Assembly: GCA_937996685.1 (NCBI GenBank)
Contig: CALKUP010000001.1
Location: 117,571-181,570, forward strand
From: an uncultured bacterium
GTDB lineage: Bacteria; Patescibacteriota; Patescibacteriia; UBA9570; XYC2-FULL-38-9
Direction: 5' to 3'
Length of the DNA stretch: 64,000 nucleotides
Every line of letters begins with the position of its first letter. Position 1 is the stretch's first letter. The position numbers and the translations under genes are program-made. The notes beneath the pieces are model-generated. The model was not told the origin of the DNA. It ran no database searches and saw nothing but the letters and a program-made list of their open reading frames with translations. Of this stretch, positions 1 through 64,000 are shown one piece after another.

Positions 1-2
1 TT

Positions 3-455
3 TTGCCTGCACTGGCCGGCCTCCTGAATGTCGAATGTCAGCGAGTGCCGGCAAGGACTGCGTCGTCGCTGCGCTTCGTGATCGACTTTGACTACGCTGT
101 CACGGCCGGTGAGATCAACCGTGTTTTCGCGGATTTCGCGCAACATAACCCGGACTTGATGCACTTCGAACCGATCCCTGACGATCCTCAAGACAAGTCG
201 CTGTGGAGGCACAGTGGTCACTGCGTCGATCAGCGGTTCTGCGTCTACGTCGACGGACGTTTGACGCAGGTGATACGCCAGGGCAAGAGCGTGGTTGTTA
301 CGGCCTTTTATGACAACCGCGTGGGCTATACGTGGCAGGCGCTCCGCGTCGCCGACTTCTGGGCGGGCAAGCGGCTGGAGCTGGAGGGGCGTGGACTCGC
401 TCTCGAAGAGGTCGGACAGACCTACCCCAGTGCTCGTTCTCAACAACGAGAATAG
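3..455 (+). CDS. Hypothetical protein in GC-rich island A. The 5' end may be truncated by the window edge.
   Basis: The 150-aa ORF runs to the window start. Its GC-rich codon usage is unlike the backbone. No family was recognised. Confidence 0.3.
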   Translation: MPALAGLLNVECQRVPARTASSLRFVIDFDYAVTAGEINRVFADFAQHNPDLMHFEPIPDDPQDKSLWRHSGHCVDQRFCVYVDGRLTQVIRQGKSVVVTAFYDNRVGYTWQALRVADFWAGKRLELEGRGLALEEVGQTYPSARSQQRE

Positions 456-478
456 TCACTGCTTCTCAACGAACCGTA

Positions 479-568
479 CCCTCTCGGAGGCGATAGACAT
501 GCAACACACAGGTATCAACCCTGTACACATGTTAATCGCTTTCGAGACGCTTTTCATTGTGAATAATC
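479..568 (+). repeat. Copy 1 of a ~90-bp imperfect direct repeat (copy 2 at 1094-1183). It sits just downstream of ORF 3..455 and contains a GGAGG SD plus a small ORF at 499..573 (MQHTGINPVHMLIAFETLFIVNNH).
   Basis: The string cctctcggaggcgatagacatgcaacacacaggtatcaaccctgtacacatgttaatcgctttcgagacgcttttcattg recurs with about 5 transitions at 1094. GGAGG lies 8 nt upstream of the ATG. Confidence 0.7.
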
Positions 569-675
569 ATTGATTGTTCATAGCGAATAGTGAAATGGTC
601 TCTATATAATGAACACAATGAGGCTGAATATATTGCCTTGTTTATATTAACAAAACACTGTATGTTTTTTATAGA

Positions 676-1074
676 TTGTACCTTGGAGGTAGCGTGAAGC
701 AACCGACTGTGGATGAGTGCCAGTGGGCAATCCGGATGTTCAGCTGTAAGGAGTCTGATCGCTCGAAGCAGAAATGGCAGGAGCTCTTCCGCTGGTTCGA
801 GGAGGTGACGGATCAGTACAGGGGAGATCAAGAAATGGCCGAATGGGGGGAAAGGATCGCACGGTCCCTCCATCTGGAAGAAGGCCTGACTGAGCACCGC
901 CTCTGGCTCAAGATCTGTCAGGTGCTGTTGGCTAGAGCTGAAGAGTACTGGAAGGCTTTTGATGAAGCTAACCAGGCGTATCGGGGTAGTCCGCGGCGAA
1001 GGCTCCGGGATCAGTTGGGTCCCGGAGGTCGGGTCCTCCGACTGAATCAGATGTGGGAGCTGCTTAACAGGTAA
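676..1074 (+). CDS. Hypothetical protein in GC-rich island A. The start may instead be the GTG at 694, which follows a GGAGG.
   Basis: 132-aa ORF with GC-rich codons. The sequence ggaggtagcGTG lies at 685-696. It is followed immediately by repeat copy 2. Confidence 0.35.
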   Translation: MYLGGSVKQPTVDECQWAIRMFSCKESDRSKQKWQELFRWFEEVTDQYRGDQEMAEWGERIARSLHLEEGLTEHRLWLKICQVLLARAEEYWKAFDEANQAYRGSPRRRLRDQLGPGGRVLRLNQMWELLNR

Positions 1075-1093
1075 AAGATACGCAGCAACACGT

Positions 1094-1183
1094 CCCCTCG
1101 GAGGCGATAGACATGCAATACACAGGCATCAACCCTGTACACATGTTAATCGCTTTCGAGACGCTTTTCATTGCGGATAATGC
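1094..1183 (+). repeat. Copy 2 of the ~90-bp direct repeat. It includes a small ORF at about 1113..1211 (MQYTGINPVHMLIAFETLFIADNAVLSLVKCE) behind a GGAGG SD.
   Basis: About 94% identical to 479-568. The small ORF and SD are conserved, and the differences are mostly transitions. Confidence 0.7.
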
Positions 1184-1356
1184 TGTATTATCCTTAGTGA
1201 AATGCGAATAGATGACTTGTCCCCAGGATGTGCATAACAATGGGGATAACGTGTAAAAAAGGTGGAGAAGAAGGCAGTGTGATTTATACACAAAGGATAA
1301 AAAAGTGACTAAAATCAGCTCTTTTTACAGATATTGACAAATTTTGTAGTTATGCA

Positions 1357-1385
1357 TTGACAGTTATGCACAAAATGCGTATAAT
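1357..1385 (+). promoter_or_regulatory. Sigma70-type promoter (TTGACA-17-TATAAT) upstream of the rpoB leader.
   Basis: ttgaca at 1357-1362, a 17-nt spacer, and tataat at 1380-1385. A second ttgaca sits at 1335. It lies about 300 nt upstream of the rpoB ATG in an AT-rich leader. Confidence 0.5.
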
Positions 1386-1686
1386 CATTGAGATATTCAT
1401 GAATTTGAGCCAGAGTGTCTTGTACCGGTTTTTATCCGTCTGTCGAACGATATTTTCCTAGAAATAGTGAAAAACGTTCGAAAAAACACAATTTTCGTGA
1501 CACACGTCATTTCATAATACAACTGCACAATGAACCGAATCTTTCACAATACGAAAGATCCGGATTTTTGTGTTCTGCGCTGATTTTCGCAGAAAAAGCA
1601 GTATCATGAATAGATGTGTGCGGCGAAAAATAGTCCGTAGGGAAGTGCCTACAATTATATAACTAATTTTTTAAGGTTTACGCTCT

Positions 1687-4600
1687 ATGCCCAAACAAGC
1701 GCAATCACCTGCCACAACAGTGGCACACACTGACCCGGTAACCGGTCGTCTGTACTTTACTGATCCAAGTGAAGCAACAGAAATGCCAAATCTGATTGAA
1801 TCCCAAAAGGCTTCATATGATTGGTTTTTGGAAAAAGGTCTTCGTGAGTTATTTGATGAAGTAACACCAATCACTGATTTTTCTGATCGTGATTTAGAGT
1901 TGCATTTCATGGACTATTATCTTGATGAGCCACGATTTGACGAAGTAACAGCAAAAGCGAAGAATTTGACGTTTGAAGCAGCGCTTCGTGTCAACACAAA
2001 GCTCGTCAACAAGCGATCAAATGAAATTAAAGAACAAGAAGTCTTTTTGGGCGACTTTCCATTGATGACTGATCGCGGAACGTTCATTATTAATGGTATT
2101 GAACGTGTTGTTGTTTCACAGCTCATCCGTTCAGCTGGTGTGTTTTTCACTTCAAATTTCTTGAAAGGAAACTTTTACTACGGTGCAAAAATTATTCCAA
2201 ACCGTGGTGCGTGGCTTGAAGTTGAAACAAATCATGACAATGTGATCTATGTAAAAGTAGACCGTAAACGGAAAGTAGCGATTACTGCATTGTTACGTGC
2301 TTTTGGGTACAGCACAGATGAAGAAATCATGGAATTGTTCAAAGATGTTGATACAAATCCAAACAATCAATACATTGCTGCGACATTAGAAAAAGATATT
2401 TCAAAAAACGAAGCAGAAGGTTTGAAAGAAGTGTACAAACGTATTCGTCCAGGTGATCTCGCGACAGTTGATAACGCTCGTTCATTAATTCACGCAATGT
2501 TCTTCAACTTCGATCGTTATGATTTTGGTCGCGTTGGTCGATACAAATTGAACAAACGTTTTGGATTTGATGATGTAGAAAATATTCCAGATAACCGTGT
2601 ATTGCGTCGTGAAGACATTGTTGCAATCATTTCTGAAATCATTCGTTTGAACAATAGCCAAGAACAACCAGATGATATTGACCATCTTGGAAATCGCCGT
2701 ATTCGTGCCGTTGGTGAATTAGTACAAAACAAATTCCGCATTGGACTTTCACGTATGGAACGCATTGTGAAAGATCGTATGTCAACGAAAGATGTTGAAA
2801 CACTCACTCCTGGTGTGTTGATTAACGCTCGTCCAGTCATTGGTGCAGTGAAAGAATTTTTCATGAGTTCACAGCTCTCACAATTCATGGACCAAACAAA
2901 TCCACTGGCAGAACTTGAACATAAACGTCGTTTGAATGCGATGGGTCCGGGCGGTCTATCTCGTGAACGCGCAGGTTTTGAAGTTCGTGATGTACATCGT
3001 ACTCATTATGGTCGTATTTGTCCGATTGCGACTCCTGAAGGTCCAAATATTGGTCTCGTTGGTCACATGAGTTCATTTGCGCGTATTAATGATTTCGGTT
3101 TCCTCGAAACTCCATTCCGCAAAGTCGTCAAAGAAAAAGATGGTCGGATGCGAGTGACTGATGAAATTGTCTATCTTGATTCATTCGAAGAAGAAAAAAG
3201 TACAACAACAGCTGCAACAACACAGATTGATGCTGATGGGTATTTCCTCGTTGAAAAAGCGGAAGTGCGTCACCACATGCAACCGACAATTATGGATGTC
3301 ACAGAAATTGAATACATGGACGTGTCTCCAAAACAAATCATTTCTATCTCAACAGCCTTGATTCCATTCTTGGAACATAATGATGCGGTTCGTGCATTGA
3401 TGGGTACAAACATGCAACGCCAAGCAGTTCCAACCATTAAACCACAAGCACCGATCGTCGGAACAGGCGTTGAACTTCGTGCGGCAAAAGATTCTGGACA
3501 AGTAGCGGTTGCAACCGAAGATGGTGTTGTTGAACACGTTCAAGCGAATAAAGTCACAATCAAAGAAAAATCTGGTGGATACAAAGAATACCATTTGAAA
3601 TCATTCCAACGTTCAAATGCGTCAACATCGATTAACCAAAAACCAATTGTGTCTGTTGGTCAAAAGATCAAAAAAGGTGACATCTTAGCAGACGGTGCGT
3701 CAACCCAAGGCGGTGAGCTCGCGATTGGTCAAAACGTTGTCGTGGCATATATGCCATGGGAAGGGGGTAACTATGAAGATGCGATTTTGCTTTCTGAACG
3801 GTTAGTACAAAATGATCGCTACACATCAATTCATATCGAGGATTACACAATCGATGTGCGTGATACAAAGCTTGGGCCTGAGGTGATCACTCGTGATATC
3901 CCAAATGTGTCTGAAGATAAATTGAAGAACTTGGATGAAAACGGCATTATCCGAATCGGCGCGCAAGTTGGTAGTGGTGACATCTTGGTTGGAAAAATTA
4001 CTCCAAAAGGTGAAACAGAATTGTCAGCAGAAGAAAAATTATTGCGTGCGATTTTCGGTGATAAAGCCAAAGATGTAAAAGATAGTTCATTGTATCTATC
4101 ACATGGTGAACACGGAAAGGTTGTTGATGTAAAAATCTTCAGTAAAGAAAAAGGTGATAAATTGCCAGCTGGTGTGACACAAAGTATTCAAATCAGTATT
4201 GCACAACTGCGTAAAATCCAAGTTGGTGACAAAATGGCTGGACGTCATGGAAACAAAGGTGTTATCTCACGTATTGTTCCAGTTGAAGACATGCCATATC
4301 TCGCTGACGGAACACCAGTTGATATCATTTTGAACCCACTCGGTGTCGTGTCTCGTATGAACTTGGGTCAAATTTTGGAAGCCCATCTCGGTCTTGCGGC
4401 TCGTAGTCTCGGTTACACTGTTGCAACACCGCCATTTGCCGGCATTCCAGCAGAAGTGATTCGTGATGAATTAGAAAAAGCTGGTTTCCCACGTGAAGGT
4501 CGAATCCCTCTACATGATGGTCGTACTGGTGAAAAGTTTGATCAACTCGTGATGTGTGGTGTGTCATACATGTTGAAATTGAATCACATGGTTGAAGACA

Positions 4601-5049
4601 AGATCCATCAACGTTCAATTGGGCCATACAGTCTTGTGACACAACAACCTCTCGGTGGTAAAGCACAATTTGGTGGACAACGTTTCGGAGAAATGGAAGT
4701 GTGGGCGTTGCAAGCATATGGCGCGGCATACACATTGCAAGAAATGTTGACAATTAAATCCGATGATGTTCCAGGTCGTTCAAAAGCATACGAAAGTATC
4801 ATTAAGAGCGAGCCGATCCGAATGCAAAATGTTCCAGAATCATTCAATGTCTTAGTTCGAGAATTGAAAGGCCTCGCCCTTGATGTCGAATTATTGAATG
4901 ATGACGGCGAAGCAATTGATGACCTTGAAGACAAGCCGAAATATGTTGCGCCACCGGAAGCAGCGAACGAATATTCTGAAGATGAAGGTATCATCAAAGT
5001 TGATCGGGACGCTGATATCGATGAGCCCGCTGAAGACGACTTGAAATAA
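1687..5049 (+). CDS. rpoB: DNA-directed RNA polymerase beta subunit.
   Basis: 1120 aa. It carries the hallmark rifampicin-region and catalytic motifs ([45 protein letters not shown]) and is followed directly by rpoC. Confidence 0.97.
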
Positions 5050-5075
5050 TCAATTGAATTTAAGAAAATACGCCT

Positions 5076-8000
5076 ATGTCATTTTACGAAAATACAACTC
5101 GCGTCGCTGATTTTTCTGCCATTCGATTGAAACTCGCGTCGCCAGAAGAAATCCGTAGTTGGTCCCACGGGGAAGTGATTCGTCCGGAAACAATTAACTA
5201 CCGAACGCAAAAACCAGAAAAAGATGGTTTGTTCTGTGAAAAGATTTTTGGTCCGTCAAAGGATTGGGAATGTTATTGTGGAAAATACAAACGGATTCGT
5301 TATAAAGGAATCGTTTGTGATAAGTGTCATGTTGAAGTGACACGTGCTGTTGTGCGTCGTGAACGCATGGGGCACATTAACCTTGCAGCTCCAGTATCAC
5401 ACATCTGGTTCTTGCGTGGCGTGCCAAGTAAAATCGGTTTGTTGTTGAACTTGTCAGCTCAAGCGTTAGAAAAAGTTGTGTACTTTGCAAACTTTATCGT
5501 GACTGATGTCAACGAAGAATTGCGAACACAAACATTGGAACAAGTAGAACAAGAACTTGATCAAAAGAAAAAGCAGATCAAAGCAGACGCAACAGCAAAA
5601 GTTGCTGAAGTGAAAAAACGTCGTGAAGTTGCGACAAAAACTGCCGGCGGTAAATTGTCTGCAAAAGAAGATCAAGCGTTTGAACAAGAATTGGTCAATC
5701 TGTCTGTCATGCGTGACGAACAATTGAAAGATTTGGATGACGCTGCATCTGTTGCAACCAAAGAATTGCGCACATTGATGGTGCATCAAATTTTGTCTGA
5801 AAGTGAATACTACGACATGTCATTGAAATACGGTCACGTGTTCGATGCTGGTATTGGTGCAGAAGCAGTGAAAACATTGCTTGAGCGTATTGATTTGGCA
5901 GAAATGCAAACAGCGCTTGAAGCAGAGTTACTCACAGCAACAAAGAACCAATCAAGTCGTGTGTTGCGTCGTTTGAAATTAACAAAGAACTTGATCAAAA
6001 ACAGTTTGCGTCCTGAATGGATGATCATGGATGTGATTCCAGTGATCCCACCAGACATTCGTCCAATGGTGCAATTGGATGGTGGTCGTTTCGCTGCATC
6101 TGATTTGAACGATCTCTATCGTCGTGTGATTAACCGTAACAACCGTTTGAAACGTTTGAAAGAATTGAATGCACCAGAAGTGATTCAACGAAATGAAAAA
6201 CGTATGTTGCAAGAAGCGGTTGATGCATTGATTGATAACTCTGCGCGTCACGGAAAAACTGTGACATCTTCAACTGGTCAAAAACGCCAATTGAAATCAA
6301 TGGCTGACATGTTGAAAGGGAAACAAGGTCGTTTCCGTCAAAACTTGCTCGGTAAACGTGTTGATTATTCTGGTCGTTCAGTTATCGTCGTCGGTCCACA
6401 TTTGAAACTCTACCAATGTGGTTTACCAAAACGTATGGCGCTTGAATTGTTCAAATCATTCGTGATTGCGAAATTGATTGAACGCGAATATGTCTACAAC
6501 GTTCGTAGTGCAAACCGCTTCATCGAATCAGATCGTCCAGAAGTGTGGGACATTCTCGAAGAGGTGACAATGGACGCAACTGTTCTCTTGAACCGTGCTC
6601 CAACCCTCCATCGTCTTGGTATTCAAGCTTTCCAACCAATCTTGATTGAAGGTAAAGCGATCCAAGTGCATCCACTCGTCTGTCCAGCGTTTAATGCTGA
6701 CTTTGATGGTGACCAAATGGCTGTTCACGTTCCTCTTTCAACAGAGGCTCGTCAAGAAGCAAAAGATTTGATGCTCGCGTCACATAACTTGCTCAAACCA
6801 GCAACTGGTGAACCGATTGTGACCCCATCACAAGACATTGTCCTTGGTTCATATTACCTCACAGTCATGCGCGACAAAGAAGAGGATGACAAACGTCATC
6901 TTGCATTCGCGTCTATCGAAGAAGCATTATTTGCACAACAAGTTGGTCGTATCCATTTGCAAGATCCTATTACTGTAAAAATGGACGGCGCTATTGTTCA
7001 AACAACAGCTGGTCGTATTATTTTCAACAGTATCTTGCCTGAAGTGCAACGCTTCATGAATACGGTTGTTGATAAAAAAGTTTTGAAAGACATCATTGCT
7101 GAATGTTTAGCAGTGTCTGGTCCTGATACAACAGTGAAATTGTTGGATGATGTAAAAGATGTTGCGATTGAATACATTACAAAATCTGGTATCTCATGGG
7201 GTATGGATGACGTGATGGTTCCAGAAGCAAAAGCTGGTTTGATTCACGCTGCAAATGTGAAAGTTGAAGAAATTCAACACAACTACATGATGGGTCTTCT
7301 CACTGAAGAAGAACGTCGTGCGAAAGTTGTTGAAGTATGGACACAAACAAAAGAAGTGATCACTGACGAAGTGCAAAAAACATTGCCAGTGAAAGGCTCA
7401 GTGTTTGCCATGATTGACTCTGGTGCTCGTGGTTCATGGGGTCAAACAACTCAGATGATGGGTATGAAAGGTCTCGTGATTAACCCGTCTGGTGAAACAA
7501 TCGAATTGCCAGTCAAGGCGTCCTTTAAAGAAGGGTTCGATGTATTGGAATACTTTATTTCAACGCATGGTGCTCGTAAAGGTTTAACTGATACCGCGCT
7601 TCGTACGGCGAATGCTGGATACCTGACTCGTCGTTTGGTTGATGTTGCCCAAGATGTTGTTGTTGCAACAGAAGATTGTGGAACAGAACACGGCTTCGAA
7701 ATCACACAAACAGAATCTGAAGCAATGAACGAAACATTGCAAAATCGTTTGTGGGGTCGTATGCTCGCGAAAGATCTTCTTGATACAAAAGGTAAAATTG
7801 TCTTTGTAAAAGGAACCTTGATCCAAGCAGCTGAAATGGAAGTGTTGAAAAAAGCTGATATCGAAACAGCGGTGATCCGTTCAGTTCTCGCGTGTCGCCA
7901 AGACCGTGGTGTGTGTCAGTTCTGTTATGGTTTCGATCTATCAAACAATCGACTTGCTGAACTTGGAACAGCTGCCGGTGTTATGGCCGCGCAATCCATT

Positions 8001-8990
8001 GGTGAACCTGGAACACAGCTGACGATGCGTACCTTCCATACTGGTGGTGTTGCAGGAGCTGATATTACACAAGGTTTGCCTCGTGTTGAAGAATTGTTTG
8101 AAGCCCGTCAATTGAAACGCTCAGCAATTGTTGCCGATGTTGATGGTCAAGTACGAGATATCGTGAAAGAAAACGGACAATACATCATCAATGTTGCATA
8201 CACTGCAGATGTTGAAGAAAAATATACCGTCAAAAAAGCAGACAAATTACACATTGCTGATGGCGATGCAGTGAAAAAAGGCCAAGCGTTGTTTGATAAC
8301 GCAGATGGTACAGTGAAAGCTCGTATTGCTGGTAAAGTGAAGATTGATAAAACAAAAATCTCACTCTACGGTTCAGAAGAAAAAATCCGTGAATACCCAG
8401 TTGTTCCAGGATATAGTGTGTGGGTTGCGGCTGGTGAAACAATTGTTGCTGGTCAACAGTTAACAGAAGGTTCTCTCGACTTATATGAATTGCAAGCGTT
8501 GCAAGGCATCGAAGCTGTACAAAAATACATCATTAAAGAAATTCAATATGTATACAGCTCTCAAGGTCAAAACTTGAATGACAAGCATATTGAGGTGATT
8601 ATCCGCCAAATGCTTGCTCGTTTCAAAGTCTTGGATCCAAAGGGAACTGACCTCGTGACTGGAGATGTTGTGTCTCGTGCAGCACTTGGAACAGCAAATG
8701 TTGAAGCTGGTAAAGGAAAAGAAGCGCTTGTAGAACCAGTATTACTCGGTATTACAAAAGCATCTTTGACAGTCGATTCATTCTTGTCAGCAGCGTCTTT
8801 CCAAGAAACAGCGCGTATCTTAATTGATGCAGCGGTTTCCGGAAAAGTTGATAACCTCAGAGGTTTGAAAGAAAACGTTATTATCGGAAAATTGATCCCA
8901 GTTGGAACAGGTTTCCGTGCGCGTTTGAAAGATGCTGAAGCAGCAGAAGCTGCTGCAAAAGCAAGTGAAACAGAAGAAGTTGCGTCGTAA
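5076..8990 (+). CDS. rpoC: DNA-directed RNA polymerase beta' subunit.
   Basis: 1304 aa. It has the N-terminal zinc-finger cysteines (CYCGKYKRIRYKGIVCDKC), the NADFDGD catalytic motif and the typical RpoC C-terminus. Confidence 0.97.
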   Translation: MSFYENTTRVADFSAIRLKLASPEEIRSWSHGEVIRPETINYRTQKPEKDGLFCEKIFGPSKDWECYCGKYKRIRYKGIVCDKCHVEVTRAVVRRERMGHINLAAPVSHIWFLRGVPSKIGLLLNLSAQALEKVVYFANFIVTDVNEELRTQTLEQVEQELDQKKKQIKADATAKVAEVKKRREVATKTAGGKLSAKEDQAFEQELVNLSVMRDEQLKDLDDAASVATKELRTLMVHQILSESEYYDMSLKYGHVFDAGIGAEAVKTLLERIDLAEMQTALEAELLTATKNQSSRVLRRLKLTKNLIKNSLRPEWMIMDVIPVIPPDIRPMVQLDGGRFAASDLNDLYRRVINRNNRLKRLKELNAPEVIQRNEKRMLQEAVDALIDNSARHGKTVTSSTGQKRQLKSMADMLKGKQGRFRQNLLGKRVDYSGRSVIVVGPHLKLYQCGLPKRMALELFKSFVIAKLIEREYVYNVRSANRFIESDRPEVWDILEEVTMDATVLLNRAPTLHRLGIQAFQPILIEGKAIQVHPLVCPAFNADFDGDQMAVHVPLSTEARQEAKDLMLASHNLLKPATGEPIVTPSQDIVLGSYYLTVMRDKEEDDKRHLAFASIEEALFAQQVGRIHLQDPITVKMDGAIVQTTAGRIIFNSILPEVQRFMNTVVDKKVLKDIIAECLAVSGPDTTVKLLDDVKDVAIEYITKSGISWGMDDVMVPEAKAGLIHAANVKVEEIQHNYMMGLLTEEERRAKVVEVWTQTKEVITDEVQKTLPVKGSVFAMIDSGARGSWGQTTQMMGMKGLVINPSGETIELPVKASFKEGFDVLEYFISTHGARKGLTDTALRTANAGYLTRRLVDVAQDVVVATEDCGTEHGFEITQTESEAMNETLQNRLWGRMLAKDLLDTKGKIVFVKGTLIQAAEMEVLKKADIETAVIRSVLACRQDRGVCQFCYGFDLSNNRLAELGTAAGVMAAQSIGEPGTQLTMRTFHTGGVAGADITQGLPRVEELFEARQLKRSAIVADVDGQVRDIVKENGQYIINVAYTADVEEKYTVKKADKLHIADGDAVKKGQALFDNADGTVKARIAGKVKIDKTKISLYGSEEKIREYPVVPGYSVWVAAGETIVAGQQLTEGSLDLYELQALQGIEAVQKYIIKEIQYVYSSQGQNLNDKHIEVIIRQMLARFKVLDPKGTDLVTGDVVSRAALGTANVEAGKGKEALVEPVLLGITKASLTVDSFLSAASFQETARILIDAAVSGKVDNLRGLKENVIIGKLIPVGTGFRARLKDAEAAEAAAKASETEEVAS

Positions 8991-9015
8991 TTGATTGCGA
9001 TACAACAGAAAAAAA

Positions 9016-9041
9016 GCCAGGGTATGTCCCTGGTTTTTTTG
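9016..9041 (+). terminator. Rho-independent terminator after rpoC.
   Basis: Stem gccaggg / ccctggc with loop tatgt, followed by a T7 run. Confidence 0.7.
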
Positions 9042-9057
9042 TATTCAAACAACAAAC

Positions 9058-9086
9058 TGGACAAACGCGATATTTTTTGCTATAAT
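9058..9086 (+). promoter_or_regulatory. Sigma70-like promoter (TGGACA-17-TATAAT) for the downstream gene.
   Basis: tggaca at 9058-9063, a 17-nt spacer, and tataat at 9081-9086. It sits about 20 nt upstream of the ATG at 9108. Confidence 0.5.
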
Positions 9087-9107
9087 GTATTTATAAATTG
9101 CAATTCC

Positions 9108-10769
9108 ATGAGCATTCCAGCACAACAATCCGAATCACTGGTTTCTGAACTACAAAGCGTGCTTGCAAAAATTATTGCGGAAACAAATGGTATCGCCTTG
9201 CGCAGTACCCTTGATTTATTGCAACAATCACCGGTTGATGCATTTTCTTCCGATGCGCACCGTGCAATTGATGAGTTTTCTAAACTTCTAACAGCATTTC
9301 AAATTCGCCACGTTCCTATTGAGCAAGTCCTTGAGCATCCGTTTGCAGAGGCGTTATTTAATTATTTTCACGATTTCGGACTGCATTTTCAAGAGCACCA
9401 CACGCATTTGACCGGCGCGCTTGATGAGTCATTTGTGTTTCCGCGATTGCAAGAGGCGCTTGCAGGGCCGCACGGCGCGCAAATTGCCGAGCAAATTCGA
9501 GAAGTGTACGGCATTGATGCGAGTACATTGAAGACACCAGAAGATATCAGCGCGCTGATTCGATTGCGTGATGATGAGTCAGACCAGCCATTTGTGCAGT
9601 ATTTGCGAAAAATGTTGCTCACAAAAGTGGTGCTGACAACCAAGCAAGCGCATCACGACGCGGCATATCATATGGCAGAGAGGTTGTGGAATGAAGCCAA
9701 TGTTGGGTTTATTCGTTTGAAATGGTCATTTTCTCGCGCAAACTCCACTGGAGCTGCTGAGGAAATTCCTGGAATGGAGCATTTATCGTCTGAAGATATT
9801 ACCGTTGCGCTGTATGAAGGTTTCCGTGATTTTCAATCCAAGCATCCAGGCTTTTCATTTGAACTCGCGCCATCGTTTCGTAAAGAATTAGATTACTTTG
9901 ATACAAGTCGTTTTCAAGACAAGCAAGAAGATATCAATAATCAGGTGAATGAAATTTTAGCGATTATTGATCGTCATCCAGAGCTTGCTGCGGTGATGAC
10001 GTCGGTTGATACGGTTGGAAATGAAATGCATTTTTATAGCAAAGAAAATTACATGGCATTTAAGGCGGCATTTCGAAAATTGCAATTTCGTGGTTTTAAA
10101 ATCCGTAGTCATCACGGCGAAACATGGTACACATTGCGTCGCGGTATCCAATCAGTTGATAATGCGCTCAATATTTGGTCTATTGATGCGGTGGAACATG
10201 GCGTTGCGCTTGGGATTAACCCGAATTATTATTTTCATCGCTTATTTCAAGAAGCGCTTGAATATAACGTTCAACAAAAACCAATCGCTGAAGGAACGAG
10301 TTTGTGGCGTGAATTGTCTGACATGGATTGGCGCTCAGACGGCCATGTACTGACAAAATTATTACAAGGTGACCTATTGTCAGACGAAGATCGTACTGCA
10401 TTTATTAAAACAAAGTTTCACACATCCCGGGAAGTCGAGCGGTATCAACATGATATTTTAAATCGGATGATTGATACTGGGGTTGAATTAGTGTCGCTGC
10501 CATCATCAAACTATAAACTGACAACCCAATTTGGTGATTATAAAGAACATCCATTTTCTTGGTGGGAGAAAAAAGGCATGGAATTGAGTATCGGAACAGA
10601 TAATTATGTCTTGCTCAATTCAAATATTATTCGTGAAATGTTGATTTTATTATTTACTGATCCGGAAGGATTGAAGCTGACAAAATTGCTCATGGTTGCA
10701 ACTGGTGAGCACCGTCGTCCCTATATGAGTAGTGTTTTGTGGGACATGCGTCGCGATAAAGGGATTTAA
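9108..10769 (+). CDS. Adenosine/AMP deaminase-family (metal-dependent amidohydrolase) protein. The ORF-track start at 8991 lies inside the rpoC terminator, so the in-frame ATG at 9108 after the promoter is preferred.
   Basis: Motif order matches the ADA family by eye: HTHLTG (HxH metal site), SHHGETW (HAGE-like), IDAVEHGVAL, and LSIGTDNYVL (TDD-like). At 554 aa it is longer than canonical ADA. Confidence 0.45.
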   Translation: MSIPAQQSESLVSELQSVLAKIIAETNGIALRSTLDLLQQSPVDAFSSDAHRAIDEFSKLLTAFQIRHVPIEQVLEHPFAEALFNYFHDFGLHFQEHHTHLTGALDESFVFPRLQEALAGPHGAQIAEQIREVYGIDASTLKTPEDISALIRLRDDESDQPFVQYLRKMLLTKVVLTTKQAHHDAAYHMAERLWNEANVGFIRLKWSFSRANSTGAAEEIPGMEHLSSEDITVALYEGFRDFQSKHPGFSFELAPSFRKELDYFDTSRFQDKQEDINNQVNEILAIIDRHPELAAVMTSVDTVGNEMHFYSKENYMAFKAAFRKLQFRGFKIRSHHGETWYTLRRGIQSVDNALNIWSIDAVEHGVALGINPNYYFHRLFQEALEYNVQQKPIAEGTSLWRELSDMDWRSDGHVLTKLLQGDLLSDEDRTAFIKTKFHTSREVERYQHDILNRMIDTGVELVSLPSSNYKLTTQFGDYKEHPFSWWEKKGMELSIGTDNYVLLNSNIIREMLILLFTDPEGLKLTKLLMVATGEHRRPYMSSVLWDMRRDKGI

Positions 10770-10779
10770 TACAATTGCC

Positions 10780-12609
10780 ATGAGTACATTTGAACAGCGA
10801 CGAGCGACACCAGTTGGTGAGTCTGCGTCATCTCCTGAAGCGGTTGTTGCTATTCAAAAAGGTTTGCAGCAAGTGCGTGAGATTGAAAAAGCGATTATTG
10901 ATGCGCGGACAGAGGATCAAACAAGTGATATTTCAGGTTTTGCGACTGAATTAGAATCAATCGCCGAAACAGCCGAGAGTCTCTTTGTGTCTGTGGCAGC
11001 TCGTGGGGCATTAGAGCATGTGGTTGCAAATGATATCCCAGCGCTCCGTTTTTTATATTTTAATGCAGGGGACCGAAAGGGGAAATTTCTTGCGACGGCC
11101 AGTGATTATCAAGGTCTTGCGGAGGAGGGTGTGGTTGTTGGAGGAATGTATAATGGCGCAACAGAAGCGTATACGTTGAAAACGTTATTCGATGATCCGC
11201 GTGTGTTGCCGTTTCAAGGCGATCGCTCAACTGAAGAGTGTGTGTTATTGTTTCAAGAAATGCAGCGCCCATTGGTTCGTCGATATCTCGAGAGTCAATT
11301 GAATGTGCGGTTTGCTGATTTGAATGTGCGCGCGCAGTTGCAATGTATTGAGTATTTAGTGAGTGGTGACCGGCAGCTCATAGAAGCACTGTCAACAATT
11401 ACACATCGAGACGGTCTTGAAGCCGCTCAGTTTTTGCAATTATTTTTTTCTTTAACAGAAAGTGTTGCCATGGCTGTGCCGATTATTGAGGCTGGCAGAA
11501 CACTTCCAGTGTCAGAATTGAATGACATTGCCCGCGGATATAACGGTGCAATGCGTGGAATTGAAGCGATTGAACAACGGATTTCCGATGCAATGCATCT
11601 GAAAAATCAGGCAGATGCTTCTGCTGTTGACCGAGTTGATACACGACGTGTTGCGCAGGCTTGGGTGCGTCGTGCAAATCGAGCTCTGCAAAAAAGCTTG
11701 GGAGAACCGGCGCATGTGACGCAGTTATTTCAAGGGATTGAGCGTGATGCCTTCTTTTTTTCAGCACTGCTCACTGAAACACTAAAGCAACAAGCTGGTG
11801 ATTTTTCTTTTGAAGATTTTGTCGGTGTTTCATATGAGCAAATTGATGGCGCAGTTCTTGCGGCAGACGAGATGGGTCTCCGAGATCAATGTCTCGCGAT
11901 TGCTCGAGAGCATTACGCGAAAGCGTCACCAGCGCTGGTTGAGCGATTGCAAGCATTATTATTTCCGCAAGACGAAGCAGGTCAGACGCGTCTCGAACAA
12001 AATCAATTTTCATTTGTGTTACGCAACGGCCGGCTTGAAGCCTTTTTGAGAGCGCAGCCAGCAGCGGATGAGAGTGTGTTTGTCGCAGCGCTGCAAGTGC
12101 ATCCGACGCTCCAAGGTGCGGGCGTTGGCGAAGCACTGCTTGATCGAACAGTTGTGCAATTTGCGAAAGAGCGGCTGGTTCGCGGAACCGTTGTTCCTGA
12201 AATCCAAGCAGGTGTGCATTATGTTGAAACGCTCGGCAATACATTAACTGGTTTTACTGAACCACAGGCAACCGGAACGCCATACGGGTGGTTCACAATG
12301 GAGTTAGATTTACGGCCAGATGCCGCTCGCTATGTATTGCAGTCACCTGAAAAAACATCAGATGTATTAGAGGCTGAATCACGTATCAATCTTGATGAGG
12401 ACGCGATCGCAGACATTCTTACAGAGCGTCCGCAGTATGTTGTGATGCAATACGCAATGCAAACTCCAGAAGATATTCGTGTAATGACAGATCGTGTGCG
12501 GCAGATGTTAGAGACAGGGGAATATCGTGTTGTGCGGATGTTTGGGAGCGCTGCAGATGCAACGCAACGGCTATACGGATTTGAGCGTGTCCCACAAAGC
12601 GAGAAATAG
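10780..12609 (+). CDS. Hypothetical protein. The start is probably the second in-frame Met, MSTFEQ.
   Basis: 609-625-aa ORF with AT-rich native codon usage and no recognisable motifs. Its 3' end overlaps the convergent gene 12571..13383 by 39 nt. Confidence 0.5.
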   Translation: MSTFEQRRATPVGESASSPEAVVAIQKGLQQVREIEKAIIDARTEDQTSDISGFATELESIAETAESLFVSVAARGALEHVVANDIPALRFLYFNAGDRKGKFLATASDYQGLAEEGVVVGGMYNGATEAYTLKTLFDDPRVLPFQGDRSTEECVLLFQEMQRPLVRRYLESQLNVRFADLNVRAQLQCIEYLVSGDRQLIEALSTITHRDGLEAAQFLQLFFSLTESVAMAVPIIEAGRTLPVSELNDIARGYNGAMRGIEAIEQRISDAMHLKNQADASAVDRVDTRRVAQAWVRRANRALQKSLGEPAHVTQLFQGIERDAFFFSALLTETLKQQAGDFSFEDFVGVSYEQIDGAVLAADEMGLRDQCLAIAREHYAKASPALVERLQALLFPQDEAGQTRLEQNQFSFVLRNGRLEAFLRAQPAADESVFVAALQVHPTLQGAGVGEALLDRTVVQFAKERLVRGTVVPEIQAGVHYVETLGNTLTGFTEPQATGTPYGWFTMELDLRPDAARYVLQSPEKTSDVLEAESRINLDEDAIADILTERPQYVVMQYAMQTPEDIRVMTDRVRQMLETGEYRVVRMFGSAADATQRLYGFERVPQSEK

Positions 12610-13383
12610 CGATTTGTGCATTTGCGCGATATGTTCGTGGTGAATCATTGCCGCGGCTGGGGTGTTCGTGTGCAAAACATAAAATGCAACTGTGTCGTTG
12701 TAAATTTCAACTGGTGTGACAAACGGGTATTTTTCCGCGTCTAAAAATTTGCAGGTCGTGTATTCTGGGTTGATTTGTTTCGCGAGCTCTCGAGATTCTG
12801 GCGTGTCTGTGAAAATAATATATTTATGAATCTTCTTCGCAATGCGTTGTTTCATATATTCCGCATTCAGCTCCTCAGCAAAGGCGTTAATGGTTTGGCT
12901 ATTCGCAAAGGTGTAAATAGTATCTTTGGCTTGGAGTGAATCAAAGAGCGCTTCTTTCATTTGCTCTGGGCCTTCATAAAACCGCATGCCTGGTTTTCCG
13001 AGGAGGGTATTGTAATTTCCGGTCAGCTCCCGAATCGTTTCATTCATTTCGCGCACTTGCAGAGCAGTGGACCGTTCTTTTTCTGTAATAAGAGCTGCGA
13101 GATTTTGCGGATGACTACTGCGGTAATAGGCGACACGCCCATCTTTTCGGTGCTCAACTAACCGTTTGGCGCTGAGTTTTTGCAAGGCATCATAAATATT
13201 CGCACGACTCAAAGCAGTCGCTTTTTGTATATTCGGAACAGTGAGCTCGCCCTTATCTTGGAGGAGGAGATAGATAGTGGTTTCCGCAGACGAGAACCCG
13301 AATTCCGTTAAAATAGTGATTGTAGATAGCATAGAATGGAGTATAGCAGAATAATCTTGATTTGTCCAATAATTATCAGACAA
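12571..13383 (-). CDS. TrmB-like HTH transcriptional regulator.
   Basis: The N-terminal winged-HTH region (LLQDKGELTVPNIQKATALSRANIYDALQKLSAKRLVEHRKDGRVAYY) looks like TrmB/ArsR-type regulators. 270 aa. Confidence 0.55.
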   Translation of the reverse strand: MSDNYWTNQDYSAILHSMLSTITILTEFGFSSAETTIYLLLQDKGELTVPNIQKATALSRANIYDALQKLSAKRLVEHRKDGRVAYYRSSHPQNLAALITEKERSTALQVREMNETIRELTGNYNTLLGKPGMRFYEGPEQMKEALFDSLQAKDTIYTFANSQTINAFAEELNAEYMKQRIAKKIHKYIIFTDTPESRELAKQINPEYTTCKFLDAEKYPFVTPVEIYNDTVAFYVLHTNTPAAAMIHHEHIAQMHKSLFLALWDTLKSV

Positions 13384-13442
13384 ATGATTGCTTTAATATT
13401 AGCAAAATATATCAAATATATACACATCTGTCGACAATAGTA

Positions 13443-13471
13443 TTGACAAATTCATCATATCTTGTCATACT
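13443..13471 (+). promoter_or_regulatory. Candidate promoter (TTGACA-17-CATACT) reading toward GC island B.
   Basis: ttgaca at 13443-13448, a 17-nt spacer, and catact at 13466-13471. Confidence 0.35.
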
Positions 13472-13536
13472 ACGTAGTCTTGTGAATCACGGTTTACAAG
13501 ATTGCACATTTCAATAAGAACAGTTTTGTCAAAAAG

Positions 13537-13585
13537 GTTGCAGGACAGAAGTTGGTGACGCTCACCATTTTCCGCCCTGCAACCT
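13537..13585 (+). other. Nested inverted-repeat structure (ggttgcagg...cctgcaacc enclosing ggtgacgctcacc) in the 5' UTR of the island-B gene.
   Basis: Outer 9-bp arms lie at 13537-13545 and 13577-13585. An inner palindrome GGTGA-CGC-TCACC sits between them. It is about 35 nt upstream of the GGAGG/ATG at 13621. Confidence 0.4.
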
Positions 13586-13620
13586 GATGTCTCAGGCTCT
13601 GTATGGGATTTGGAGGTCAC

Positions 13621-14025
13621 ATGACCAACACCGCCACCCCGATGTCCGCATTTGAGACCGTCAGCACCACCGAGGCGCCCGCGTGCGCGTCGCATCCCTT
13701 GACCGAGGGGGTGGTCCCCCACAACGCCAGCCCGCGCGAGCGCGCGTGGGCGGACTGGGTTCTCACCCAGGCCTTCCGCGCGGAGTTCCCGGCCGAAAAG
13801 GGCTGCGGGCAGGGCTACATGAAGAACTTGGGAAATCCCGGGTCGCGCGCGGTTCCGACAAGTGTCCGGACCGTATCTTCCCCGGGCATGACGCAGATCC
13901 GCCTGCTGACGGCGGAAGAGGTCGCTGTCCTGCGTGTCATCTGTGACATGCACGGTTACCCCAGCACCTCAACCAAGGTGCTGGACCCGGGCACCGAAGA
14001 CGCTCGGATCGAGATCCACTACTAG
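13621..14025 (+). CDS. Hypothetical protein in GC-rich island B. The start at the Met preceded by GGAGG is preferred over 13603.
   Basis: ggaggtcacATG gives GGAGG at spacing 4. Its GC-rich codons are unlike the flanking genes. The antisense ORF 13465..13953 is considered a GC artefact. Confidence 0.4.
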   Translation: MTNTATPMSAFETVSTTEAPACASHPLTEGVVPHNASPRERAWADWVLTQAFRAEFPAEKGCGQGYMKNLGNPGSRAVPTSVRTVSSPGMTQIRLLTAEEVAVLRVICDMHGYPSTSTKVLDPGTEDARIEIHY

Positions 14026-14322
14026 GATCTCCGAGCCCGGAGTAGACATCTCCGGATAACGAAACAAAACTGTCTCAATCGGTCGGCGGCGCAATTCTTC
14101 GGAATTCGCGTCGCTGACCTCTTCTTCTTTGCGCAGCTTGTGATCGTTGTAACACAAGGTGAATAAAGAAGCGGAAATTCCGCTGTACTTCTCCGTCTAG
14201 ATTTTTTCAGACAGAAGATATACCTAATATTAGTAATAAAAAATATTTTTTATACACACCGTTATATGCGTGTACGATGATATTTTGTATACTAACGGTT
14301 ATACATTAGTAAGATACTTTTT

Positions 14323-16710
14323 ATGTCAGAAAAAAGCCTCTGGATGCATAAATCAAATAGTCAAGGTAGAAATAATCACGATAAAAAAATCATTTCAGAG
14401 CAAATAGACTCAATTGATATAGATAGTGAGATAGTTACAGAGTCAACACGTTTTGCTCAAATGTTACTAGATGATCAAGGTTCTGATATTGTTACGGCGC
14501 TTGAAAAAAGTGGCGTATCTGCATCAGATATAGAGCTTGTTTTTTCTCTTTTAGTAAGTCGTTCAGATGAGGCCATGGTTTCCTGGGGTTACGGAGACGA
14601 TGTAGAAAAGCGCCCCCTGTCTGATTTGTCTCAGCGTGATTTTTATCGAGCTCAAAATTTTAATTACAGGTTAGGCAAAATATTAAAATTATTAGCACTA
14701 CAAGGTAAAATTAATATACAAAGAGTATTATTGGATGTTTTTGATAGTGTAGATGCAAAAAATGAGGAAAAAACAAGTGTCATGTCTTTTGTGGATAGCC
14801 AACTTGATCCTGATGTTCAGTCTGACGAGAGTACAATAATTTTTTTTGAAAGTATTAAGGGGCAATTTTATTCAGATGTTCTCACGGTGTTATTGGCAAA
14901 GCATGATTACAATTTCATATTAAAATATGAAAGTACATTGTCATTATCAAGCGCGCAAATTTCTTTTTGCATTGACCAGATGGTCGCCAATGGTGAATTG
15001 ACGCAGCTGATTGAGCTTGCTCGTTATCGTCATATTGGTCAAGCATTTATTACAACTTTTAAAGAAAATGTTTTAGAAAAATTATCAATAGAGCAATATA
15101 TTGCATTATTAGAGCCTGAAGACAATTACGTTGTGCCGTACTATTTTCTTGACGAAGAAAAAATAATGCAACACCAATTTACTGATACTCCAAAAGATCG
15201 TGATCTTATAAAAAAGATTTTATATGTTTCAAGCGATCTTTCAGAAGCTTGTGTTCAGTATTTAGCACGACAATTATCAATTTTTGATCACGTTGCTGAT
15301 TCTCCCTTTTTTGTTAAAAGTAATATAGTCCGTGTCATTCAACAAGTTGATTTAAGTCGGCCAATTTTTACAGAACACCCAGATGAGGCAATGAATATAA
15401 TTCTTCAATTTCCTTGGTTGCAGGCTGATGGTAATGGAGAAACAGAATGGGAAAAAATGCCTATTGGACTACCTGAAGAACGTCAGGCTACGCTGAACAT
15501 GCTTTTACAAAAAGTACCAACAGACCATCAAGAGGCATTTATAAAGCGCTTTAATGAACAAGGTATAACTGATGGCCAGATGAAGTCTTGGCTTGGCCGC
15601 CGCGCTTTTAAAGCGCCTGATGAGTGGACTGAGGCGGTTATAGGTGATTTAATGTTTACTCGTTTGCAAAACCGATTTAGTCACAATATTCATGATGCGT
15701 CTTATTTTTTGTCCCATTTTCAAGCGCCTGAATCCTTAAAAGGAGATGATTCCGAGATCGTAAAAAAGCGAAAAAGTTATAATGCGACAGCTCAAAGGTG
15801 GTTAAAAAATAATATCTCAACACCTGCTGAGACTTTGGTATTAGCTTGGCAAAACCGTGATGCAGCTCTAGTAGATGGTTGCGCTGACAATCCTTCTGCA
15901 ATTATTCTATGGACAAAAGCGAATGCGGTGCGTCGTGTGTTAGATGGATTCAGTTTTGATGAAGCACCAAATCGTTCTGTTATAGAAGCTTTTTTAATTG
16001 AAACAGTACGTCAGACGTCGCCAGAAAAGGCAGTTGATATCTTCAGGAGAATTCAACTAGCGCATAATATTGAAGCGTTATTACGTCCGGTTAGGATTGA
16101 TCTTGGAAATGGGTATATCGGTGAGATTTTTCGAAAAGATGATCCTCGAGGGACAACAATTGGCGCTGATACGGGGTGTTGTATGTCAGTTGGAGGAGCG
16201 TCTGAAAGTTGTATTATCGCTGGCTACACAGATCCTCGCTATGGTTTTTTTGGACTATATCGTCAAGGAGAGTTAATTGCGCAGTCTTTTTTATACACAA
16301 ATCCAGAACAAGCTCCTGGTGTGCTTGTGTGCGACAATATTGAAGCTAATAAAGCTCGGGATCTGAAAAAAATACTCGATTTGTATCAAAAATTTTTCAC
16401 ACTGTATGGAGCGGCGAGTCCCGTCTCTTTTTCTCAGATATATGTTGGAGAAGGTTATTCATCTATTGGGTTGCATGATTTGTCGGAAGTAGATAGGTTA
16501 AAGCGCTCAATGTCTCCTTTGCCAATTTATACTGATGCTGAAAAGCAACGATTGTTAGCGTCGGTGCAAATCACTCCATCCCAGGCTAGTGAGTCTATTC
16601 AATGGCTGGACAGTGATCCTGTTGCCCGATTTAATACGGGTCCAATAGCGATAGATTGGGAGGCGGATGACGATGAGGATGAGGACGGAGACGATGATGA
16701 TGGTTTTTAA
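14323..16710 (+). CDS. Large hypothetical protein with a poly-acidic C-terminus.
   Basis: 795 aa, native AT-rich codon usage, no SD. It ends EADDDEDEDGDDDDGF. No Walker motif and no known catalytic motif were seen. Confidence 0.55.
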   Translation: MSEKSLWMHKSNSQGRNNHDKKIISEQIDSIDIDSEIVTESTRFAQMLLDDQGSDIVTALEKSGVSASDIELVFSLLVSRSDEAMVSWGYGDDVEKRPLSDLSQRDFYRAQNFNYRLGKILKLLALQGKINIQRVLLDVFDSVDAKNEEKTSVMSFVDSQLDPDVQSDESTIIFFESIKGQFYSDVLTVLLAKHDYNFILKYESTLSLSSAQISFCIDQMVANGELTQLIELARYRHIGQAFITTFKENVLEKLSIEQYIALLEPEDNYVVPYYFLDEEKIMQHQFTDTPKDRDLIKKILYVSSDLSEACVQYLARQLSIFDHVADSPFFVKSNIVRVIQQVDLSRPIFTEHPDEAMNIILQFPWLQADGNGETEWEKMPIGLPEERQATLNMLLQKVPTDHQEAFIKRFNEQGITDGQMKSWLGRRAFKAPDEWTEAVIGDLMFTRLQNRFSHNIHDASYFLSHFQAPESLKGDDSEIVKKRKSYNATAQRWLKNNISTPAETLVLAWQNRDAALVDGCADNPSAIILWTKANAVRRVLDGFSFDEAPNRSVIEAFLIETVRQTSPEKAVDIFRRIQLAHNIEALLRPVRIDLGNGYIGEIFRKDDPRGTTIGADTGCCMSVGGASESCIIAGYTDPRYGFFGLYRQGELIAQSFLYTNPEQAPGVLVCDNIEANKARDLKKILDLYQKFFTLYGAASPVSFSQIYVGEGYSSIGLHDLSEVDRLKRSMSPLPIYTDAEKQRLLASVQITPSQASESIQWLDSDPVARFNTGPIAIDWEADDDEDEDGDDDDGF

Positions 16711-16718
16711 TTCTTTCT

Positions 16719-19163
16719 ATGCGTCGTAAAGTTTACGTACCAGAACAATTGATGCAAGAAAAAAAAGTAGAACCCCCAAAGGTATCTAGAGAATTGCATT
16801 TAGAGGTTTTAGATGCATTTCGAGCCCCGAATGATGCCGACTTTCAGCGTTTGTATGGAATGGCAGTAATTCATTCTGATAGGGCAAGAGTTGAGCAATT
16901 AGAAGCTATATTTGAAAAAAGATCATCGCTTGTAAGCTCGACGGAATTATTAATTCCAGATCAGATTGTTCGTGGAAACTTTTTTGGTTCCGATGCAGAT
17001 ATTGATACACGCTTAACTCATAGATATGATGACGTTGTCGCTGGTATTGATTTTTGGATGAATTTTAATTCATCTACCGAAGAGATTGAAAGTGGAAAAA
17101 TAATTGGCGTTGATGTTACAGCGAGTCCCCGTGAAATTGGTGGTAAATTAAGAAAAATAGAGTCACAGCTTCGTGCGGGGCACACTGCAACAATAAAATA
17201 CTTCGAATCACCTAAGGTGGATAAATTGGGCAGGTCGTATGTCCATCGTGGTAAGCAAGATGTAATTCGTTTAATTACTTCATTAGACCGCTTATTATGG
17301 TCTTCAATTGCTGAAAATCCGGAAAGCCTTGATGAGCACCCGTATAAGGCCATTGTGTTAGAACAGTTGTTGTTGCAGTTAGAAACATTGTTGGCGTATT
17401 CAGAAACTGTTAATCATCGAGAGTTTTTGCGTTATATAAAAGCAAGGAGCGCCCTTGAGACGGCCCTACAAAACACGGTCATTCCTAATGTGGACGAGAG
17501 CGATTTTAATAATAATCCTAGTTACACGCTCATGCGAACAGCCTTGATTGATGTTTTTGGTATTGATGTAATCGGAGAAGAGGGTGGCTTGTTGCTTCAA
17601 CGATATATGAAAAATCCAGTAGTGATTACACCTCCGGTTGCTGAGGCGCCTGGTTCTGAAATCAACACAACAACAGATTTAACGAAGGCTTATTCATTTG
17701 TTGGCATACAAGATATTCAGAAGCGAGTGCAGGCAAGTAAAACAACTGTGCTGCGGTATTTGCATGAGCTATTTAATGATGAAGATTTTTCTTCAGACGA
17801 AGAAGGCTCTCAAGCATTTCGTATACGGTCTGATATGGCGGACCAGCTTGTGGAGCGTATACAGAATTTAAGCACGGAGCTCCCGTTGCCTCCAGAAAAC
17901 TGGCAATCGATGCGCAGCGTCGCTGAAGGTCTTGGCTTGTCGCCGAATAGCTTGCGTCGGCATTTCCAGGCATTTATAAAATTTAGTGATTCTGCCCAAG
18001 TAATGGTAGCGAGAAACACAATGGGGCATGACGGCTTATTCTTTTCCCCAACTGCTGTAGAGCAAGTATTAAAGGCAAAGTTTTCTGGAATTAGTTTGCG
18101 GCCGCGTATTGAAAAGCCAGTTGATCCAATTTGGTACGATGTAGATCGTGTTGCTTTAGAATTAGGAGTGTCATGGATATTGGCAAAAAGTTTATTAGAG
18201 TGGTCTGTAGCTGAGCATCCAGAATGGAAAAAAGATAAAAAAACCGCCTCTCATAAAAAGGGTTACCCGGTTTATCATATTGATGCAGTTAATGAGGCAA
18301 AGGTCATTTTTGCAGACGAAGGATTTGGTCGAATTAAAAAATTAACTGATCAAGGCTACATGTCCAAGAGTCAGGTATGTGCGTTACTGAATATAAGTTC
18401 ATTTAGTGAATTTCAAAATGACTTTTTTCCAGATGATGTAAATGCTGTTGTCGTTGTACGTAGTGGATATAAGGCAGAGCAAAAAAATTTGATTTTTTGT
18501 GCGCCATACTTCATTGAAGCTCTTCTTGCAGAAATTGAAAAGCCAATTCCAGAAGGATATGCTTTGGAATCTAGCATTGCTTCTAAAAGAGGAAAGCGTA
18601 CGATACCAGATACTATTATTGGTAGGTTAATTACAGAAATGATTGAGGCTGGCGTGTCACAAGATGATATTTATGTTGAAAGATATTCAAGGCCAGGAGG
18701 GTTGGGGGGTGAAAGCACAAGAAAAACACGGTATTATGCGCCTGCATTTGAAAGTCGTTATATTATGCATGACCAACAAAATGAAATTCCAACTGGTTAT
18801 CAAAATGTGACGGATTTTTATAGTCGATACCATTTAGGAAGAAAGGAAGTAAAAGAGCATGCGGATCGTATTGCCGTTTCAATAGGAGATCAATGTATTT
18901 ATAAGGTGACAAAAGGGAAGATGGTGTATGCTTTTTATGCCCCAGAAGTCGTGGCAGCTTTAGACAAAATTTTACCCCCTGCAAATTGGTATACTACAGC
19001 AGAAGCTGCTAGTCTTTTAGGTTTAGAGAATAAAAAATTGCTTTATAATTTACGTGATAGCTTAATGAGTCTTGATGATAAATCTGTCCGATATTTAGGT
19101 TCAGCTACAAAGCGAGCGTGGTTTTTTTCACCAGAATTTATTAATACTTTAAAAAAATCTTGA
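16719..19163 (+). CDS. Large hypothetical protein.
   Basis: 814 aa. It lies 9 nt downstream of the previous gene, so it is probably co-transcribed. No family was recognised. Confidence 0.55.
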   Translation: MRRKVYVPEQLMQEKKVEPPKVSRELHLEVLDAFRAPNDADFQRLYGMAVIHSDRARVEQLEAIFEKRSSLVSSTELLIPDQIVRGNFFGSDADIDTRLTHRYDDVVAGIDFWMNFNSSTEEIESGKIIGVDVTASPREIGGKLRKIESQLRAGHTATIKYFESPKVDKLGRSYVHRGKQDVIRLITSLDRLLWSSIAENPESLDEHPYKAIVLEQLLLQLETLLAYSETVNHREFLRYIKARSALETALQNTVIPNVDESDFNNNPSYTLMRTALIDVFGIDVIGEEGGLLLQRYMKNPVVITPPVAEAPGSEINTTTDLTKAYSFVGIQDIQKRVQASKTTVLRYLHELFNDEDFSSDEEGSQAFRIRSDMADQLVERIQNLSTELPLPPENWQSMRSVAEGLGLSPNSLRRHFQAFIKFSDSAQVMVARNTMGHDGLFFSPTAVEQVLKAKFSGISLRPRIEKPVDPIWYDVDRVALELGVSWILAKSLLEWSVAEHPEWKKDKKTASHKKGYPVYHIDAVNEAKVIFADEGFGRIKKLTDQGYMSKSQVCALLNISSFSEFQNDFFPDDVNAVVVVRSGYKAEQKNLIFCAPYFIEALLAEIEKPIPEGYALESSIASKRGKRTIPDTIIGRLITEMIEAGVSQDDIYVERYSRPGGLGGESTRKTRYYAPAFESRYIMHDQQNEIPTGYQNVTDFYSRYHLGRKEVKEHADRIAVSIGDQCIYKVTKGKMVYAFYAPEVVAALDKILPPANWYTTAEAASLLGLENKKLLYNLRDSLMSLDDKSVRYLGSATKRAWFFSPEFINTLKKS

Positions 19164-19422
19164 TTGATATACTCACAGTTTTGGTGCTTTCGTTGTCGCC
19201 AGCCTCATTGAAGAGGTGCTTGGAACCATCTAATATCACTTAATAATCTATTGACGCATTGCTGCTTTTGTGGCACTGTATTGAGCTTTCTTGCCGCAAG
19301 CAGGAAAGGTGTTCTTTGTCATGATATTTGATCAGGTTCGTGAAGATTGAGAAAAAGTTTCTTTGTTTTCGCGAGCCTGATCAATCCACATGAAGTGGAG
19401 AATATGGCTTATGGAGTTTCCT

Positions 19423-19806
19423 ATGCGCACTGTTTCCTTCCTTGAGCGCCATGATCGCAAGCTTCTCAGCCTCGAAGATCGGCAGTACCTGAGCCAGGTG
19501 TATGAAAATACAAGTACCGCTAGCGATGATTTTTTGCTCGGTTGTATACAGGCTGCGGCTGAAAAGAACGGCCTTAGTTTTGAGCAGGCGGTTGATGTCT
19601 TTGACCGGATAGTTGCCTGGTATAATTACGTAAACATCGACGGGGATGAGCTTGCTCAGATGATCGGAGGTGACATCCTGCGCCTTCTCCGAGAATCTGA
19701 ACAGGAACTCAAGGAGGAAGCCACTACCCTGCGGTGTGTCTTCGGCATGTTCGGCATCTGCGTCGTGTTGTTTGTCGTTTGGTTCATCCGGGTGGTGATT
19801 GGCTAG
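19423..19806 (+). CDS. Small C-terminally membrane-anchored hypothetical protein in the moderately GC-rich island C. The alternative ORF-track start is 19390.
   Basis: GGAG lies 6 nt before the ATG at 19423. The hydrophobic C-terminus is VFGMFGICVVLFVVWFIRVVIG. A near-coextensive antisense ORF (19381..19827, GTG start, no SD) is judged less likely. Confidence 0.35.
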   Translation: MRTVSFLERHDRKLLSLEDRQYLSQVYENTSTASDDFLLGCIQAAAEKNGLSFEQAVDVFDRIVAWYNYVNIDGDELAQMIGGDILRLLRESEQELKEEATTLRCVFGMFGICVVLFVVWFIRVVIG

Positions 19807-19865
19807 TTCCTGCTCGACTTGGTTCACGACGTTCCGCCGCCGCTCTAGACGAGAGCGCGACGCGG

Positions 19866-19909
19866 CAAAAAAAAGAAGAGGTTCGTTATTACAACGCGAC
19901 CTCTTCTTA
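19866..19909 (-). terminator. Rho-independent terminator for guaB (minus strand).
   Basis: A 10-bp stem aagaagaggt / acctcttctt is preceded on the plus strand by an A8 run, which is a T-run on the minus strand. Confidence 0.65.
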
Positions 19910-19952
19910 CATCTTCCATTGGACAGAGTGTAGTCTCTGTCTAGCGGATGGT

Positions 19953-21029
19953 TTATTTTTTGTAGTTACTGGAACTTTCGATCATTTTCAGTGAATGTGG
20001 ATGTGATTCCGCAAAGCCGGCTGAAGTAATTTGAATAAAGTCTGGTTTCGTTGCGAGCGCTTTCAAGTTTTTTGCGCCATTATATCCCATTCCAGCCCGC
20101 AGCCCGCCAGCGAGTTGAAAGACAACATCTCCAACTGCGCCTTTATAATCCGTGTATCCAACAATTCCTTCCGCAACAAGTTTCTTTTTGTCCGTTGTGT
20201 CTTTTTGTCCGTAGCGATCTTTTGAGCCCATTTCCATTGCGTCCGCTGAGCCCATGCCGCGATACATTTTCAGTTTTTTACCGTCTTTTGTGATTACTTC
20301 ACCAGGCGCTTCGTCTGTTCCAGCAAATAATCCACCCGCCATCACAACTGTTGCTCCAGCAGCGAGAGCTTTGACGATATCGCCACTATATTTAATTCCA
20401 CCGTCTGCGATAATCGGTGTCTTGGTTTTTTTTGCAGCAGCAACTGCGTCCATCACAGCAGTGAGTTGGGGAGCGCCAACACCAGCAATCACACGCGTTG
20501 TGCAAATCGATCCTGGGCCAACACCGACTTTTACAACGTCAGCACCAGCCGCGATCAAGGCTTTTGTCCCAGCTCCAGATGCAACGTTTCCTCCAACAAC
20601 AACGATCCTTTTCCCAAAGGCTTTTTTAATCCGCTTCACTTGGTTTAAAACTGATTGCGCATGACCGTGTGCTGAGTCAACAACAATCATCCGCGCTCCA
20701 GCTTCAACCAATAATTTCGCGCGTTCAAATTCTTCGTCGCCACCGCCAACACTGGCTGCGCCAATTAAGCCGTCTGCAACCAATTGCTTCACCATTCCGG
20801 CTTGTGTTTCTGCTGCCATGTTTTTGTGAATGACTCCAAGTCCGCCGAGCTCGCTCATCGCTTTTGCCATTGCGTATTCTGTGACCGTATCCATTGGCGC
20901 GCTCAAAAATGGCAGTTCAAGTTTGATGCCAGCGAGGTTCACGCGCAAATCAGTGTTGCGTGGGGAAACCTCAGAATAGCGGGGAATGAGGAGAACGTCG
21001 TCGTATGTAAGGCCGAGGCGAATTTGCAT
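19953..21029 (-). CDS. guaB: IMP dehydrogenase / GMP reductase family enzyme, probably a CBS-less IMPDH.
   Basis: 358 aa. It has the catalytic-loop signature [20 protein letters not shown] and the N-terminal motif [10 protein letters not shown]. It is divergent from guaA. Confidence 0.6.
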
Positions 21030-21120
21030 AAGGGTAAAAATAAATAATTAACCATATTTTACAACATTTCCCGACTTTTTTCAAGGTTGATTTTTCAGGC
21101 ATTTCGGGTACACTACGGCT

Positions 21121-22938
21121 ATGAATCAAAAACATATCGCCATTCTCGACTTTGGCTCTCAATATATGCACCTCATTTCTCGCCGTATTCGGCAAATGGG
21201 CGTGCTCACAAAAATTTATCCGTCCGATGTTCCAGCCTCAGAACTTGCTGATGCGTGGGGTGTGATTTTGTCTGGTGGTCCAAATGATGTGAATGAGCAA
21301 AAAATTGCCTATGACCCAGCAATTTTTGATTTGCCAGTGCCGGTGCTCGGCTTGTGTTATGGTCATCAGTTGATGGCGCATCATTATGGCGGTGCGGTGA
21401 AATCTGGTTTTGAAAGTGAATATGGTTTGGCCGAAATTGAAGTGCATGATGATTCTTCGTTATTTAAAGGATTGCAGAAAAATGAACCAGTCTGGATGAG
21501 TCATTGGGATTCTGTGGCGGAGCTTCCGGAAGGATTTCACATGACAGCGCGTACCAAGGCGGCGTCAATCTCTGGAATGGCAGATGATGCGCGTCGTCGG
21601 TATGGTCTGCAATTCCATGTTGAAGTAGCGCATACAACACACGGTATGGCGATGCTCGAAAATTTTGTGTTTGATATTTGCAACGCAGAAAAAAACTGGA
21701 GCATGGAGCAGTATTTATTGGAATTGACGGAAAAAATTAAACAGCAAGTTGGTGAACGTAATGTCTTTTTGTTTGTATCAGGTGGAGTTGATTCAACCGT
21801 TGCGTTTGCGTTGCTTGAAAAAATTCTCGGAAAAGAGCGGGTCTATGGCTTGCATGTCGACAACGGATTTATGCGTTTGAATGAATCTGCGTTGGTGAAA
21901 CAATCGCTCGCTGCAGCGGGGTTTGAAAATTTGCATGTTGTTGAAGCGCAAGATGATTTCCTCACAGCAGTTGCAGGCGTTGCGGAACCAGAAGAAAAGC
22001 GCAATATCATTGGCCGAACTTTTATTGATGTGCAGAAAAAGATGATTGCGGAGCTGAAATTTGATCCAGCGCAATGGATGCTCGGGCAAGGAACGATTTA
22101 CCCAGACACCATTGAATCTGGCGGAACAAAAGCATCCGATACAATTAAAACGCATCACAACCGGATTCCAGAAATCATGGAAATGATTGAACAAGGTGGT
22201 GTGATTGAACCGCTGAACGAACTCTATAAAGATGAAGTACGTGAACTCGGTGCGCAACTCGGCATCCCAGCGCCGCTCTTAAACCGTTGGCCGTTTCCAG
22301 GACCAGGCCTCTCAATCCGAACGTTGTGCAATACGGAAGAAAATGTTGTTGTTGAAAACGAAGCCGAGATTGATGCGCAGATCGCACAAATTATTGAACC
22401 AGCTGGAATTTCTGGTCGCGTATTACCAGTTCGCAGTGTTGGTGTCCAAGGAGATCAGCGTTCATATCAACATCCAGCATTGTTTTTCAACGCTGAAAAA
22501 GTTACTTGGGAGAAGCTGCAAGAATTGTCTGTTGAAACAACCAATGTGGTGAAGGGTGTGAATCGTGTGGTATTGCATGTCGCTGGTGGTAATCCAGCTG
22601 TTGTGCCGCGTTTATTACAAGGAACACTGACACAAGATCGACTTGACAAACTGCGTGAGGCGGAACAAGTGATGACGCAACATGTTGCAGCTGCTGGGCT
22701 CTACAACGACATTTGGCAATTTCCGGTAATTCTTGCGCCGCTGTCATTTACTGAAGACGACACTGAAACAATTGTGTTGCGCCCGATTGAATCACAAGAG
22801 GCGATGACCGTGAATTTCTATCCAATGAGCCAGCAAGTATTGCAAGATATGGCGAAAGAGCTGCTTGCTATCGAGGGGATTGGCGCGGTATTATTCGACA
22901 TTACCAATAAACCACCCGCAACAATTGAGTGGGAATAA
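21121..22938 (+). CDS. guaA: GMP synthase (glutamine-hydrolysing).
   Basis: The GATase triad region is LGLCYGHQLM. The ATP-pyrophosphatase P-loop is FVSGGVDSTV. At 605 aa it is longer than the typical ~520 aa. Confidence 0.9.
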   Translation: MNQKHIAILDFGSQYMHLISRRIRQMGVLTKIYPSDVPASELADAWGVILSGGPNDVNEQKIAYDPAIFDLPVPVLGLCYGHQLMAHHYGGAVKSGFESEYGLAEIEVHDDSSLFKGLQKNEPVWMSHWDSVAELPEGFHMTARTKAASISGMADDARRRYGLQFHVEVAHTTHGMAMLENFVFDICNAEKNWSMEQYLLELTEKIKQQVGERNVFLFVSGGVDSTVAFALLEKILGKERVYGLHVDNGFMRLNESALVKQSLAAAGFENLHVVEAQDDFLTAVAGVAEPEEKRNIIGRTFIDVQKKMIAELKFDPAQWMLGQGTIYPDTIESGGTKASDTIKTHHNRIPEIMEMIEQGGVIEPLNELYKDEVRELGAQLGIPAPLLNRWPFPGPGLSIRTLCNTEENVVVENEAEIDAQIAQIIEPAGISGRVLPVRSVGVQGDQRSYQHPALFFNAEKVTWEKLQELSVETTNVVKGVNRVVLHVAGGNPAVVPRLLQGTLTQDRLDKLREAEQVMTQHVAAAGLYNDIWQFPVILAPLSFTEDDTETIVLRPIESQEAMTVNFYPMSQQVLQDMAKELLAIEGIGAVLFDITNKPPATIEWE

Positions 22939-22963
22939 AGTCATTGAAGCATTGACTTTTTTA
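22938..22963 (+). terminator. Terminator after guaA.
   Basis: Stem aagtca / tgactt with a 9-nt loop, followed by a T6 run. Confidence 0.5.
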
Positions 22964-23022
22964 TAAAAAAATGGTACTATAATTATATAGTAGTGTTTTA
23001 CTATTAAAAAAATAAAAAAAAT

Positions 23023-24192
23023 ATGGGTTTTGAACGAAAATTACGCACATTTGCCGCAGCAGCGGGTTTAGCGGCAGCAAGCGGTGAGACGCGTCCAGCG
23101 GAGGCAATGGATGTGCAGCCACCAACAGAGCAAGTCGACGCAACTGATCCGCGGATTGCACGGTTGCCAGAACAAGTACGAGAACATCTCGTGACAGACA
23201 TTAAGACCGAAGCAAAGCGGTTTGTTGCGTATGTAAAAGATCCAGATATTGCATTGAGTGCCGCAGAGTCTGGAACAAATGTTTCAGAAGGACGCATGGG
23301 ACTAGAAGTAACAAAGGACGATATCAATCGTTGGATGTTTAACCCACAAGGCTTTGCGAGTCGTGAAAATCTTGGCGAAGGTGTCTTATGGACCCAAGAA
23401 GAGTTGGATCGTATGCAGGCTGGAGGTGTTGTTTCTCGGACAATGTCAGATACAGCACTGCGGCGCATGGCACCAGAACATGACCTTCCATTTTATCTTA
23501 CTGACACAATGGGCTTGTTGGCGGAAATGGATCAACGATTAGAGCATGGGCAAGATGCGTTTAATCCATTACGAAATGAAAAATTATCAAAAGAAGAGAA
23601 GCGCGCATTTGTAGTTTCTCTCACTGAAGCGTTTGGGTACACTGGTCCATTACTTCATTTTGTTCATGAAGAGCAGAAAAATAGCACAAACCATGAAACA
23701 CAAAAAACAAGTGCGTCTCGTGAAAAAGTGCGACATGGAGATGTTGTGGCGGCTGGCTTAGAACAAACCCGTATGTATGTAGAATATCTCCAAAGTCTTG
23801 TGGATCAATATCCGCAAACAGGTGAAATTTCATATGCAGAATATCGTGAGTTCGTGCAGCGTCTTGCAACATTGAGCGACTATATTCCACAGGCGAATTT
23901 AGTTCGTGGTGGATATGATGAATATTCACAACTTGCTGATTTACAAGCAGAGATTCTTGCAGCGGATACTGCAACAGGCGGTGCTATTGCTATAGCGGTT
24001 GAAGATTTGCATAAATCTGTTGAGTTTATGAAAGCTCGTGTCTCTGCTGCTGATCGTGCTAAATTTTTGCACGATCATAAAGATGCACTTGATGAGCAAG
24101 TTACTCGAGAACTTGCAAAAGTAACAGGTGAGAAACCATCTCAGTATCAAAAAGACGCAATCGAACGAACGATTGCACCTGAGCTGAGATAA
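23023..24192 (+). CDS. Hypothetical protein, possibly secreted.
   Basis: 389 aa. The N-terminus is Ala-rich and hydrophobic (LRTFAAAAGLAAASG). No family was recognised. Confidence 0.5.
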   Translation: MGFERKLRTFAAAAGLAAASGETRPAEAMDVQPPTEQVDATDPRIARLPEQVREHLVTDIKTEAKRFVAYVKDPDIALSAAESGTNVSEGRMGLEVTKDDINRWMFNPQGFASRENLGEGVLWTQEELDRMQAGGVVSRTMSDTALRRMAPEHDLPFYLTDTMGLLAEMDQRLEHGQDAFNPLRNEKLSKEEKRAFVVSLTEAFGYTGPLLHFVHEEQKNSTNHETQKTSASREKVRHGDVVAAGLEQTRMYVEYLQSLVDQYPQTGEISYAEYREFVQRLATLSDYIPQANLVRGGYDEYSQLADLQAEILAADTATGGAIAIAVEDLHKSVEFMKARVSAADRAKFLHDHKDALDEQVTRELAKVTGEKPSQYQKDAIERTIAPELR

Positions 24193-24207
24193 GGTTGGTT
24201 CATCTCA

Positions 24208-24237
24208 AAAAGCCCCTTTGAACGGGGCTTTTTTTGT
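24208..24237 (+). terminator. Rho-independent terminator.
   Basis: Stem agcccc / ggggct with loop tttgaac, followed by a T7 run. Confidence 0.7.
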
Positions 24238-24247
24238 GGTATAATAA

Positions 24248-26680
24248 ATGCCTATGCCAGCAAAAAAGAAGGTCACACCTGATGATGACACACCAAAAAA
24301 ACGCAAACGCGCGAAAAAAGCCGTTGAAATTGAAGAATTTGAAGATGACGAAGAAGAGGATGATGCAGAATTGTTCCAATTTTCTGATGAACACGGAACA
24401 CAACGCGGGTTAACAGTGATTTTTTTCTTTAGTATTGCAGTGTTGTCGTTCTTGTCGTTTATTGATGCGGCAGGGGATCTTGGAATCTGGATTGATACCG
24501 GCCTCGGCTGGTTGTTTGGTTGGGGGCGATATATGATGACCGTTGTGTTTGCGGCTCTTGGATATGTGTTGTTACACCCAAATCGATATCAAGTGCGCGC
24601 AGTCAATTGGGTTGGTGCAGTGTTATTCGTTTTATCAAGTTTGGCAATTATTCATTTATGGATTCCAATTGATCAGTCAGTGGCTGTGCTTGCTGATGGT
24701 CGAGGCGGCGGACTGTTTGGTGTGTTGCTGGCATTTCCGTTGTTAAAATATGCTGGTGTGTTTGCATCTGTTGTGATTTTACTTGCCTTGTTTATCGCTT
24801 CAATTCTCATGATGTTTGAAACATCATTAAATGCGTTGCTTGATGTGATTGGTTCTGTACGCGTTTTAGCAAAACCAGTGGAATGGATTCGAAAGCGAAT
24901 TACTGCACGTCGGTATGGATATACATTAGATGAGGATTCAGATGAAGACGACGAAGAGGAGTGGGAAGAAATTGAGGATGATGAAGAAATCGAAGAAGAG
25001 GTGGAAGCACCTGTGTTCACGACAGCAGAATTGCAAGACCGAACGGAAGAAGCGGCGATTGATCCAACGTCTGCTGAGCAGTTAGAGTTTGTTCCACAAA
25101 AACCAAAACGCCGCCGCACAAAAGTCGATATGCCACTTGATTTATTGGTGCGCAGTACAGACAAGCCAATGAGTGGCGACATTGAAGGCAACAAAGAAAA
25201 GATCCGATCGACGTTTGAAAATTTCCGCATTGACGTTGAAATGGAAGAGGTGAGTGTTGGCCCAATGGTGACGCAATATGCATTGAAGCCGGCGCAAGGG
25301 GTGAAACTCACGCAGATTACATCACTGAGCAATGATCTTGCACTCGCACTTGCTGCGCATCCAATTCGTATTGAAGCGCCAATTCCAGGAAAGTCACAAG
25401 TCGGTATTGAAGTCCCAAACAAAACAACTGCGACTGTCCGTTTGCGTGATTTGTTGGAATCCAAAGAATTCAAAAAACGTGAAGATAATTTGATGTTCTG
25501 TATTGGTCGTGATGTCTCTGGAAAAACTGCGATGGTGTCGGTGAACAAAATGCCGCATGTATTGATTGCGGGTGCGACCGGTTCTGGAAAATCAGTTGGT
25601 ATCAATAGTTTGATTGTATCGCTCTTGTATCAAAATTCACCAGATGATTTGAAATTCATCATGGTCGATCCGAAGCGTGTGGAATTGTCTGTCTATAATG
25701 GTATTCCACATTTACTCACACCGGTCATTACTGATGTTGAAAAAACGGTGAACTCATTGAAATGGGCAGTGACAGAAATGGACCGTCGATATGAAGTCTT
25801 GTCACGAGCGGGCAAACGAAATATTGAAGGTTATAATGCAGCGGCGAATAATGAAGAGCGCATGCCATATATCGTCTTTATTATTGATGAATTAGCGGAC
25901 ATTATGTCTGTGGCGTCGACCTCTGTTGAAGCGGCGATTGTGCGTTTGTCTCAAATGTCTCGTGCGGTCGGAATCCATCTTGTGCTTGCAACGCAGCGCC
26001 CATCCGTCAATGTCATCACCGGTTTAATTAAAGCCAATATGCCAACGCGTATTGCGTTTGCGGTCACATCATTAGTTGATTCCCGAACAATTTTGGATTT
26101 CTCCGGCGCGGAAAAATTACTTGGTCGTGGTGATATGCTCTACATTGATCCAAGTACCAGTAAACCACGTCGCTATCAAGGTGCGTATATTGATGAAACT
26201 GAAATTGAAAAAGTCGTTGAATTTTTGAAAGAAGAAGCTGGCGAGCCGGATTACGATTCAAACATCACCGATAAAATTTCAGTCAAAGGTGTCCCAGGAA
26301 TGGTCAGTGATGGGATGGGAAGTGACGAAGATGAGTTGTTGGATGAAGCGAAGAAAGTGTTGTTGCAAGCCGGCAAAGCTTCTGCGTCATTGTTGCAACG
26401 TCGTTTACGAGTCGGATATGCGCGCGCTGCTCGCATCTTGGATATCCTTGAAGAGCAAGGATTTATTGGACCTGCAGAAGGCAGTAAGCCCCGTGAAATT
26501 TTGGCAACAGAAGAAGATCTTGGTCCTGCTGATGAAGAATCAGAAGATGACGAAGAAGGTGAATATGAAGATGATCCGTTAGATGAGGTGACAACTGATG
26601 ACGAGGAAGAGGACGACGAAGATGCATTGGAAGAAGACGATGAGGAGGATGAAGATTCGCAGGAGATTGAGCGTGTATAA
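24248..26680 (+). CDS. ftsK: DNA translocase FtsK/SpoIIIE, with poly-acidic N- and C-terminal extensions.
   Basis: Four N-terminal TM helices. Walker A is GATGSGKSVGINSLIVSLLY. LVLATQRPSVNVITGLIKAN and a C-terminal winged-helix region are present. Its acidic tails are unusual. Confidence 0.9.
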   Translation: MPMPAKKKVTPDDDTPKKRKRAKKAVEIEEFEDDEEEDDAELFQFSDEHGTQRGLTVIFFFSIAVLSFLSFIDAAGDLGIWIDTGLGWLFGWGRYMMTVVFAALGYVLLHPNRYQVRAVNWVGAVLFVLSSLAIIHLWIPIDQSVAVLADGRGGGLFGVLLAFPLLKYAGVFASVVILLALFIASILMMFETSLNALLDVIGSVRVLAKPVEWIRKRITARRYGYTLDEDSDEDDEEEWEEIEDDEEIEEEVEAPVFTTAELQDRTEEAAIDPTSAEQLEFVPQKPKRRRTKVDMPLDLLVRSTDKPMSGDIEGNKEKIRSTFENFRIDVEMEEVSVGPMVTQYALKPAQGVKLTQITSLSNDLALALAAHPIRIEAPIPGKSQVGIEVPNKTTATVRLRDLLESKEFKKREDNLMFCIGRDVSGKTAMVSVNKMPHVLIAGATGSGKSVGINSLIVSLLYQNSPDDLKFIMVDPKRVELSVYNGIPHLLTPVITDVEKTVNSLKWAVTEMDRRYEVLSRAGKRNIEGYNAAANNEERMPYIVFIIDELADIMSVASTSVEAAIVRLSQMSRAVGIHLVLATQRPSVNVITGLIKANMPTRIAFAVTSLVDSRTILDFSGAEKLLGRGDMLYIDPSTSKPRRYQGAYIDETEIEKVVEFLKEEAGEPDYDSNITDKISVKGVPGMVSDGMGSDEDELLDEAKKVLLQAGKASASLLQRRLRVGYARAARILDILEEQGFIGPAEGSKPREILATEEDLGPADEESEDDEEGEYEDDPLDEVTTDDEEEDDEDALEEDDEEDEDSQEIERV

Positions 26681-26682
26681 GA

Positions 26683-27432
26683 ATGATAAATCCATTTCAG
26701 AAAAAACCAATCGACAGCAAACAAACTCTCGGTGAAATTTTGCAGGCCGCGCGGGCAGAAAAAAATATTGATCTTGAAACTGCGAGCAAGCACACCAAAA
26801 TTAATCGTGTCTTTTTGACTGCGCTTGAAAAGGGGCGATATGCGGCATTGCCGTCACCGGTGTATATTCGCAATTATGTGACGGTGTATGCGAAATATCT
26901 TGGTATTCCGTGGGATTTTATTGCAGAGCAATACGAAAAAGAAATTGCGACGTATCAAGATGTGCCAAAAGCACTCCATGAACAAGTTGGACAATTGTTG
27001 CCGAATGCAAAAAAACAACAGACAGCAAAAAAGATTGTTGTGACACGGACGCGTGAACATACGCATGCAATTTTAGTTCCGCAGCTTGTGAAATTCGGTG
27101 TTGTTGGGTTGCTCGCGCTCGCATTTTTGCTCTACGTCACAATTCAATTAGTTCGGTTATATAACCCACCAATGCTTGATGTCACAAATCCAGCGTCTGA
27201 CTTTCAAACAACCACCGAAAAAATTACCATCGCTGGAACAACATCTCCTGAAGCGACAATTGAAATCAACGGTCAACGGCAAGACGTTGGCTTTGATGGG
27301 CAATTTTCAGCAGAGCTCTATGTGAAGGATGGGTTGAATACGATTCGTGTCACCAGTCAATTCAAACACAGTAAAAAAAGGGAAGTGATTCGCCAAGTAT
27401 TGTTTGACGCAGAGGCAAAAAGCGGCCAATAA
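26683..27432 (+). CDS. RodZ-like cytoskeletal protein (XRE-type HTH plus one TM segment).
   Basis: The N-terminal HTH is LGEILQAARAEKNIDLETASKHTKI. It is followed by YIRNYVTVYAKYLGI (compare the YIRGYxRsYARLLGL of RodZ) and one TM helix. It overlaps the ftsK stop. Confidence 0.55.
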   Translation: MINPFQKKPIDSKQTLGEILQAARAEKNIDLETASKHTKINRVFLTALEKGRYAALPSPVYIRNYVTVYAKYLGIPWDFIAEQYEKEIATYQDVPKALHEQVGQLLPNAKKQQTAKKIVVTRTREHTHAILVPQLVKFGVVGLLALAFLLYVTIQLVRLYNPPMLDVTNPASDFQTTTEKITIAGTTSPEATIEINGQRQDVGFDGQFSAELYVKDGLNTIRVTSQFKHSKKREVIRQVLFDAEAKSGQ

Positions 27433-27435
27433 CAC

Positions 27436-27520
27436 ACTTCGGTTTTTATTCGGTTATCCACAGGTTGTGCGAAACCCTCTTTTGACTTCGGTTTTTATTC
27501 GGGTATACTATAGAGGTCAC
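27436..27520 (+). repeat. Two copies of a ~22-bp direct repeat (acttcggtttttattcggKtat) upstream of recA. This is a candidate operator.
   Basis: cttcggtttttattcggttatcc and cttcggtttttattcgggtatac lie about 50 bp apart in the recA 5' region. Confidence 0.45.
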
Positions 27521-27551
27521 CCTAGATATATAAATGAATTAAATTATTCGT

Positions 27552-28604
27552 ATGGCAACAAAAAAAGATGTTGAACCAAAAGAAGCAAAGACTGTAAAAG
27601 AGGTTAAAGAAGACGGGAAGCAGCAGGCAGCGCAGCTCGCAATTGCACAAATTCGTGATCGATTCGGCGAAGGATCGATCATGAAGCTCGGGGATTCAAA
27701 ACATATGAATGTTGAATCAGTGCCGAGTGGTTGTCTCTCTTTGGACTTGGCTCTTGGGGTCGGAGGAATGCCACGTGGTCGCGTTGTTGAAATTTATGGG
27801 CCAGAATCATCTGGTAAAACCACTTTAGCGCAACATGTGATTGCAGAAGTGCAAAAGATGGGCGGAACAGCAGCGTTTATTGACGCAGAACATGCGCTGG
27901 ATCCTGAATATGCAAAAAAGATTGGCATCAACACAAATGACATGTTGATTTCTCAACCAGACAATGGTGAGCAAGCGCTTGAAATTTTAGAAACACTGGT
28001 ACGATCAAATGCAGTTGACGTGATTGTTGTCGACTCTGTTGCAGCACTCACTCCACGTGCTGAAATTGAAGGGGATATGGGAGATTCTCATATGGGTTTG
28101 CAAGCGCGTTTAATGAGTCAGGCGCTTCGTAAGTTGACAAGTATCATTTCAAAAACAAACTGCGTTGTGATTTTCATCAACCAAACCCGAATGAAAATTG
28201 GCGTTGTGTTTGGTAATCCAGAAACAACAACTGGTGGAACAGCGTTGAAATTTTATTCTTCTGTGCGTATTGAAGTGCGTCGCGCAGCCCAAATTAAAAA
28301 GGGTGAAGTGACAATCGGTAATCGTGTGAAAGTCAAAATTGTGAAAAATAAAGTGGCCGCTCCATTCCGTACAACAGAATTCGACATTATGTACAATGAA
28401 GGTATTAGTTTATCCGGCGACTTACTTGATACTGGTGTCGCATTAGAATCAATTAAGAAAAGTGGAAATACCTATTCATTCGGTGAAGAAAAACTTGGTG
28501 TTGGTCGTGAAGCAGCGAAGCAATATTTGAATGAGCATCCAAAACTGATGAAGGATATTCGAAAAGCCGTAATGACAAGTGTTGCAGAAAGTAAAAATAA
28601 ATAA
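27552..28604 (+). CDS. recA: Recombinase RecA.
   Basis: Walker A is [11 protein letters not shown]. The rest is a classical RecA sequence. 350 aa. Confidence 0.96.
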
Positions 28605-28625
28605 AGAGACAGTACTCTTTCAAAA

Positions 28626-28653
28626 AAGACCAAGGATTACTTGGTCTTTTTTA
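28626..28653. terminator. Bidirectional terminator between recA and the convergent membrane-protein gene.
   Basis: Stem gaccaag / cttggtc, a T6 run on the plus strand, and an A6 run upstream that serves the minus strand. Confidence 0.65.
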
Positions 28654-29044
28654 GTTGCTGACGTTTCTTTTGAATACCGCGCTGTATAATGTAATAGACT
28701 TCAACTGCAAGGCCAGCTAGTAGTGCGTCAATAAAAGCGGTGATCACCATTTGCGGAACTATAGAAAATAGCGCAGCAACTGAGAAGTTGCTCACGACAA
28801 CAAATAATGATTGCAAGAGACCAATGATTGCACCGACAAATACCCCGACAACAGCAGAGACTTTCCATGATTCTCGGATTGCAATAGTGTATCGACTAAT
28901 CATATAGACAACAAACAGATGTACCCCAATCAAGATATAGAGTTGATAGACATTAAAGTAGGCAGCGCATGATAAGGCTGTGCTGCCAATGACAGTCCAG
29001 AAGAGTTTTTCGAGGAAATACTCGGTACGTTCGGTCGGTTCCAT
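28637..29044 (-). CDS. Small integral membrane protein (about 4 TM helices).
   Basis: 135 aa, strongly hydrophobic with TM-like segments, and a basic C-terminal tail. Confidence 0.45.
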   Translation of the reverse strand: MEPTERTEYFLEKLFWTVIGSTALSCAAYFNVYQLYILIGVHLFVVYMISRYTIAIRESWKVSAVVGVFVGAIIGLLQSLFVVVSNFSVAALFSIVPQMVITAFIDALLAGLAVEVYYIIQRGIQKKRQQLKKTK

Positions 29045-29100
29045 ATGCAGCCTATTGTATCATAAAATTGTCTGTGTTAGGGTGTTTTTGGAGGTGAGTT

Positions 29101-29187
29101 ATGCCGTTTGGTCGGTCATTGGCAGAATTGACTGTGGTTATCGTAGTTCTGGTCGCCTTCGCGATGTACTGCGTGTCTCGGCCATGA
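29101..29187 (+). CDS. Tiny hydrophobic peptide 1 (28 aa, MPFGRSLAELTVVIVVLVAFAMYCVSRP) in GC-rich island D.
   Basis: A strong SD, GGAGGTG, ends 4 nt before the ATG. It has a single TM-like core. Its stop overlaps the next start as ATGA. Confidence 0.4.
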   Translation: MPFGRSLAELTVVIVVLVAFAMYCVSRP

Positions 29188-29315
29188 GCGGCGGGAACAT
29201 TCCGCATGGACTTGGCGACATCATCCTCGGGGTGGCTGTCTTCGTAGTTTTCGTGGCGGCGCTTTCTTGCGCTGGGTTCATGTATATGGTTGGGACTTTC
29301 TTCGGATTGTTCTGA
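29184..29315 (+). CDS. Tiny hydrophobic peptide 2 (43 aa, MSGGNIPHGLGDIILGVAVFVVFVAALSCAGFMYMVGTFFGLF), translationally coupled to peptide 1.
   Basis: ATGA start/stop overlap. It has a GxxxG-containing TM segment. It corresponds to the 3' part of ORF-track 28980..29315, whose 5' part overlaps the opposite-strand gene. Confidence 0.4.
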   Translation: MSGGNIPHGLGDIILGVAVFVVFVAALSCAGFMYMVGTFFGLF

Positions 29316-29354
29316 CCCTTTGTCTATTAGATAGGTTTTAGTATACTGCTCAAT

Positions 29355-30179
29355 ATGGAGTTTAAAGCAATAAACCCAAAAACAGAAAAATCACAAGGAG
29401 TGGGTGTTGATTTTTCTGTGGAAAATTTTGGCAATTTTATTGTTGTTCATTCTTCAGAGGGGAGAGCTCTACGGTTGAATGGCGGACTTGAAATTAAGCG
29501 TATTAATAATGAGCAGTGCAGTTTTTTGGTTTCCCTGGATAAGGAAGGTCTTCATGCTGCATATATACCGGGAGTTGATATTTTCCGCATTGGAAAAGGA
29601 GTTTTATCTGACTTTGAAAAGGATCCATTGATTGCTGATAGAGTGTTTGCTCATGAAGCAGCGCATAGAAGGTTTTTTCAATCGTCAAAAATGGAACAAG
29701 CCACACTGGCTGATGGCATGTATTTGGATAATCCCGAAGCTTTTCAGCGGCTTACTCATTCTTTTTATAATTCTAGATTAGGTAAATCCTACGCAGGAGT
29801 GCATGGCCACGATTTTAATGTCGGTGATTTTTTAACGAAAGGAAAAAAATCAGGTTTAAGAGATGACCGTGTTTTTCAATTAACTGAAAGTGATGACATG
29901 AGGTTGGGATTATTTGTGACAGAGATGCTTTCTTATATGTCTCCATTATTCCTCCCTAACGGTCAATTAGAGTTTGAAAAAGAAGCGGCTGGGTATAAAG
30001 ATCCTGTATCGGGAGGTTCTTTTTTTGAAAACTTATATAGAATGTATACTGTTCTCATGGATATGCCTGACCGACAAAAAATACAATATACATCTTTATT
30101 TCGTGACGCTTCCCCTCAGTCACTCTCAGTTTTTCGGCAATTTATTGCTGATGTTCAAAAAAAACAGAAGCGCCAATAA
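29355..30179 (+). CDS. Hypothetical protein with an HExxH (HEAAH) motif. It is a possible zinc metallopeptidase-like protein.
   Basis: 274 aa with native AT-rich codons. The only recognisable feature is AHEAAHRRF. Confidence 0.4.
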   Translation: MEFKAINPKTEKSQGVGVDFSVENFGNFIVVHSSEGRALRLNGGLEIKRINNEQCSFLVSLDKEGLHAAYIPGVDIFRIGKGVLSDFEKDPLIADRVFAHEAAHRRFFQSSKMEQATLADGMYLDNPEAFQRLTHSFYNSRLGKSYAGVHGHDFNVGDFLTKGKKSGLRDDRVFQLTESDDMRLGLFVTEMLSYMSPLFLPNGQLEFEKEAAGYKDPVSGGSFFENLYRMYTVLMDMPDRQKIQYTSLFRDASPQSLSVFRQFIADVQKKQKRQ

Positions 30180-30180
30180 A

Positions 30181-30212
30181 AAAAAGATGAGACTTGAAGT
30201 CTCATCTTTTTG
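30181..30212. terminator. Bidirectional terminator between the 29355 gene and groEL.
   Basis: Stem gatgagac / gtctcatc with loop ttgaa. It is flanked by an A5 run and a T5 run. Confidence 0.7.
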
Positions 30213-30226
30213 CATACACGAATGAT

Positions 30227-31882
<1,656 letters not shown>

Positions 31883-31890
31883 TCAAATAA

Positions 31891-32169
31891 TTATTTAATA
31901 ACAGCAAGCACTTCTTTGTCTGTCAGAATTTTGAATTCTTTCGTTTTGTCGTCAGTTTCAATGTCGTCTCCGCCGTATTTGCCAAATAAGACAACATCGC
32001 CAACAGCAAGTGATAGGGCAGTGATTTTTTCGCCATTACCAATGGCAACAATTGTGCCTTCTGCCTTTTTTTCTTTTGCAGAATCTGGCAAGACAATTCC
32101 ACTGGCTGTGGTTGTTTCAGTTTGTTTGACTTCGACAAGAAGTCGATCACCTAACGGTTGAATCGCCAT
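31891..32169 (-). CDS. groS: Co-chaperonin GroES (10 kDa).
   Basis: 92 aa. It is a classical GroES sequence (IQPLGDRLLVEV...) immediately upstream of groEL. Confidence 0.92.
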   Translation of the reverse strand: MAIQPLGDRLLVEVKQTETTTASGIVLPDSAKEKKAEGTIVAIGNGEKITALSLAVGDVVLFGKYGGDDIETDDKTKEFKILTDKEVLAVIK

Positions 32170-32206
32170 AAAAATAGAAAAATTAATGAATAAATATAGA
32201 TGTAGA

Positions 32207-32233
32207 TTAGCACTCTCATGTAGAGACTGCTAA
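32207..32233 (-). promoter_or_regulatory. CIRCE element (HrcA operator) upstream of groES-groEL.
   Basis: TTAGCACTC-N9-GACTGCTAA has one mismatch to the consensus TTAGCACTC-N9-GAGTGCTAA. It lies about 40 nt upstream of the groES start. Confidence 0.8.
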
Positions 32234-32251
32234 TACAGAATAGCGAAGATT

Positions 32252-33634
32252 TTAGGCTTCGTCAACAGCAAGAAAACTGAATGCAATACACAGCCAGACA
32301 AGGAGAATGCCAGGGTGGAGTGACCATAAAAAGTGGTCAAAGAGGCTTGAAATGACAAGAATACTCAACATGCCAGTGCTAGCGTAGAGGGCTGCTTCAG
32401 AGCGAGAGTGTTTCGCAGTGGCGCGGTATTGAGATGCAATCGTCCAGGCGAGCGTTGTAGCAAAAAGCGTGGCAGCGAACATGCCGAAGATTCCAGTTTC
32501 TTGAAAAATCAATAACCAGACATTGTGCACAGGCTCGCGGGTGATGGTTGTGCTGTTTCCGATGCCAATGCCGGTGAGGTAATGTGTTTGGATTGTGTCG
32601 AGTGCGACGCTTGTGTTGGTGTAGCGCTCGGCGACAGATTTACGCTCTAAGCGCGCGCTGTCCACTGTGTTGTTTGTGTCCGCGATCGCCGCTACATTAC
32701 TGATGCCATCGATACGTGGCGACACATACCACGGGCACGCAGCTGTGAGGATCACAAATGGCAATGCAATGCTCGCGGCTGCAATGATGAGCGCGCTGTG
32801 TGGTCTGCGATATTCCAACGCGTGCCATAGCGCAAGACTGATTCCGACAATGCCGAGCGCAATGATACTGGAGCGTGAAGCGGCGACCCAGAGTCCGGCT
32901 GATTGAATTGCAATAATTGTTCCGAGACCGATAACGCCCAATAGCCAGAGACGACGATTGCGTGCGGGAGTGTCGATGTGCGTGTGTAAAAGCGCGGTGG
33001 CAAGTGTGATGCCGAGACTCAAATACAGCGCAAAGATATTTGGATGCGGGAAGCTGCCGTATGCTCGCAAGACACGACCAAAGGGGAGTGTGTCAATAAC
33101 TTGCGTGCCTGGAATTTCTGGTAGTTGCTGCGCAATTCCAAGGTAGGTGCTTGGTGGGATGATTTGTAGTTTCCATTGAATAAGGCCGAGGAGTGCTTGA
33201 ATAGTCATTGCGGAAACAAACGCCCAAGCAGCCCGTTTCCAGGAAACTTCTTTCCAAATAAGTATCCAACAAAACACCATACCAAAGCCGAGATTACCAA
33301 GCCACCAGCCGCTCATTGATTTATCAAGAGCAAAGAAAAAAGAGAGATAGCAGGCGAGCCAGAATGTAATTGTTGAAAGAAACAGTGTTTGATATTTGCG
33401 AAAACGAGCCTGGTTTTGAGCGTTCCAGGTCAGAAGGCCAATAATACAGGCAGCAATGATAACAATGTCGACGCCGTAGATGCTGCGACTGCCATATTCA
33501 TACGGATAGCCGGTAAGGGTTTCGGCGTGAAAAATCCAGCGGGTTTGCCACGGTAATAAAAAAATCGCGAGCAGTAATAAGAGCTCAGCGCAATGCCTCC
33601 AAAAAAGCTTGATGAATTTCCCGGCGTGTATCAT
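32252..33634 (-). CDS. Polytopic membrane protein, O-antigen ligase/polymerase-like.
   Basis: 460 aa with at least 10 predicted TM segments and a large loop near the C-terminal third. The assignment rests on architecture only. Confidence 0.35.
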   Translation of the reverse strand: MIHAGKFIKLFWRHCAELLLLLAIFLLPWQTRWIFHAETLTGYPYEYGSRSIYGVDIVIIAACIIGLLTWNAQNQARFRKYQTLFLSTITFWLACYLSFFFALDKSMSGWWLGNLGFGMVFCWILIWKEVSWKRAAWAFVSAMTIQALLGLIQWKLQIIPPSTYLGIAQQLPEIPGTQVIDTLPFGRVLRAYGSFPHPNIFALYLSLGITLATALLHTHIDTPARNRRLWLLGVIGLGTIIAIQSAGLWVAASRSSIIALGIVGISLALWHALEYRRPHSALIIAAASIALPFVILTAACPWYVSPRIDGISNVAAIADTNNTVDSARLERKSVAERYTNTSVALDTIQTHYLTGIGIGNSTTITREPVHNVWLLIFQETGIFGMFAATLFATTLAWTIASQYRATAKHSRSEAALYASTGMLSILVISSLFDHFLWSLHPGILLVWLCIAFSFLAVDEA

Positions 33635-34526
33635 GTGTGTGAAATTTTAGCACAGAGTCCTCGAGTCGAACACGGCTGTCTTGGCCAGCGAGACGCTTTA
33701 ATACATCGGGCATAATACGCTGCTGCACCTTTTTGAATGTGTGCTCAAATGGAGAGGTCAGCCGTTCAAGTGTTGTTTGTATTCCGCGGTGCCATGGTTT
33801 CCAGGAGAGAGTCCGGTGTGAGACAGGGAGTGTCCATTGCAGGTCTGCGAAGGTGTGTGCGAGCCATGTGTTTTCGCTGCGAAATCGCTCATACAGCGCG
33901 TCTCGATCAAGTACCGGATAAAATTGCGTACACCAAAAATCAAAATGAATGTCACCGTCCGCATGGCGTGAGTCTTCTAAATTCAGATGATTGTCAGCGA
34001 TGTACATTGATAAACAAATGGCTTTTGCTGGATGTTGCTCGCCTGGGCGTTGCTTCAATAGTTTCATGATGCCTGCTGTGAATAAACGAGCAGTCCAAAT
34101 GTGACCCGCTTTTGCGATAATCACAATGTCGATATCACTCAACCGACGTGCATTGTTCCAGCCCATTGAATTACACAACCAAACACCGCGAACAAACGGC
34201 ATGACAGACAGCAGGCGTAATAGCGGTTTCGCGTATTGCCACTTTGTTTCGGTGAAATTGTATTTTTCATTACGTTGCTGCGCGAGCCCTTTGCGGCCAT
34301 GCAAGACATATACGCCATCAACGTGCGTCAGCCGCGGATCAGCGTCGAGGAGTTGTTGAATTTCTGACAGTCGTGGCATTGCGGAAAATTGACGTGGTCG
34401 CAATAACCATTTTTGGACATCAATCAGACTTGGGGCAAAGTCAAACATATTGCAATAGACGACTGTTGCGTATACCGCGTCAGCCCAGTGTTCAATCGGC
34501 AATGTGTGTGACGTGCCTGTTGTCAT
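33585..34526 (-). CDS. Hypothetical protein with a possible nucleotidyltransferase-fold motif.
   Basis: 313 aa. SMGWNNARRLSDIDIVII fits the hG[GS]-x9-13-Dh[DE]h pattern of the Pol-beta NTase superfamily. It overlaps the downstream gene by 50 nt. Confidence 0.35.
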   Translation of the reverse strand: MTTGTSHTLPIEHWADAVYATVVYCNMFDFAPSLIDVQKWLLRPRQFSAMPRLSEIQQLLDADPRLTHVDGVYVLHGRKGLAQQRNEKYNFTETKWQYAKPLLRLLSVMPFVRGVWLCNSMGWNNARRLSDIDIVIIAKAGHIWTARLFTAGIMKLLKQRPGEQHPAKAICLSMYIADNHLNLEDSRHADGDIHFDFWCTQFYPVLDRDALYERFRSENTWLAHTFADLQWTLPVSHRTLSWKPWHRGIQTTLERLTSPFEHTFKKVQQRIMPDVLKRLAGQDSRVRLEDSVLKFHTHDTRREIHQAFLEALR

Positions 34527-34528
34527 TG

Positions 34529-37366
34529 TTATTTCAGTAGTTTTCCAAGGTATTTGCCGGTGTAACTGCCGGCTGTTTTCGCAACTGTTTCTGGTGTGCC
34601 GGTCGCGATAATCTGCCCACCTTTATTGCCACCTTCAGGGCCGAGATCGATGATCCAGTCCGCGCATTTAATGACATCGAGATTATGTTCAATGACAAGA
34701 ATGGAATTGCCGCGATCAACCAATTCTTGCAAGACAGAGAGTAATCGTTTCACGTCCGCAAAATGCAGACCAGTAGTTGGTTCATCCAGAATGTACAGCG
34801 TTTTGCCAGTGCCTTTGCGCGCGAGTTCAGTTGCAAGTTTGACGCGTTGCGCTTCACCGCCAGAGAGGGTTGTGGCGTTTTGTCCAAGTTGGACATAGGA
34901 CAAGCCGACGGAGTTGAGGGTTTCCAGTTTTTTCGCAATCGCTGGAATGTTCGCGAAAAATTTTGCCGCTTCTTCAATAGTCATCTGCAAGACATCCGCA
35001 ATCGTTTTTTGTTTGTAGAAGATTTCTAAGGCTTGTTTGTTGTAGCGTTTGCCGTGACATTCATCACATTCAACGTAGACATCTGGCAAGAAATGCATTT
35101 CGATTTTAATGACGCCGTCACCTTGGCATTGTTCACAACGACCACCTTTGACATTGAATGAAAATCGACCAGCTTTGTAACCGCGCATTTTACTTTCTGG
35201 GAGTTCCGCAAACAGGTCACGGATTAATGTAAAGACTCCAGTGTATGTCGCAGGGTTACTGCGTGGTGTGCGGCCAATCGGGGATTGATCAATCGTGATC
35301 ACTTTGTCGATATTCTCAAGTCCAGTGATTTCTTTATGTTTTCCAGGCAAATCTTTTGAATTGAAAAAATGTTGATTCAAGGCTTTGCCGAGAATGTCTG
35401 TAACCAATGTCGATTTTCCAGATCCTGAAACGCCAGTGACTGCCGTGAACATGCCGAGAGGAATGTGCATGTCGACATTTGTGAGGTTGTTTTCTTCAGC
35501 ACCGAGAATGGCGATTTCTTTGCCATTGCCTTTACGGCGTTTTTTTGGAACTGCCACCATTTCTTTGCCGGATAAAAATTTCCCAGTAATTGATTTTGGA
35601 TTTTTTGCAACTTGTGCTGGTGTGCCACTGGCGATAACAGCGCCGCCGTGTTTTCCGGCGCCCGGTCCAATGTCGATGACGTAATCAGATGCACGAATGG
35701 TGTCTTCATCATGCTCGACGACGATGACGGTATTTCCTAAATCACGCAATGATTTCAAGGTTTCAATCAAGCGGTCGTTATCTCGTTGATGCAAGCCGAT
35801 ACTTGGTTCGTCTAAAATATAGAGCACGCCAACCAGTGAGCTACCGATTTGTGTTGCGAGGCGAATCCGTTGTGCTTCACCGCCAGAGAGCGTGGATGCA
35901 GTACGGTTGAGGGTTAAATAGGACAGTCCGACGTTATTCAAAAACGTGAGGCGTTCTGTAATTTCTTTGAAAATTTGTTTTGCAATTTGCTCGTCTTTTT
36001 TGGAGAGGGGAAGTGAGGTGAAAAATTCGAGTGCTTCTTCAATAGTAAATGCGGTGCATTGTGCAATATTGAGATTCTCAACAGTGACGCTCAGTGCTTC
36101 ATTATTTAAGCGACGACCTTCACAAGACGGGCAGGGGAAAATCCGCATATAGCGTTCAATTTCTGAGCGCATGTAATCACTTTCGGTTTCTTTGTAGCGA
36201 CGTTCCAGGTTTGGAATCACGCCTTCGTAGGTTGTTAAAAATTCGCGCACTTTTCCGTTGCCTTCGCCAGCGTTGACGTCATATGACGTGTTGCCGCTGC
36301 CATTCAAAATCAAATCCAATTGTTTTTTGGTCAGGTCTTTCACAGGAGTGAGTGTTGAAAAACCGTGGTGCAGTGCGACTGCTTCCAAAATACGCATCAT
36401 CCACGTTTGTGAACCAGCGGCTCGGTTCCATGGGCGAATTGCACCTTCTGCAATACTGAGGCGTTTATTTGGAATAATCAGGTCAGCGTCTACTTCGAGT
36501 TTTGTGCCAAGACCAGTACATGCAACACAGGCGCCATGTGGTGAGTTGAATGAAAAATTACGTGGTTCAATTTCCTGTAATGAAATGCCGCAATCATGAC
36601 ACGCGAATTGTTCGGAAAAAATTACATCTTCTTGCGTTGTCATGTTTTGCACCATCAGCAATCCATCGCCGAGGTTCAACGCGGTTTCCATTGATTCTGC
36701 AAGGCGTTGTTTGTCGATGGTTTTTTCAACAACTAAGCGATCGATAATAATATCAATGGTGTGTTTCTTTTGTTTATCAAGATCGAGGTCGAGCGCTTCA
36801 TCAACAGTATATTGAATGCCGTCGATCCGTAAACGGGCATACCCAGACTTGCGAGCTTGTTCAAAGACGGCACGGTGTTCACCTTTTTTGTCGCGAATAA
36901 TTGGCCCAAGAATCAAAATTTTTGTGCCGCCCGGCATTCCAAGAACTTGCTTCACCATTTGTTGGACTGTTTGCTTTGAAACGATTTTGCCACAATTCGG
37001 ACAATGTGGTGTTCCGATGCGGGCGTATAATAAACGTAAATAGTCGTAAATTTCAGTGACGGTTCCGACAGTGGAGCGTGGGTTGTGAGATGCAGTTTTT
37101 TGGTCAATGGAAATTGCAGGGGAGAGGCCATCGATTTGATCAACGTCCGGTTTGTCCATGAGTCCAAGAAATTGACGAGCATAGGCAGAGAGACTTTCAA
37201 CATAGCGGCGTTGTCCTTCGGCGTAGATGGTGTCAAAGGCGAGTGATGATTTTCCAGAGCCAGAGAGGCCGGTCAGAACAACAAGGGAATCACGAGGAAT
37301 ATCAACGTCAATATTTTTCAGATTGTGAACGCGTGCGCCGCGGATTTTGATCATTTCTTGAGCCAT
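34529..37366 (-). CDS. uvrA: Excinuclease ABC subunit A.
   Basis: 945 aa. Two ABC modules ([12 protein letters not shown] and [11 protein letters not shown]), zinc-finger cysteines and the [12 protein letters not shown] signatures are present. Confidence 0.96.
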
Positions 37367-37599
37367 AAAACGTGGTGGTAGTCAGTTGTATATAAGGATA
37401 GATTTTTTGAAATAGTGCCTTAGTATAGTCCGATTTTTGTGATTGGTCAACTCTTTCTGGTTCAAGGAATAATTATTGACAGATAGGGTAAAAAATCAAC
37501 AAAGACGTATTTTTCAGATCCCATCGTTTCCTGTTATTGCACGCCTTGATTGCGCCTGCCAACACACAATACCTGTGTGTTTGTTCCTTGGAGTTCATC

Positions 37600-38184
37600 A
37601 TGATCCGTTTTGTTTCCGTAGCGCTGTTTTTCTGGCTCACCCTCTACAGCGCCTCTCCTGCGTGGGCTGGCGGTGGGTGGGGTATTCCAGTGAACCCGGA
37701 ACTCTGCGCTGAAGACGGCACGCCGATGGATGCTGATGGCGACGGCATCTTCACCCACATTGAAGACAACGACGGTGATGGCGTCTCGGTCTGCTACGAA
37801 GGCAACCACCTTGTGTGGGATCAGCCGGGTTGGGTGCAGTTCATGACCGCGAACTTCACGCGGATTCAGAACAAGCCGGGTGACCTTCAGTTGTACATGC
37901 TGCAGCACATGTACACGCCCTACCTCCTGGACTGGGTATATTTCTTCCAGGAGATGACAACGGTCCGGACTCCTGGAGGCGGTCTCGGTTATTCGTTTGC
38001 CGATGTCGAAGGAGATTGTGACGACAACGATCCGAACCGCTTTCCCGGCAACTGGGAGGTGATGTTCGACGGCGTCGACGCTGACTGCAACCCGATGAAC
38101 GAGGTCTGCATTCCTGCGATTGTTCCACCTGGTTGGCCGGGGTACGCCTGGGCTGTTGGGATGAAGTATTGGGACTGTCCGTGA
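37600..38184 (+). CDS. Secreted protein with a MopE-like putative metal-binding Cys/Asp motif (GC-rich island E). It is a paralog of 40661..41188.
   Basis: GGAG lies 6 nt before the ATG. The signal peptide is MIRFVSVALFFWLTLYSASPAWA. The motif GDCDDNDPNRFPGNWEVMFDGVDADCN resembles the myxobacterial MopE-type metal-binding repeat. DxDGDG stretches are present. The gene is GC-rich. Confidence 0.5.
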   Translation: MIRFVSVALFFWLTLYSASPAWAGGGWGIPVNPELCAEDGTPMDADGDGIFTHIEDNDGDGVSVCYEGNHLVWDQPGWVQFMTANFTRIQNKPGDLQLYMLQHMYTPYLLDWVYFFQEMTTVRTPGGGLGYSFADVEGDCDDNDPNRFPGNWEVMFDGVDADCNPMNEVCIPAIVPPGWPGYAWAVGMKYWDCP

Positions 38185-38302
38185 AATCTTTGTAGACCTT
38201 CAATGGTCGCTTGTGAGCGCTGCGCATTGTTTCACATTGCCACGCTCACATCTTTCTTTAGTATATTACGTTTATTATATACCATGACGTATATCTGTAT
38301 CC

Positions 38303-38878
38303 ATGTCGTTTACAGAATATGTCAGATCTGATACACACACCCTCATGTCAACAGCGCTATTACTCACATTATTTGAACAAGAATATGAATCTGTGTATCG
38401 ATTCATCTATTTTCGCGTGTCTCACAAAGAAACCGCAGAAGATCTTGTTTCAGTGATTTTTGAAAAAGCCGTAAAACATATTGATCGTTTTTCGAAGCAG
38501 GAAGGAGCAACGCCGCGTTCATGGCTCTTTACCATTGCTCGCAACACGCTGATTGATCATTACCGTTCGCAAAAATATATTGAACCACTGGATGATCACA
38601 CGGATCTCACAGACGAATCGCATGATGCGCTATTGTCTGACATCGATACGCAGATTGTTATGGAGAAAGTCTTTGAAGTTATTCCGCAATTATCACCGCG
38701 TGGACAAGAGTTGATTTTATTACGGTTCCAAGCTGATTTTTCCAATAAAGAAATTAGTCAGATTACCGGCCTCCATGAAAAAGTTGTCGCATCTGGAATC
38801 AGCAAGGCCATCCGTCGATTACAACAACTCATTATAGAATCCAAACAACAACCATCCATTGAAGAATCTCTTTTATGA
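38303..38878 (+). CDS. ECF-type sigma-70 family RNA polymerase sigma factor (copy 1).
   Basis: Region 2 is LVSVIFEKAVKHIDRFSKQEGATPRSWLFTIARNTLIDHYR. Region 4 is LILLRFQADFSNKEISQITGLHEKVVASGISKAIRRL. 191 aa. Confidence 0.8.
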   Translation: MSFTEYVRSDTHTLMSTALLLTLFEQEYESVYRFIYFRVSHKETAEDLVSVIFEKAVKHIDRFSKQEGATPRSWLFTIARNTLIDHYRSQKYIEPLDDHTDLTDESHDALLSDIDTQIVMEKVFEVIPQLSPRGQELILLRFQADFSNKEISQITGLHEKVVASGISKAIRRLQQLIIESKQQPSIEESLL

Positions 38879-40506
38879 AACCGATTACACCCCAACATTC
38901 ATCATTCGAAGAGCAGCTCACTCGTGCATTCCATGAGCAGAGTGTTCCTGAGCACAAAGCACATCGTCGTGCGGTGTTTCAGCGCTTGCAAGAAGCAGTT
39001 GCTGTTGAACACATATCGTACTCAGAGCGATTCCGTCACTGGGTGCGTCGTCGGTTTTTATGGGTGTCTGTATCCGCTTCAACGCTTGCGCTGGCTGGTA
39101 TTCTCGTTGTGTTTTTCGGCGCACCGGTTGCTGAGCAGTACATTGCTCAGCGCCAAGGAAATACAAATTCAATTTTAGACGCGCTGGCACCTCAAGAATT
39201 ACTTGCGGAGTCAATTCAAAATACATTTGCTGCAAACGATGGCATTCGTCATGTAATGTTTCATACGGTTCGTGAAGATGTGAACACTGACAAGACAACA
39301 TCAGAAGCAAAAGAAGTGACAGCGCGCACTGATCAGGAATATTATATTGCGCCAGATGCGTTTACTGGTTTTTTGCATAAAACAGGACCAAGCGTGCAAC
39401 AAGAGAAGAGTTATCGAATGACAAAGCTAAGCGCTGATACACAATCGATTGAAAATTGTGTCATCAACATCAATATGAAAAATGCTCAGTCAATAAAAAG
39501 TGCCAATGCAGAGTTATCTGGTGAGAATGTATGTGGGTTAATGGGGATTGAAGACTATGCAGGTTTTGCAGAAACACAACCAGCGCTTGATATCCAAGAT
39601 CTTTCATACAATACAGACCTTGATAGCGAGCAGATGTCATTTACAACCGCAGAGCCAATTGATCCTAAACAACTTGGTATTTTGATTGCGGAACCGTCTT
39701 TTGTGAAATATATTTCAGAGTTTATTGATGCACAAAATAATATTGCCTTTGCTCCAATTGCATTGTCTCCACTCGGGAATGTATCTGGAGCAATTGCCGA
39801 CCCTGAATGGAATGTGCCGGTGAATGGTCGATACAAACAATCCTTCGTGTATATGTTAGATGGGCGCTATGCACATGACACCTTAACAGAAGCAACGCAA
39901 ACGCCGGTCCGCATTTTTTCTGAAGTGCAATTACAATTTGTGCAGCTCAACACAGCACTTCTTGAAGCAACGACGCTTCAAGAAAACGGCTATGATCCAA
40001 AATTATTTTCAGCTGCATCTCAAGTGTTTCAAATCAAGTTTTCTGATGAATGGAAACTTGAGAGCGTGAATGCGCTCACGCAAACACCTGAGGACATTGC
40101 GCAGTTTAACGCACGTCGGTTGGCAACACGTAAAGAAATTTTTACAAACAATTCAGGTGAAACATTTTTTAACTACATTGCAGGAGGGTCGGCAGTGTTT
40201 GCGCAACTCCATGATGTGAAGCCTCGGGTAGAGGGGAATGAGTATGTGTATAGTGTCCAGCAGGAGTGGAATCCAGATAATCCTGATATGCATATGATTG
40301 GAACAACAGAGGTGCGTGTTGATAGTCAGACTCAGCTGTTAACGGCAATTATTGAGCGGTATGACTACCCAGAAACACAGCAAGCAACGGTCTACACAAC
40401 AACCTTCGATGCACTGAAAACAACCACAGATAATACAGACACGTTTTTTTCTGAGAAGGCATGGAAAGAGCGCGCCAAGGAGATTATAAATGACTCACGG
40501 TACTAG
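38875..40506 (+). CDS. Anti-sigma-factor-like single-pass membrane protein (copy 1).
   Basis: Its start overlaps the sigma gene's stop by 4 nt (ATGA). It has an N-terminal cytoplasmic segment, one TM helix (LWVSVSASTLALAGILVVFFGAPV) and an extracytoplasmic domain of about 450 aa. It is paralogous to 41884..43527. Confidence 0.5.
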   Translation: MKPITPQHSSFEEQLTRAFHEQSVPEHKAHRRAVFQRLQEAVAVEHISYSERFRHWVRRRFLWVSVSASTLALAGILVVFFGAPVAEQYIAQRQGNTNSILDALAPQELLAESIQNTFAANDGIRHVMFHTVREDVNTDKTTSEAKEVTARTDQEYYIAPDAFTGFLHKTGPSVQQEKSYRMTKLSADTQSIENCVININMKNAQSIKSANAELSGENVCGLMGIEDYAGFAETQPALDIQDLSYNTDLDSEQMSFTTAEPIDPKQLGILIAEPSFVKYISEFIDAQNNIAFAPIALSPLGNVSGAIADPEWNVPVNGRYKQSFVYMLDGRYAHDTLTEATQTPVRIFSEVQLQFVQLNTALLEATTLQENGYDPKLFSAASQVFQIKFSDEWKLESVNALTQTPEDIAQFNARRLATRKEIFTNNSGETFFNYIAGGSAVFAQLHDVKPRVEGNEYVYSVQQEWNPDNPDMHMIGTTEVRVDSQTQLLTAIIERYDYPETQQATVYTTTFDALKTTTDNTDTFFSEKAWKERAKEIINDSRY

Positions 40507-40660
40507 AATTGATAAAAAAGCCCTGAAATATGGGCTTTTTTGGTATTCATACGTACTTTTGCATATCCATCGTTGTAGTGTATGCAGTCGTGATTCGGCG
40601 ATTGTGTACCTTGAGATCACCTTTCAGCGACCAAGATCGCTCATTGCAACTGGAGTTCTC

Positions 40661-41188
40661 ATGCTTCCCATGTTTTTGGCATTCCTCGCAAACCACACCG
40701 ACCCGCAGATTTTCCAGGTGGTAGGCGACGCGCTTGTCACCGCTCCTTCGGATGGCTGCCTCATTGAGCAAAATGTCTGGGTCGACCTCGACGGCGACTT
40801 CCACTTCCAGCATTGGGAGGATCGGGACCTCGACGGCTACGGAAACTGCTACGACGAGCAGGGCCGAGTTGCCTGGATGTTTCCGGGTCTCGCTCGTGAG
40901 TTCACCGTGAATTTCGGTGACTACATGAACCACGCTGCGCAGGCACGTGCGCATTGGCCGTTGGGTCTCGCGATGCTCCCGATGAATGCTCCGGAGCAGT
41001 TCAATCTGCCCTGGACCATGCCGGGTTGGAGCTTCTGGTTTGATCCGATCACGCATCGGCAATACTTGAACTTCCAGGAAGCGATGGCGGGAGATTGTGA
41101 TGACAGCGATCCGAATCGATTCCCGTATAACCAGGCTGACGTGCCGGGTGACGGGTTCGACGAGAACTGCAGCCCCTTCGATGAGTAA
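40661..41188 (+). CDS. Secreted MopE-like metal-motif protein (GC-rich island F). It is a paralog of 37600..38184.
   Basis: GGAG lies 5 nt before the ATG. The ORF-track start at 40490 is AT-rich sequence overlapping the upstream gene, and GC-rich coding begins near 40660. The motif is GDCDDSDPNRFPYNQADVPGDGFDENCSP. Its architecture is similar to 37600. Confidence 0.5.
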   Translation: MLPMFLAFLANHTDPQIFQVVGDALVTAPSDGCLIEQNVWVDLDGDFHFQHWEDRDLDGYGNCYDEQGRVAWMFPGLAREFTVNFGDYMNHAAQARAHWPLGLAMLPMNAPEQFNLPWTMPGWSFWFDPITHRQYLNFQEAMAGDCDDSDPNRFPYNQADVPGDGFDENCSPFDE

Positions 41189-41367
41189 AAAGCCTCTCAT
41201 GTGAGAGGTCAGAGTGACACGCTCTGTGATCCGTGCCCTGTTGCGCTTTGCTATCAATAGTTGAGCGCAGCAGATTTTCTTAGTACAAATCCGCGTTCAT
41301 GTTTTTAGAATGCATATTGTACACACCATACTCTGCAGAGTATACTTCACATAATTAACCTATCAGC

Positions 41368-41877
41368 ATGACGCTTGAACAAATCGCCGCGCTATTCGAC
41401 ACGTATCACAAACCGATTTATCGTTTTGTGTATTTACGTGTGAATCACATGGAAACAACCGAAGATTTGGTCTCTGCGATTTTTGAAAAAGTCGTTCGGC
41501 ATTATGATGCGCTTGCGCCAAAAAATGACGAGCTCGCATTTCGCAAATGGATTTACACCATTGCACGCAATACAGTGATCGACTACTATCGCACACAAAA
41601 GCAGACAGACGATATCGCGGATTATGATGTCGTTGACACGGCGCAGATGCCAGACATTGCACTCGACACCGCGATGAATCTGGAAATGCTGCAAAGCCAT
41701 CTTGGGGCTCTGACTGACCGACAACGTGAAGTGCTCTTGTTGCGATACCAGTCCGATTTTTCAAATGTGGAAATTGCGGAGATGCTCGACATTGATCAAA
41801 AAACAGTCAGCAGTATCTTGAGTCAAGCGATCAAACGTTTAAAAAACAGTGTTCAATCCGTTCAATCAATTGTGTAA
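41368..41877 (+). CDS. ECF-type sigma-70 family sigma factor (copy 2).
   Basis: Region 2 is LVSAIFEKVVRHYDALAPKNDELAFRKWIYTIARNTVIDYYR. Region 4 is VLLLRYQSDFSNVEIAEMLDIDQKTVSSILSQAIKRL. 169 aa. Confidence 0.8.
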   Translation: MTLEQIAALFDTYHKPIYRFVYLRVNHMETTEDLVSAIFEKVVRHYDALAPKNDELAFRKWIYTIARNTVIDYYRTQKQTDDIADYDVVDTAQMPDIALDTAMNLEMLQSHLGALTDRQREVLLLRYQSDFSNVEIAEMLDIDQKTVSSILSQAIKRLKNSVQSVQSIV

Positions 41878-41883
41878 TTTTTT

Positions 41884-43527
41884 ATGAAACACCAACCATC
41901 ACAATTTGAAGAATCACTCGAGCAGCTATTACAGGCTACTCCGATTCCAGAACGAGCAGACCACACTGCAGAGTTGCGTGCACGCGTGTTGAACGACTAT
42001 CGTGAACGCCAGGTCCGTTATGCTGAACCAAAATTATCTTTTATGAATACAGTATTTCCACGTCTCTTTCTTGCAACCAGCGGCGCCGTTTCTGTCCTTG
42101 CAATAGGATTTGTCATTTTCAACCAACCGGTTGTTCAAACACAAGTCGCAAAACTGCGCGGCAATAGCAATGTAAACACTCCAACACATTCACTGCTATC
42201 TCAGCTGTCACCGAAAGAAGTACTAGCTGATTCACTAGCCGCAACAATCGGCGAGTTGAATGACACATCACAGTCGCACTATGTACATATGAAAACAACG
42301 TCAAAAAGTACAGATGGCACGATTGACTCGACAATTGATTTTCAATCATGGAAAGAGGGGCTTAATGTGCGCGTCAAAACAACGGATACAGATCACGTGA
42401 ATAATACAACTGGCATGACAACGCAACTCACTTCGTATGAGGCTGACGAAACGTCATGGAATTGTGTTGCTGATACAACCGGGACGGTGAGTGGCCCAGG
42501 TTACGATAATAATTCAGGTGTCTGCTTTCACTATGGAGCTCCTCAAGAATATAATCGTCAAGTATATACAAGTGCTCCAAGTCTCAGTTTAGAGAGTGTA
42601 TCCGCAACAGCTGCCCGTGCTGGAGACACGGTCGGTCCGACACAGCGAATCACAGTGACATTTCGTACAACGCAGCCATTATCGAATGAGGCGCTGATTG
42701 AATCCGTCAATTCTGATATTGCTGATTTAGGTGATGTCGTTTCCGGTGGTAACTTTTTTAACCATTCAGATGGATTGCTGCCGACAGAATATAATGCAAA
42801 AAAAGTGGGCGATCAATATGAGTACCGTGTTGTTATGGATCAAGCGTATGATATGCGAGGCGATGCTCCGACTGGATCTCAGACTTCGAAAGATACGCGA
42901 CGAAATTACATTCAAATTCTTGATGGCAATGCACATAGTCCGGTCTATCAAGTGAATATTGATACTGGTGATATCACGGAATTAACCACCGTTCAATTAC
43001 AACAATTAGTGTCCGCACAGCAACAAGCAAAGCGCGAAAAAGCACAACAGCAAGCAGGGCAAGTCACGCTGGCATCTGGATATGATCCATATGCTGATTT
43101 GCAAAACATCTATACAACCATGGAAAAAAATGGCCAAATTATAGATAGTGCAGAAGTGCAAGGTGATGATACAACTTTGTTGAAAGTTCATTATCGATAC
43201 ACAGAAATATACGGACCGCAGATTCCACAAGAAGAGGTTGATCGTCGTCTCAAAGAATCTCCATATACTGAAGTGAATATTTTTGTGGATTTAAAGACAA
43301 AAGAAGTGGTGCGTGTTGAGTATGTATTGCTGCCTTGGACACAAAACACATATACCACAGAGATTATTGAGTCAGCGTCCGTGGGCCCAGAAGAGTCAGG
43401 GCAATTGCTTGGTCCAGATCCGTTTACAATCGATACATGGAAAAACGAAACCCGTGATCTCTATAGCGAGCTCTATCCAGATCGTGGTGAGATTCAATTC
43501 ACCATGAAAGATATCGGCGAGTATTAA
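41884..43527 (+). CDS. Anti-sigma-factor-like single-pass membrane protein (copy 2).
   Basis: Same architecture as copy 1, with the TM helix LFLATSGAVSVLAIGFVIFNQPVV. It lies 6 nt after the sigma gene. Confidence 0.5.
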   Translation: MKHQPSQFEESLEQLLQATPIPERADHTAELRARVLNDYRERQVRYAEPKLSFMNTVFPRLFLATSGAVSVLAIGFVIFNQPVVQTQVAKLRGNSNVNTPTHSLLSQLSPKEVLADSLAATIGELNDTSQSHYVHMKTTSKSTDGTIDSTIDFQSWKEGLNVRVKTTDTDHVNNTTGMTTQLTSYEADETSWNCVADTTGTVSGPGYDNNSGVCFHYGAPQEYNRQVYTSAPSLSLESVSATAARAGDTVGPTQRITVTFRTTQPLSNEALIESVNSDIADLGDVVSGGNFFNHSDGLLPTEYNAKKVGDQYEYRVVMDQAYDMRGDAPTGSQTSKDTRRNYIQILDGNAHSPVYQVNIDTGDITELTTVQLQQLVSAQQQAKREKAQQQAGQVTLASGYDPYADLQNIYTTMEKNGQIIDSAEVQGDDTTLLKVHYRYTEIYGPQIPQEEVDRRLKESPYTEVNIFVDLKTKEVVRVEYVLLPWTQNTYTTEIIESASVGPEESGQLLGPDPFTIDTWKNETRDLYSELYPDRGEIQFTMKDIGEY

Positions 43528-43548
43528 GAGGTAAGAGATACAAGTAGC

Positions 43549-43578
43549 GTCCATACAAACCGTCACACATGTGGCGGT
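43549..43578 (+). terminator. Terminator-like hairpin after the second sigma/anti-sigma pair.
   Basis: aaaccgtc...ggcggttttt: a stem of about 7 bp (one mismatch) plus a T5 run. It overlaps the ORF-track start of 43569, which argues that uvrC starts at 43620. Confidence 0.4.
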
Positions 43579-43619
43579 TTTTGGTTGCCAAATCACTCAC
43601 GCTACCTTATATATACACT

Positions 43620-45254
43620 ATGGAGACACAGCAACCAGCAGATACAATTGCAAAGCTTGTTCAAGCACTTCCGATGAAGCCGGGTGTGTATCAGTTTTTT
43701 GATGCAGCTGGAAAGTTGTTGTATGTCGGTAAGGCGGTGAAATTGCGGTCACGTGTGCAATCCTATTTTCGCTCAAGCACAAATCATTCGCCAGCCAAAC
43801 AGTTTATGGTTGGAAAAATTGCGGATATCAAAACAATTACTGTCGACACAGAAGCCGAGGCATTACTGCTCGAAACAACACTGATTAAAAAACACAAACC
43901 GCCGTATAACATTGTCATGAAGGATGACAAAAATTTTCAATATATTCATATCACCGACGATCCGTTTCCGCGTATTGAAACAGTGCGTCAGTTGCCGAGT
44001 CTCGGAAAACGGCGCGGGAAATATTTTGGGCCGTATGTGTCCGGCTTTGCGGTGAAAAAAACCTTGCGGACAATGCAGATGGTGTTTCGATATTGCACAA
44101 CTCCTCCAGAAGTGAAGCGTGGTGTTGTGGTCTATCCGAAGCGACCGTGTTTGCAATACCAATTGGGGCGTTGTGTCGGGCCGTGCGCGCAAGCAGTGTC
44201 ACAAGAAGAATATGCAATCATATTTCGTGATATCGCTCGCATGCTCGCAGGCGACACAGAATATGTGATCGCTGATTTGCGTGAGCGAATGCAACAGGCG
44301 AGCGCCGCAAAACGGTTTGAAAAAGCAGCGGAATTACGTGATCAGCTGCAAGCGCTCGACCGATTATTTTTTGATCAAAAAGTGGTTGATGTCCGTGAAC
44401 AGTCGGTTGATGTCTTGTCACTGGCTCGAGTTGATGACACAGCGGCGGTGAATGTCTTTATTGTTCGTCATGGTCGATTGATTGCGCAGAATGTATTTTT
44501 ATTGCGACACGTGAAAGATCAATCTGATGATGATGTGCTCGAAGCGTTTCAAGATCAGTATTATCAAACAGCGCTTGAAAAACCAAAAGACATCATGACC
44601 AATCGGCAAGAGCGGCGTGGGAAAAATAAACAGTTGCTCGAAATGGGAGAAGCCAATGCATTGCAGGCGCTTGAAAATCATCTCGCCCGGTTTGAAAAAG
44701 AAGATAAACGCGCAAAACAGGGAATTGCGGAGCTCGCGACTGCTTTGGAGACGACTCCAGAAAAACTACATCGTATTGAAGTCTATGATATCTCACACAA
44801 TCAAGGTGCGTACACTGTTGCGTCGATGATTGTGTTTGTTGATGGCCGACCAGCGCCAAGCGAATATCGCAAATTCAAAATTCGAAGCGCGCGTGGAACA
44901 GGGAAGTCAGATGATTTTGCATCAATGCGTGAAGTGATCAATCGTCGCGTGAAACATATTAAGCGGAAACAAAAAGATATTGCCGATCCGTGGCCAACAC
45001 CAAGTTTGATTGTCATCGATGGAGGGAAAGGGCAGTTGTCATCCGCAAAAGCGATGCTTGATATCGCACATTTAGACATCCCAATTATTTCGCTTGCCAA
45101 GCGCATTGAAGAAATATTTTTGCCAGAAAATTCAACGCCGATTTTGTTGCCACGTGATTCGCAAGGGCTGTATTTGATGCAGCGTATGCGTGACGAAGCG
45201 CATCGATTTGCCATTGGGTTTTATCGAAAACGTCATTTAGCGGGATTAGTATAG
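43620..45254 (+). CDS. uvrC: Excinuclease ABC subunit C.
   Basis: The GIY-YIG domain is KPGVYQFFDAAGKLLYVGKAVKLRSRVQSYF. The UvrBC motif and C-terminal RNaseH-like/HhH region are present. The start is taken as METQQP. Confidence 0.9.
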   Translation: METQQPADTIAKLVQALPMKPGVYQFFDAAGKLLYVGKAVKLRSRVQSYFRSSTNHSPAKQFMVGKIADIKTITVDTEAEALLLETTLIKKHKPPYNIVMKDDKNFQYIHITDDPFPRIETVRQLPSLGKRRGKYFGPYVSGFAVKKTLRTMQMVFRYCTTPPEVKRGVVVYPKRPCLQYQLGRCVGPCAQAVSQEEYAIIFRDIARMLAGDTEYVIADLRERMQQASAAKRFEKAAELRDQLQALDRLFFDQKVVDVREQSVDVLSLARVDDTAAVNVFIVRHGRLIAQNVFLLRHVKDQSDDDVLEAFQDQYYQTALEKPKDIMTNRQERRGKNKQLLEMGEANALQALENHLARFEKEDKRAKQGIAELATALETTPEKLHRIEVYDISHNQGAYTVASMIVFVDGRPAPSEYRKFKIRSARGTGKSDDFASMREVINRRVKHIKRKQKDIADPWPTPSLIVIDGGKGQLSSAKAMLDIAHLDIPIISLAKRIEEIFLPENSTPILLPRDSQGLYLMQRMRDEAHRFAIGFYRKRHLAGLV

Positions 45255-45269
45255 TGTGTTCAATAAACG

Positions 45270-45295
45270 CAGGCTTGAAAAAAGCCTTGTTTTGT
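45270..45295 (+). terminator. Terminator after uvrC.
   Basis: Stem aggctt / aagcct followed by a T-rich tract. Confidence 0.5.
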
Positions 45296-45333
45296 GATAG
45301 AATAGATATAATTGCAAAATAAAAAGAAAAAAT

Positions 45334-46764
45334 ATGGCAAATCCAGAAGGAAAAGGACCACGTGCGCAGGTGGCAAAGCCAGTGCAAGTAGAAAAAATAA
45401 AACCAGCTGATTTGACGCATCCTGATTGGGATCGTTTAGACTTAGGTGAAGCATGGAATCAACCAACTGTTGCCGATGAAGTCGCTCAAGCAGATAAAAT
45501 GTTGACACAAGCTCGAGAGACTCTTCGAGATCGACGCCAAGATGAAAAAGTAGTTGCTCGCGCATATGCATCAGTAGATGCGAAGTCGCGTCAGGCTGCA
45601 GTTGGAACAACAGAATCATTTGATGTTGGAGATTTTCCTGATGATAGACCGCTTCCATTACTCGGTGAAGAAGATGATGAAACAGAGGATACATTTCAAT
45701 CGTTAGATGATGGTCCAGTTATTGACTTACCTGAGAAACGCAAAGCAAAAGATTTGCGTAAGCAAGGGCCAAAAACAGAATTACGAGAACCGCCAACACG
45801 AGAAGAGCGTGCAGCAGCTCGTGTATTTGAGATGCCAGCGTCGTCAATTGTAGAGCCTGCTGCAGTTGCGCCGATGCCAGAAGTTGCTCCACGCGCCTCT
45901 GAAGTCGCTTCTACTGAATTAGAGTGGATGACCGTTGAAGAAGCGGCGCCACTATCACAGTCTTTAGGCTTGTTTGATCGAGTAAAACAGGCAGCGTCTC
46001 AATTTACAAAACGTTGGAGTCGACGCTTTGCAGTGATTGGTGCATTGCTCGCACAGCCAGCAGCAGAAAAGCCGATTACAATGCCACAACCGCAAGAACA
46101 CATTGATGCAGTGCCTCAAGAAGCAGCGCCTGCGCCTGTTGTTGCGGAGGTCGCTCCAGTAGTACCAACACCAGAAGTTGTTCCAGTAGTGCCTCAAGCG
46201 CCTGAAGTGAGTGTGACAGTTCCAGTTGAATTGCCAGCCCAAGGCGTTGTGAGCATGCCGCGTGTTGACACTGCTTCATCAGCGCCAATAAAGACAACAT
46301 TGCCTGCAGCTGCTGCGCATATTGATGTTCGTGCGCCTCTACCTCAGGCTTCAGAAAAGCCACAAGTAGCGCCGAGTCCTGTAACAATCCCGCAACCTGC
46401 ACCTGATACAAATCCAGCAACCCGACCGACAGCTGATGCTGCTGCTCCAAAGCCGCCAGTCGTTGCGCCGGAGGTTCCAGCAACTCGTGAAGAATTGGCA
46501 AAACAAATGAATGCAGAATCACATGTTGATCAACTGTCTCCAGCAAAACAAATTGCCTATCTTGATAGCTTGTTTGATCAAACCGACGCGTCAAAACTCT
46601 TTTTACGCTTGAGTCCAACAAAACGTTTAGAAGTGTCTCGTGATTCACGTGGTGAATTATTTATTAAAACAGCGCGAGAAGGGAAGATTGAGCCATTAAC
46701 AGAAGAGGTCGTTGAAAAGATTGGAAAAAACTTGGCAGCATTGCGATATACCGTCGGTCGATAA
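45334..46764 (+). CDS. Hypothetical Pro/Ala/Val-rich protein.
   Basis: 476 aa with a long low-complexity PAPVVAEVAPVVPTPEVVPVVPQAPEV linker. No catalytic motif was seen. Confidence 0.5.
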   Translation: MANPEGKGPRAQVAKPVQVEKIKPADLTHPDWDRLDLGEAWNQPTVADEVAQADKMLTQARETLRDRRQDEKVVARAYASVDAKSRQAAVGTTESFDVGDFPDDRPLPLLGEEDDETEDTFQSLDDGPVIDLPEKRKAKDLRKQGPKTELREPPTREERAAARVFEMPASSIVEPAAVAPMPEVAPRASEVASTELEWMTVEEAAPLSQSLGLFDRVKQAASQFTKRWSRRFAVIGALLAQPAAEKPITMPQPQEHIDAVPQEAAPAPVVAEVAPVVPTPEVVPVVPQAPEVSVTVPVELPAQGVVSMPRVDTASSAPIKTTLPAAAAHIDVRAPLPQASEKPQVAPSPVTIPQPAPDTNPATRPTADAAAPKPPVVAPEVPATREELAKQMNAESHVDQLSPAKQIAYLDSLFDQTDASKLFLRLSPTKRLEVSRDSRGELFIKTAREGKIEPLTEEVVEKIGKNLAALRYTVGR

Positions 46765-46821
46765 CATTGACTTTTTCGAATTTTTGTGGTATGAATTGAA
46801 GTAATAACTTCTCTTATTTTT

Positions 46822-48837
46822 ATGTCATCCTACGAGAATCCTCCAAAACCAAAATCACAAGTAGATACAACTGACGGTTTAACTCCGGTGCAACGTGCAA
46901 AAGCTGCTCGAGAGGCAGCGGCGGTAACATTGGCTGATTCAAAGAACAGAATGCCTATTGCGACAGCGTATGAAGAGAATTCTGCTATTAATCATAGAGT
47001 TGAAACAAATGAAGCTGCGGCAATTGCTGCTGAAGAGGTTATTCGTGAAGCGGCAAAGCGTCGAGAAAGTGCACGTCGTGAAGCTGAGCTGGCAGCACGG
47101 TCTCGTGTTGAGATGGAAGAGTCAAAGATAGAGTGGCGAAAATGGATGGACGGTTTAATTGCCGAAGCATCAGTGGATGATGCACAATTTGTGTCAGGTC
47201 TTGAAAACATCCAAGCAGGAAATGATACGCATAGAGCAGAGCAGTCTAAAAAAAAAGCGGATCCGCTCGCTGATTTTGATATTCCAACACAAGATGTTGA
47301 TGTGTCTGAAGCAAAGGCTGTTGAGACAAGTTTTGATGATGTGCCAGATGGTTTTATTGAATTATCAAGTGAAGGAGATTTGGAAACAGGAGATAATGAC
47401 TATACGATTTCTGAATCGGATGCACCCGCGTCTGAAGTCACAGATGAGTCGATGACAGTATCAGCATCTGTTCTAGACACAACGCCAGGTAGGCAGCGAT
47501 TTAATCGTGCGCTTACTAAAGAGGAAGTAAAAAAAATTCTTGAGCAAACCGCAACAGATCCACGGTATCGTGAAGCGACAAATCCACGCGTGCCAAAAAA
47601 AATAAGCACAGCCGATGTGTCATCTGTCGCGAGCACTGCTCAAACAGAATTACCTCCAACGGAGCTGATTCCAGCGGTTGTTGATCCAAAAAAACCAACT
47701 CCAGCGACTGAGAAAAAAGCGCCAAGCCGAATTCGTGGCTGGTTGAAAAAAATCGGATTGTTATTTGGTATTGCTACGGCACTTGATAGTGCAGTGCAAC
47801 AACCACAAGAATATTCAACTGCGAGTGCTGATGTAGAAAACGCAACAACGATAATGGTTGATGACAAAGGCGTGCAAGAAGTTGAGCAAGTAGCCGATGT
47901 TGATTCAGTCGCGGAAGTGGCGCAGTCGTCATCTAATGAACAAGCGCCAGAAACAAATCTTGTGCGAACCAATATTGAAACAGGAGAAGGTGTGTCACAA
48001 GCGATGCTTCGCTTAGGATATGATATTTCTGATATTCAAGCGGCGTTGCAGTTGCCGGTAACCATTGGTTCTGAAACAAAAACACTGGGTGATGTATTTG
48101 TTGATGCGAAAGGCGGCGATCTTGGAATGACGATTACTGAAAATCCAGAAGGCGGAGTTGCAAGTGTTGATTTTTATTCCGTTGATGGTGATAAGACGCT
48201 AATGCCTGCTGCTGAGCTTTCAAGTGTTCTGCATTTTGTTGGATCTTCAGAGGCCGTGCCGCAAACGCAAGAGCCTGCAACGACAGTGGCGCCACAGGCA
48301 AGTGAACCTATGATGATCACAGCTCCTGCTACTACTGCAGTTGTTGATCGTGCTCCAGTGCAAGGAACGTCTGTTGCTGTTACTCCAGATATTCCACCTG
48401 CTCCAGTGATCAAGTCTGCTGATGCGCCAATGCTAGATCCAAAATTGCGTGAAGCTGTTATTGTGAAAAAACCAGAAGATAATCCAAATGATGATGAACA
48501 ACAGGTAGATACACCGGCTCAGATAAAAATGGACGGACCGGACCGGCGTTCATTTATGAATCCGGAACGACAACTTTCGGGACTTGAGGATATACTTGAT
48601 CAGATGGCGCCGGGAACAGAACTATATTATTCACCATTAGTATTCCGTATTCCAGAAGAAGAGGGTGAGGTGCAAATTCGACACATCGCTGATGCTCAGC
48701 ATTATTACAAAGTAACGCCGCTGTTACTTGAAACACTTGGGTTTGACTATCGCAAAGACTACGAAGATAAACGATTGAGTCGTGCATCATTCCGTGACAT
48801 TGTTGCTGGGCAAGGCCTTGATCCAATTCCGCGATAG
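46822..48837 (+). CDS. Hypothetical protein.
   Basis: 671 aa, acidic and low-complexity. No family was recognised. Confidence 0.5.
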   Translation: MSSYENPPKPKSQVDTTDGLTPVQRAKAAREAAAVTLADSKNRMPIATAYEENSAINHRVETNEAAAIAAEEVIREAAKRRESARREAELAARSRVEMEESKIEWRKWMDGLIAEASVDDAQFVSGLENIQAGNDTHRAEQSKKKADPLADFDIPTQDVDVSEAKAVETSFDDVPDGFIELSSEGDLETGDNDYTISESDAPASEVTDESMTVSASVLDTTPGRQRFNRALTKEEVKKILEQTATDPRYREATNPRVPKKISTADVSSVASTAQTELPPTELIPAVVDPKKPTPATEKKAPSRIRGWLKKIGLLFGIATALDSAVQQPQEYSTASADVENATTIMVDDKGVQEVEQVADVDSVAEVAQSSSNEQAPETNLVRTNIETGEGVSQAMLRLGYDISDIQAALQLPVTIGSETKTLGDVFVDAKGGDLGMTITENPEGGVASVDFYSVDGDKTLMPAAELSSVLHFVGSSEAVPQTQEPATTVAPQASEPMMITAPATTAVVDRAPVQGTSVAVTPDIPPAPVIKSADAPMLDPKLREAVIVKKPEDNPNDDEQQVDTPAQIKMDGPDRRSFMNPERQLSGLEDILDQMAPGTELYYSPLVFRIPEEEGEVQIRHIADAQHYYKVTPLLLETLGFDYRKDYEDKRLSRASFRDIVAGQGLDPIPR

Positions 48838-48859
48838 TAATGGACACACTAGGCAAATA

Positions 48860-48890
48860 AAAAATCGGGACACGCTCCCGATTTTTTATT
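48860..48890. terminator. Bidirectional terminator between the convergent genes.
   Basis: Stem atcggga / tcccgat with loop cacgc. It is flanked by A-runs and T-runs. Confidence 0.65.
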
Positions 48891-48908
48891 TCTTGTAGTA
48901 TTTGACTC

Positions 48909-49469
48909 CTACATGCCAAGCGCAAGAATTGCCTGTGACCAAGCAAGTGCGACAACAATAAAGACTGTCACAACAGTTGCAAGAACATACAGTTCGCCGA
49001 GTCGTGTGATTCTGTGCATGGCTGGGCTGTGAACGATTTGTTTTGCGGCTGTTTCGACTTGGAGTAATTCACGTTTCATTGTCACGGTAGCTGTTTTAGC
49101 AGGGGTGCGACGAGACGCTGTTTTTTTCACCGCTTTTTTTGCAGTAACCTTTTTCGCAACAGGCTTTTTGGCAGCAACTTTTTTTACAGTACGAGCTTTT
49201 TTTGTTTGCACAGCCTTTGCTGCTGTTGTTTTTGTGCTACGCTTTTTTGCTGAAGTTGCAGTTGTAGTAGATTTTTTCTTCGTTGTTCCGGTAGTCGTTT
49301 TCTTCACCGCTTTTTTTGCAGTAACCTTTTTCGCAACGGGTTTTTTGGCAGCAACTTTTTTTGCGCGCACTGTTTTTGTCATTGGCGCACTCGCAAGCGA
49401 CAACACTTCATCCTCGAGTGTGACTGTGCGCTTTCGATTTTGTTGTTGTTTTGGTTTTTGTACCGCCAT
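48909..49469 (-). CDS. Lys/Ala-rich histone-H1-like basic protein with a C-terminal TM anchor.
   Basis: 186 aa. The stretch TVKKVAAKKPVAKKVTAKKAVKKT occurs twice, encoded by a ~70-bp DNA direct repeat at about 49121-49190 and 49301-49370. The C-terminus is hydrophobic (LYVLATVVTVFIVVALAW). Confidence 0.55.
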   Translation of the reverse strand: MAVQKPKQQQNRKRTVTLEDEVLSLASAPMTKTVRAKKVAAKKPVAKKVTAKKAVKKTTTGTTKKKSTTTATSAKKRSTKTTAAKAVQTKKARTVKKVAAKKPVAKKVTAKKAVKKTASRRTPAKTATVTMKRELLQVETAAKQIVHSPAMHRITRLGELYVLATVVTVFIVVALAWSQAILALGM

Positions 49470-49527
49470 ATTTTTTATTCCTCCAAATAATTAGAGACAG
49501 TATATCGAATTTTTGTATTCCGTGCAA

Positions 49528-51735
49528 TTAATTCCACGGAGATTTCCAGACAGCAAGTTCTTTTGGAATTTCATCGAGAAAGCGTGACGGTGGATTGACG
49601 TGCATTTCTCCGTAGCGCATGCGTTGTGATGCGAATAAACAATACACTTGATGTTCCGCGCGAGTCAGTGCCACATAACATAGTCGACGTTCTTCTTCCA
49701 TTTCTTGTGGGTCAACCAGTGAGCGAGAGTGGGGGAATAATCCTTCTTCCATTCCAACGATAAAGACAATCGGAAATTCCAAACCTTTCGCCGCATGCAC
49801 AGTCATCAGTTTCACAGCATTTTCTGTTTCATCAACTTTGTCTTGATCAGACACTAATGCAACATCTTCTAAAAATGTTTGCAACCCTTCTTGTCCGCGT
49901 AAGTGCATGAATTTTTGTGTTACATTTTTCAATTCCAAGACATTTTCCCAACGCATTTCCGCTTCTTCTTTGGTTTCTGAAGTTTTTTCCAAATGCTCTT
50001 TAAAGCCAATTTCTGTTGTGAGTAATTGCAGAATTTCAGTTGGATTGAGTTCTGCCATTTTGTCATGAACAGTCGCGAGTTCCGCCGCGAATTGATAAAA
50101 CTTTTGTAACCGCGCACTTTGAATTTCCGGGATATCGTTTCGCGCCGCTTCAATGACCGTCATGTTTCGGGTTCGAGCGAATTGTTCAATTTTGAACCAG
50201 GTGCGATCACCAAGTCCGCGCGCTGGCACATTCACAATTCGTTCCATCGCCACCCAGTCACTCGGGTTAAACAACACTTTCATATACGCAAGCAAATCTT
50301 TGATTTCACGGCGTTCATAAAATCGTAAACCACCAATTAATTGATAGGGAACACCGTATGTCAAAAAGGCTTCTTCAAGCGGACGAGACTGCGCATTGGT
50401 GCGATATAACACAACGTACTTTGAAAAGTCGATGGAAGATTTATTGTTTTTGACGTAGTCCGCCAAGTCTGATGTTTCTTTATGTGCTTGAAACATTTTA
50501 CTGCCCATGATGCGGTCCAAAATACTTTCACCTGTTTGAATTGGTGTTTCGTCTGGATCTGGTTGCGCGTATTCATCGTCATACGTCACTTCATCATCAG
50601 AGCCGTCTGTTCCGCTGCCATCATGTTCTTTGATTTTTCCGGTAATCACTTCAACAATATATTTTCCTTCAGCGTCACCGTTTTCTAATTCACGAACAAT
50701 AATTGCATCACCGCCAGGATTTTCCGTCCACAACTTCTTTTTCTTTTGCTTTGGATTGTTCGCGATAATTGCGTTACTCGCGTTGAGAATTGTTTGGGTT
50801 GAGCGATAATTTTGTTCTAAGAAAATTTCAGTCGCATCAGGATAGTCTTTTTCAAATTCAAGAATGTTGCGAATGTCGGCTTGTCGCCATGAATAAATTG
50901 ATTGCGCGTCATCTCCAACGACGCAAATATTTTTGTGAGCAGCTGCGAGCATTGTCACGAGTTGGTATTGCGCTTGGTTGGTATCTTGGTACTCATCAAC
51001 CAAAATAAATTGCCATAAGTCTTGATATTTTTTGAGCACCTCTGGATATTGCTTGAACAGCTCAACGGTTTTCATGATCAAGTCATCAAAGTCGAGGGCG
51101 TTGTTGGTTTGTAAATCAGCTTGATATTTCGGATACACAACCGTCACTACTTCTGATAACGCATCTGAGCTTTCAGCGGCAACTTGCCCTGGAGTTTTTA
51201 ATTCATTTTTGGCTTTACTGATTTGCCAATGGACCAACGACGGCGCAATTTGTTTTGTGTCGTATCCATTATCCTTCATGATTTTTTTCACCAATGTCAG
51301 TTGTTCGTCTGAATCGTAAATCGTGAAATTGGTCTCATATCCAATGGCAGAAATTTCGCGGCGGAGAATACGGGAGCAAACCGAATGGAATGTGCCCATT
51401 ACTGGTGGGTGTTCCAATTTTCCAACCAACGCTTCCATCCGCTCTTGCATATTGCGCGCTGCCTTGTTTGTAAAGGTCACGGCGAGGATGTTCCATGGTT
51501 TTGCAAAACCACCAGCGACAAGATAGGCAATGCGATGCACCAAGGTTTTGGTTTTGCCAGAGCCAGCACCAGCGAGAATCAAGACTGGGCCGTGCATTGT
51601 TTCAGCGGCAAGACGTTGCTGTTCGTTTAATGAATGGAGGATTTGATCAGCGACAGAGTAGACGCCGACAGAGCCAGCAGAAGCAGGGGAGGGCGTTTGA
51701 GATTCGTTGGGAGTTGATTTGGATTTTTGAGACAT
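49528..51735 (-). CDS. pcrA: UvrD/PcrA/Rep-family ATP-dependent DNA helicase.
   Basis: Walker A is LILAGAGSGKTKTLVHRIAYLV. The SF1 helicase motifs, including VDEYQDTN and a C-terminal domain, are present. 735 aa. Confidence 0.88.
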   Translation of the reverse strand: MSQKSKSTPNESQTPSPASAGSVGVYSVADQILHSLNEQQRLAAETMHGPVLILAGAGSGKTKTLVHRIAYLVAGGFAKPWNILAVTFTNKAARNMQERMEALVGKLEHPPVMGTFHSVCSRILRREISAIGYETNFTIYDSDEQLTLVKKIMKDNGYDTKQIAPSLVHWQISKAKNELKTPGQVAAESSDALSEVVTVVYPKYQADLQTNNALDFDDLIMKTVELFKQYPEVLKKYQDLWQFILVDEYQDTNQAQYQLVTMLAAAHKNICVVGDDAQSIYSWRQADIRNILEFEKDYPDATEIFLEQNYRSTQTILNASNAIIANNPKQKKKKLWTENPGGDAIIVRELENGDAEGKYIVEVITGKIKEHDGSGTDGSDDEVTYDDEYAQPDPDETPIQTGESILDRIMGSKMFQAHKETSDLADYVKNNKSSIDFSKYVVLYRTNAQSRPLEEAFLTYGVPYQLIGGLRFYERREIKDLLAYMKVLFNPSDWVAMERIVNVPARGLGDRTWFKIEQFARTRNMTVIEAARNDIPEIQSARLQKFYQFAAELATVHDKMAELNPTEILQLLTTEIGFKEHLEKTSETKEEAEMRWENVLELKNVTQKFMHLRGQEGLQTFLEDVALVSDQDKVDETENAVKLMTVHAAKGLEFPIVFIVGMEEGLFPHSRSLVDPQEMEEERRLCYVALTRAEHQVYCLFASQRMRYGEMHVNPPSRFLDEIPKELAVWKSPWN

Positions 51736-51867
51736 AGTTCAAGCAGTGTAGCACAGTTTTGCTTTTCCCGAAAAATGCCCGAATAGGCATTGACTTTTTG
51801 CCCAAAATATGGTAACTAATAAGGAGTGCGGAATGCAATTTCGCATTTTTGCCCTTTTACAAAAAAC

Positions 51868-51929
51868 AGGATTGTTGCAGTTGGTTGACTCTAATATTAG
51901 TCAATAATCAATCAACCGCAGCAATCCTG
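51868..51929. promoter_or_regulatory. Nested inverted repeats in a divergent intergenic region. This is a candidate operator.
   Basis: The outer arms are AGGATTGTTGC at 51868-78 and GCAGCAATCCT at 51919-29. The inner palindrome TTGAC-TC-TAATATTA-GTCAA lies at 51885-51904. Confidence 0.4.
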
Positions 51930-52011
51930 AATATCGCATGCATCTGACAGATCCGTCGGGTGTGTGCAACGCATCGAACTGCCCAGCATTGACTGGGTTT
52001 TGGAGTCTCTC

Positions 52012-53835
52012 ATGATGAAGCTCATCTCTCGGAATGCCTTCGCGATCCTCTTCGTCACCCTCGCGGTGGCGTGCGGCTTTCTCCCTGATACGATCGGGGG
52101 AACCGGGCTGCACCCGGTCGCGGCCGACACGGTCGACACGACGGACGACGTCCGCACTGACGACACGCCGTCGTCGGACATCGTCGGTGTTCACACGACG
52201 AATACCAACGTCGGCAACACCGACACGGTCGACACGACGGACGACACCGACATCACGCCGGACACCGGCACGGACCTCCTCCCTGTCACCGGCGACACGC
52301 CGGCTGACACGGACATCGTCGACACGACGGACACGACGGACACGACGGACACGACCGAGCCCGTCGACACCGACGTGACGTGGTCCGAGACGGATCCACC
52401 CGCAGATGACCAGTTCCCGCCCTACGCGTTCGTAGGCTACGGGCACTACCAGTTCTGTGGCGACCCCGCGATCCCGTGGGAGCCCTGTCTTCAGAACCGG
52501 GTGGTCTACGGACGCCCGCTCCAGGAGCGTCCTGCCGCCTGTGTTCCTGGAAACCAGTACGCTCCTGGGGAGCTTTCGAGCGACGTGCTCGTCTGCTTTC
52601 TGGACTACTTCCGCGGCCAGATCCACGGTGTCATCTCTGTTTTTAACCCGGCGACGCACGCCTGGTCCGACCTGCCGAATGGCGGGCCTACCAACTTCGT
52701 GCAAGCGGGACTCGTCGAGCAGCGTGGTGCTGTTCAAACGAGTCAAGTCAGCTCGTTCCTCTTTGCTCAGCTCGAGCCGGGGAGCGAGCAGATCTCGCTG
52801 ATCGTCCGGAGCCCCAACGGCCCGCTCATGCGGCGCGGGGCAAACGGCGTTTGGTCGCAAGACCGCGCCTTCTTCACTGCCTGGCAGGCCGCCGGCATGG
52901 CGCAGATGAGCGAGTCGATCGTCCGGGACTTTGACCGCAACGGTCTCCCGGACATCGGGATGATGCGCTGCCTCCAAGGCAACTGCGACCCGGTGATTTT
53001 CTACCAGACGGCGCCTGGCGCCTGGCAGAGCTCAATGAACGTGACCCGCATCCCGTACAAGTCTTCGGATGTGTACGAGTGGGACGCGATTCAGGACTCT
53101 GCAACCGGCGCTTGGACGCTCGTCGCTGCTGGCGGTTTCACCGACATGCAGCGCGCCGGCTCCAGCGGCATCTTCGTAGAATACGGGACCGGGCCCGACG
53201 GCTTCCCGGCGTACGTCGAGGCCAATGGTACGAATGCCGCCGGAATGGCCGGAATGGGTGTGACCCATTTCGACCCCCGCGGCATCGACGCCGCTGGCAA
53301 CTCCACGCCGTTCCCGGACGGTCAACCGGAGATCATCGTCTCCAGTCAAACCCAGTGTCCAGAGATGTTGCAAAGCCTCTTCGGCTGGGCTGGGGTGGAT
53401 TCGTGGGTCAACCTGACCCCGAACTACTCCAACTGGATCCAGCAAGGAGGGCGCTTTCGCCCTGGCTGCTGGGAAGACGCGACCCCGGAAACTGAGGATC
53501 TCGCCTGGGGCGTGGAACTCGTCCTTGAGGACTTGCTGCTCGTCGCCAAGGGCGACGACGGCCGAGTTCTTCCGACGGGTCACTGCGACCGAGCCGAGTG
53601 CCCTCAGGACGGCGAGCCGATCATCGGCTACAAGCCGTGGCACGGACGCTTCTGGGCGTATCCGCTCGGGCGCCTGCAGTTTGTCGACCCCTTGGGGAAC
53701 GACATTCTGCTGGGCAACCGGCGGACGCTCGACGTCCACTACGTCACCGGCGCCGACGGCGTCACCCGCACCGTCGTCGTGACGGGTGGCACCTGGGAAA
53801 ACGGCAATCCTGAAGTTTGGCTGCTCGAGGAGTAA
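52012..53835 (+). CDS. GC-rich lipoprotein-like secreted protein with Thr-Asp repeats (island G).
   Basis: GGAG lies 6 nt before ATGATG. The lipoprotein-like signal is MMKLISRNAFAILFVTLAVAC. Repeats of the TTDTTDTTD / VDTTDD type come from tandem gtcgacacgacggac DNA units. An FG-GAP-like segment (DRNGLPDIGM) is present. GC is strongly elevated. Long minus-strand ORFs here are artefacts. Confidence 0.55.
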   Translation: MMKLISRNAFAILFVTLAVACGFLPDTIGGTGLHPVAADTVDTTDDVRTDDTPSSDIVGVHTTNTNVGNTDTVDTTDDTDITPDTGTDLLPVTGDTPADTDIVDTTDTTDTTDTTEPVDTDVTWSETDPPADDQFPPYAFVGYGHYQFCGDPAIPWEPCLQNRVVYGRPLQERPAACVPGNQYAPGELSSDVLVCFLDYFRGQIHGVISVFNPATHAWSDLPNGGPTNFVQAGLVEQRGAVQTSQVSSFLFAQLEPGSEQISLIVRSPNGPLMRRGANGVWSQDRAFFTAWQAAGMAQMSESIVRDFDRNGLPDIGMMRCLQGNCDPVIFYQTAPGAWQSSMNVTRIPYKSSDVYEWDAIQDSATGAWTLVAAGGFTDMQRAGSSGIFVEYGTGPDGFPAYVEANGTNAAGMAGMGVTHFDPRGIDAAGNSTPFPDGQPEIIVSSQTQCPEMLQSLFGWAGVDSWVNLTPNYSNWIQQGGRFRPGCWEDATPETEDLAWGVELVLEDLLLVAKGDDGRVLPTGHCDRAECPQDGEPIIGYKPWHGRFWAYPLGRLQFVDPLGNDILLGNRRTLDVHYVTGADGVTRTVVVTGGTWENGNPEVWLLEE

Positions 53836-53864
53836 ACCTCGTACTACTGCAACCAGCTTCACAC

Positions 53865-53900
53865 ACCGCGGAAAACTACATGGTTGACCGCGGTTTTTTC
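53865..53900 (+). terminator. Rho-independent terminator after island G.
   Basis: Stem accgcgg / ccgcggt with a 15-nt loop, followed by a T6 run. Confidence 0.6.
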
Positions 53901-53992
53901 TTAGTATTAGCCTCTTAAAACAACTGTTTGATTTTTTTCTTGTATCGTGTTATAATCATTCTATTGTGAGGAGTAAAAATAGATATAAAAAA

Positions 53993-56900
53993 ATGCGTTT
54001 TTCTGGAAAATTTTTTACAGCAATTTCAACACTTTTCCTCTCAGTGTTGTTTTTTTCAGCTGTGCCACTGTCCGCGCAAGCCGCAACCTCAACCTTTACA
54101 GTCAATAACGCGAATGATTCAGGAGCTGGCTCACTTCGCCAAGCAATTACAGATTGTAGTGCTCTTGGTGGCAGTGATGATTGTGTTATTTCCTTAGAAA
54201 ATAGCGGCGGAACTCAAACCTTGAATCTTGTTTCAGCATTGCCAGTATTAACTCGTCCAGCAGTATTTTCGAATGCTGGTGTTGATACGGACTTATTAAT
54301 CAATGGAGCATCAGCCTCTGGTAGCTATTGTTTGCGTATTGAAAGTGGCGTCAATGGCTCGGTCCATACAATCGTCGAAGGCTTGGCGTTTACAAGTTGT
54401 CCAACTGCAGCAATTGTGGTGGCGAATGTTTCAACAGATGTCCAAATTGGAAACACAAATTCAGCTTCTGATATTGTCAGTATTTTTAGTGGTTCAAAAG
54501 GTATTAAAGTTGATGGCGATAATGCAGTGATTCAAAACACTGTTTTTGGTGTAAATCTTTCAAACGCAGCAGCTGGTCAATCCGGGAACTCTATTGATGT
54601 GTCTTCATTCGCGAGTAATGTCACAATTGACAGCGTTACGTCAAAAAATGCCACAACACCAAATATCAATATTGACACTGTTTCAACCGTTTCAATTACA
54701 GACAGTCTCATTGCTGACTCAACATCAAACTCTATTCGTTTGTTGAGTGTGACAAACGCGACAATGAGCGGTAATACAATTACAAATGCCGGAGGCGTAT
54801 TTATTTCAGGTGGTAGTTCGTTTGTGATTACAAACAATACAATTACAAATACTTCAACAAATGGGACGTATCGCGCGTTTACATTTGCGGGATCTGTATC
54901 AGACGTGCAATTAGGGGCAGCGTCATCAACAAATATTGCGACTGACGGAAATGTCATGTCTGTTGCGGCTTCTCCGGTAATTTCTGCTGGCGCTGCAATC
55001 CTGACAAACTTTCAAGCAGCATTTAATCTGTCATTTCAATCGAGCAACACAAATTACTTGTCATATGATTCTGGCATGGAGCCATTTACTGTGCCATCAA
55101 GTCTCGTTGCGACAACAACAAGTATCGCTGGTACCGCTGGTGTCAGTTCTGGAACGGTTAGTGCGTATCAAAATGGTGTGTTTGTTGGTTCAAAAGCGTT
55201 GTCTGGAACGTCTTTTACATTTTCAGGAGGTGATTTAAACACGACGCTTACTGGAGGTGCGAATATTGTTGTGTTAGTGCGTAATACATCAGGAACTCCA
55301 ACATCAACATCAACCGTTGTTGCGTTTGATGGCTTGGTGTCTTCGTTTAGTGTGACGCCGTCTGGTACGTCAGCAAACTTTTCTTTCTCATCAACTGAAA
55401 CAATTACACCAAAAGTGTATATCGCAACTTCAGAAGGTGGTCTTTCGGGCGCAACACCAACCAATGGAACTCTTGGAACTAGCCATTCAGTGAATGTGAC
55501 AGGATTGTCTGGCAGCACGTTGTATTACTACCGCCTTGATACTGTCAGTGCCGCAGGCTCACAAACACGAACCGGCGCTCAATCAGGAACCTTTACAACA
55601 AGCTTTTCTGGAGCAATCTCCAGTTTGTCTGTAACGCCAGCTGCAACGTCAGCAAATTTTTCCTTTTCATCTACTGAGACATTAACGCCAAAGATTTACG
55701 TTGCTACATCATTAGGTGGTTTGTCTGGTGCGACACCAGTGAATGGAACTCTTGGAACAACCCATTCTGTAAACGTGACAGGTCTCACTGTTGGTGTGTT
55801 GTATTATTATCGTATTGATGCCGTTGCGTCTGATGGAACAACAACGGTAACCGGTGTGTCGTCGAGTACATTTACAACCGTTGATAATGTTGCTCCTGTA
55901 TTACAGTCCTTTACAACGTCCTCAATTAGTGGTCGATATGGTCCTGGAGCGGTGATTACAATTACAGCGACATATAATGAGACGATTAATGCGTCGTCGA
56001 CAATGCAGATTACGCTCAATAATTCTGGAACAGTAAGCTTGAGTGGGGTTGGTTCAACAGCAACATTAACTGGAACATATACTGTGCCCTCAACAGGAGC
56101 TGGAGGAGGAACAGCAGATTTAACAGTATCGTCAATTAATTCTGAAGGTGTTGTTGATCTTGCTGCGTCTCCAAACACACGGACAAATTCATCTGTTCCA
56201 TCGGGTTCGAATAATATTGGAGGAGCAAAAGATTTGGTTATTGATACAACTGTGCCGACAATTTCTGAAATAACAGCTGTCACAACACCGACAAATGACA
56301 CAACGCCAAATTATGTATTTACAACAAATGAAGCCGGAACAATTGCATTTACGCTCGGCAGTTGTCGCAGTGCAACCACCAGTGCAACCAGTGGAAGTAA
56401 CACGATTACGCTTGATTCAAATGGTTCTGGTGGCGCGCTTGCTGATGGGGCTTACACAAACTGTCGTTTAACAGTGACTGACCTGGTTGATTTTGGTTCA
56501 GGAAATACAAGTGCAGCATTATCTCTGACGTCTTTTACTATTGCAACAACAGCTCCAGCGTTGACTCAATTTGCAACCCTCACTTCCAGTGGTACATATA
56601 CAACCGGTCAAACAATTTTGGTCGGTGCCCAATTTGCGAGAACACTGAACTCGGCATCAACAATGACGGTTCGTTTAACAAACGGTGTTGAAGTTGACTT
56701 GGTCTATAATCCGGCATACGGCGGAAATATTATTGCTGGAAACTATACGATCGGAGACGCGGCTTCTGGAGAAGATGATTCAGATTTGCAAATTGCAAGC
56801 ATTGTTTCATATTCAATTATTGATACACTAGGCAATTCAACAACAACGCCACCGTCAATTGTTGGTATTACGCAGTTAAGAAGTGCAATGAGCGGTCTTG

Positions 56901-59230
56901 CAGTGACTTTGGTTATTGAAACTGGAGCAACTCCTGTGATTGATTCTATTTCTTCAGATGCGGCAAACGGTTCATATCATCCTGGAGATGTGATTGATAT
57001 TGATGTGACATTTTCTGAGCCGGTGACGTCGACAGGTAGTGTCACTGTGACGCTTGAAACGGGAACAACTGATCAAACATGTACATTCACCATCACTGCT
57101 TCTCGAACAGGAACCTGTAATTACACCGTGCAAACAGGTGATACAACTGCTGATTTAGATGCAACGATTTCCGGAACAATCAAGGATCGTGCACTAAATC
57201 TGGTAACAGATTTCACTCCAGGAACAACGCTTGCAGCGAATAAAAATATTGTAATTGATTCAGTGGCACCAACAATCTCTGTCGTAACACCTGTTTCAAC
57301 ACCGACAACAGACAATACACCAAGCTACACATTCACAACGAATGAAGCTGGAACCATTTCCTATGGTGGCGACTGTAGTTCAAGTACAACCTCTGCAAGT
57401 TCTGGTTCAAACATCATTACATTTAATACGCTCGCTGACGGCGCGCATACAAATTGTACGATTACCGTCACTGATGCAATTGGGAATGTATCTAATACAC
57501 TGAGTGTTGCTTCATTCACAATTGATTCAACAGCGCCAACAATTTCTGTCGTGACACCTGTTTCAACGCCGACAACCGATAACACGCCAAACTATACATT
57601 CACAACCAACGAAGCGGGTAGTCTATCATACGGTGGCGATTGCGCATCCAGTGCTGTGTCAGCGTCAGTTGGTTCAAATGCAGTGACGTTTGCGGAACTT
57701 GCTGATGGCGCGCATACAAATTGTACGATTACCGTCACCGACGCTGCTGGCAATGCATCCAATCTATTGAGTGTTGCGTCGTTTACAATTGATGCGACTG
57801 CGCCAGTGATTGTTATTACTGCGCCGACAGTGTCTTCAAATGCAACAATTACAAATACAACGATCCGTGTCACAGATGCGCGTGCATTGAATAGTACTGA
57901 CGTGACTGTTGATGCGGCAACCACTGCTGGACATGACGCGATCGCGTGTACACAAACATCTGGAACGCAAGTGGATTGTACTATTGCAATTACGAGTTCT
58001 GGAAACCTGAAAATTGCTGCGCAAGATGCGCTTGGAAATGTTGCAACTCCTGTGACACAAGCCGGCTATGTGATTGTTGCGACAACTCCGGATACTGATG
58101 ACACGACAGCGCCAGACGCTCCAGTGATTGTTGCGACAAATAATGGAAATACAGCTATTGTGACAGAAGGAGGATCAGTGAAAACAAAAACGCCAACCTT
58201 CCAAGGAACTGCAGAAGCGCTGACAACTGTGATTGTCCGTGATAGCAATAACAATACGCTGTGTACAACCACCGCCGGAACTGACGGTTCTTGGCTCTGC
58301 GCGAGTACAACATCGTTAGTGCTCGGTTCACAAACAGTGAGTGTGACAGCAATGGACGCGGCTGGAAATGTCAGTTCAGCGCGTAGTGTTGCGTTTGTTC
58401 GGTCATCACTATCAGCATCATATACAATCAAGCAAAACTTGATTTCACCAAAAGCCAAGAAAGGGAAGTATCCAACTGTTGCAAAAGGCAAGACAGTAAA
58501 ATATACCGTGAAGATTAAAAATACCGGAGAAGCAACGCTGACAAAATTGAAATTGACACAAACCTATCCAAAGGAAACATTGCAATTCCAAAAACCAAAA
58601 TCAGCCAAAGCGAAAACAACAACTGGCAATCCAACAGTGAGTACAAAAAAAGGCACACTGACATGGAATAACGTGTTAAAAGGCAAACCGCTCAAAGCAA
58701 ATACTACTCGAACAATCACATTGACATATACAGTGAAGAGTATTCCCGCGAAAAAAGCGGCTCGAACGTTGAACGTGTCAACAAAAGGGACAGGTGGGAA
58801 AGATTTGTACAGCGTTACAGCGAAAAATCGTACAACAAAAAACAAGCAATTGAAGGTTCGCACCGCAATGGCTGATATGCGATATCAAATTTTTATCCGC
58901 TCTACACGAGGAGTGAGCGCAATGTTCTCAAATGCCGTGCAGATGATCGATAAAGGCTCAGGTCGGACACAATTGAATTTTGAGGATAGTACAGATAATG
59001 ATTTCAATGACTTCCAAATGACCACGAGCCGCGATGATAACGCGGCTTCTTTTGGATTTACCCCAGAAACATCCGAGGCGCAGGCAGACCACCAAGTCTT
59101 TATTCGTGTGATTGTTGGCTCTTTTGTCAAAGACATTCAAATCTACGATTCTACAAAAACAACCCAAAAAATGGGGAATATTGGCAAAACACAACAGACA
59201 TCAGTCTTGCGCTATCTCGAAGACTATTAA
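53993..59230 (+). CDS. Giant secreted surface/adhesin-like protein. It has parallel beta-helix-like N-terminal repeats, tandem Ig-like domains and a C-terminal DUF11/CARDB-like domain.
   Basis: An extended -10 (tgtTATAAT) lies at 53948-56. The signal peptide is MRFSGKFFTAISTLFLSVLFFSAVPLSAQA. NxTITN-type beta-helix repeats are present. A ~87-aa domain is triplicated (about 56250-56560, 57280-57540 and 57540-57800), the last two as near-identical tandem DNA repeats. The C-terminus is KYTVKIKNTGEATLTKLKLTQTYP. The ORF-track GTG start at 53966 is rejected. Confidence 0.7.
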   Translation: MRFSGKFFTAISTLFLSVLFFSAVPLSAQAATSTFTVNNANDSGAGSLRQAITDCSALGGSDDCVISLENSGGTQTLNLVSALPVLTRPAVFSNAGVDTDLLINGASASGSYCLRIESGVNGSVHTIVEGLAFTSCPTAAIVVANVSTDVQIGNTNSASDIVSIFSGSKGIKVDGDNAVIQNTVFGVNLSNAAAGQSGNSIDVSSFASNVTIDSVTSKNATTPNINIDTVSTVSITDSLIADSTSNSIRLLSVTNATMSGNTITNAGGVFISGGSSFVITNNTITNTSTNGTYRAFTFAGSVSDVQLGAASSTNIATDGNVMSVAASPVISAGAAILTNFQAAFNLSFQSSNTNYLSYDSGMEPFTVPSSLVATTTSIAGTAGVSSGTVSAYQNGVFVGSKALSGTSFTFSGGDLNTTLTGGANIVVLVRNTSGTPTSTSTVVAFDGLVSSFSVTPSGTSANFSFSSTETITPKVYIATSEGGLSGATPTNGTLGTSHSVNVTGLSGSTLYYYRLDTVSAAGSQTRTGAQSGTFTTSFSGAISSLSVTPAATSANFSFSSTETLTPKIYVATSLGGLSGATPVNGTLGTTHSVNVTGLTVGVLYYYRIDAVASDGTTTVTGVSSSTFTTVDNVAPVLQSFTTSSISGRYGPGAVITITATYNETINASSTMQITLNNSGTVSLSGVGSTATLTGTYTVPSTGAGGGTADLTVSSINSEGVVDLAASPNTRTNSSVPSGSNNIGGAKDLVIDTTVPTISEITAVTTPTNDTTPNYVFTTNEAGTIAFTLGSCRSATTSATSGSNTITLDSNGSGGALADGAYTNCRLTVTDLVDFGSGNTSAALSLTSFTIATTAPALTQFATLTSSGTYTTGQTILVGAQFARTLNSASTMTVRLTNGVEVDLVYNPAYGGNIIAGNYTIGDAASGEDDSDLQIASIVSYSIIDTLGNSTTTPPSIVGITQLRSAMSGLAVTLVIETGATPVIDSISSDAANGSYHPGDVIDIDVTFSEPVTSTGSVTVTLETGTTDQTCTFTITASRTGTCNYTVQTGDTTADLDATISGTIKDRALNLVTDFTPGTTLAANKNIVIDSVAPTISVVTPVSTPTTDNTPSYTFTTNEAGTISYGGDCSSSTTSASSGSNIITFNTLADGAHTNCTITVTDAIGNVSNTLSVASFTIDSTAPTISVVTPVSTPTTDNTPNYTFTTNEAGSLSYGGDCASSAVSASVGSNAVTFAELADGAHTNCTITVTDAAGNASNLLSVASFTIDATAPVIVITAPTVSSNATITNTTIRVTDARALNSTDVTVDAATTAGHDAIACTQTSGTQVDCTIAITSSGNLKIAAQDALGNVATPVTQAGYVIVATTPDTDDTTAPDAPVIVATNNGNTAIVTEGGSVKTKTPTFQGTAEALTTVIVRDSNNNTLCTTTAGTDGSWLCASTTSLVLGSQTVSVTAMDAAGNVSSARSVAFVRSSLSASYTIKQNLISPKAKKGKYPTVAKGKTVKYTVKIKNTGEATLTKLKLTQTYPKETLQFQKPKSAKAKTTTGNPTVSTKKGTLTWNNVLKGKPLKANTTRTITLTYTVKSIPAKKAARTLNVSTKGTGGKDLYSVTAKNRTTKNKQLKVRTAMADMRYQIFIRSTRGVSAMFSNAVQMIDKGSGRTQLNFEDSTDNDFNDFQMTTSRDDNAASFGFTPETSEAQADHQVFIRVIVGSFVKDIQIYDSTKTTQKMGNIGKTQQTSVLRYLEDY

Positions 59231-59282
59231 AACACAGGTCTTTTGACAGATTTTGTGTTATCTGGTAGAGTAGGACTGGTCT

Positions 59283-59507
59283 ATGGCTCAAACCATCCTC
59301 AATATATCTCAAATTATTCTAGCGATTCTGCTGGTCACGAGCATCCTCTTACAAGCAAAAGGAGACGGCTTAGGAAGTGCCTTTGGTGGTACTGGTGCTA
59401 TTATTTCTAAACGTCGTGGACCGGAAAAGGTCATCTTTATTTCAACTATTCTCTTTGCAACAGCGTTTATTGCTGTTTCTGCTGCTCGTTTATTTATTGC
59501 ATCATAA
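59283..59507 (+). CDS. secG: Preprotein translocase subunit SecG.
   Basis: 74 aa with two TM helices and the LLQ-KGDGLGSAFGGTG signature typical of SecG. Confidence 0.7.
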   Translation: MAQTILNISQIILAILLVTSILLQAKGDGLGSAFGGTGAIISKRRGPEKVIFISTILFATAFIAVSAARLFIAS

Positions 59508-59525
59508 TTCGACCAACCACTTCAT

Positions 59526-61361
59526 TTGAAGTCATTTGTCATGAAACAATCTGTTTTTCAATCATTATCAACTGTCTCACAACGTTTGCGTTCAAACGCA
59601 CCTGTTGATGAGCAACTTGTCTACATGACAAGTCCAAATCGCACGATTCCGTCATGGGGTCAGATGGGGTATTTCTTCCGTTTGCTTTCAATGCGTGAAC
59701 GTATGATTGCGTTTTTCGCGCTGTGTCTCATTGTTGTTGGGATTCCTGTATTGATTGTGCGTGGCTATTTTGCAATGACAATGGTTGTGCCGCAGGTGGG
59801 TGGTTCGTATACAGAAGGTGTCGTTGGTGCTCCGCAGTATATCAATCCGGTATTGTCTCCGCTATCTGATGTTGATTCAGACGTTGCGCAGCTGATTTTT
59901 TCGAGCATTTTTCGATATGACAGCAATCAAACACTGCAACCTGATGTGATTACGAACTACACCATTTCAGACGATAAAAAAACCTACACATTTTTTTTAC
60001 GACGTGATGTGAAATGGCATGACGGGGAAGCGATGACTGCTGATGATGTGTTATTTACCATTGGTTTGATTCAAGATCCGCTGTATCAAAGTCCGTTGCT
60101 TGCGAATTTGAAAGGCGTTACCGCGACAAAGATTGATGATTATTCATTTTCATTAGGCTTGAAAGAACCATTTGCGCCGTTTTTGACAACGCTGACATTT
60201 GGTATTTTGCCAAAACATATCTGGTCTGACGTGACTCCACAAACTATGACGGTTAATGAGGCAAATCTTTTGCCGATTGGAAGTGGCATGTACACAATGA
60301 AACAAGTGAAAAAGGATCGTGATGGTTTGGTGAAATCAATGGAACTCAGTCAGAATGAAGAGTTTTATGGCACAAAGCCGTATCTCAAAACAGTTCAATT
60401 TTCATTTTTTGCTGATGAAGTGACAGCGAGTGCTGCGCTGCAAGATCACAAAGTTGAAGGTTTGGCGTTTTTTCCTGGCACAGATTGGGCGTCGATCAAG
60501 AAAAAAAATCGTGATTTAGAGTTGTATCATTTGCGTATCCCGCAATACACTGCCGCATTTTTTAATCAACAAAAATCCGTTCCATTGCAGGAAGGTGCGG
60601 TTCGTAAAGCTTTGGCGTTTGCATTGAATAAACAGCAGATCGTGCAAGATGTCTTTGCAGGGAATGCGGAAGTGTTGCACACTCCAATTTTGCCAGGGTA
60701 TTTAGGATACAACGCGAGTGTTGGGGAATATGCGCAAAATATTCAAGAAAGTATGAAGCTCTTAGAAGAGGCTGGCTGGAAATACCCAGAAGGTCATGAT
60801 GCATCGTCTGCGGATTTTTTGCCACGTCAAAAAGATGGTAAGTCTCTCGAGCTTTCACTTGTGACTGCAAGTATTCCTGAGTATGAGCAAACGGCAAAAG
60901 AATTAGAAGCAGCCTGGAAAGCGATAGGGGTCAAGGTGAATACTACTGTCGCAAGTACAGAAGATATTCAAGCGTCAACAATCAAAAATCGTGAATACGA
61001 TGTCTTGTTGTTTTCTCAAATCGTTGGGACGGACCCAGATCCGTATCCATATTGGCATAGCTCGCAACAAGAGGCTCCTGGCCTCGGTCTCGCAATTTTC
61101 CGTGATCGTGAAACGGATAAGTTGTTAGAAGCAGCTCGTAAGACCACTTCAGATGACGAACGTCGTGATCAATACATGAAATTTCAAGATGAATTAGCGC
61201 TCGCTGTTCCAGCAATTTTCTTGTACAACTCAACGTATACGTATGCAATAAACGAAAAGATTGACGGCATTAATCCGACACAATATATTACAACCCCTGC
61301 AGATCGTTTTTCTGCGCTGCCACAATGGTACAGCAAGACAGACCGAGTACTGCGAAAATAA
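59526..61361 (+). CDS. ABC transporter substrate-binding protein, family 5 (peptide/nickel, OppA-like).
   Basis: It has an N-terminal TM/signal anchor. The family-5 SBP motif region is DDKKTYTFFLRRDVKWHDGEAMTADDVLFT. 611 aa. Confidence 0.8.
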   Translation: MKSFVMKQSVFQSLSTVSQRLRSNAPVDEQLVYMTSPNRTIPSWGQMGYFFRLLSMRERMIAFFALCLIVVGIPVLIVRGYFAMTMVVPQVGGSYTEGVVGAPQYINPVLSPLSDVDSDVAQLIFSSIFRYDSNQTLQPDVITNYTISDDKKTYTFFLRRDVKWHDGEAMTADDVLFTIGLIQDPLYQSPLLANLKGVTATKIDDYSFSLGLKEPFAPFLTTLTFGILPKHIWSDVTPQTMTVNEANLLPIGSGMYTMKQVKKDRDGLVKSMELSQNEEFYGTKPYLKTVQFSFFADEVTASAALQDHKVEGLAFFPGTDWASIKKKNRDLELYHLRIPQYTAAFFNQQKSVPLQEGAVRKALAFALNKQQIVQDVFAGNAEVLHTPILPGYLGYNASVGEYAQNIQESMKLLEEAGWKYPEGHDASSADFLPRQKDGKSLELSLVTASIPEYEQTAKELEAAWKAIGVKVNTTVASTEDIQASTIKNREYDVLLFSQIVGTDPDPYPYWHSSQQEAPGLGLAIFRDRETDKLLEAARKTTSDDERRDQYMKFQDELALAVPAIFLYNSTYTYAINEKIDGINPTQYITTPADRFSALPQWYSKTDRVLRK

Positions 61362-61451
61362 TTTTTCTTATTTGAGATTTTTTATACCGAGCTTCTTTTG
61401 GAGGAGTGAAGCACGGCTCAAACTACCTGTTATTAATCAATTATTCACATT

Positions 61452-63512
61452 ATGAATACAACACAGAACACACCTGGACAATCACGCTTTAGTCGTGATA
61501 TCCGGAAAAAAACAGACGGTACAGACCGTCAAACAACTCATGTGATGCGCGCCCCAGCTGGCCGCACAAAACCAATTCAACCTGGCGCGCAAGATGCTAT
61601 TTTAGCACCAGCGGCTCGTCCAGCGCGTCCTGCGGGCAGTGCAAACAGTGGCGGAAATCGCGGTGGTCGCCCACAAGGCGGCGGTCGCGGCGGTAATAAC
61701 AATAACCGCAGTGGCGGTCGTGGTCGTCGTCCAAAAGGCGTTGATCAAAACATCGCGCGTAATTGGAAAAAACCAGACGAATACAGTACAACCGGTTTGC
61801 CGCATGCTGCTGGAACTGCAAAAATCATGAAACCAATCCCATCTGACGGCAAAACCAAATTACGAGTGATCGTGGTTGGTGGCGCTGAAGAAGTAGGACG
61901 AAACATGACATTAATCGAATACGGTGAAGATATCATCTTGATCGATTGTGGTTTGCAATTCCCAGAGGAAGAAATGCCAGGAATTGATTATGTCATTCCA
62001 AATGTCTCATACCTCAAAGGTAAAGAAAAAAATATCCGTGGTTTAATTATCACTCATGGTCATTATGATCATATTGGTGCGATTCCGCATCTGATGCCAG
62101 TGTTGCATAACCCACCAATTTTCTCAGCGCCGTTGTCACTTGGATTGATTGCAAAACGCCAAGACGATTTCTCTCATTTGCCAAAACTTGATTTACGCCA
62201 AATTGATATTGATGGTCAATTAAAGCTCGGTCAATTGATCGTTGAATTTGTTCGCATCAATCACAGTATCCCTGATTCACTTGCGATCGTGGTTCGAACT
62301 CCAGAAGGCACAGTGTTGCATACTGGCGATTTCAAATTCGATTTGCAGCCAATTGGTGATCAAGTCACAGACTTTGCAAAATTGTCTCGTTTAGGACAAG
62401 AAGGTATTTTAGCGTTACTTGGTGATTCAACAAATGCCAGTAAACCAGGACAACAAGTATCAGAAAGTACAATCGGACAAAACATTGAAGACATTATGTC
62501 AAAAGCGAAGGGCCGCATTATTGTGGGAACATTCGCGTCTTCTTTAAACCGTGTGCAGCAGTTGCTGTGGAGTGCGGAAAAACTTGGTCGCAAGGTTGTG
62601 CTTGAAGGATTTTCAATGAAAACAAACGTTGAAATTGCGAAACAACTTGGCTATTTGACAGTTGATAACAGTACAATTATTAAAGCAGAAGATGCAGAGC
62701 GTCTACCGCCAGAAAAATTGTTGATTGTTGGAACTGGTGCGCAAGGTGAAGAAAACGCTTCAATGATGCGTATCGCGCAAGGGGAACATCGATTCTTCAA
62801 AGTCCATGCTGGTGATATGGTGATTTTCAGTTCATCAGTCGTCCCTGGAAATGAACGCAGTGTTCAATCATTGAAAGATCTCTTGATTCGCCAAGGTGCG
62901 ACAGTGATTCATTATCAAATGATGGATGTCCATGCTGGTGGTCACGCGCAAAAAGAAGACATTAAATTGTTATTGCGCATGGTGAATCCGACATATTATA
63001 TTCCAGTTGAAGGTAACTTGCATTTATTGCATGACAATGGATTAGTGGCTCGTGAATTGGGCTGGGGTGAAGACAAAGTCTTTATCACAAGTAACGGACA
63101 AGTGATGGAATTCTTGAACGGTGAAGGCCGTCTCACAGATGAAAAAATTGTCGCTGACTATGTCTTTGTCGATGGTTTGGGTGTCGGTGATATTTCTGAG
63201 GTCGTATTGCGAGACCGTCAATTACTATCTGAAGATGGTATGTTAGTTGTCATTGTGACACTTGATGCGCATAACGGAAAAGTGATTGGTGAACCAGATA
63301 TCATCTCACGTGGATTCGTTTATTCAAAAAACAGTACAGCGTTGATTGAAGATGCGAAAAAGAAAGTGGTTGATATTGTCTCTCCACATTTGAAAGACGA
63401 AACACCAAACTCTGCATATATCAAAAATAAATTACGCGATGATCTCGGTCAGTTCTTGTTCGAAAGAACAGAGCGCAAGCCGATGATCCTTCCAGTGATC
63501 GTAGAAGTATAA
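61452..63512 (+). CDS. rnj: Ribonuclease J (metallo-beta-lactamase / beta-CASP) with an Arg/Gly-rich N-terminal extension.
   Basis: The metal site is HGHYDHIG. The beta-CASP and C-terminal domains are present. The ~120-aa N-terminus is GGNRGGRPQGGGRGGNNNNRSGGRGRRPKG. Confidence 0.88.
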   Translation: MNTTQNTPGQSRFSRDIRKKTDGTDRQTTHVMRAPAGRTKPIQPGAQDAILAPAARPARPAGSANSGGNRGGRPQGGGRGGNNNNRSGGRGRRPKGVDQNIARNWKKPDEYSTTGLPHAAGTAKIMKPIPSDGKTKLRVIVVGGAEEVGRNMTLIEYGEDIILIDCGLQFPEEEMPGIDYVIPNVSYLKGKEKNIRGLIITHGHYDHIGAIPHLMPVLHNPPIFSAPLSLGLIAKRQDDFSHLPKLDLRQIDIDGQLKLGQLIVEFVRINHSIPDSLAIVVRTPEGTVLHTGDFKFDLQPIGDQVTDFAKLSRLGQEGILALLGDSTNASKPGQQVSESTIGQNIEDIMSKAKGRIIVGTFASSLNRVQQLLWSAEKLGRKVVLEGFSMKTNVEIAKQLGYLTVDNSTIIKAEDAERLPPEKLLIVGTGAQGEENASMMRIAQGEHRFFKVHAGDMVIFSSSVVPGNERSVQSLKDLLIRQGATVIHYQMMDVHAGGHAQKEDIKLLLRMVNPTYYIPVEGNLHLLHDNGLVARELGWGEDKVFITSNGQVMEFLNGEGRLTDEKIVADYVFVDGLGVGDISEVVLRDRQLLSEDGMLVVIVTLDAHNGKVIGEPDIISRGFVYSKNSTALIEDAKKKVVDIVSPHLKDETPNSAYIKNKLRDDLGQFLFERTERKPMILPVIVEV

Positions 63513-63523
63513 AAACAGACAAA

Positions 63524-63557
63524 AAGACCCATCGACTTGCTTCCTTGGGTCTTTTTC
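63524..63557 (+). terminator. Terminator after rnj.
   Basis: Stem gaccca / tgggtc with a 14-nt loop, followed by a T5 run. Confidence 0.45.
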
Positions 63558-63569
63558 GACATACTATAG

Positions 63570-64000
<431 letters not shown>

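Follow-up and report, generated by a model that had tools for sequence, protein, structure and literature searches.

Between the uvrA and uvrC genes in the window (the whole 64-kb stretch of DNA analysed here), two paralogous three-gene units were found, each composed of a small-protein gene (mopE), an ECF sigma factor gene (sig) and a gene for an about 545-aa single-pass membrane protein (as). I favor the reading, at a rough probability of 0.55, that a duplicated ECF circuit induces the small proteins as its outputs and that they are dispensable accessories, not the sensor. The module would consist of an ECF-type promoter, a small secreted Cys/Asp protein, an ECF sigma factor and a single-pass membrane anti-sigma factor, and would have undergone an old tandem duplication. 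In the proposed mechanism, the membrane protein would bind its sigma factor via a short segment of about 30-60 aa at its cytoplasmic N-terminus, while the ~450-aa ectodomain would read an envelope signal so that sigma is released. The released sigma factor would then drive transcription from ACGTAY-N13-TCGTT promoters. In module 1, one such promoter may serve mopE1, with its own terminator, and another may serve sig1-as1. In module 2, the motif lies before mopE2, and sig2-as2 may be transcribed by hairpin read-through and from a sigma-70-like basal promoter.

Duplicated sigma factor and membrane protein genes

The original prediction described two modules of one architecture, and the ORFs were found where it had placed them. 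An old tandem duplication of the three genes, also predicted, is borne out by a relative (L001), in which both sigma/membrane pairs likewise lie between uvrA and uvrC. The mopE1 and mopE2 products are 36% identical (E 7e-16) and the sig1 and sig2 products 41% identical (E 1e-42). By BLASTP, as1 and as2 are alignable only over the first ~146 aa (30% identity), and a multiple alignment revealed a C-terminal F-x-x-x-x-W-K motif common to both. mopE1 and mopE2 also have a promoter-like motif and the Shine-Dalgarno/start context in common in their upstream regions.

As predicted, each module has an ECF sigma factor with Sigma70_r2 and Sigma70_r4_2 domains. The scores of Sigma70_r2, Sigma70_r4_2 and TIGR02937 are 63.9, 35.6 and 90.1 bits for sig1 (38303..38878, + strand) and 46.6, 47.2 and 105.4 bits for sig2 (41368..41877, + strand, 169 aa), the TIGR02937 cut-off being 42.9 bits. 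Both proteins have the sigma2 and sigma4 domains only and a size of ~170-200 aa, as expected of ECF (group 4) sigma-70 factors. The best NCBIfam match was the BldN family (TIGR02952), which was rejected as an assignment because the scores were 118 and 115 bits against an equivalog cut-off of 206. The alignments of sig1 to sig2 and to the L001 orthologue (sig1′) start at M15. The true start of sig1 is probably ATG 38345, because the annotated ATG (38303) falls within the promoter-like motif.

The sigma genes are followed by as1 (38875..40506, + strand, 543 aa, TM ~60-91) and as2 (41884..43527, + strand, 547 aa, TM ~60-84). The predicted ATGA overlap of the sigma and membrane genes exists in module 1, where the as1 start overlaps the sig1 stop, but not in module 2, where a 6-nt gap separates sig2 and as2 and is kept in L001. 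The coupling itself, by ATGA or the 6-nt gap, is conserved in L001 and two further relatives, L004 and L085. All four membrane proteins compared have a single hydrophobic segment at ~60-85, preceded by basic residues as judged by inspection. Thus, the anti-sigma-like partner stood up in its position behind the sigma gene and its topology (single-pass, cytoplasmic N-terminus) but not in a recognisable anti-sigma domain: zf-HC2, RskA and the other class I-III domains gave no Pfam match even at E ≤ 10 on the N-terminal 110 aa, and no PDB match. The as1 protein matched nothing in Pfam or PDB, its ectodomain of ~450 aa has no recognised fold, and its database relatives amount to three cluster representatives, as1 itself included. 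The AlphaFold models were unusable (pLDDT 39 and 36.5, the latter for the putative anti-sigma protein).

Sigma conservation follows the N-terminus of the partner. Residues 1-30 of as2 are 83% identical to L001 where sig2 is 95% identical, and residues 1-90 of as1 are 23-43% identical where sig1 is 50% identical; the ectodomains show the opposite trend. From context, topology and this co-variation, as1 and as2 are putative anti-sigma factors.

A promoter-like motif 5′ of the mopE and sigma genes

I found exactly three exact matches to ACGTWY-N13-TCGTY in the window, where 0.24 are expected and none of 100 shuffles reached three. All lie on the + strand, 5′ of mopE1, sig1 and mopE2. The first (ACGTAT-N13-TCGTT, 37505..37528) is 72 nt 5′ of the mopE1 ATG and has an orthologous site 5′ of the L004 mopE gene. 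The second, with the same boxes (38287..38310), is 35 nt 5′ of the sig1 ATG 38345, and the third is ACGTAC-N13-TCGTT (40551..40574). The pattern was defined post hoc from four sites, among which 38287..38310 was not included. The motif was also found in L002, L004 (5′ of mopE and of the sigma gene), L085 and L001, and had no match in 80 unrelated loci. In L001, the two sites are 5′ of sig1′ and sig2′; since mopE2 is deleted there, the site matching 40551..40574 is 75 nt 5′ of sig2′. The sig1-type orthologous sites in L001, L004 and L085 have diverged with the motif retained, and in five diverged instances both boxes are kept while the 13-nt spacers are wholly different.

The box spacing of 15-16 nt is compatible with the 15-18 nt spacers of ECF promoters (PMC7776599). 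The boxes, ACGTA and CGTT, are without the common AAC -35 core. The motif may be an autoregulated ECF promoter, and if so, its presence 5′ of both the small-protein and the sigma genes would make the small proteins regulon outputs. mopE1, mopE2 and the L004 mopE gene have the same motif as the sigma genes, and it was not found elsewhere. No motif lies immediately 5′ of sig2 in the window, so its autoregulation would need read-through of three hairpins. Directly 5′ of sig2, there is a sigma-70-like promoter, TGTACA-17-TATACT (41318..41346, + strand), which is conserved in L001.

The three hairpins lie in series 3′ of mopE2 (41192..41282, + strand; -52.2 kcal/mol, z = -5.8), the last one followed by ATTTTCTT. 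Similarly, a terminator-like hairpin, GTGAGCG...CGCTCAC, with a T-rich tail lies 3′ of mopE1 (38212..38260, + strand; RNA fold z = -3.4). These hairpins suggest that the mopE genes are transcription units separate from the sigma genes. A strong terminator hairpin with an A-run and a T-run at its flanks, unassigned to a strand, lies 3′ of as1 (40513..40542; -20.8 kcal/mol, z = -5.9) and is kept in L001. Another predicted hairpin lies in the mopE1 5′UTR (37561..37581, + strand), 5′ of the Shine-Dalgarno GGAG. It is also kept in L004, with an apparent compensatory C-G to T-A change judged by eye in the alignment.

Small proteins with a PF11617 motif

The product of mopE1 (37600..38184, + strand) is secreted, is 194 aa long and has a DxDxDG loop, four Cys residues invariant in the family and a C-terminal PF11617 motif; in the gene, GGAG lies 7 nt 5′ of the ATG. 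mopE2 (40604..41188, + strand) encodes 175 aa from ATG 40661 or 194 aa from GTG 40604. ATG 40661 is the homologous start and has GGAG 6 nt upstream, whereas GTG 40604 gives a much stronger signal peptide. Predicted secretion is convincing for mopE1 (MIRFVSVALFFWLTLYSASPAWA|GG), but for mopE2 the signal is weak if ATG 40661 is the start, and this protein may be secreted. In the Pfam search, mopE1 exceeded the PF11617 gathering cut-off of 27 bits (28.8) but mopE2 did not (22.7); the motif is invariant in all four members of the mopE family, and mopE2 itself is homologous to mopE1. The proteins look like a single PF11617-type unit (DxDxDG...C...GDCDDxD...DGxDxDC) interrupted by an insert of ~75 aa. 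They are probably Ca2+-binding, disulfide-stabilised and fast-evolving extracellular proteins.

Among about 15 billion proteins searched, four belong to the mopE family, including a mopE2 orthologue, P0023, with 42% identity. All three members for which DNA is available are directly 5′ of an ECF sigma gene and in a low-GC sigma-gene context, and the fourth has a same-strand gene 183 nt downstream. The small L004 contig has the order of mopE, sigma gene and ATGA-coupled partner gene.

The resemblance to MopE did not hold beyond the PF11617 motif. Like MopE and CorA of methanotrophs, the small proteins have the ~30-aa Cys/Asp motif PF11617. Unlike the case of true homologues of MopE* (2vov), similarity is confined to residues 15-46 of 2vov, 32 residues in all (E = 0.034), and homology to these copper-binding proteins was rejected. 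In MopE, copper is bound by two His residues and kynurenine, which lie outside the PF11617 motif. Since the common part is this motif only, and PF11617 is without specificity for MopE/CorA (PMC6189053), the suggested metal sensing is not upheld either.

Foreign-looking codon usage

The predicted atypical composition of the first gene of each module was clearly seen. GC3 is 0.70 for mopE1 and 0.72 for mopE2, compared with 0.366 ± 0.064 for native genes (n = 30), giving z = 5.2 and 5.5. The mopE genes have GC3 of 0.70-0.75 (native, 0.37) and A3 of 0.06-0.08 (native, 0.31), values that match codon usage in a high-GC genome. The genome is largely Shine-Dalgarno-less (no such sequence in 27 of the 30 native ORFs), whereas the mopE genes have GGAG. 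The same signature recurs in unrelated islets (13621-14025 and 52012-53835, and 6519-7505 in L001). One explanation is that the small genes came from a high-GC donor and landed, or were repeatedly replaced, beside the sigma genes, the ECF link being incidental or secondary. The differing presence of mopE among close relatives would fit this, as would the 61-73% GC of the eight measured metagenome contigs with longer PF11617-containing matches.

I consider this origin unlikely, as no donor or mobile context was found. Searches of 1.84 billion representatives and of 5.8 billion clusters gave no full-length homologue outside the lineage. Neither a tRNA nor a PHROG match was found in the window, and the 607-aa ORF of the islet 52012-53835, the sole ORF compared, has no plasmid match. 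A repeat scan and boundary alignment revealed no clear flanking direct repeats, and no integrase or target-site duplication was noticed, without a dedicated search. The upstream region of mopE has native composition and the module's own motif, and its identity between orthologues is 66%, against 54% (nt) and 36% (aa) for the coding sequence. Although their divergence is saturated, both paralogues and one orthologue have the high GC3, which, by Lawrence-Ochman amelioration logic, suggests persistence past the expected amelioration. Thus, the composition pattern is hard to fit to simple transfer then amelioration, and there is no evidence of recent transfer of the small genes in these sequences.

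Loss of mopE in relatives

In L001, both mopE genes are gone by clean indels (733 bp vs 14 bp and 776 bp vs 51 bp), and in L085 mopE is a 44-codon remnant, while the sigma/membrane pairs are intact in both. These absences are deletions, one with a remnant. This argues against an essential sensor role, and the idea of an essential partner is contradicted in part by L001, whose pairs stand without the small genes; the original prediction had named relatives with such pairs beside unrelated neighbours as a refutation, and L001 partly fits this. The original prediction that a sensor or ligand component was gained by transfer is also not supported, given the family of four, its low-GC sigma context, the native-type motif and the deletions.

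The co-sensor model of the original prediction would have the secreted small protein bind a ligand in the periplasm or outside the cell and act together with the anti-sigma ectodomain, as in CnrX-CnrY or RseB-RseA; the protein would possibly sense a metal and be of foreign origin. The strict adjacency of mopE to the sigma/membrane genes in all family members open to examination, the annotation of the Cys/Asp motif as "putative metal-binding" and the atypical composition are in line with it. Furthermore, the as2 ectodomain is unalignable between the genome with mopE2 and L001, which lost mopE2; this contrast (n = 1) would also fit a co-sensor. In contrast, conservation of the as1 ectodomain is 60-93% when a genome carrying mopE1 is compared with one that lacks it. 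Together with the intact pairs in L001 and L085, the terminator-like hairpin behind each mopE gene, the sharing with MopE of a motif that is not copper-specific (PMC6189053) and the lack of a donor, this makes a co-sensor rather improbable.

That the motif is no promoter, being the operator of an unlinked transcription factor or a duplication-inherited sequence with mopE and sigma genes as mere neighbours, is the most doubtful alternative: the boxes form direct CGTW repeats about 19-20 nt apart, also a response-regulator-like spacing, and could be binding sites of another regulator found through a post hoc pattern, but they are kept where spacers and flanks diverged beyond recognition, occur only 5′ of mopE or sigma genes at 69-87 nt or 30-35 nt, respectively, from the start codon, and have decayed (ACGT to ATGT) 5′ of the L085 mopE pseudogene.

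Comparison with known systems

Like the autoregulated operons sigW-rsiW of B. subtilis and rpoE-rseA of E. coli, the locus has a sigma2 plus sigma4 protein, a coupled downstream single-pass membrane protein, and a bipartite promoter-like motif 5′ of the sigma gene and of a neighbour gene. Unlike in those operons, the partners have no recognisable anti-sigma domain and a ~450-aa ectodomain of no known family, the boxes are ACGTA/CGTT instead of AAC/CGT, and the unit is tandemly duplicated along with the small secreted protein gene. Cupriavidus CnrYXH and NccYXH (ECF291; PMC7826278) similarly combine an ECF sigma factor, a membrane anti-sigma factor that binds sigma by its short N-terminus, and a small protein outside the cytoplasm, and a metal link has been proposed. 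However, the order there is anti-sigma, sensor and sigma, with CnrX as the essential Ni/Co sensor (PMC7826278), whereas the small gene here comes first, has its own putative terminator and no CnrX similarity, and is dispensable in relatives.

Large PF11617 proteins of high-GC bacteria (P0028, P0045) share the unit DNDGDGY...GDCDDxDxxxxPG...DG(I/V)DxDC, but they have 5-30 tandem repeats in 500-3500 aa, and relatives of sig1 or sig2 were not found near such proteins in the eight contigs. Phage morons and small genomic islets resemble mopE in being self-contained promoter-ORF-terminator units that are atypical in composition and are found between conserved genes in some genomes but not others. 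Unlike them, mopE has the promoter-like motif of the host module and no phage or mobile elements around it, and its variation is by deletion.

As a compact duplicated ECF module from an uncultured lineage, the locus offers an uncharacterised partner family with no known anti-sigma domain. The candidate promoter motif is directly testable in a heterologous host, with mopE as a clear candidate output gene.

The output role leaves the persistently odd codon usage unexplained: this lineage-restricted family keeps foreign-looking codon usage and Shine-Dalgarno sequences behind native promoters, across paralogues and orthologues. A tentative idea, which I hold as possible at most, is that the AT-rich genome keeps a distinct, self-contained gene class (GC3 0.70-0.85, A3 about 0.06, strong Shine-Dalgarno) through long divergence, the mopE family being members wired to native ECF promoters. 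The cause may be a second coding/translation regime, specific to the class, that selection or a biased process maintains, or else ongoing import of alleles from an unsampled high-GC partner, such as a host, into fixed slots under native regulation. The class appears to encode mostly exported proteins. If the composition pattern is general, it has a bearing on how results of composition-based detection of horizontal transfer are read. Such GC3-rich islets also matter for gene calling; in the public annotation of a relative, the wrong strand was called in one of them.

Organization of the duplicated ECF module

Between uvrA (34529-37366, minus strand) and uvrC (43569-45254, plus strand), the window carries six plus-strand ORFs. 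Module 1 consists of mopE1 (37600-38184, 194 aa), sig1 (38303-38878, 191 aa) and as1 (38875-40506, 543 aa), and module 2 of mopE2 (40661-41188, 175 aa), sig2 (41368-41877, 169 aa) and as2 (41884-43527, 547 aa). The mopE genes encode small proteins with a Cys/Asp motif, the sig genes ECF sigma factors, and the as genes single-pass membrane proteins. The duplication of the ECF module is genuine and ancestral, and as1 and as2 are a new family of partner proteins in it. The original prediction had suggested that the small protein is a ligand or sensor component, possibly for metal, acquired or replaced by horizontal transfer. Judged from the sequences, the best explanation of this lineage-specific secreted protein is a dispensable output under ECF control.

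The predicted three-gene duplicated layout and its GC contrast are correct, as the ORFs, the Pfam and TIGR matches, the paralogy and the GC3 values agree. In Pfam, Sigma70_r2 and r4_2 were found in sig1 and sig2, both of which also lie above the cut-off of the ECF superfamily model TIGR02937. The PF11617 motif is C-terminal in both small proteins, scoring 28.8 bits in mopE1 and 22.7 bits in mopE2 (cut-off 27). The expected family assignment held for both sigma factors and mopE1, while mopE2 falls below the cut-off and as1 and as2 match no Pfam family, even with their N-terminal parts at E <= 10. The paralogues are 36% (mopE pair), 41% (sigma pair) and globally about 22% (as1/as2) identical; as1 and as2 share a clear N-terminal likeness and a C-terminal F-x-x-x-x-W-K motif. 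An ATGA overlap had been described for both modules, but it is found only in sig1/as1, as sig2 and as2 are 6 nt apart.

The start of sig1 is probably ATG 38345 (177 aa) rather than the annotated ATG 38303, because sig2 and the L001 orthologue align with it only from M15 onwards. ATG 38303 falls within a promoter-like motif. Two starts compete for mopE2: the homologous ATG 40661 is led by a Shine-Dalgarno (SD) site but gives a weak signal peptide, while the product from GTG 40604 has 194 aa, as mopE1 does, and its signal peptide is strong. A third start, used in the public annotation (P0013, 232 aa from ATG 40490), is unlikely, since that ORF overlaps the as1 end and its terminator.

Loss of mopE genes in related contigs

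Four related contigs could be read, namely L001, L004, L085 and that of P0023. In L001 (GCA_964492735.1), the order is uvrA, a GC-rich secreted ORF of 328 aa, sig1', as1', sig2', as2' and uvrC (primes denote L001 orthologues). Both sigma/membrane pairs are present and there are zero mopE genes. Nucleotide identity between the window and L001 is 76% for uvrA (34011-37345), 81% for the as1 ectodomain (39160-40595), 91% for sig2 with the as2 N-terminus (41329-41979) and 84% for uvrC (43578-45470), while just 14 bp in L001 correspond to the 733-bp mopE2 block (40596-41328). L004 is very near L001, its sigma factor differing from sig1' by a handful of residues as judged by eye. It has a mopE1-type gene (product P0058, 36% identical to mopE1, GC3 0.75), followed by a sigma/as pair with ATGA coupling, and differs from L001 at mopE by an indel of 776 bp versus 51 bp. 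Of a mopE1-type gene, L085 retains just the final 44 codons, which are 75% identical to P0058 and fused to the same upstream region across a short AACAGCGAT / ACAACGAT microhomology; the sigma/as pair behind this remnant is intact.

The clean 733-bp and 776-bp indels relative to L001 could be taken for recent insertions of mopE cassettes. This was rejected; the diverged mopE2 orthologue P0023, the mopE1-type orthologue of L004 and the 44-codon remnant of L085 argue for deletion. These comparisons lead to three conclusions: the layout of three genes is ancestral and peculiar to this family, the duplication is older than the split between the lineages of the window and its relatives, and the small genes are repeatedly lost while the sigma/membrane pairs persist. 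By the original prediction, relatives whose pairs have unrelated neighbours would speak against it; L001, with intact pairs and neither small gene, does so in part, whereas L085 has the remnant and L004 keeps P0058.

The 328-aa ORF of L001 (6519-7505, 67% GC, GC3 0.81) lies between uvrA and sig1', and its end recurs in L085 upstream of the mopE remnant. Public annotation instead places two ORFs here on the minus strand (6582-7055 and 7242-7622), probably the wrong one. In L085, two small ORFs of normal GC with signal-peptide-like N-termini (2751-3099) follow the as1-type gene instead of a second sigma module. Thus, the tandem arrangement is either interrupted in L085 or not universal.

A candidate ECF promoter

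The sequence ACGTWY-N13-TCGTY is common to the upstream regions of mopE1, mopE2, the L004 mopE gene and the sig1-type genes. Its box spacing fits the 15-18-nt spacers of two-block ECF promoters (PMC7776599). Exactly three matches exist in the 64-kb window (37505, 38287 and 40551), all on the plus strand, against 0.24 expected, and none of 100 shuffles reached three; the 38287 site was left out of the motif definition. L001 has two matches, preceding sig1' and sig2', and L002, L004 (twice) and L085 carry the motif where it would be expected, with 0 matches in 80 unrelated loci. When one mismatch is allowed, the 8 matches against 8.5 expected are only background. The boxes are retained, while the 13-nt spacers and flanks are unrelated between instances. 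The motif lies 30-35 nt from the start of sigma genes (sig1 counted from ATG 38345) and 69-87 nt from that of mopE genes. The counterpart of the window's mopE2 site lies ahead of sig2' in L001, and the motif before the mopE remnant of L085 has degenerated to ATGT. ECF sigma factors are usually autoregulated. From its counts, placement and spacing and from this habit, I read the motif as a candidate promoter for the cognate ECF sigma factors, with the small proteins as putative members of the regulon.

Strong hairpins follow mopE1 (z = -3.4) and mopE2 (z = -5.8), and a canonical terminator is predicted after as1. A conserved, putative sigma-70-like promoter, TGTACA-17-TATACT, lies upstream of sig2.

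The small protein family

The family has four members, mopE1, mopE2, P0023 and P0058, both when 1.84 billion representatives are scanned exhaustively with HMMER and in a profile search of 90% clusters. The remaining matches listed, about 550, have only the motif of about 30 aa inside large multi-repeat proteins. A metagenome scan for more members gave only PF11617-motif or repeat matches. Eight contigs measured among these PF11617-type matches have 61-73% GC, and no neighbour related to sig1 or sig2 was found at these loci. P0023 is 42% identical to mopE2 and lies on a 1.3-kb contig, where a same-strand gene starts 183 nt downstream. Since mopE orthologues are just 36-42% identical, compared with 87% for uvrA, the small proteins are fast-evolving.

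Four Cys residues are invariant across the family alignment, which contains a DxDxDG loop (EDNDGDG / EDRDLDG) and a GDCDDxDPxRFP...DGxDxxC motif. These two elements are separated by an insert of about 75 aa, whereas they are adjacent in canonical multi-repeat PF11617 proteins. The small proteins had been called MopE-like, but they are not MopE homologues: alignment to MopE* (2vov) is confined to residues 15-46 (E = 0.034), and PF11617 spans a small part of MopE/CorA and is not specific for them (PMC6189053). The residue pattern suggests a Ca2+-binding, disulfide-stabilised extracellular module, and sensing of copper or another metal has no specific support. No link between PF11617 and ECF sigma factors was found in the literature. 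The AlphaFold model of mopE1 from a 4-sequence alignment has a pLDDT of 39.

The membrane partners

Each of as1 and as2 has one hydrophobic segment at residues ~60-90, and no relative was found in the PDB. The as1 family has three cluster representatives, as1 itself included, in a collection of 5.8 billion clusters, and a genome-collection scan matched only the contig of L001. An alignment of five family sequences was too divergent for use, and the AlphaFold model of as1 from a 4-sequence alignment has a pLDDT of 36.5.

Conservation between the window and L001 is mosaic. In module 1, the as1 ectodomain is kept (60-93% identity), while sig1 (50%) and as1 residues 1-90 (23-43%) have diverged. 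In module 2, sig2 (95%) and as2 residues 1-30 (83%) are kept, while the entire as2 ectodomain (10-30%) is unalignable. Separate modules may thus have been exchanged or have evolved very fast. The sigma factor has a common evolutionary history with residues 1 to ~30-90 of its partner, and the ectodomain has another, as would be expected if the N-terminal segment bound the sigma factor. Sigma-gene coupling, topology and this co-variation support a putative anti-sigma role for as1 and as2.

Compositional anomaly of the small genes

The GC content of the window is 44.5%. GC3 is 0.366 ± 0.064 in 30 native ORFs, compared with 0.70 in mopE1 (z = 5.2) and 0.72 in mopE2 (z = 5.5). The GC-rich coding anomaly is real and extends beyond the mopE locus, to islets at 13621-14025 (134-aa ORF, GC3 0.85), 52012-53835 (607-aa ORF, 0.81), 3-455 (0.70) and 676-1074 (0.66) and to the 328-aa ORF of L001 (6519-7505, 0.81). 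The first two have a strong GGAG SD site at a clear start. In the six islet ORFs analysed, A3 is 0.05-0.08 against 0.31 in native ORFs, and GGAG or GAGG lies 5-7 nt ahead of ATG in all six; 27 of the 30 native ORFs are without an SD site. A lipoprotein-like LAVAC signal is present in the 607-aa ORF. The four islets of the window have no Pfam match, the 134-aa and 607-aa ORFs no PHROG match, and the latter no match in a plasmid comparison. Rfam and tRNA searches of the window gave no matches, and a repeat scan no convincing terminal repeats.

The only truly puzzling thing about the locus is that this foreign-like coding signature persists. The mopE composition may reflect an ancient foreign origin with slow amelioration, repeated replacement of alleles from an unsampled high-GC pool, or maintenance by selection or a biased process. 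Of the foreign origin originally proposed, the atypical composition stands, but a simple recent transfer of the mopE family is unlikely. Neither a donor nor mobility features were found, and the regulatory region is native and better conserved between orthologues than the coding sequence (66% versus 54% nt). Moreover, GC3 is high in both paralogues and one orthologue although divergence is saturated, and expression-linked codon bias is excluded, since GC3 of rpoB, rpoC and groEL is just 0.32-0.37. Amino-acid composition was rejected as the cause, because GC2 of mopE1 and mopE2 is hardly raised.

Other features of the window

TATAAT-like boxes are often ~10-15 nt or less from the start codon (for example, starts 24248, 29355 and 53966). 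Together with the lack of SD sites, this suggests widespread leaderless or short-leader mRNAs. The GC-rich 134-aa ORF has an apparent leader of ~150 nt (13440-13620) with a GGTTGCAGG...CCTGCAACC hairpin inside, a promoter-like TTGACA-17-CATACT site upstream and no Rfam match. The public label of L001 as Gammaproteobacteria looks doubtful: by PDB scores, RpoB (1120 aa; region 1687-8990) is nearer to Firmicutes, cyanobacterial and actinobacterial RpoB than to that of E. coli, many large ORFs have no Pfam match, and a TrmB-type regulator is present. Directly after the 607-aa islet lies a Ser/Thr/Ala-rich repetitive protein of 1754 aa with a signal peptide (53966-59230), probably a giant surface protein.
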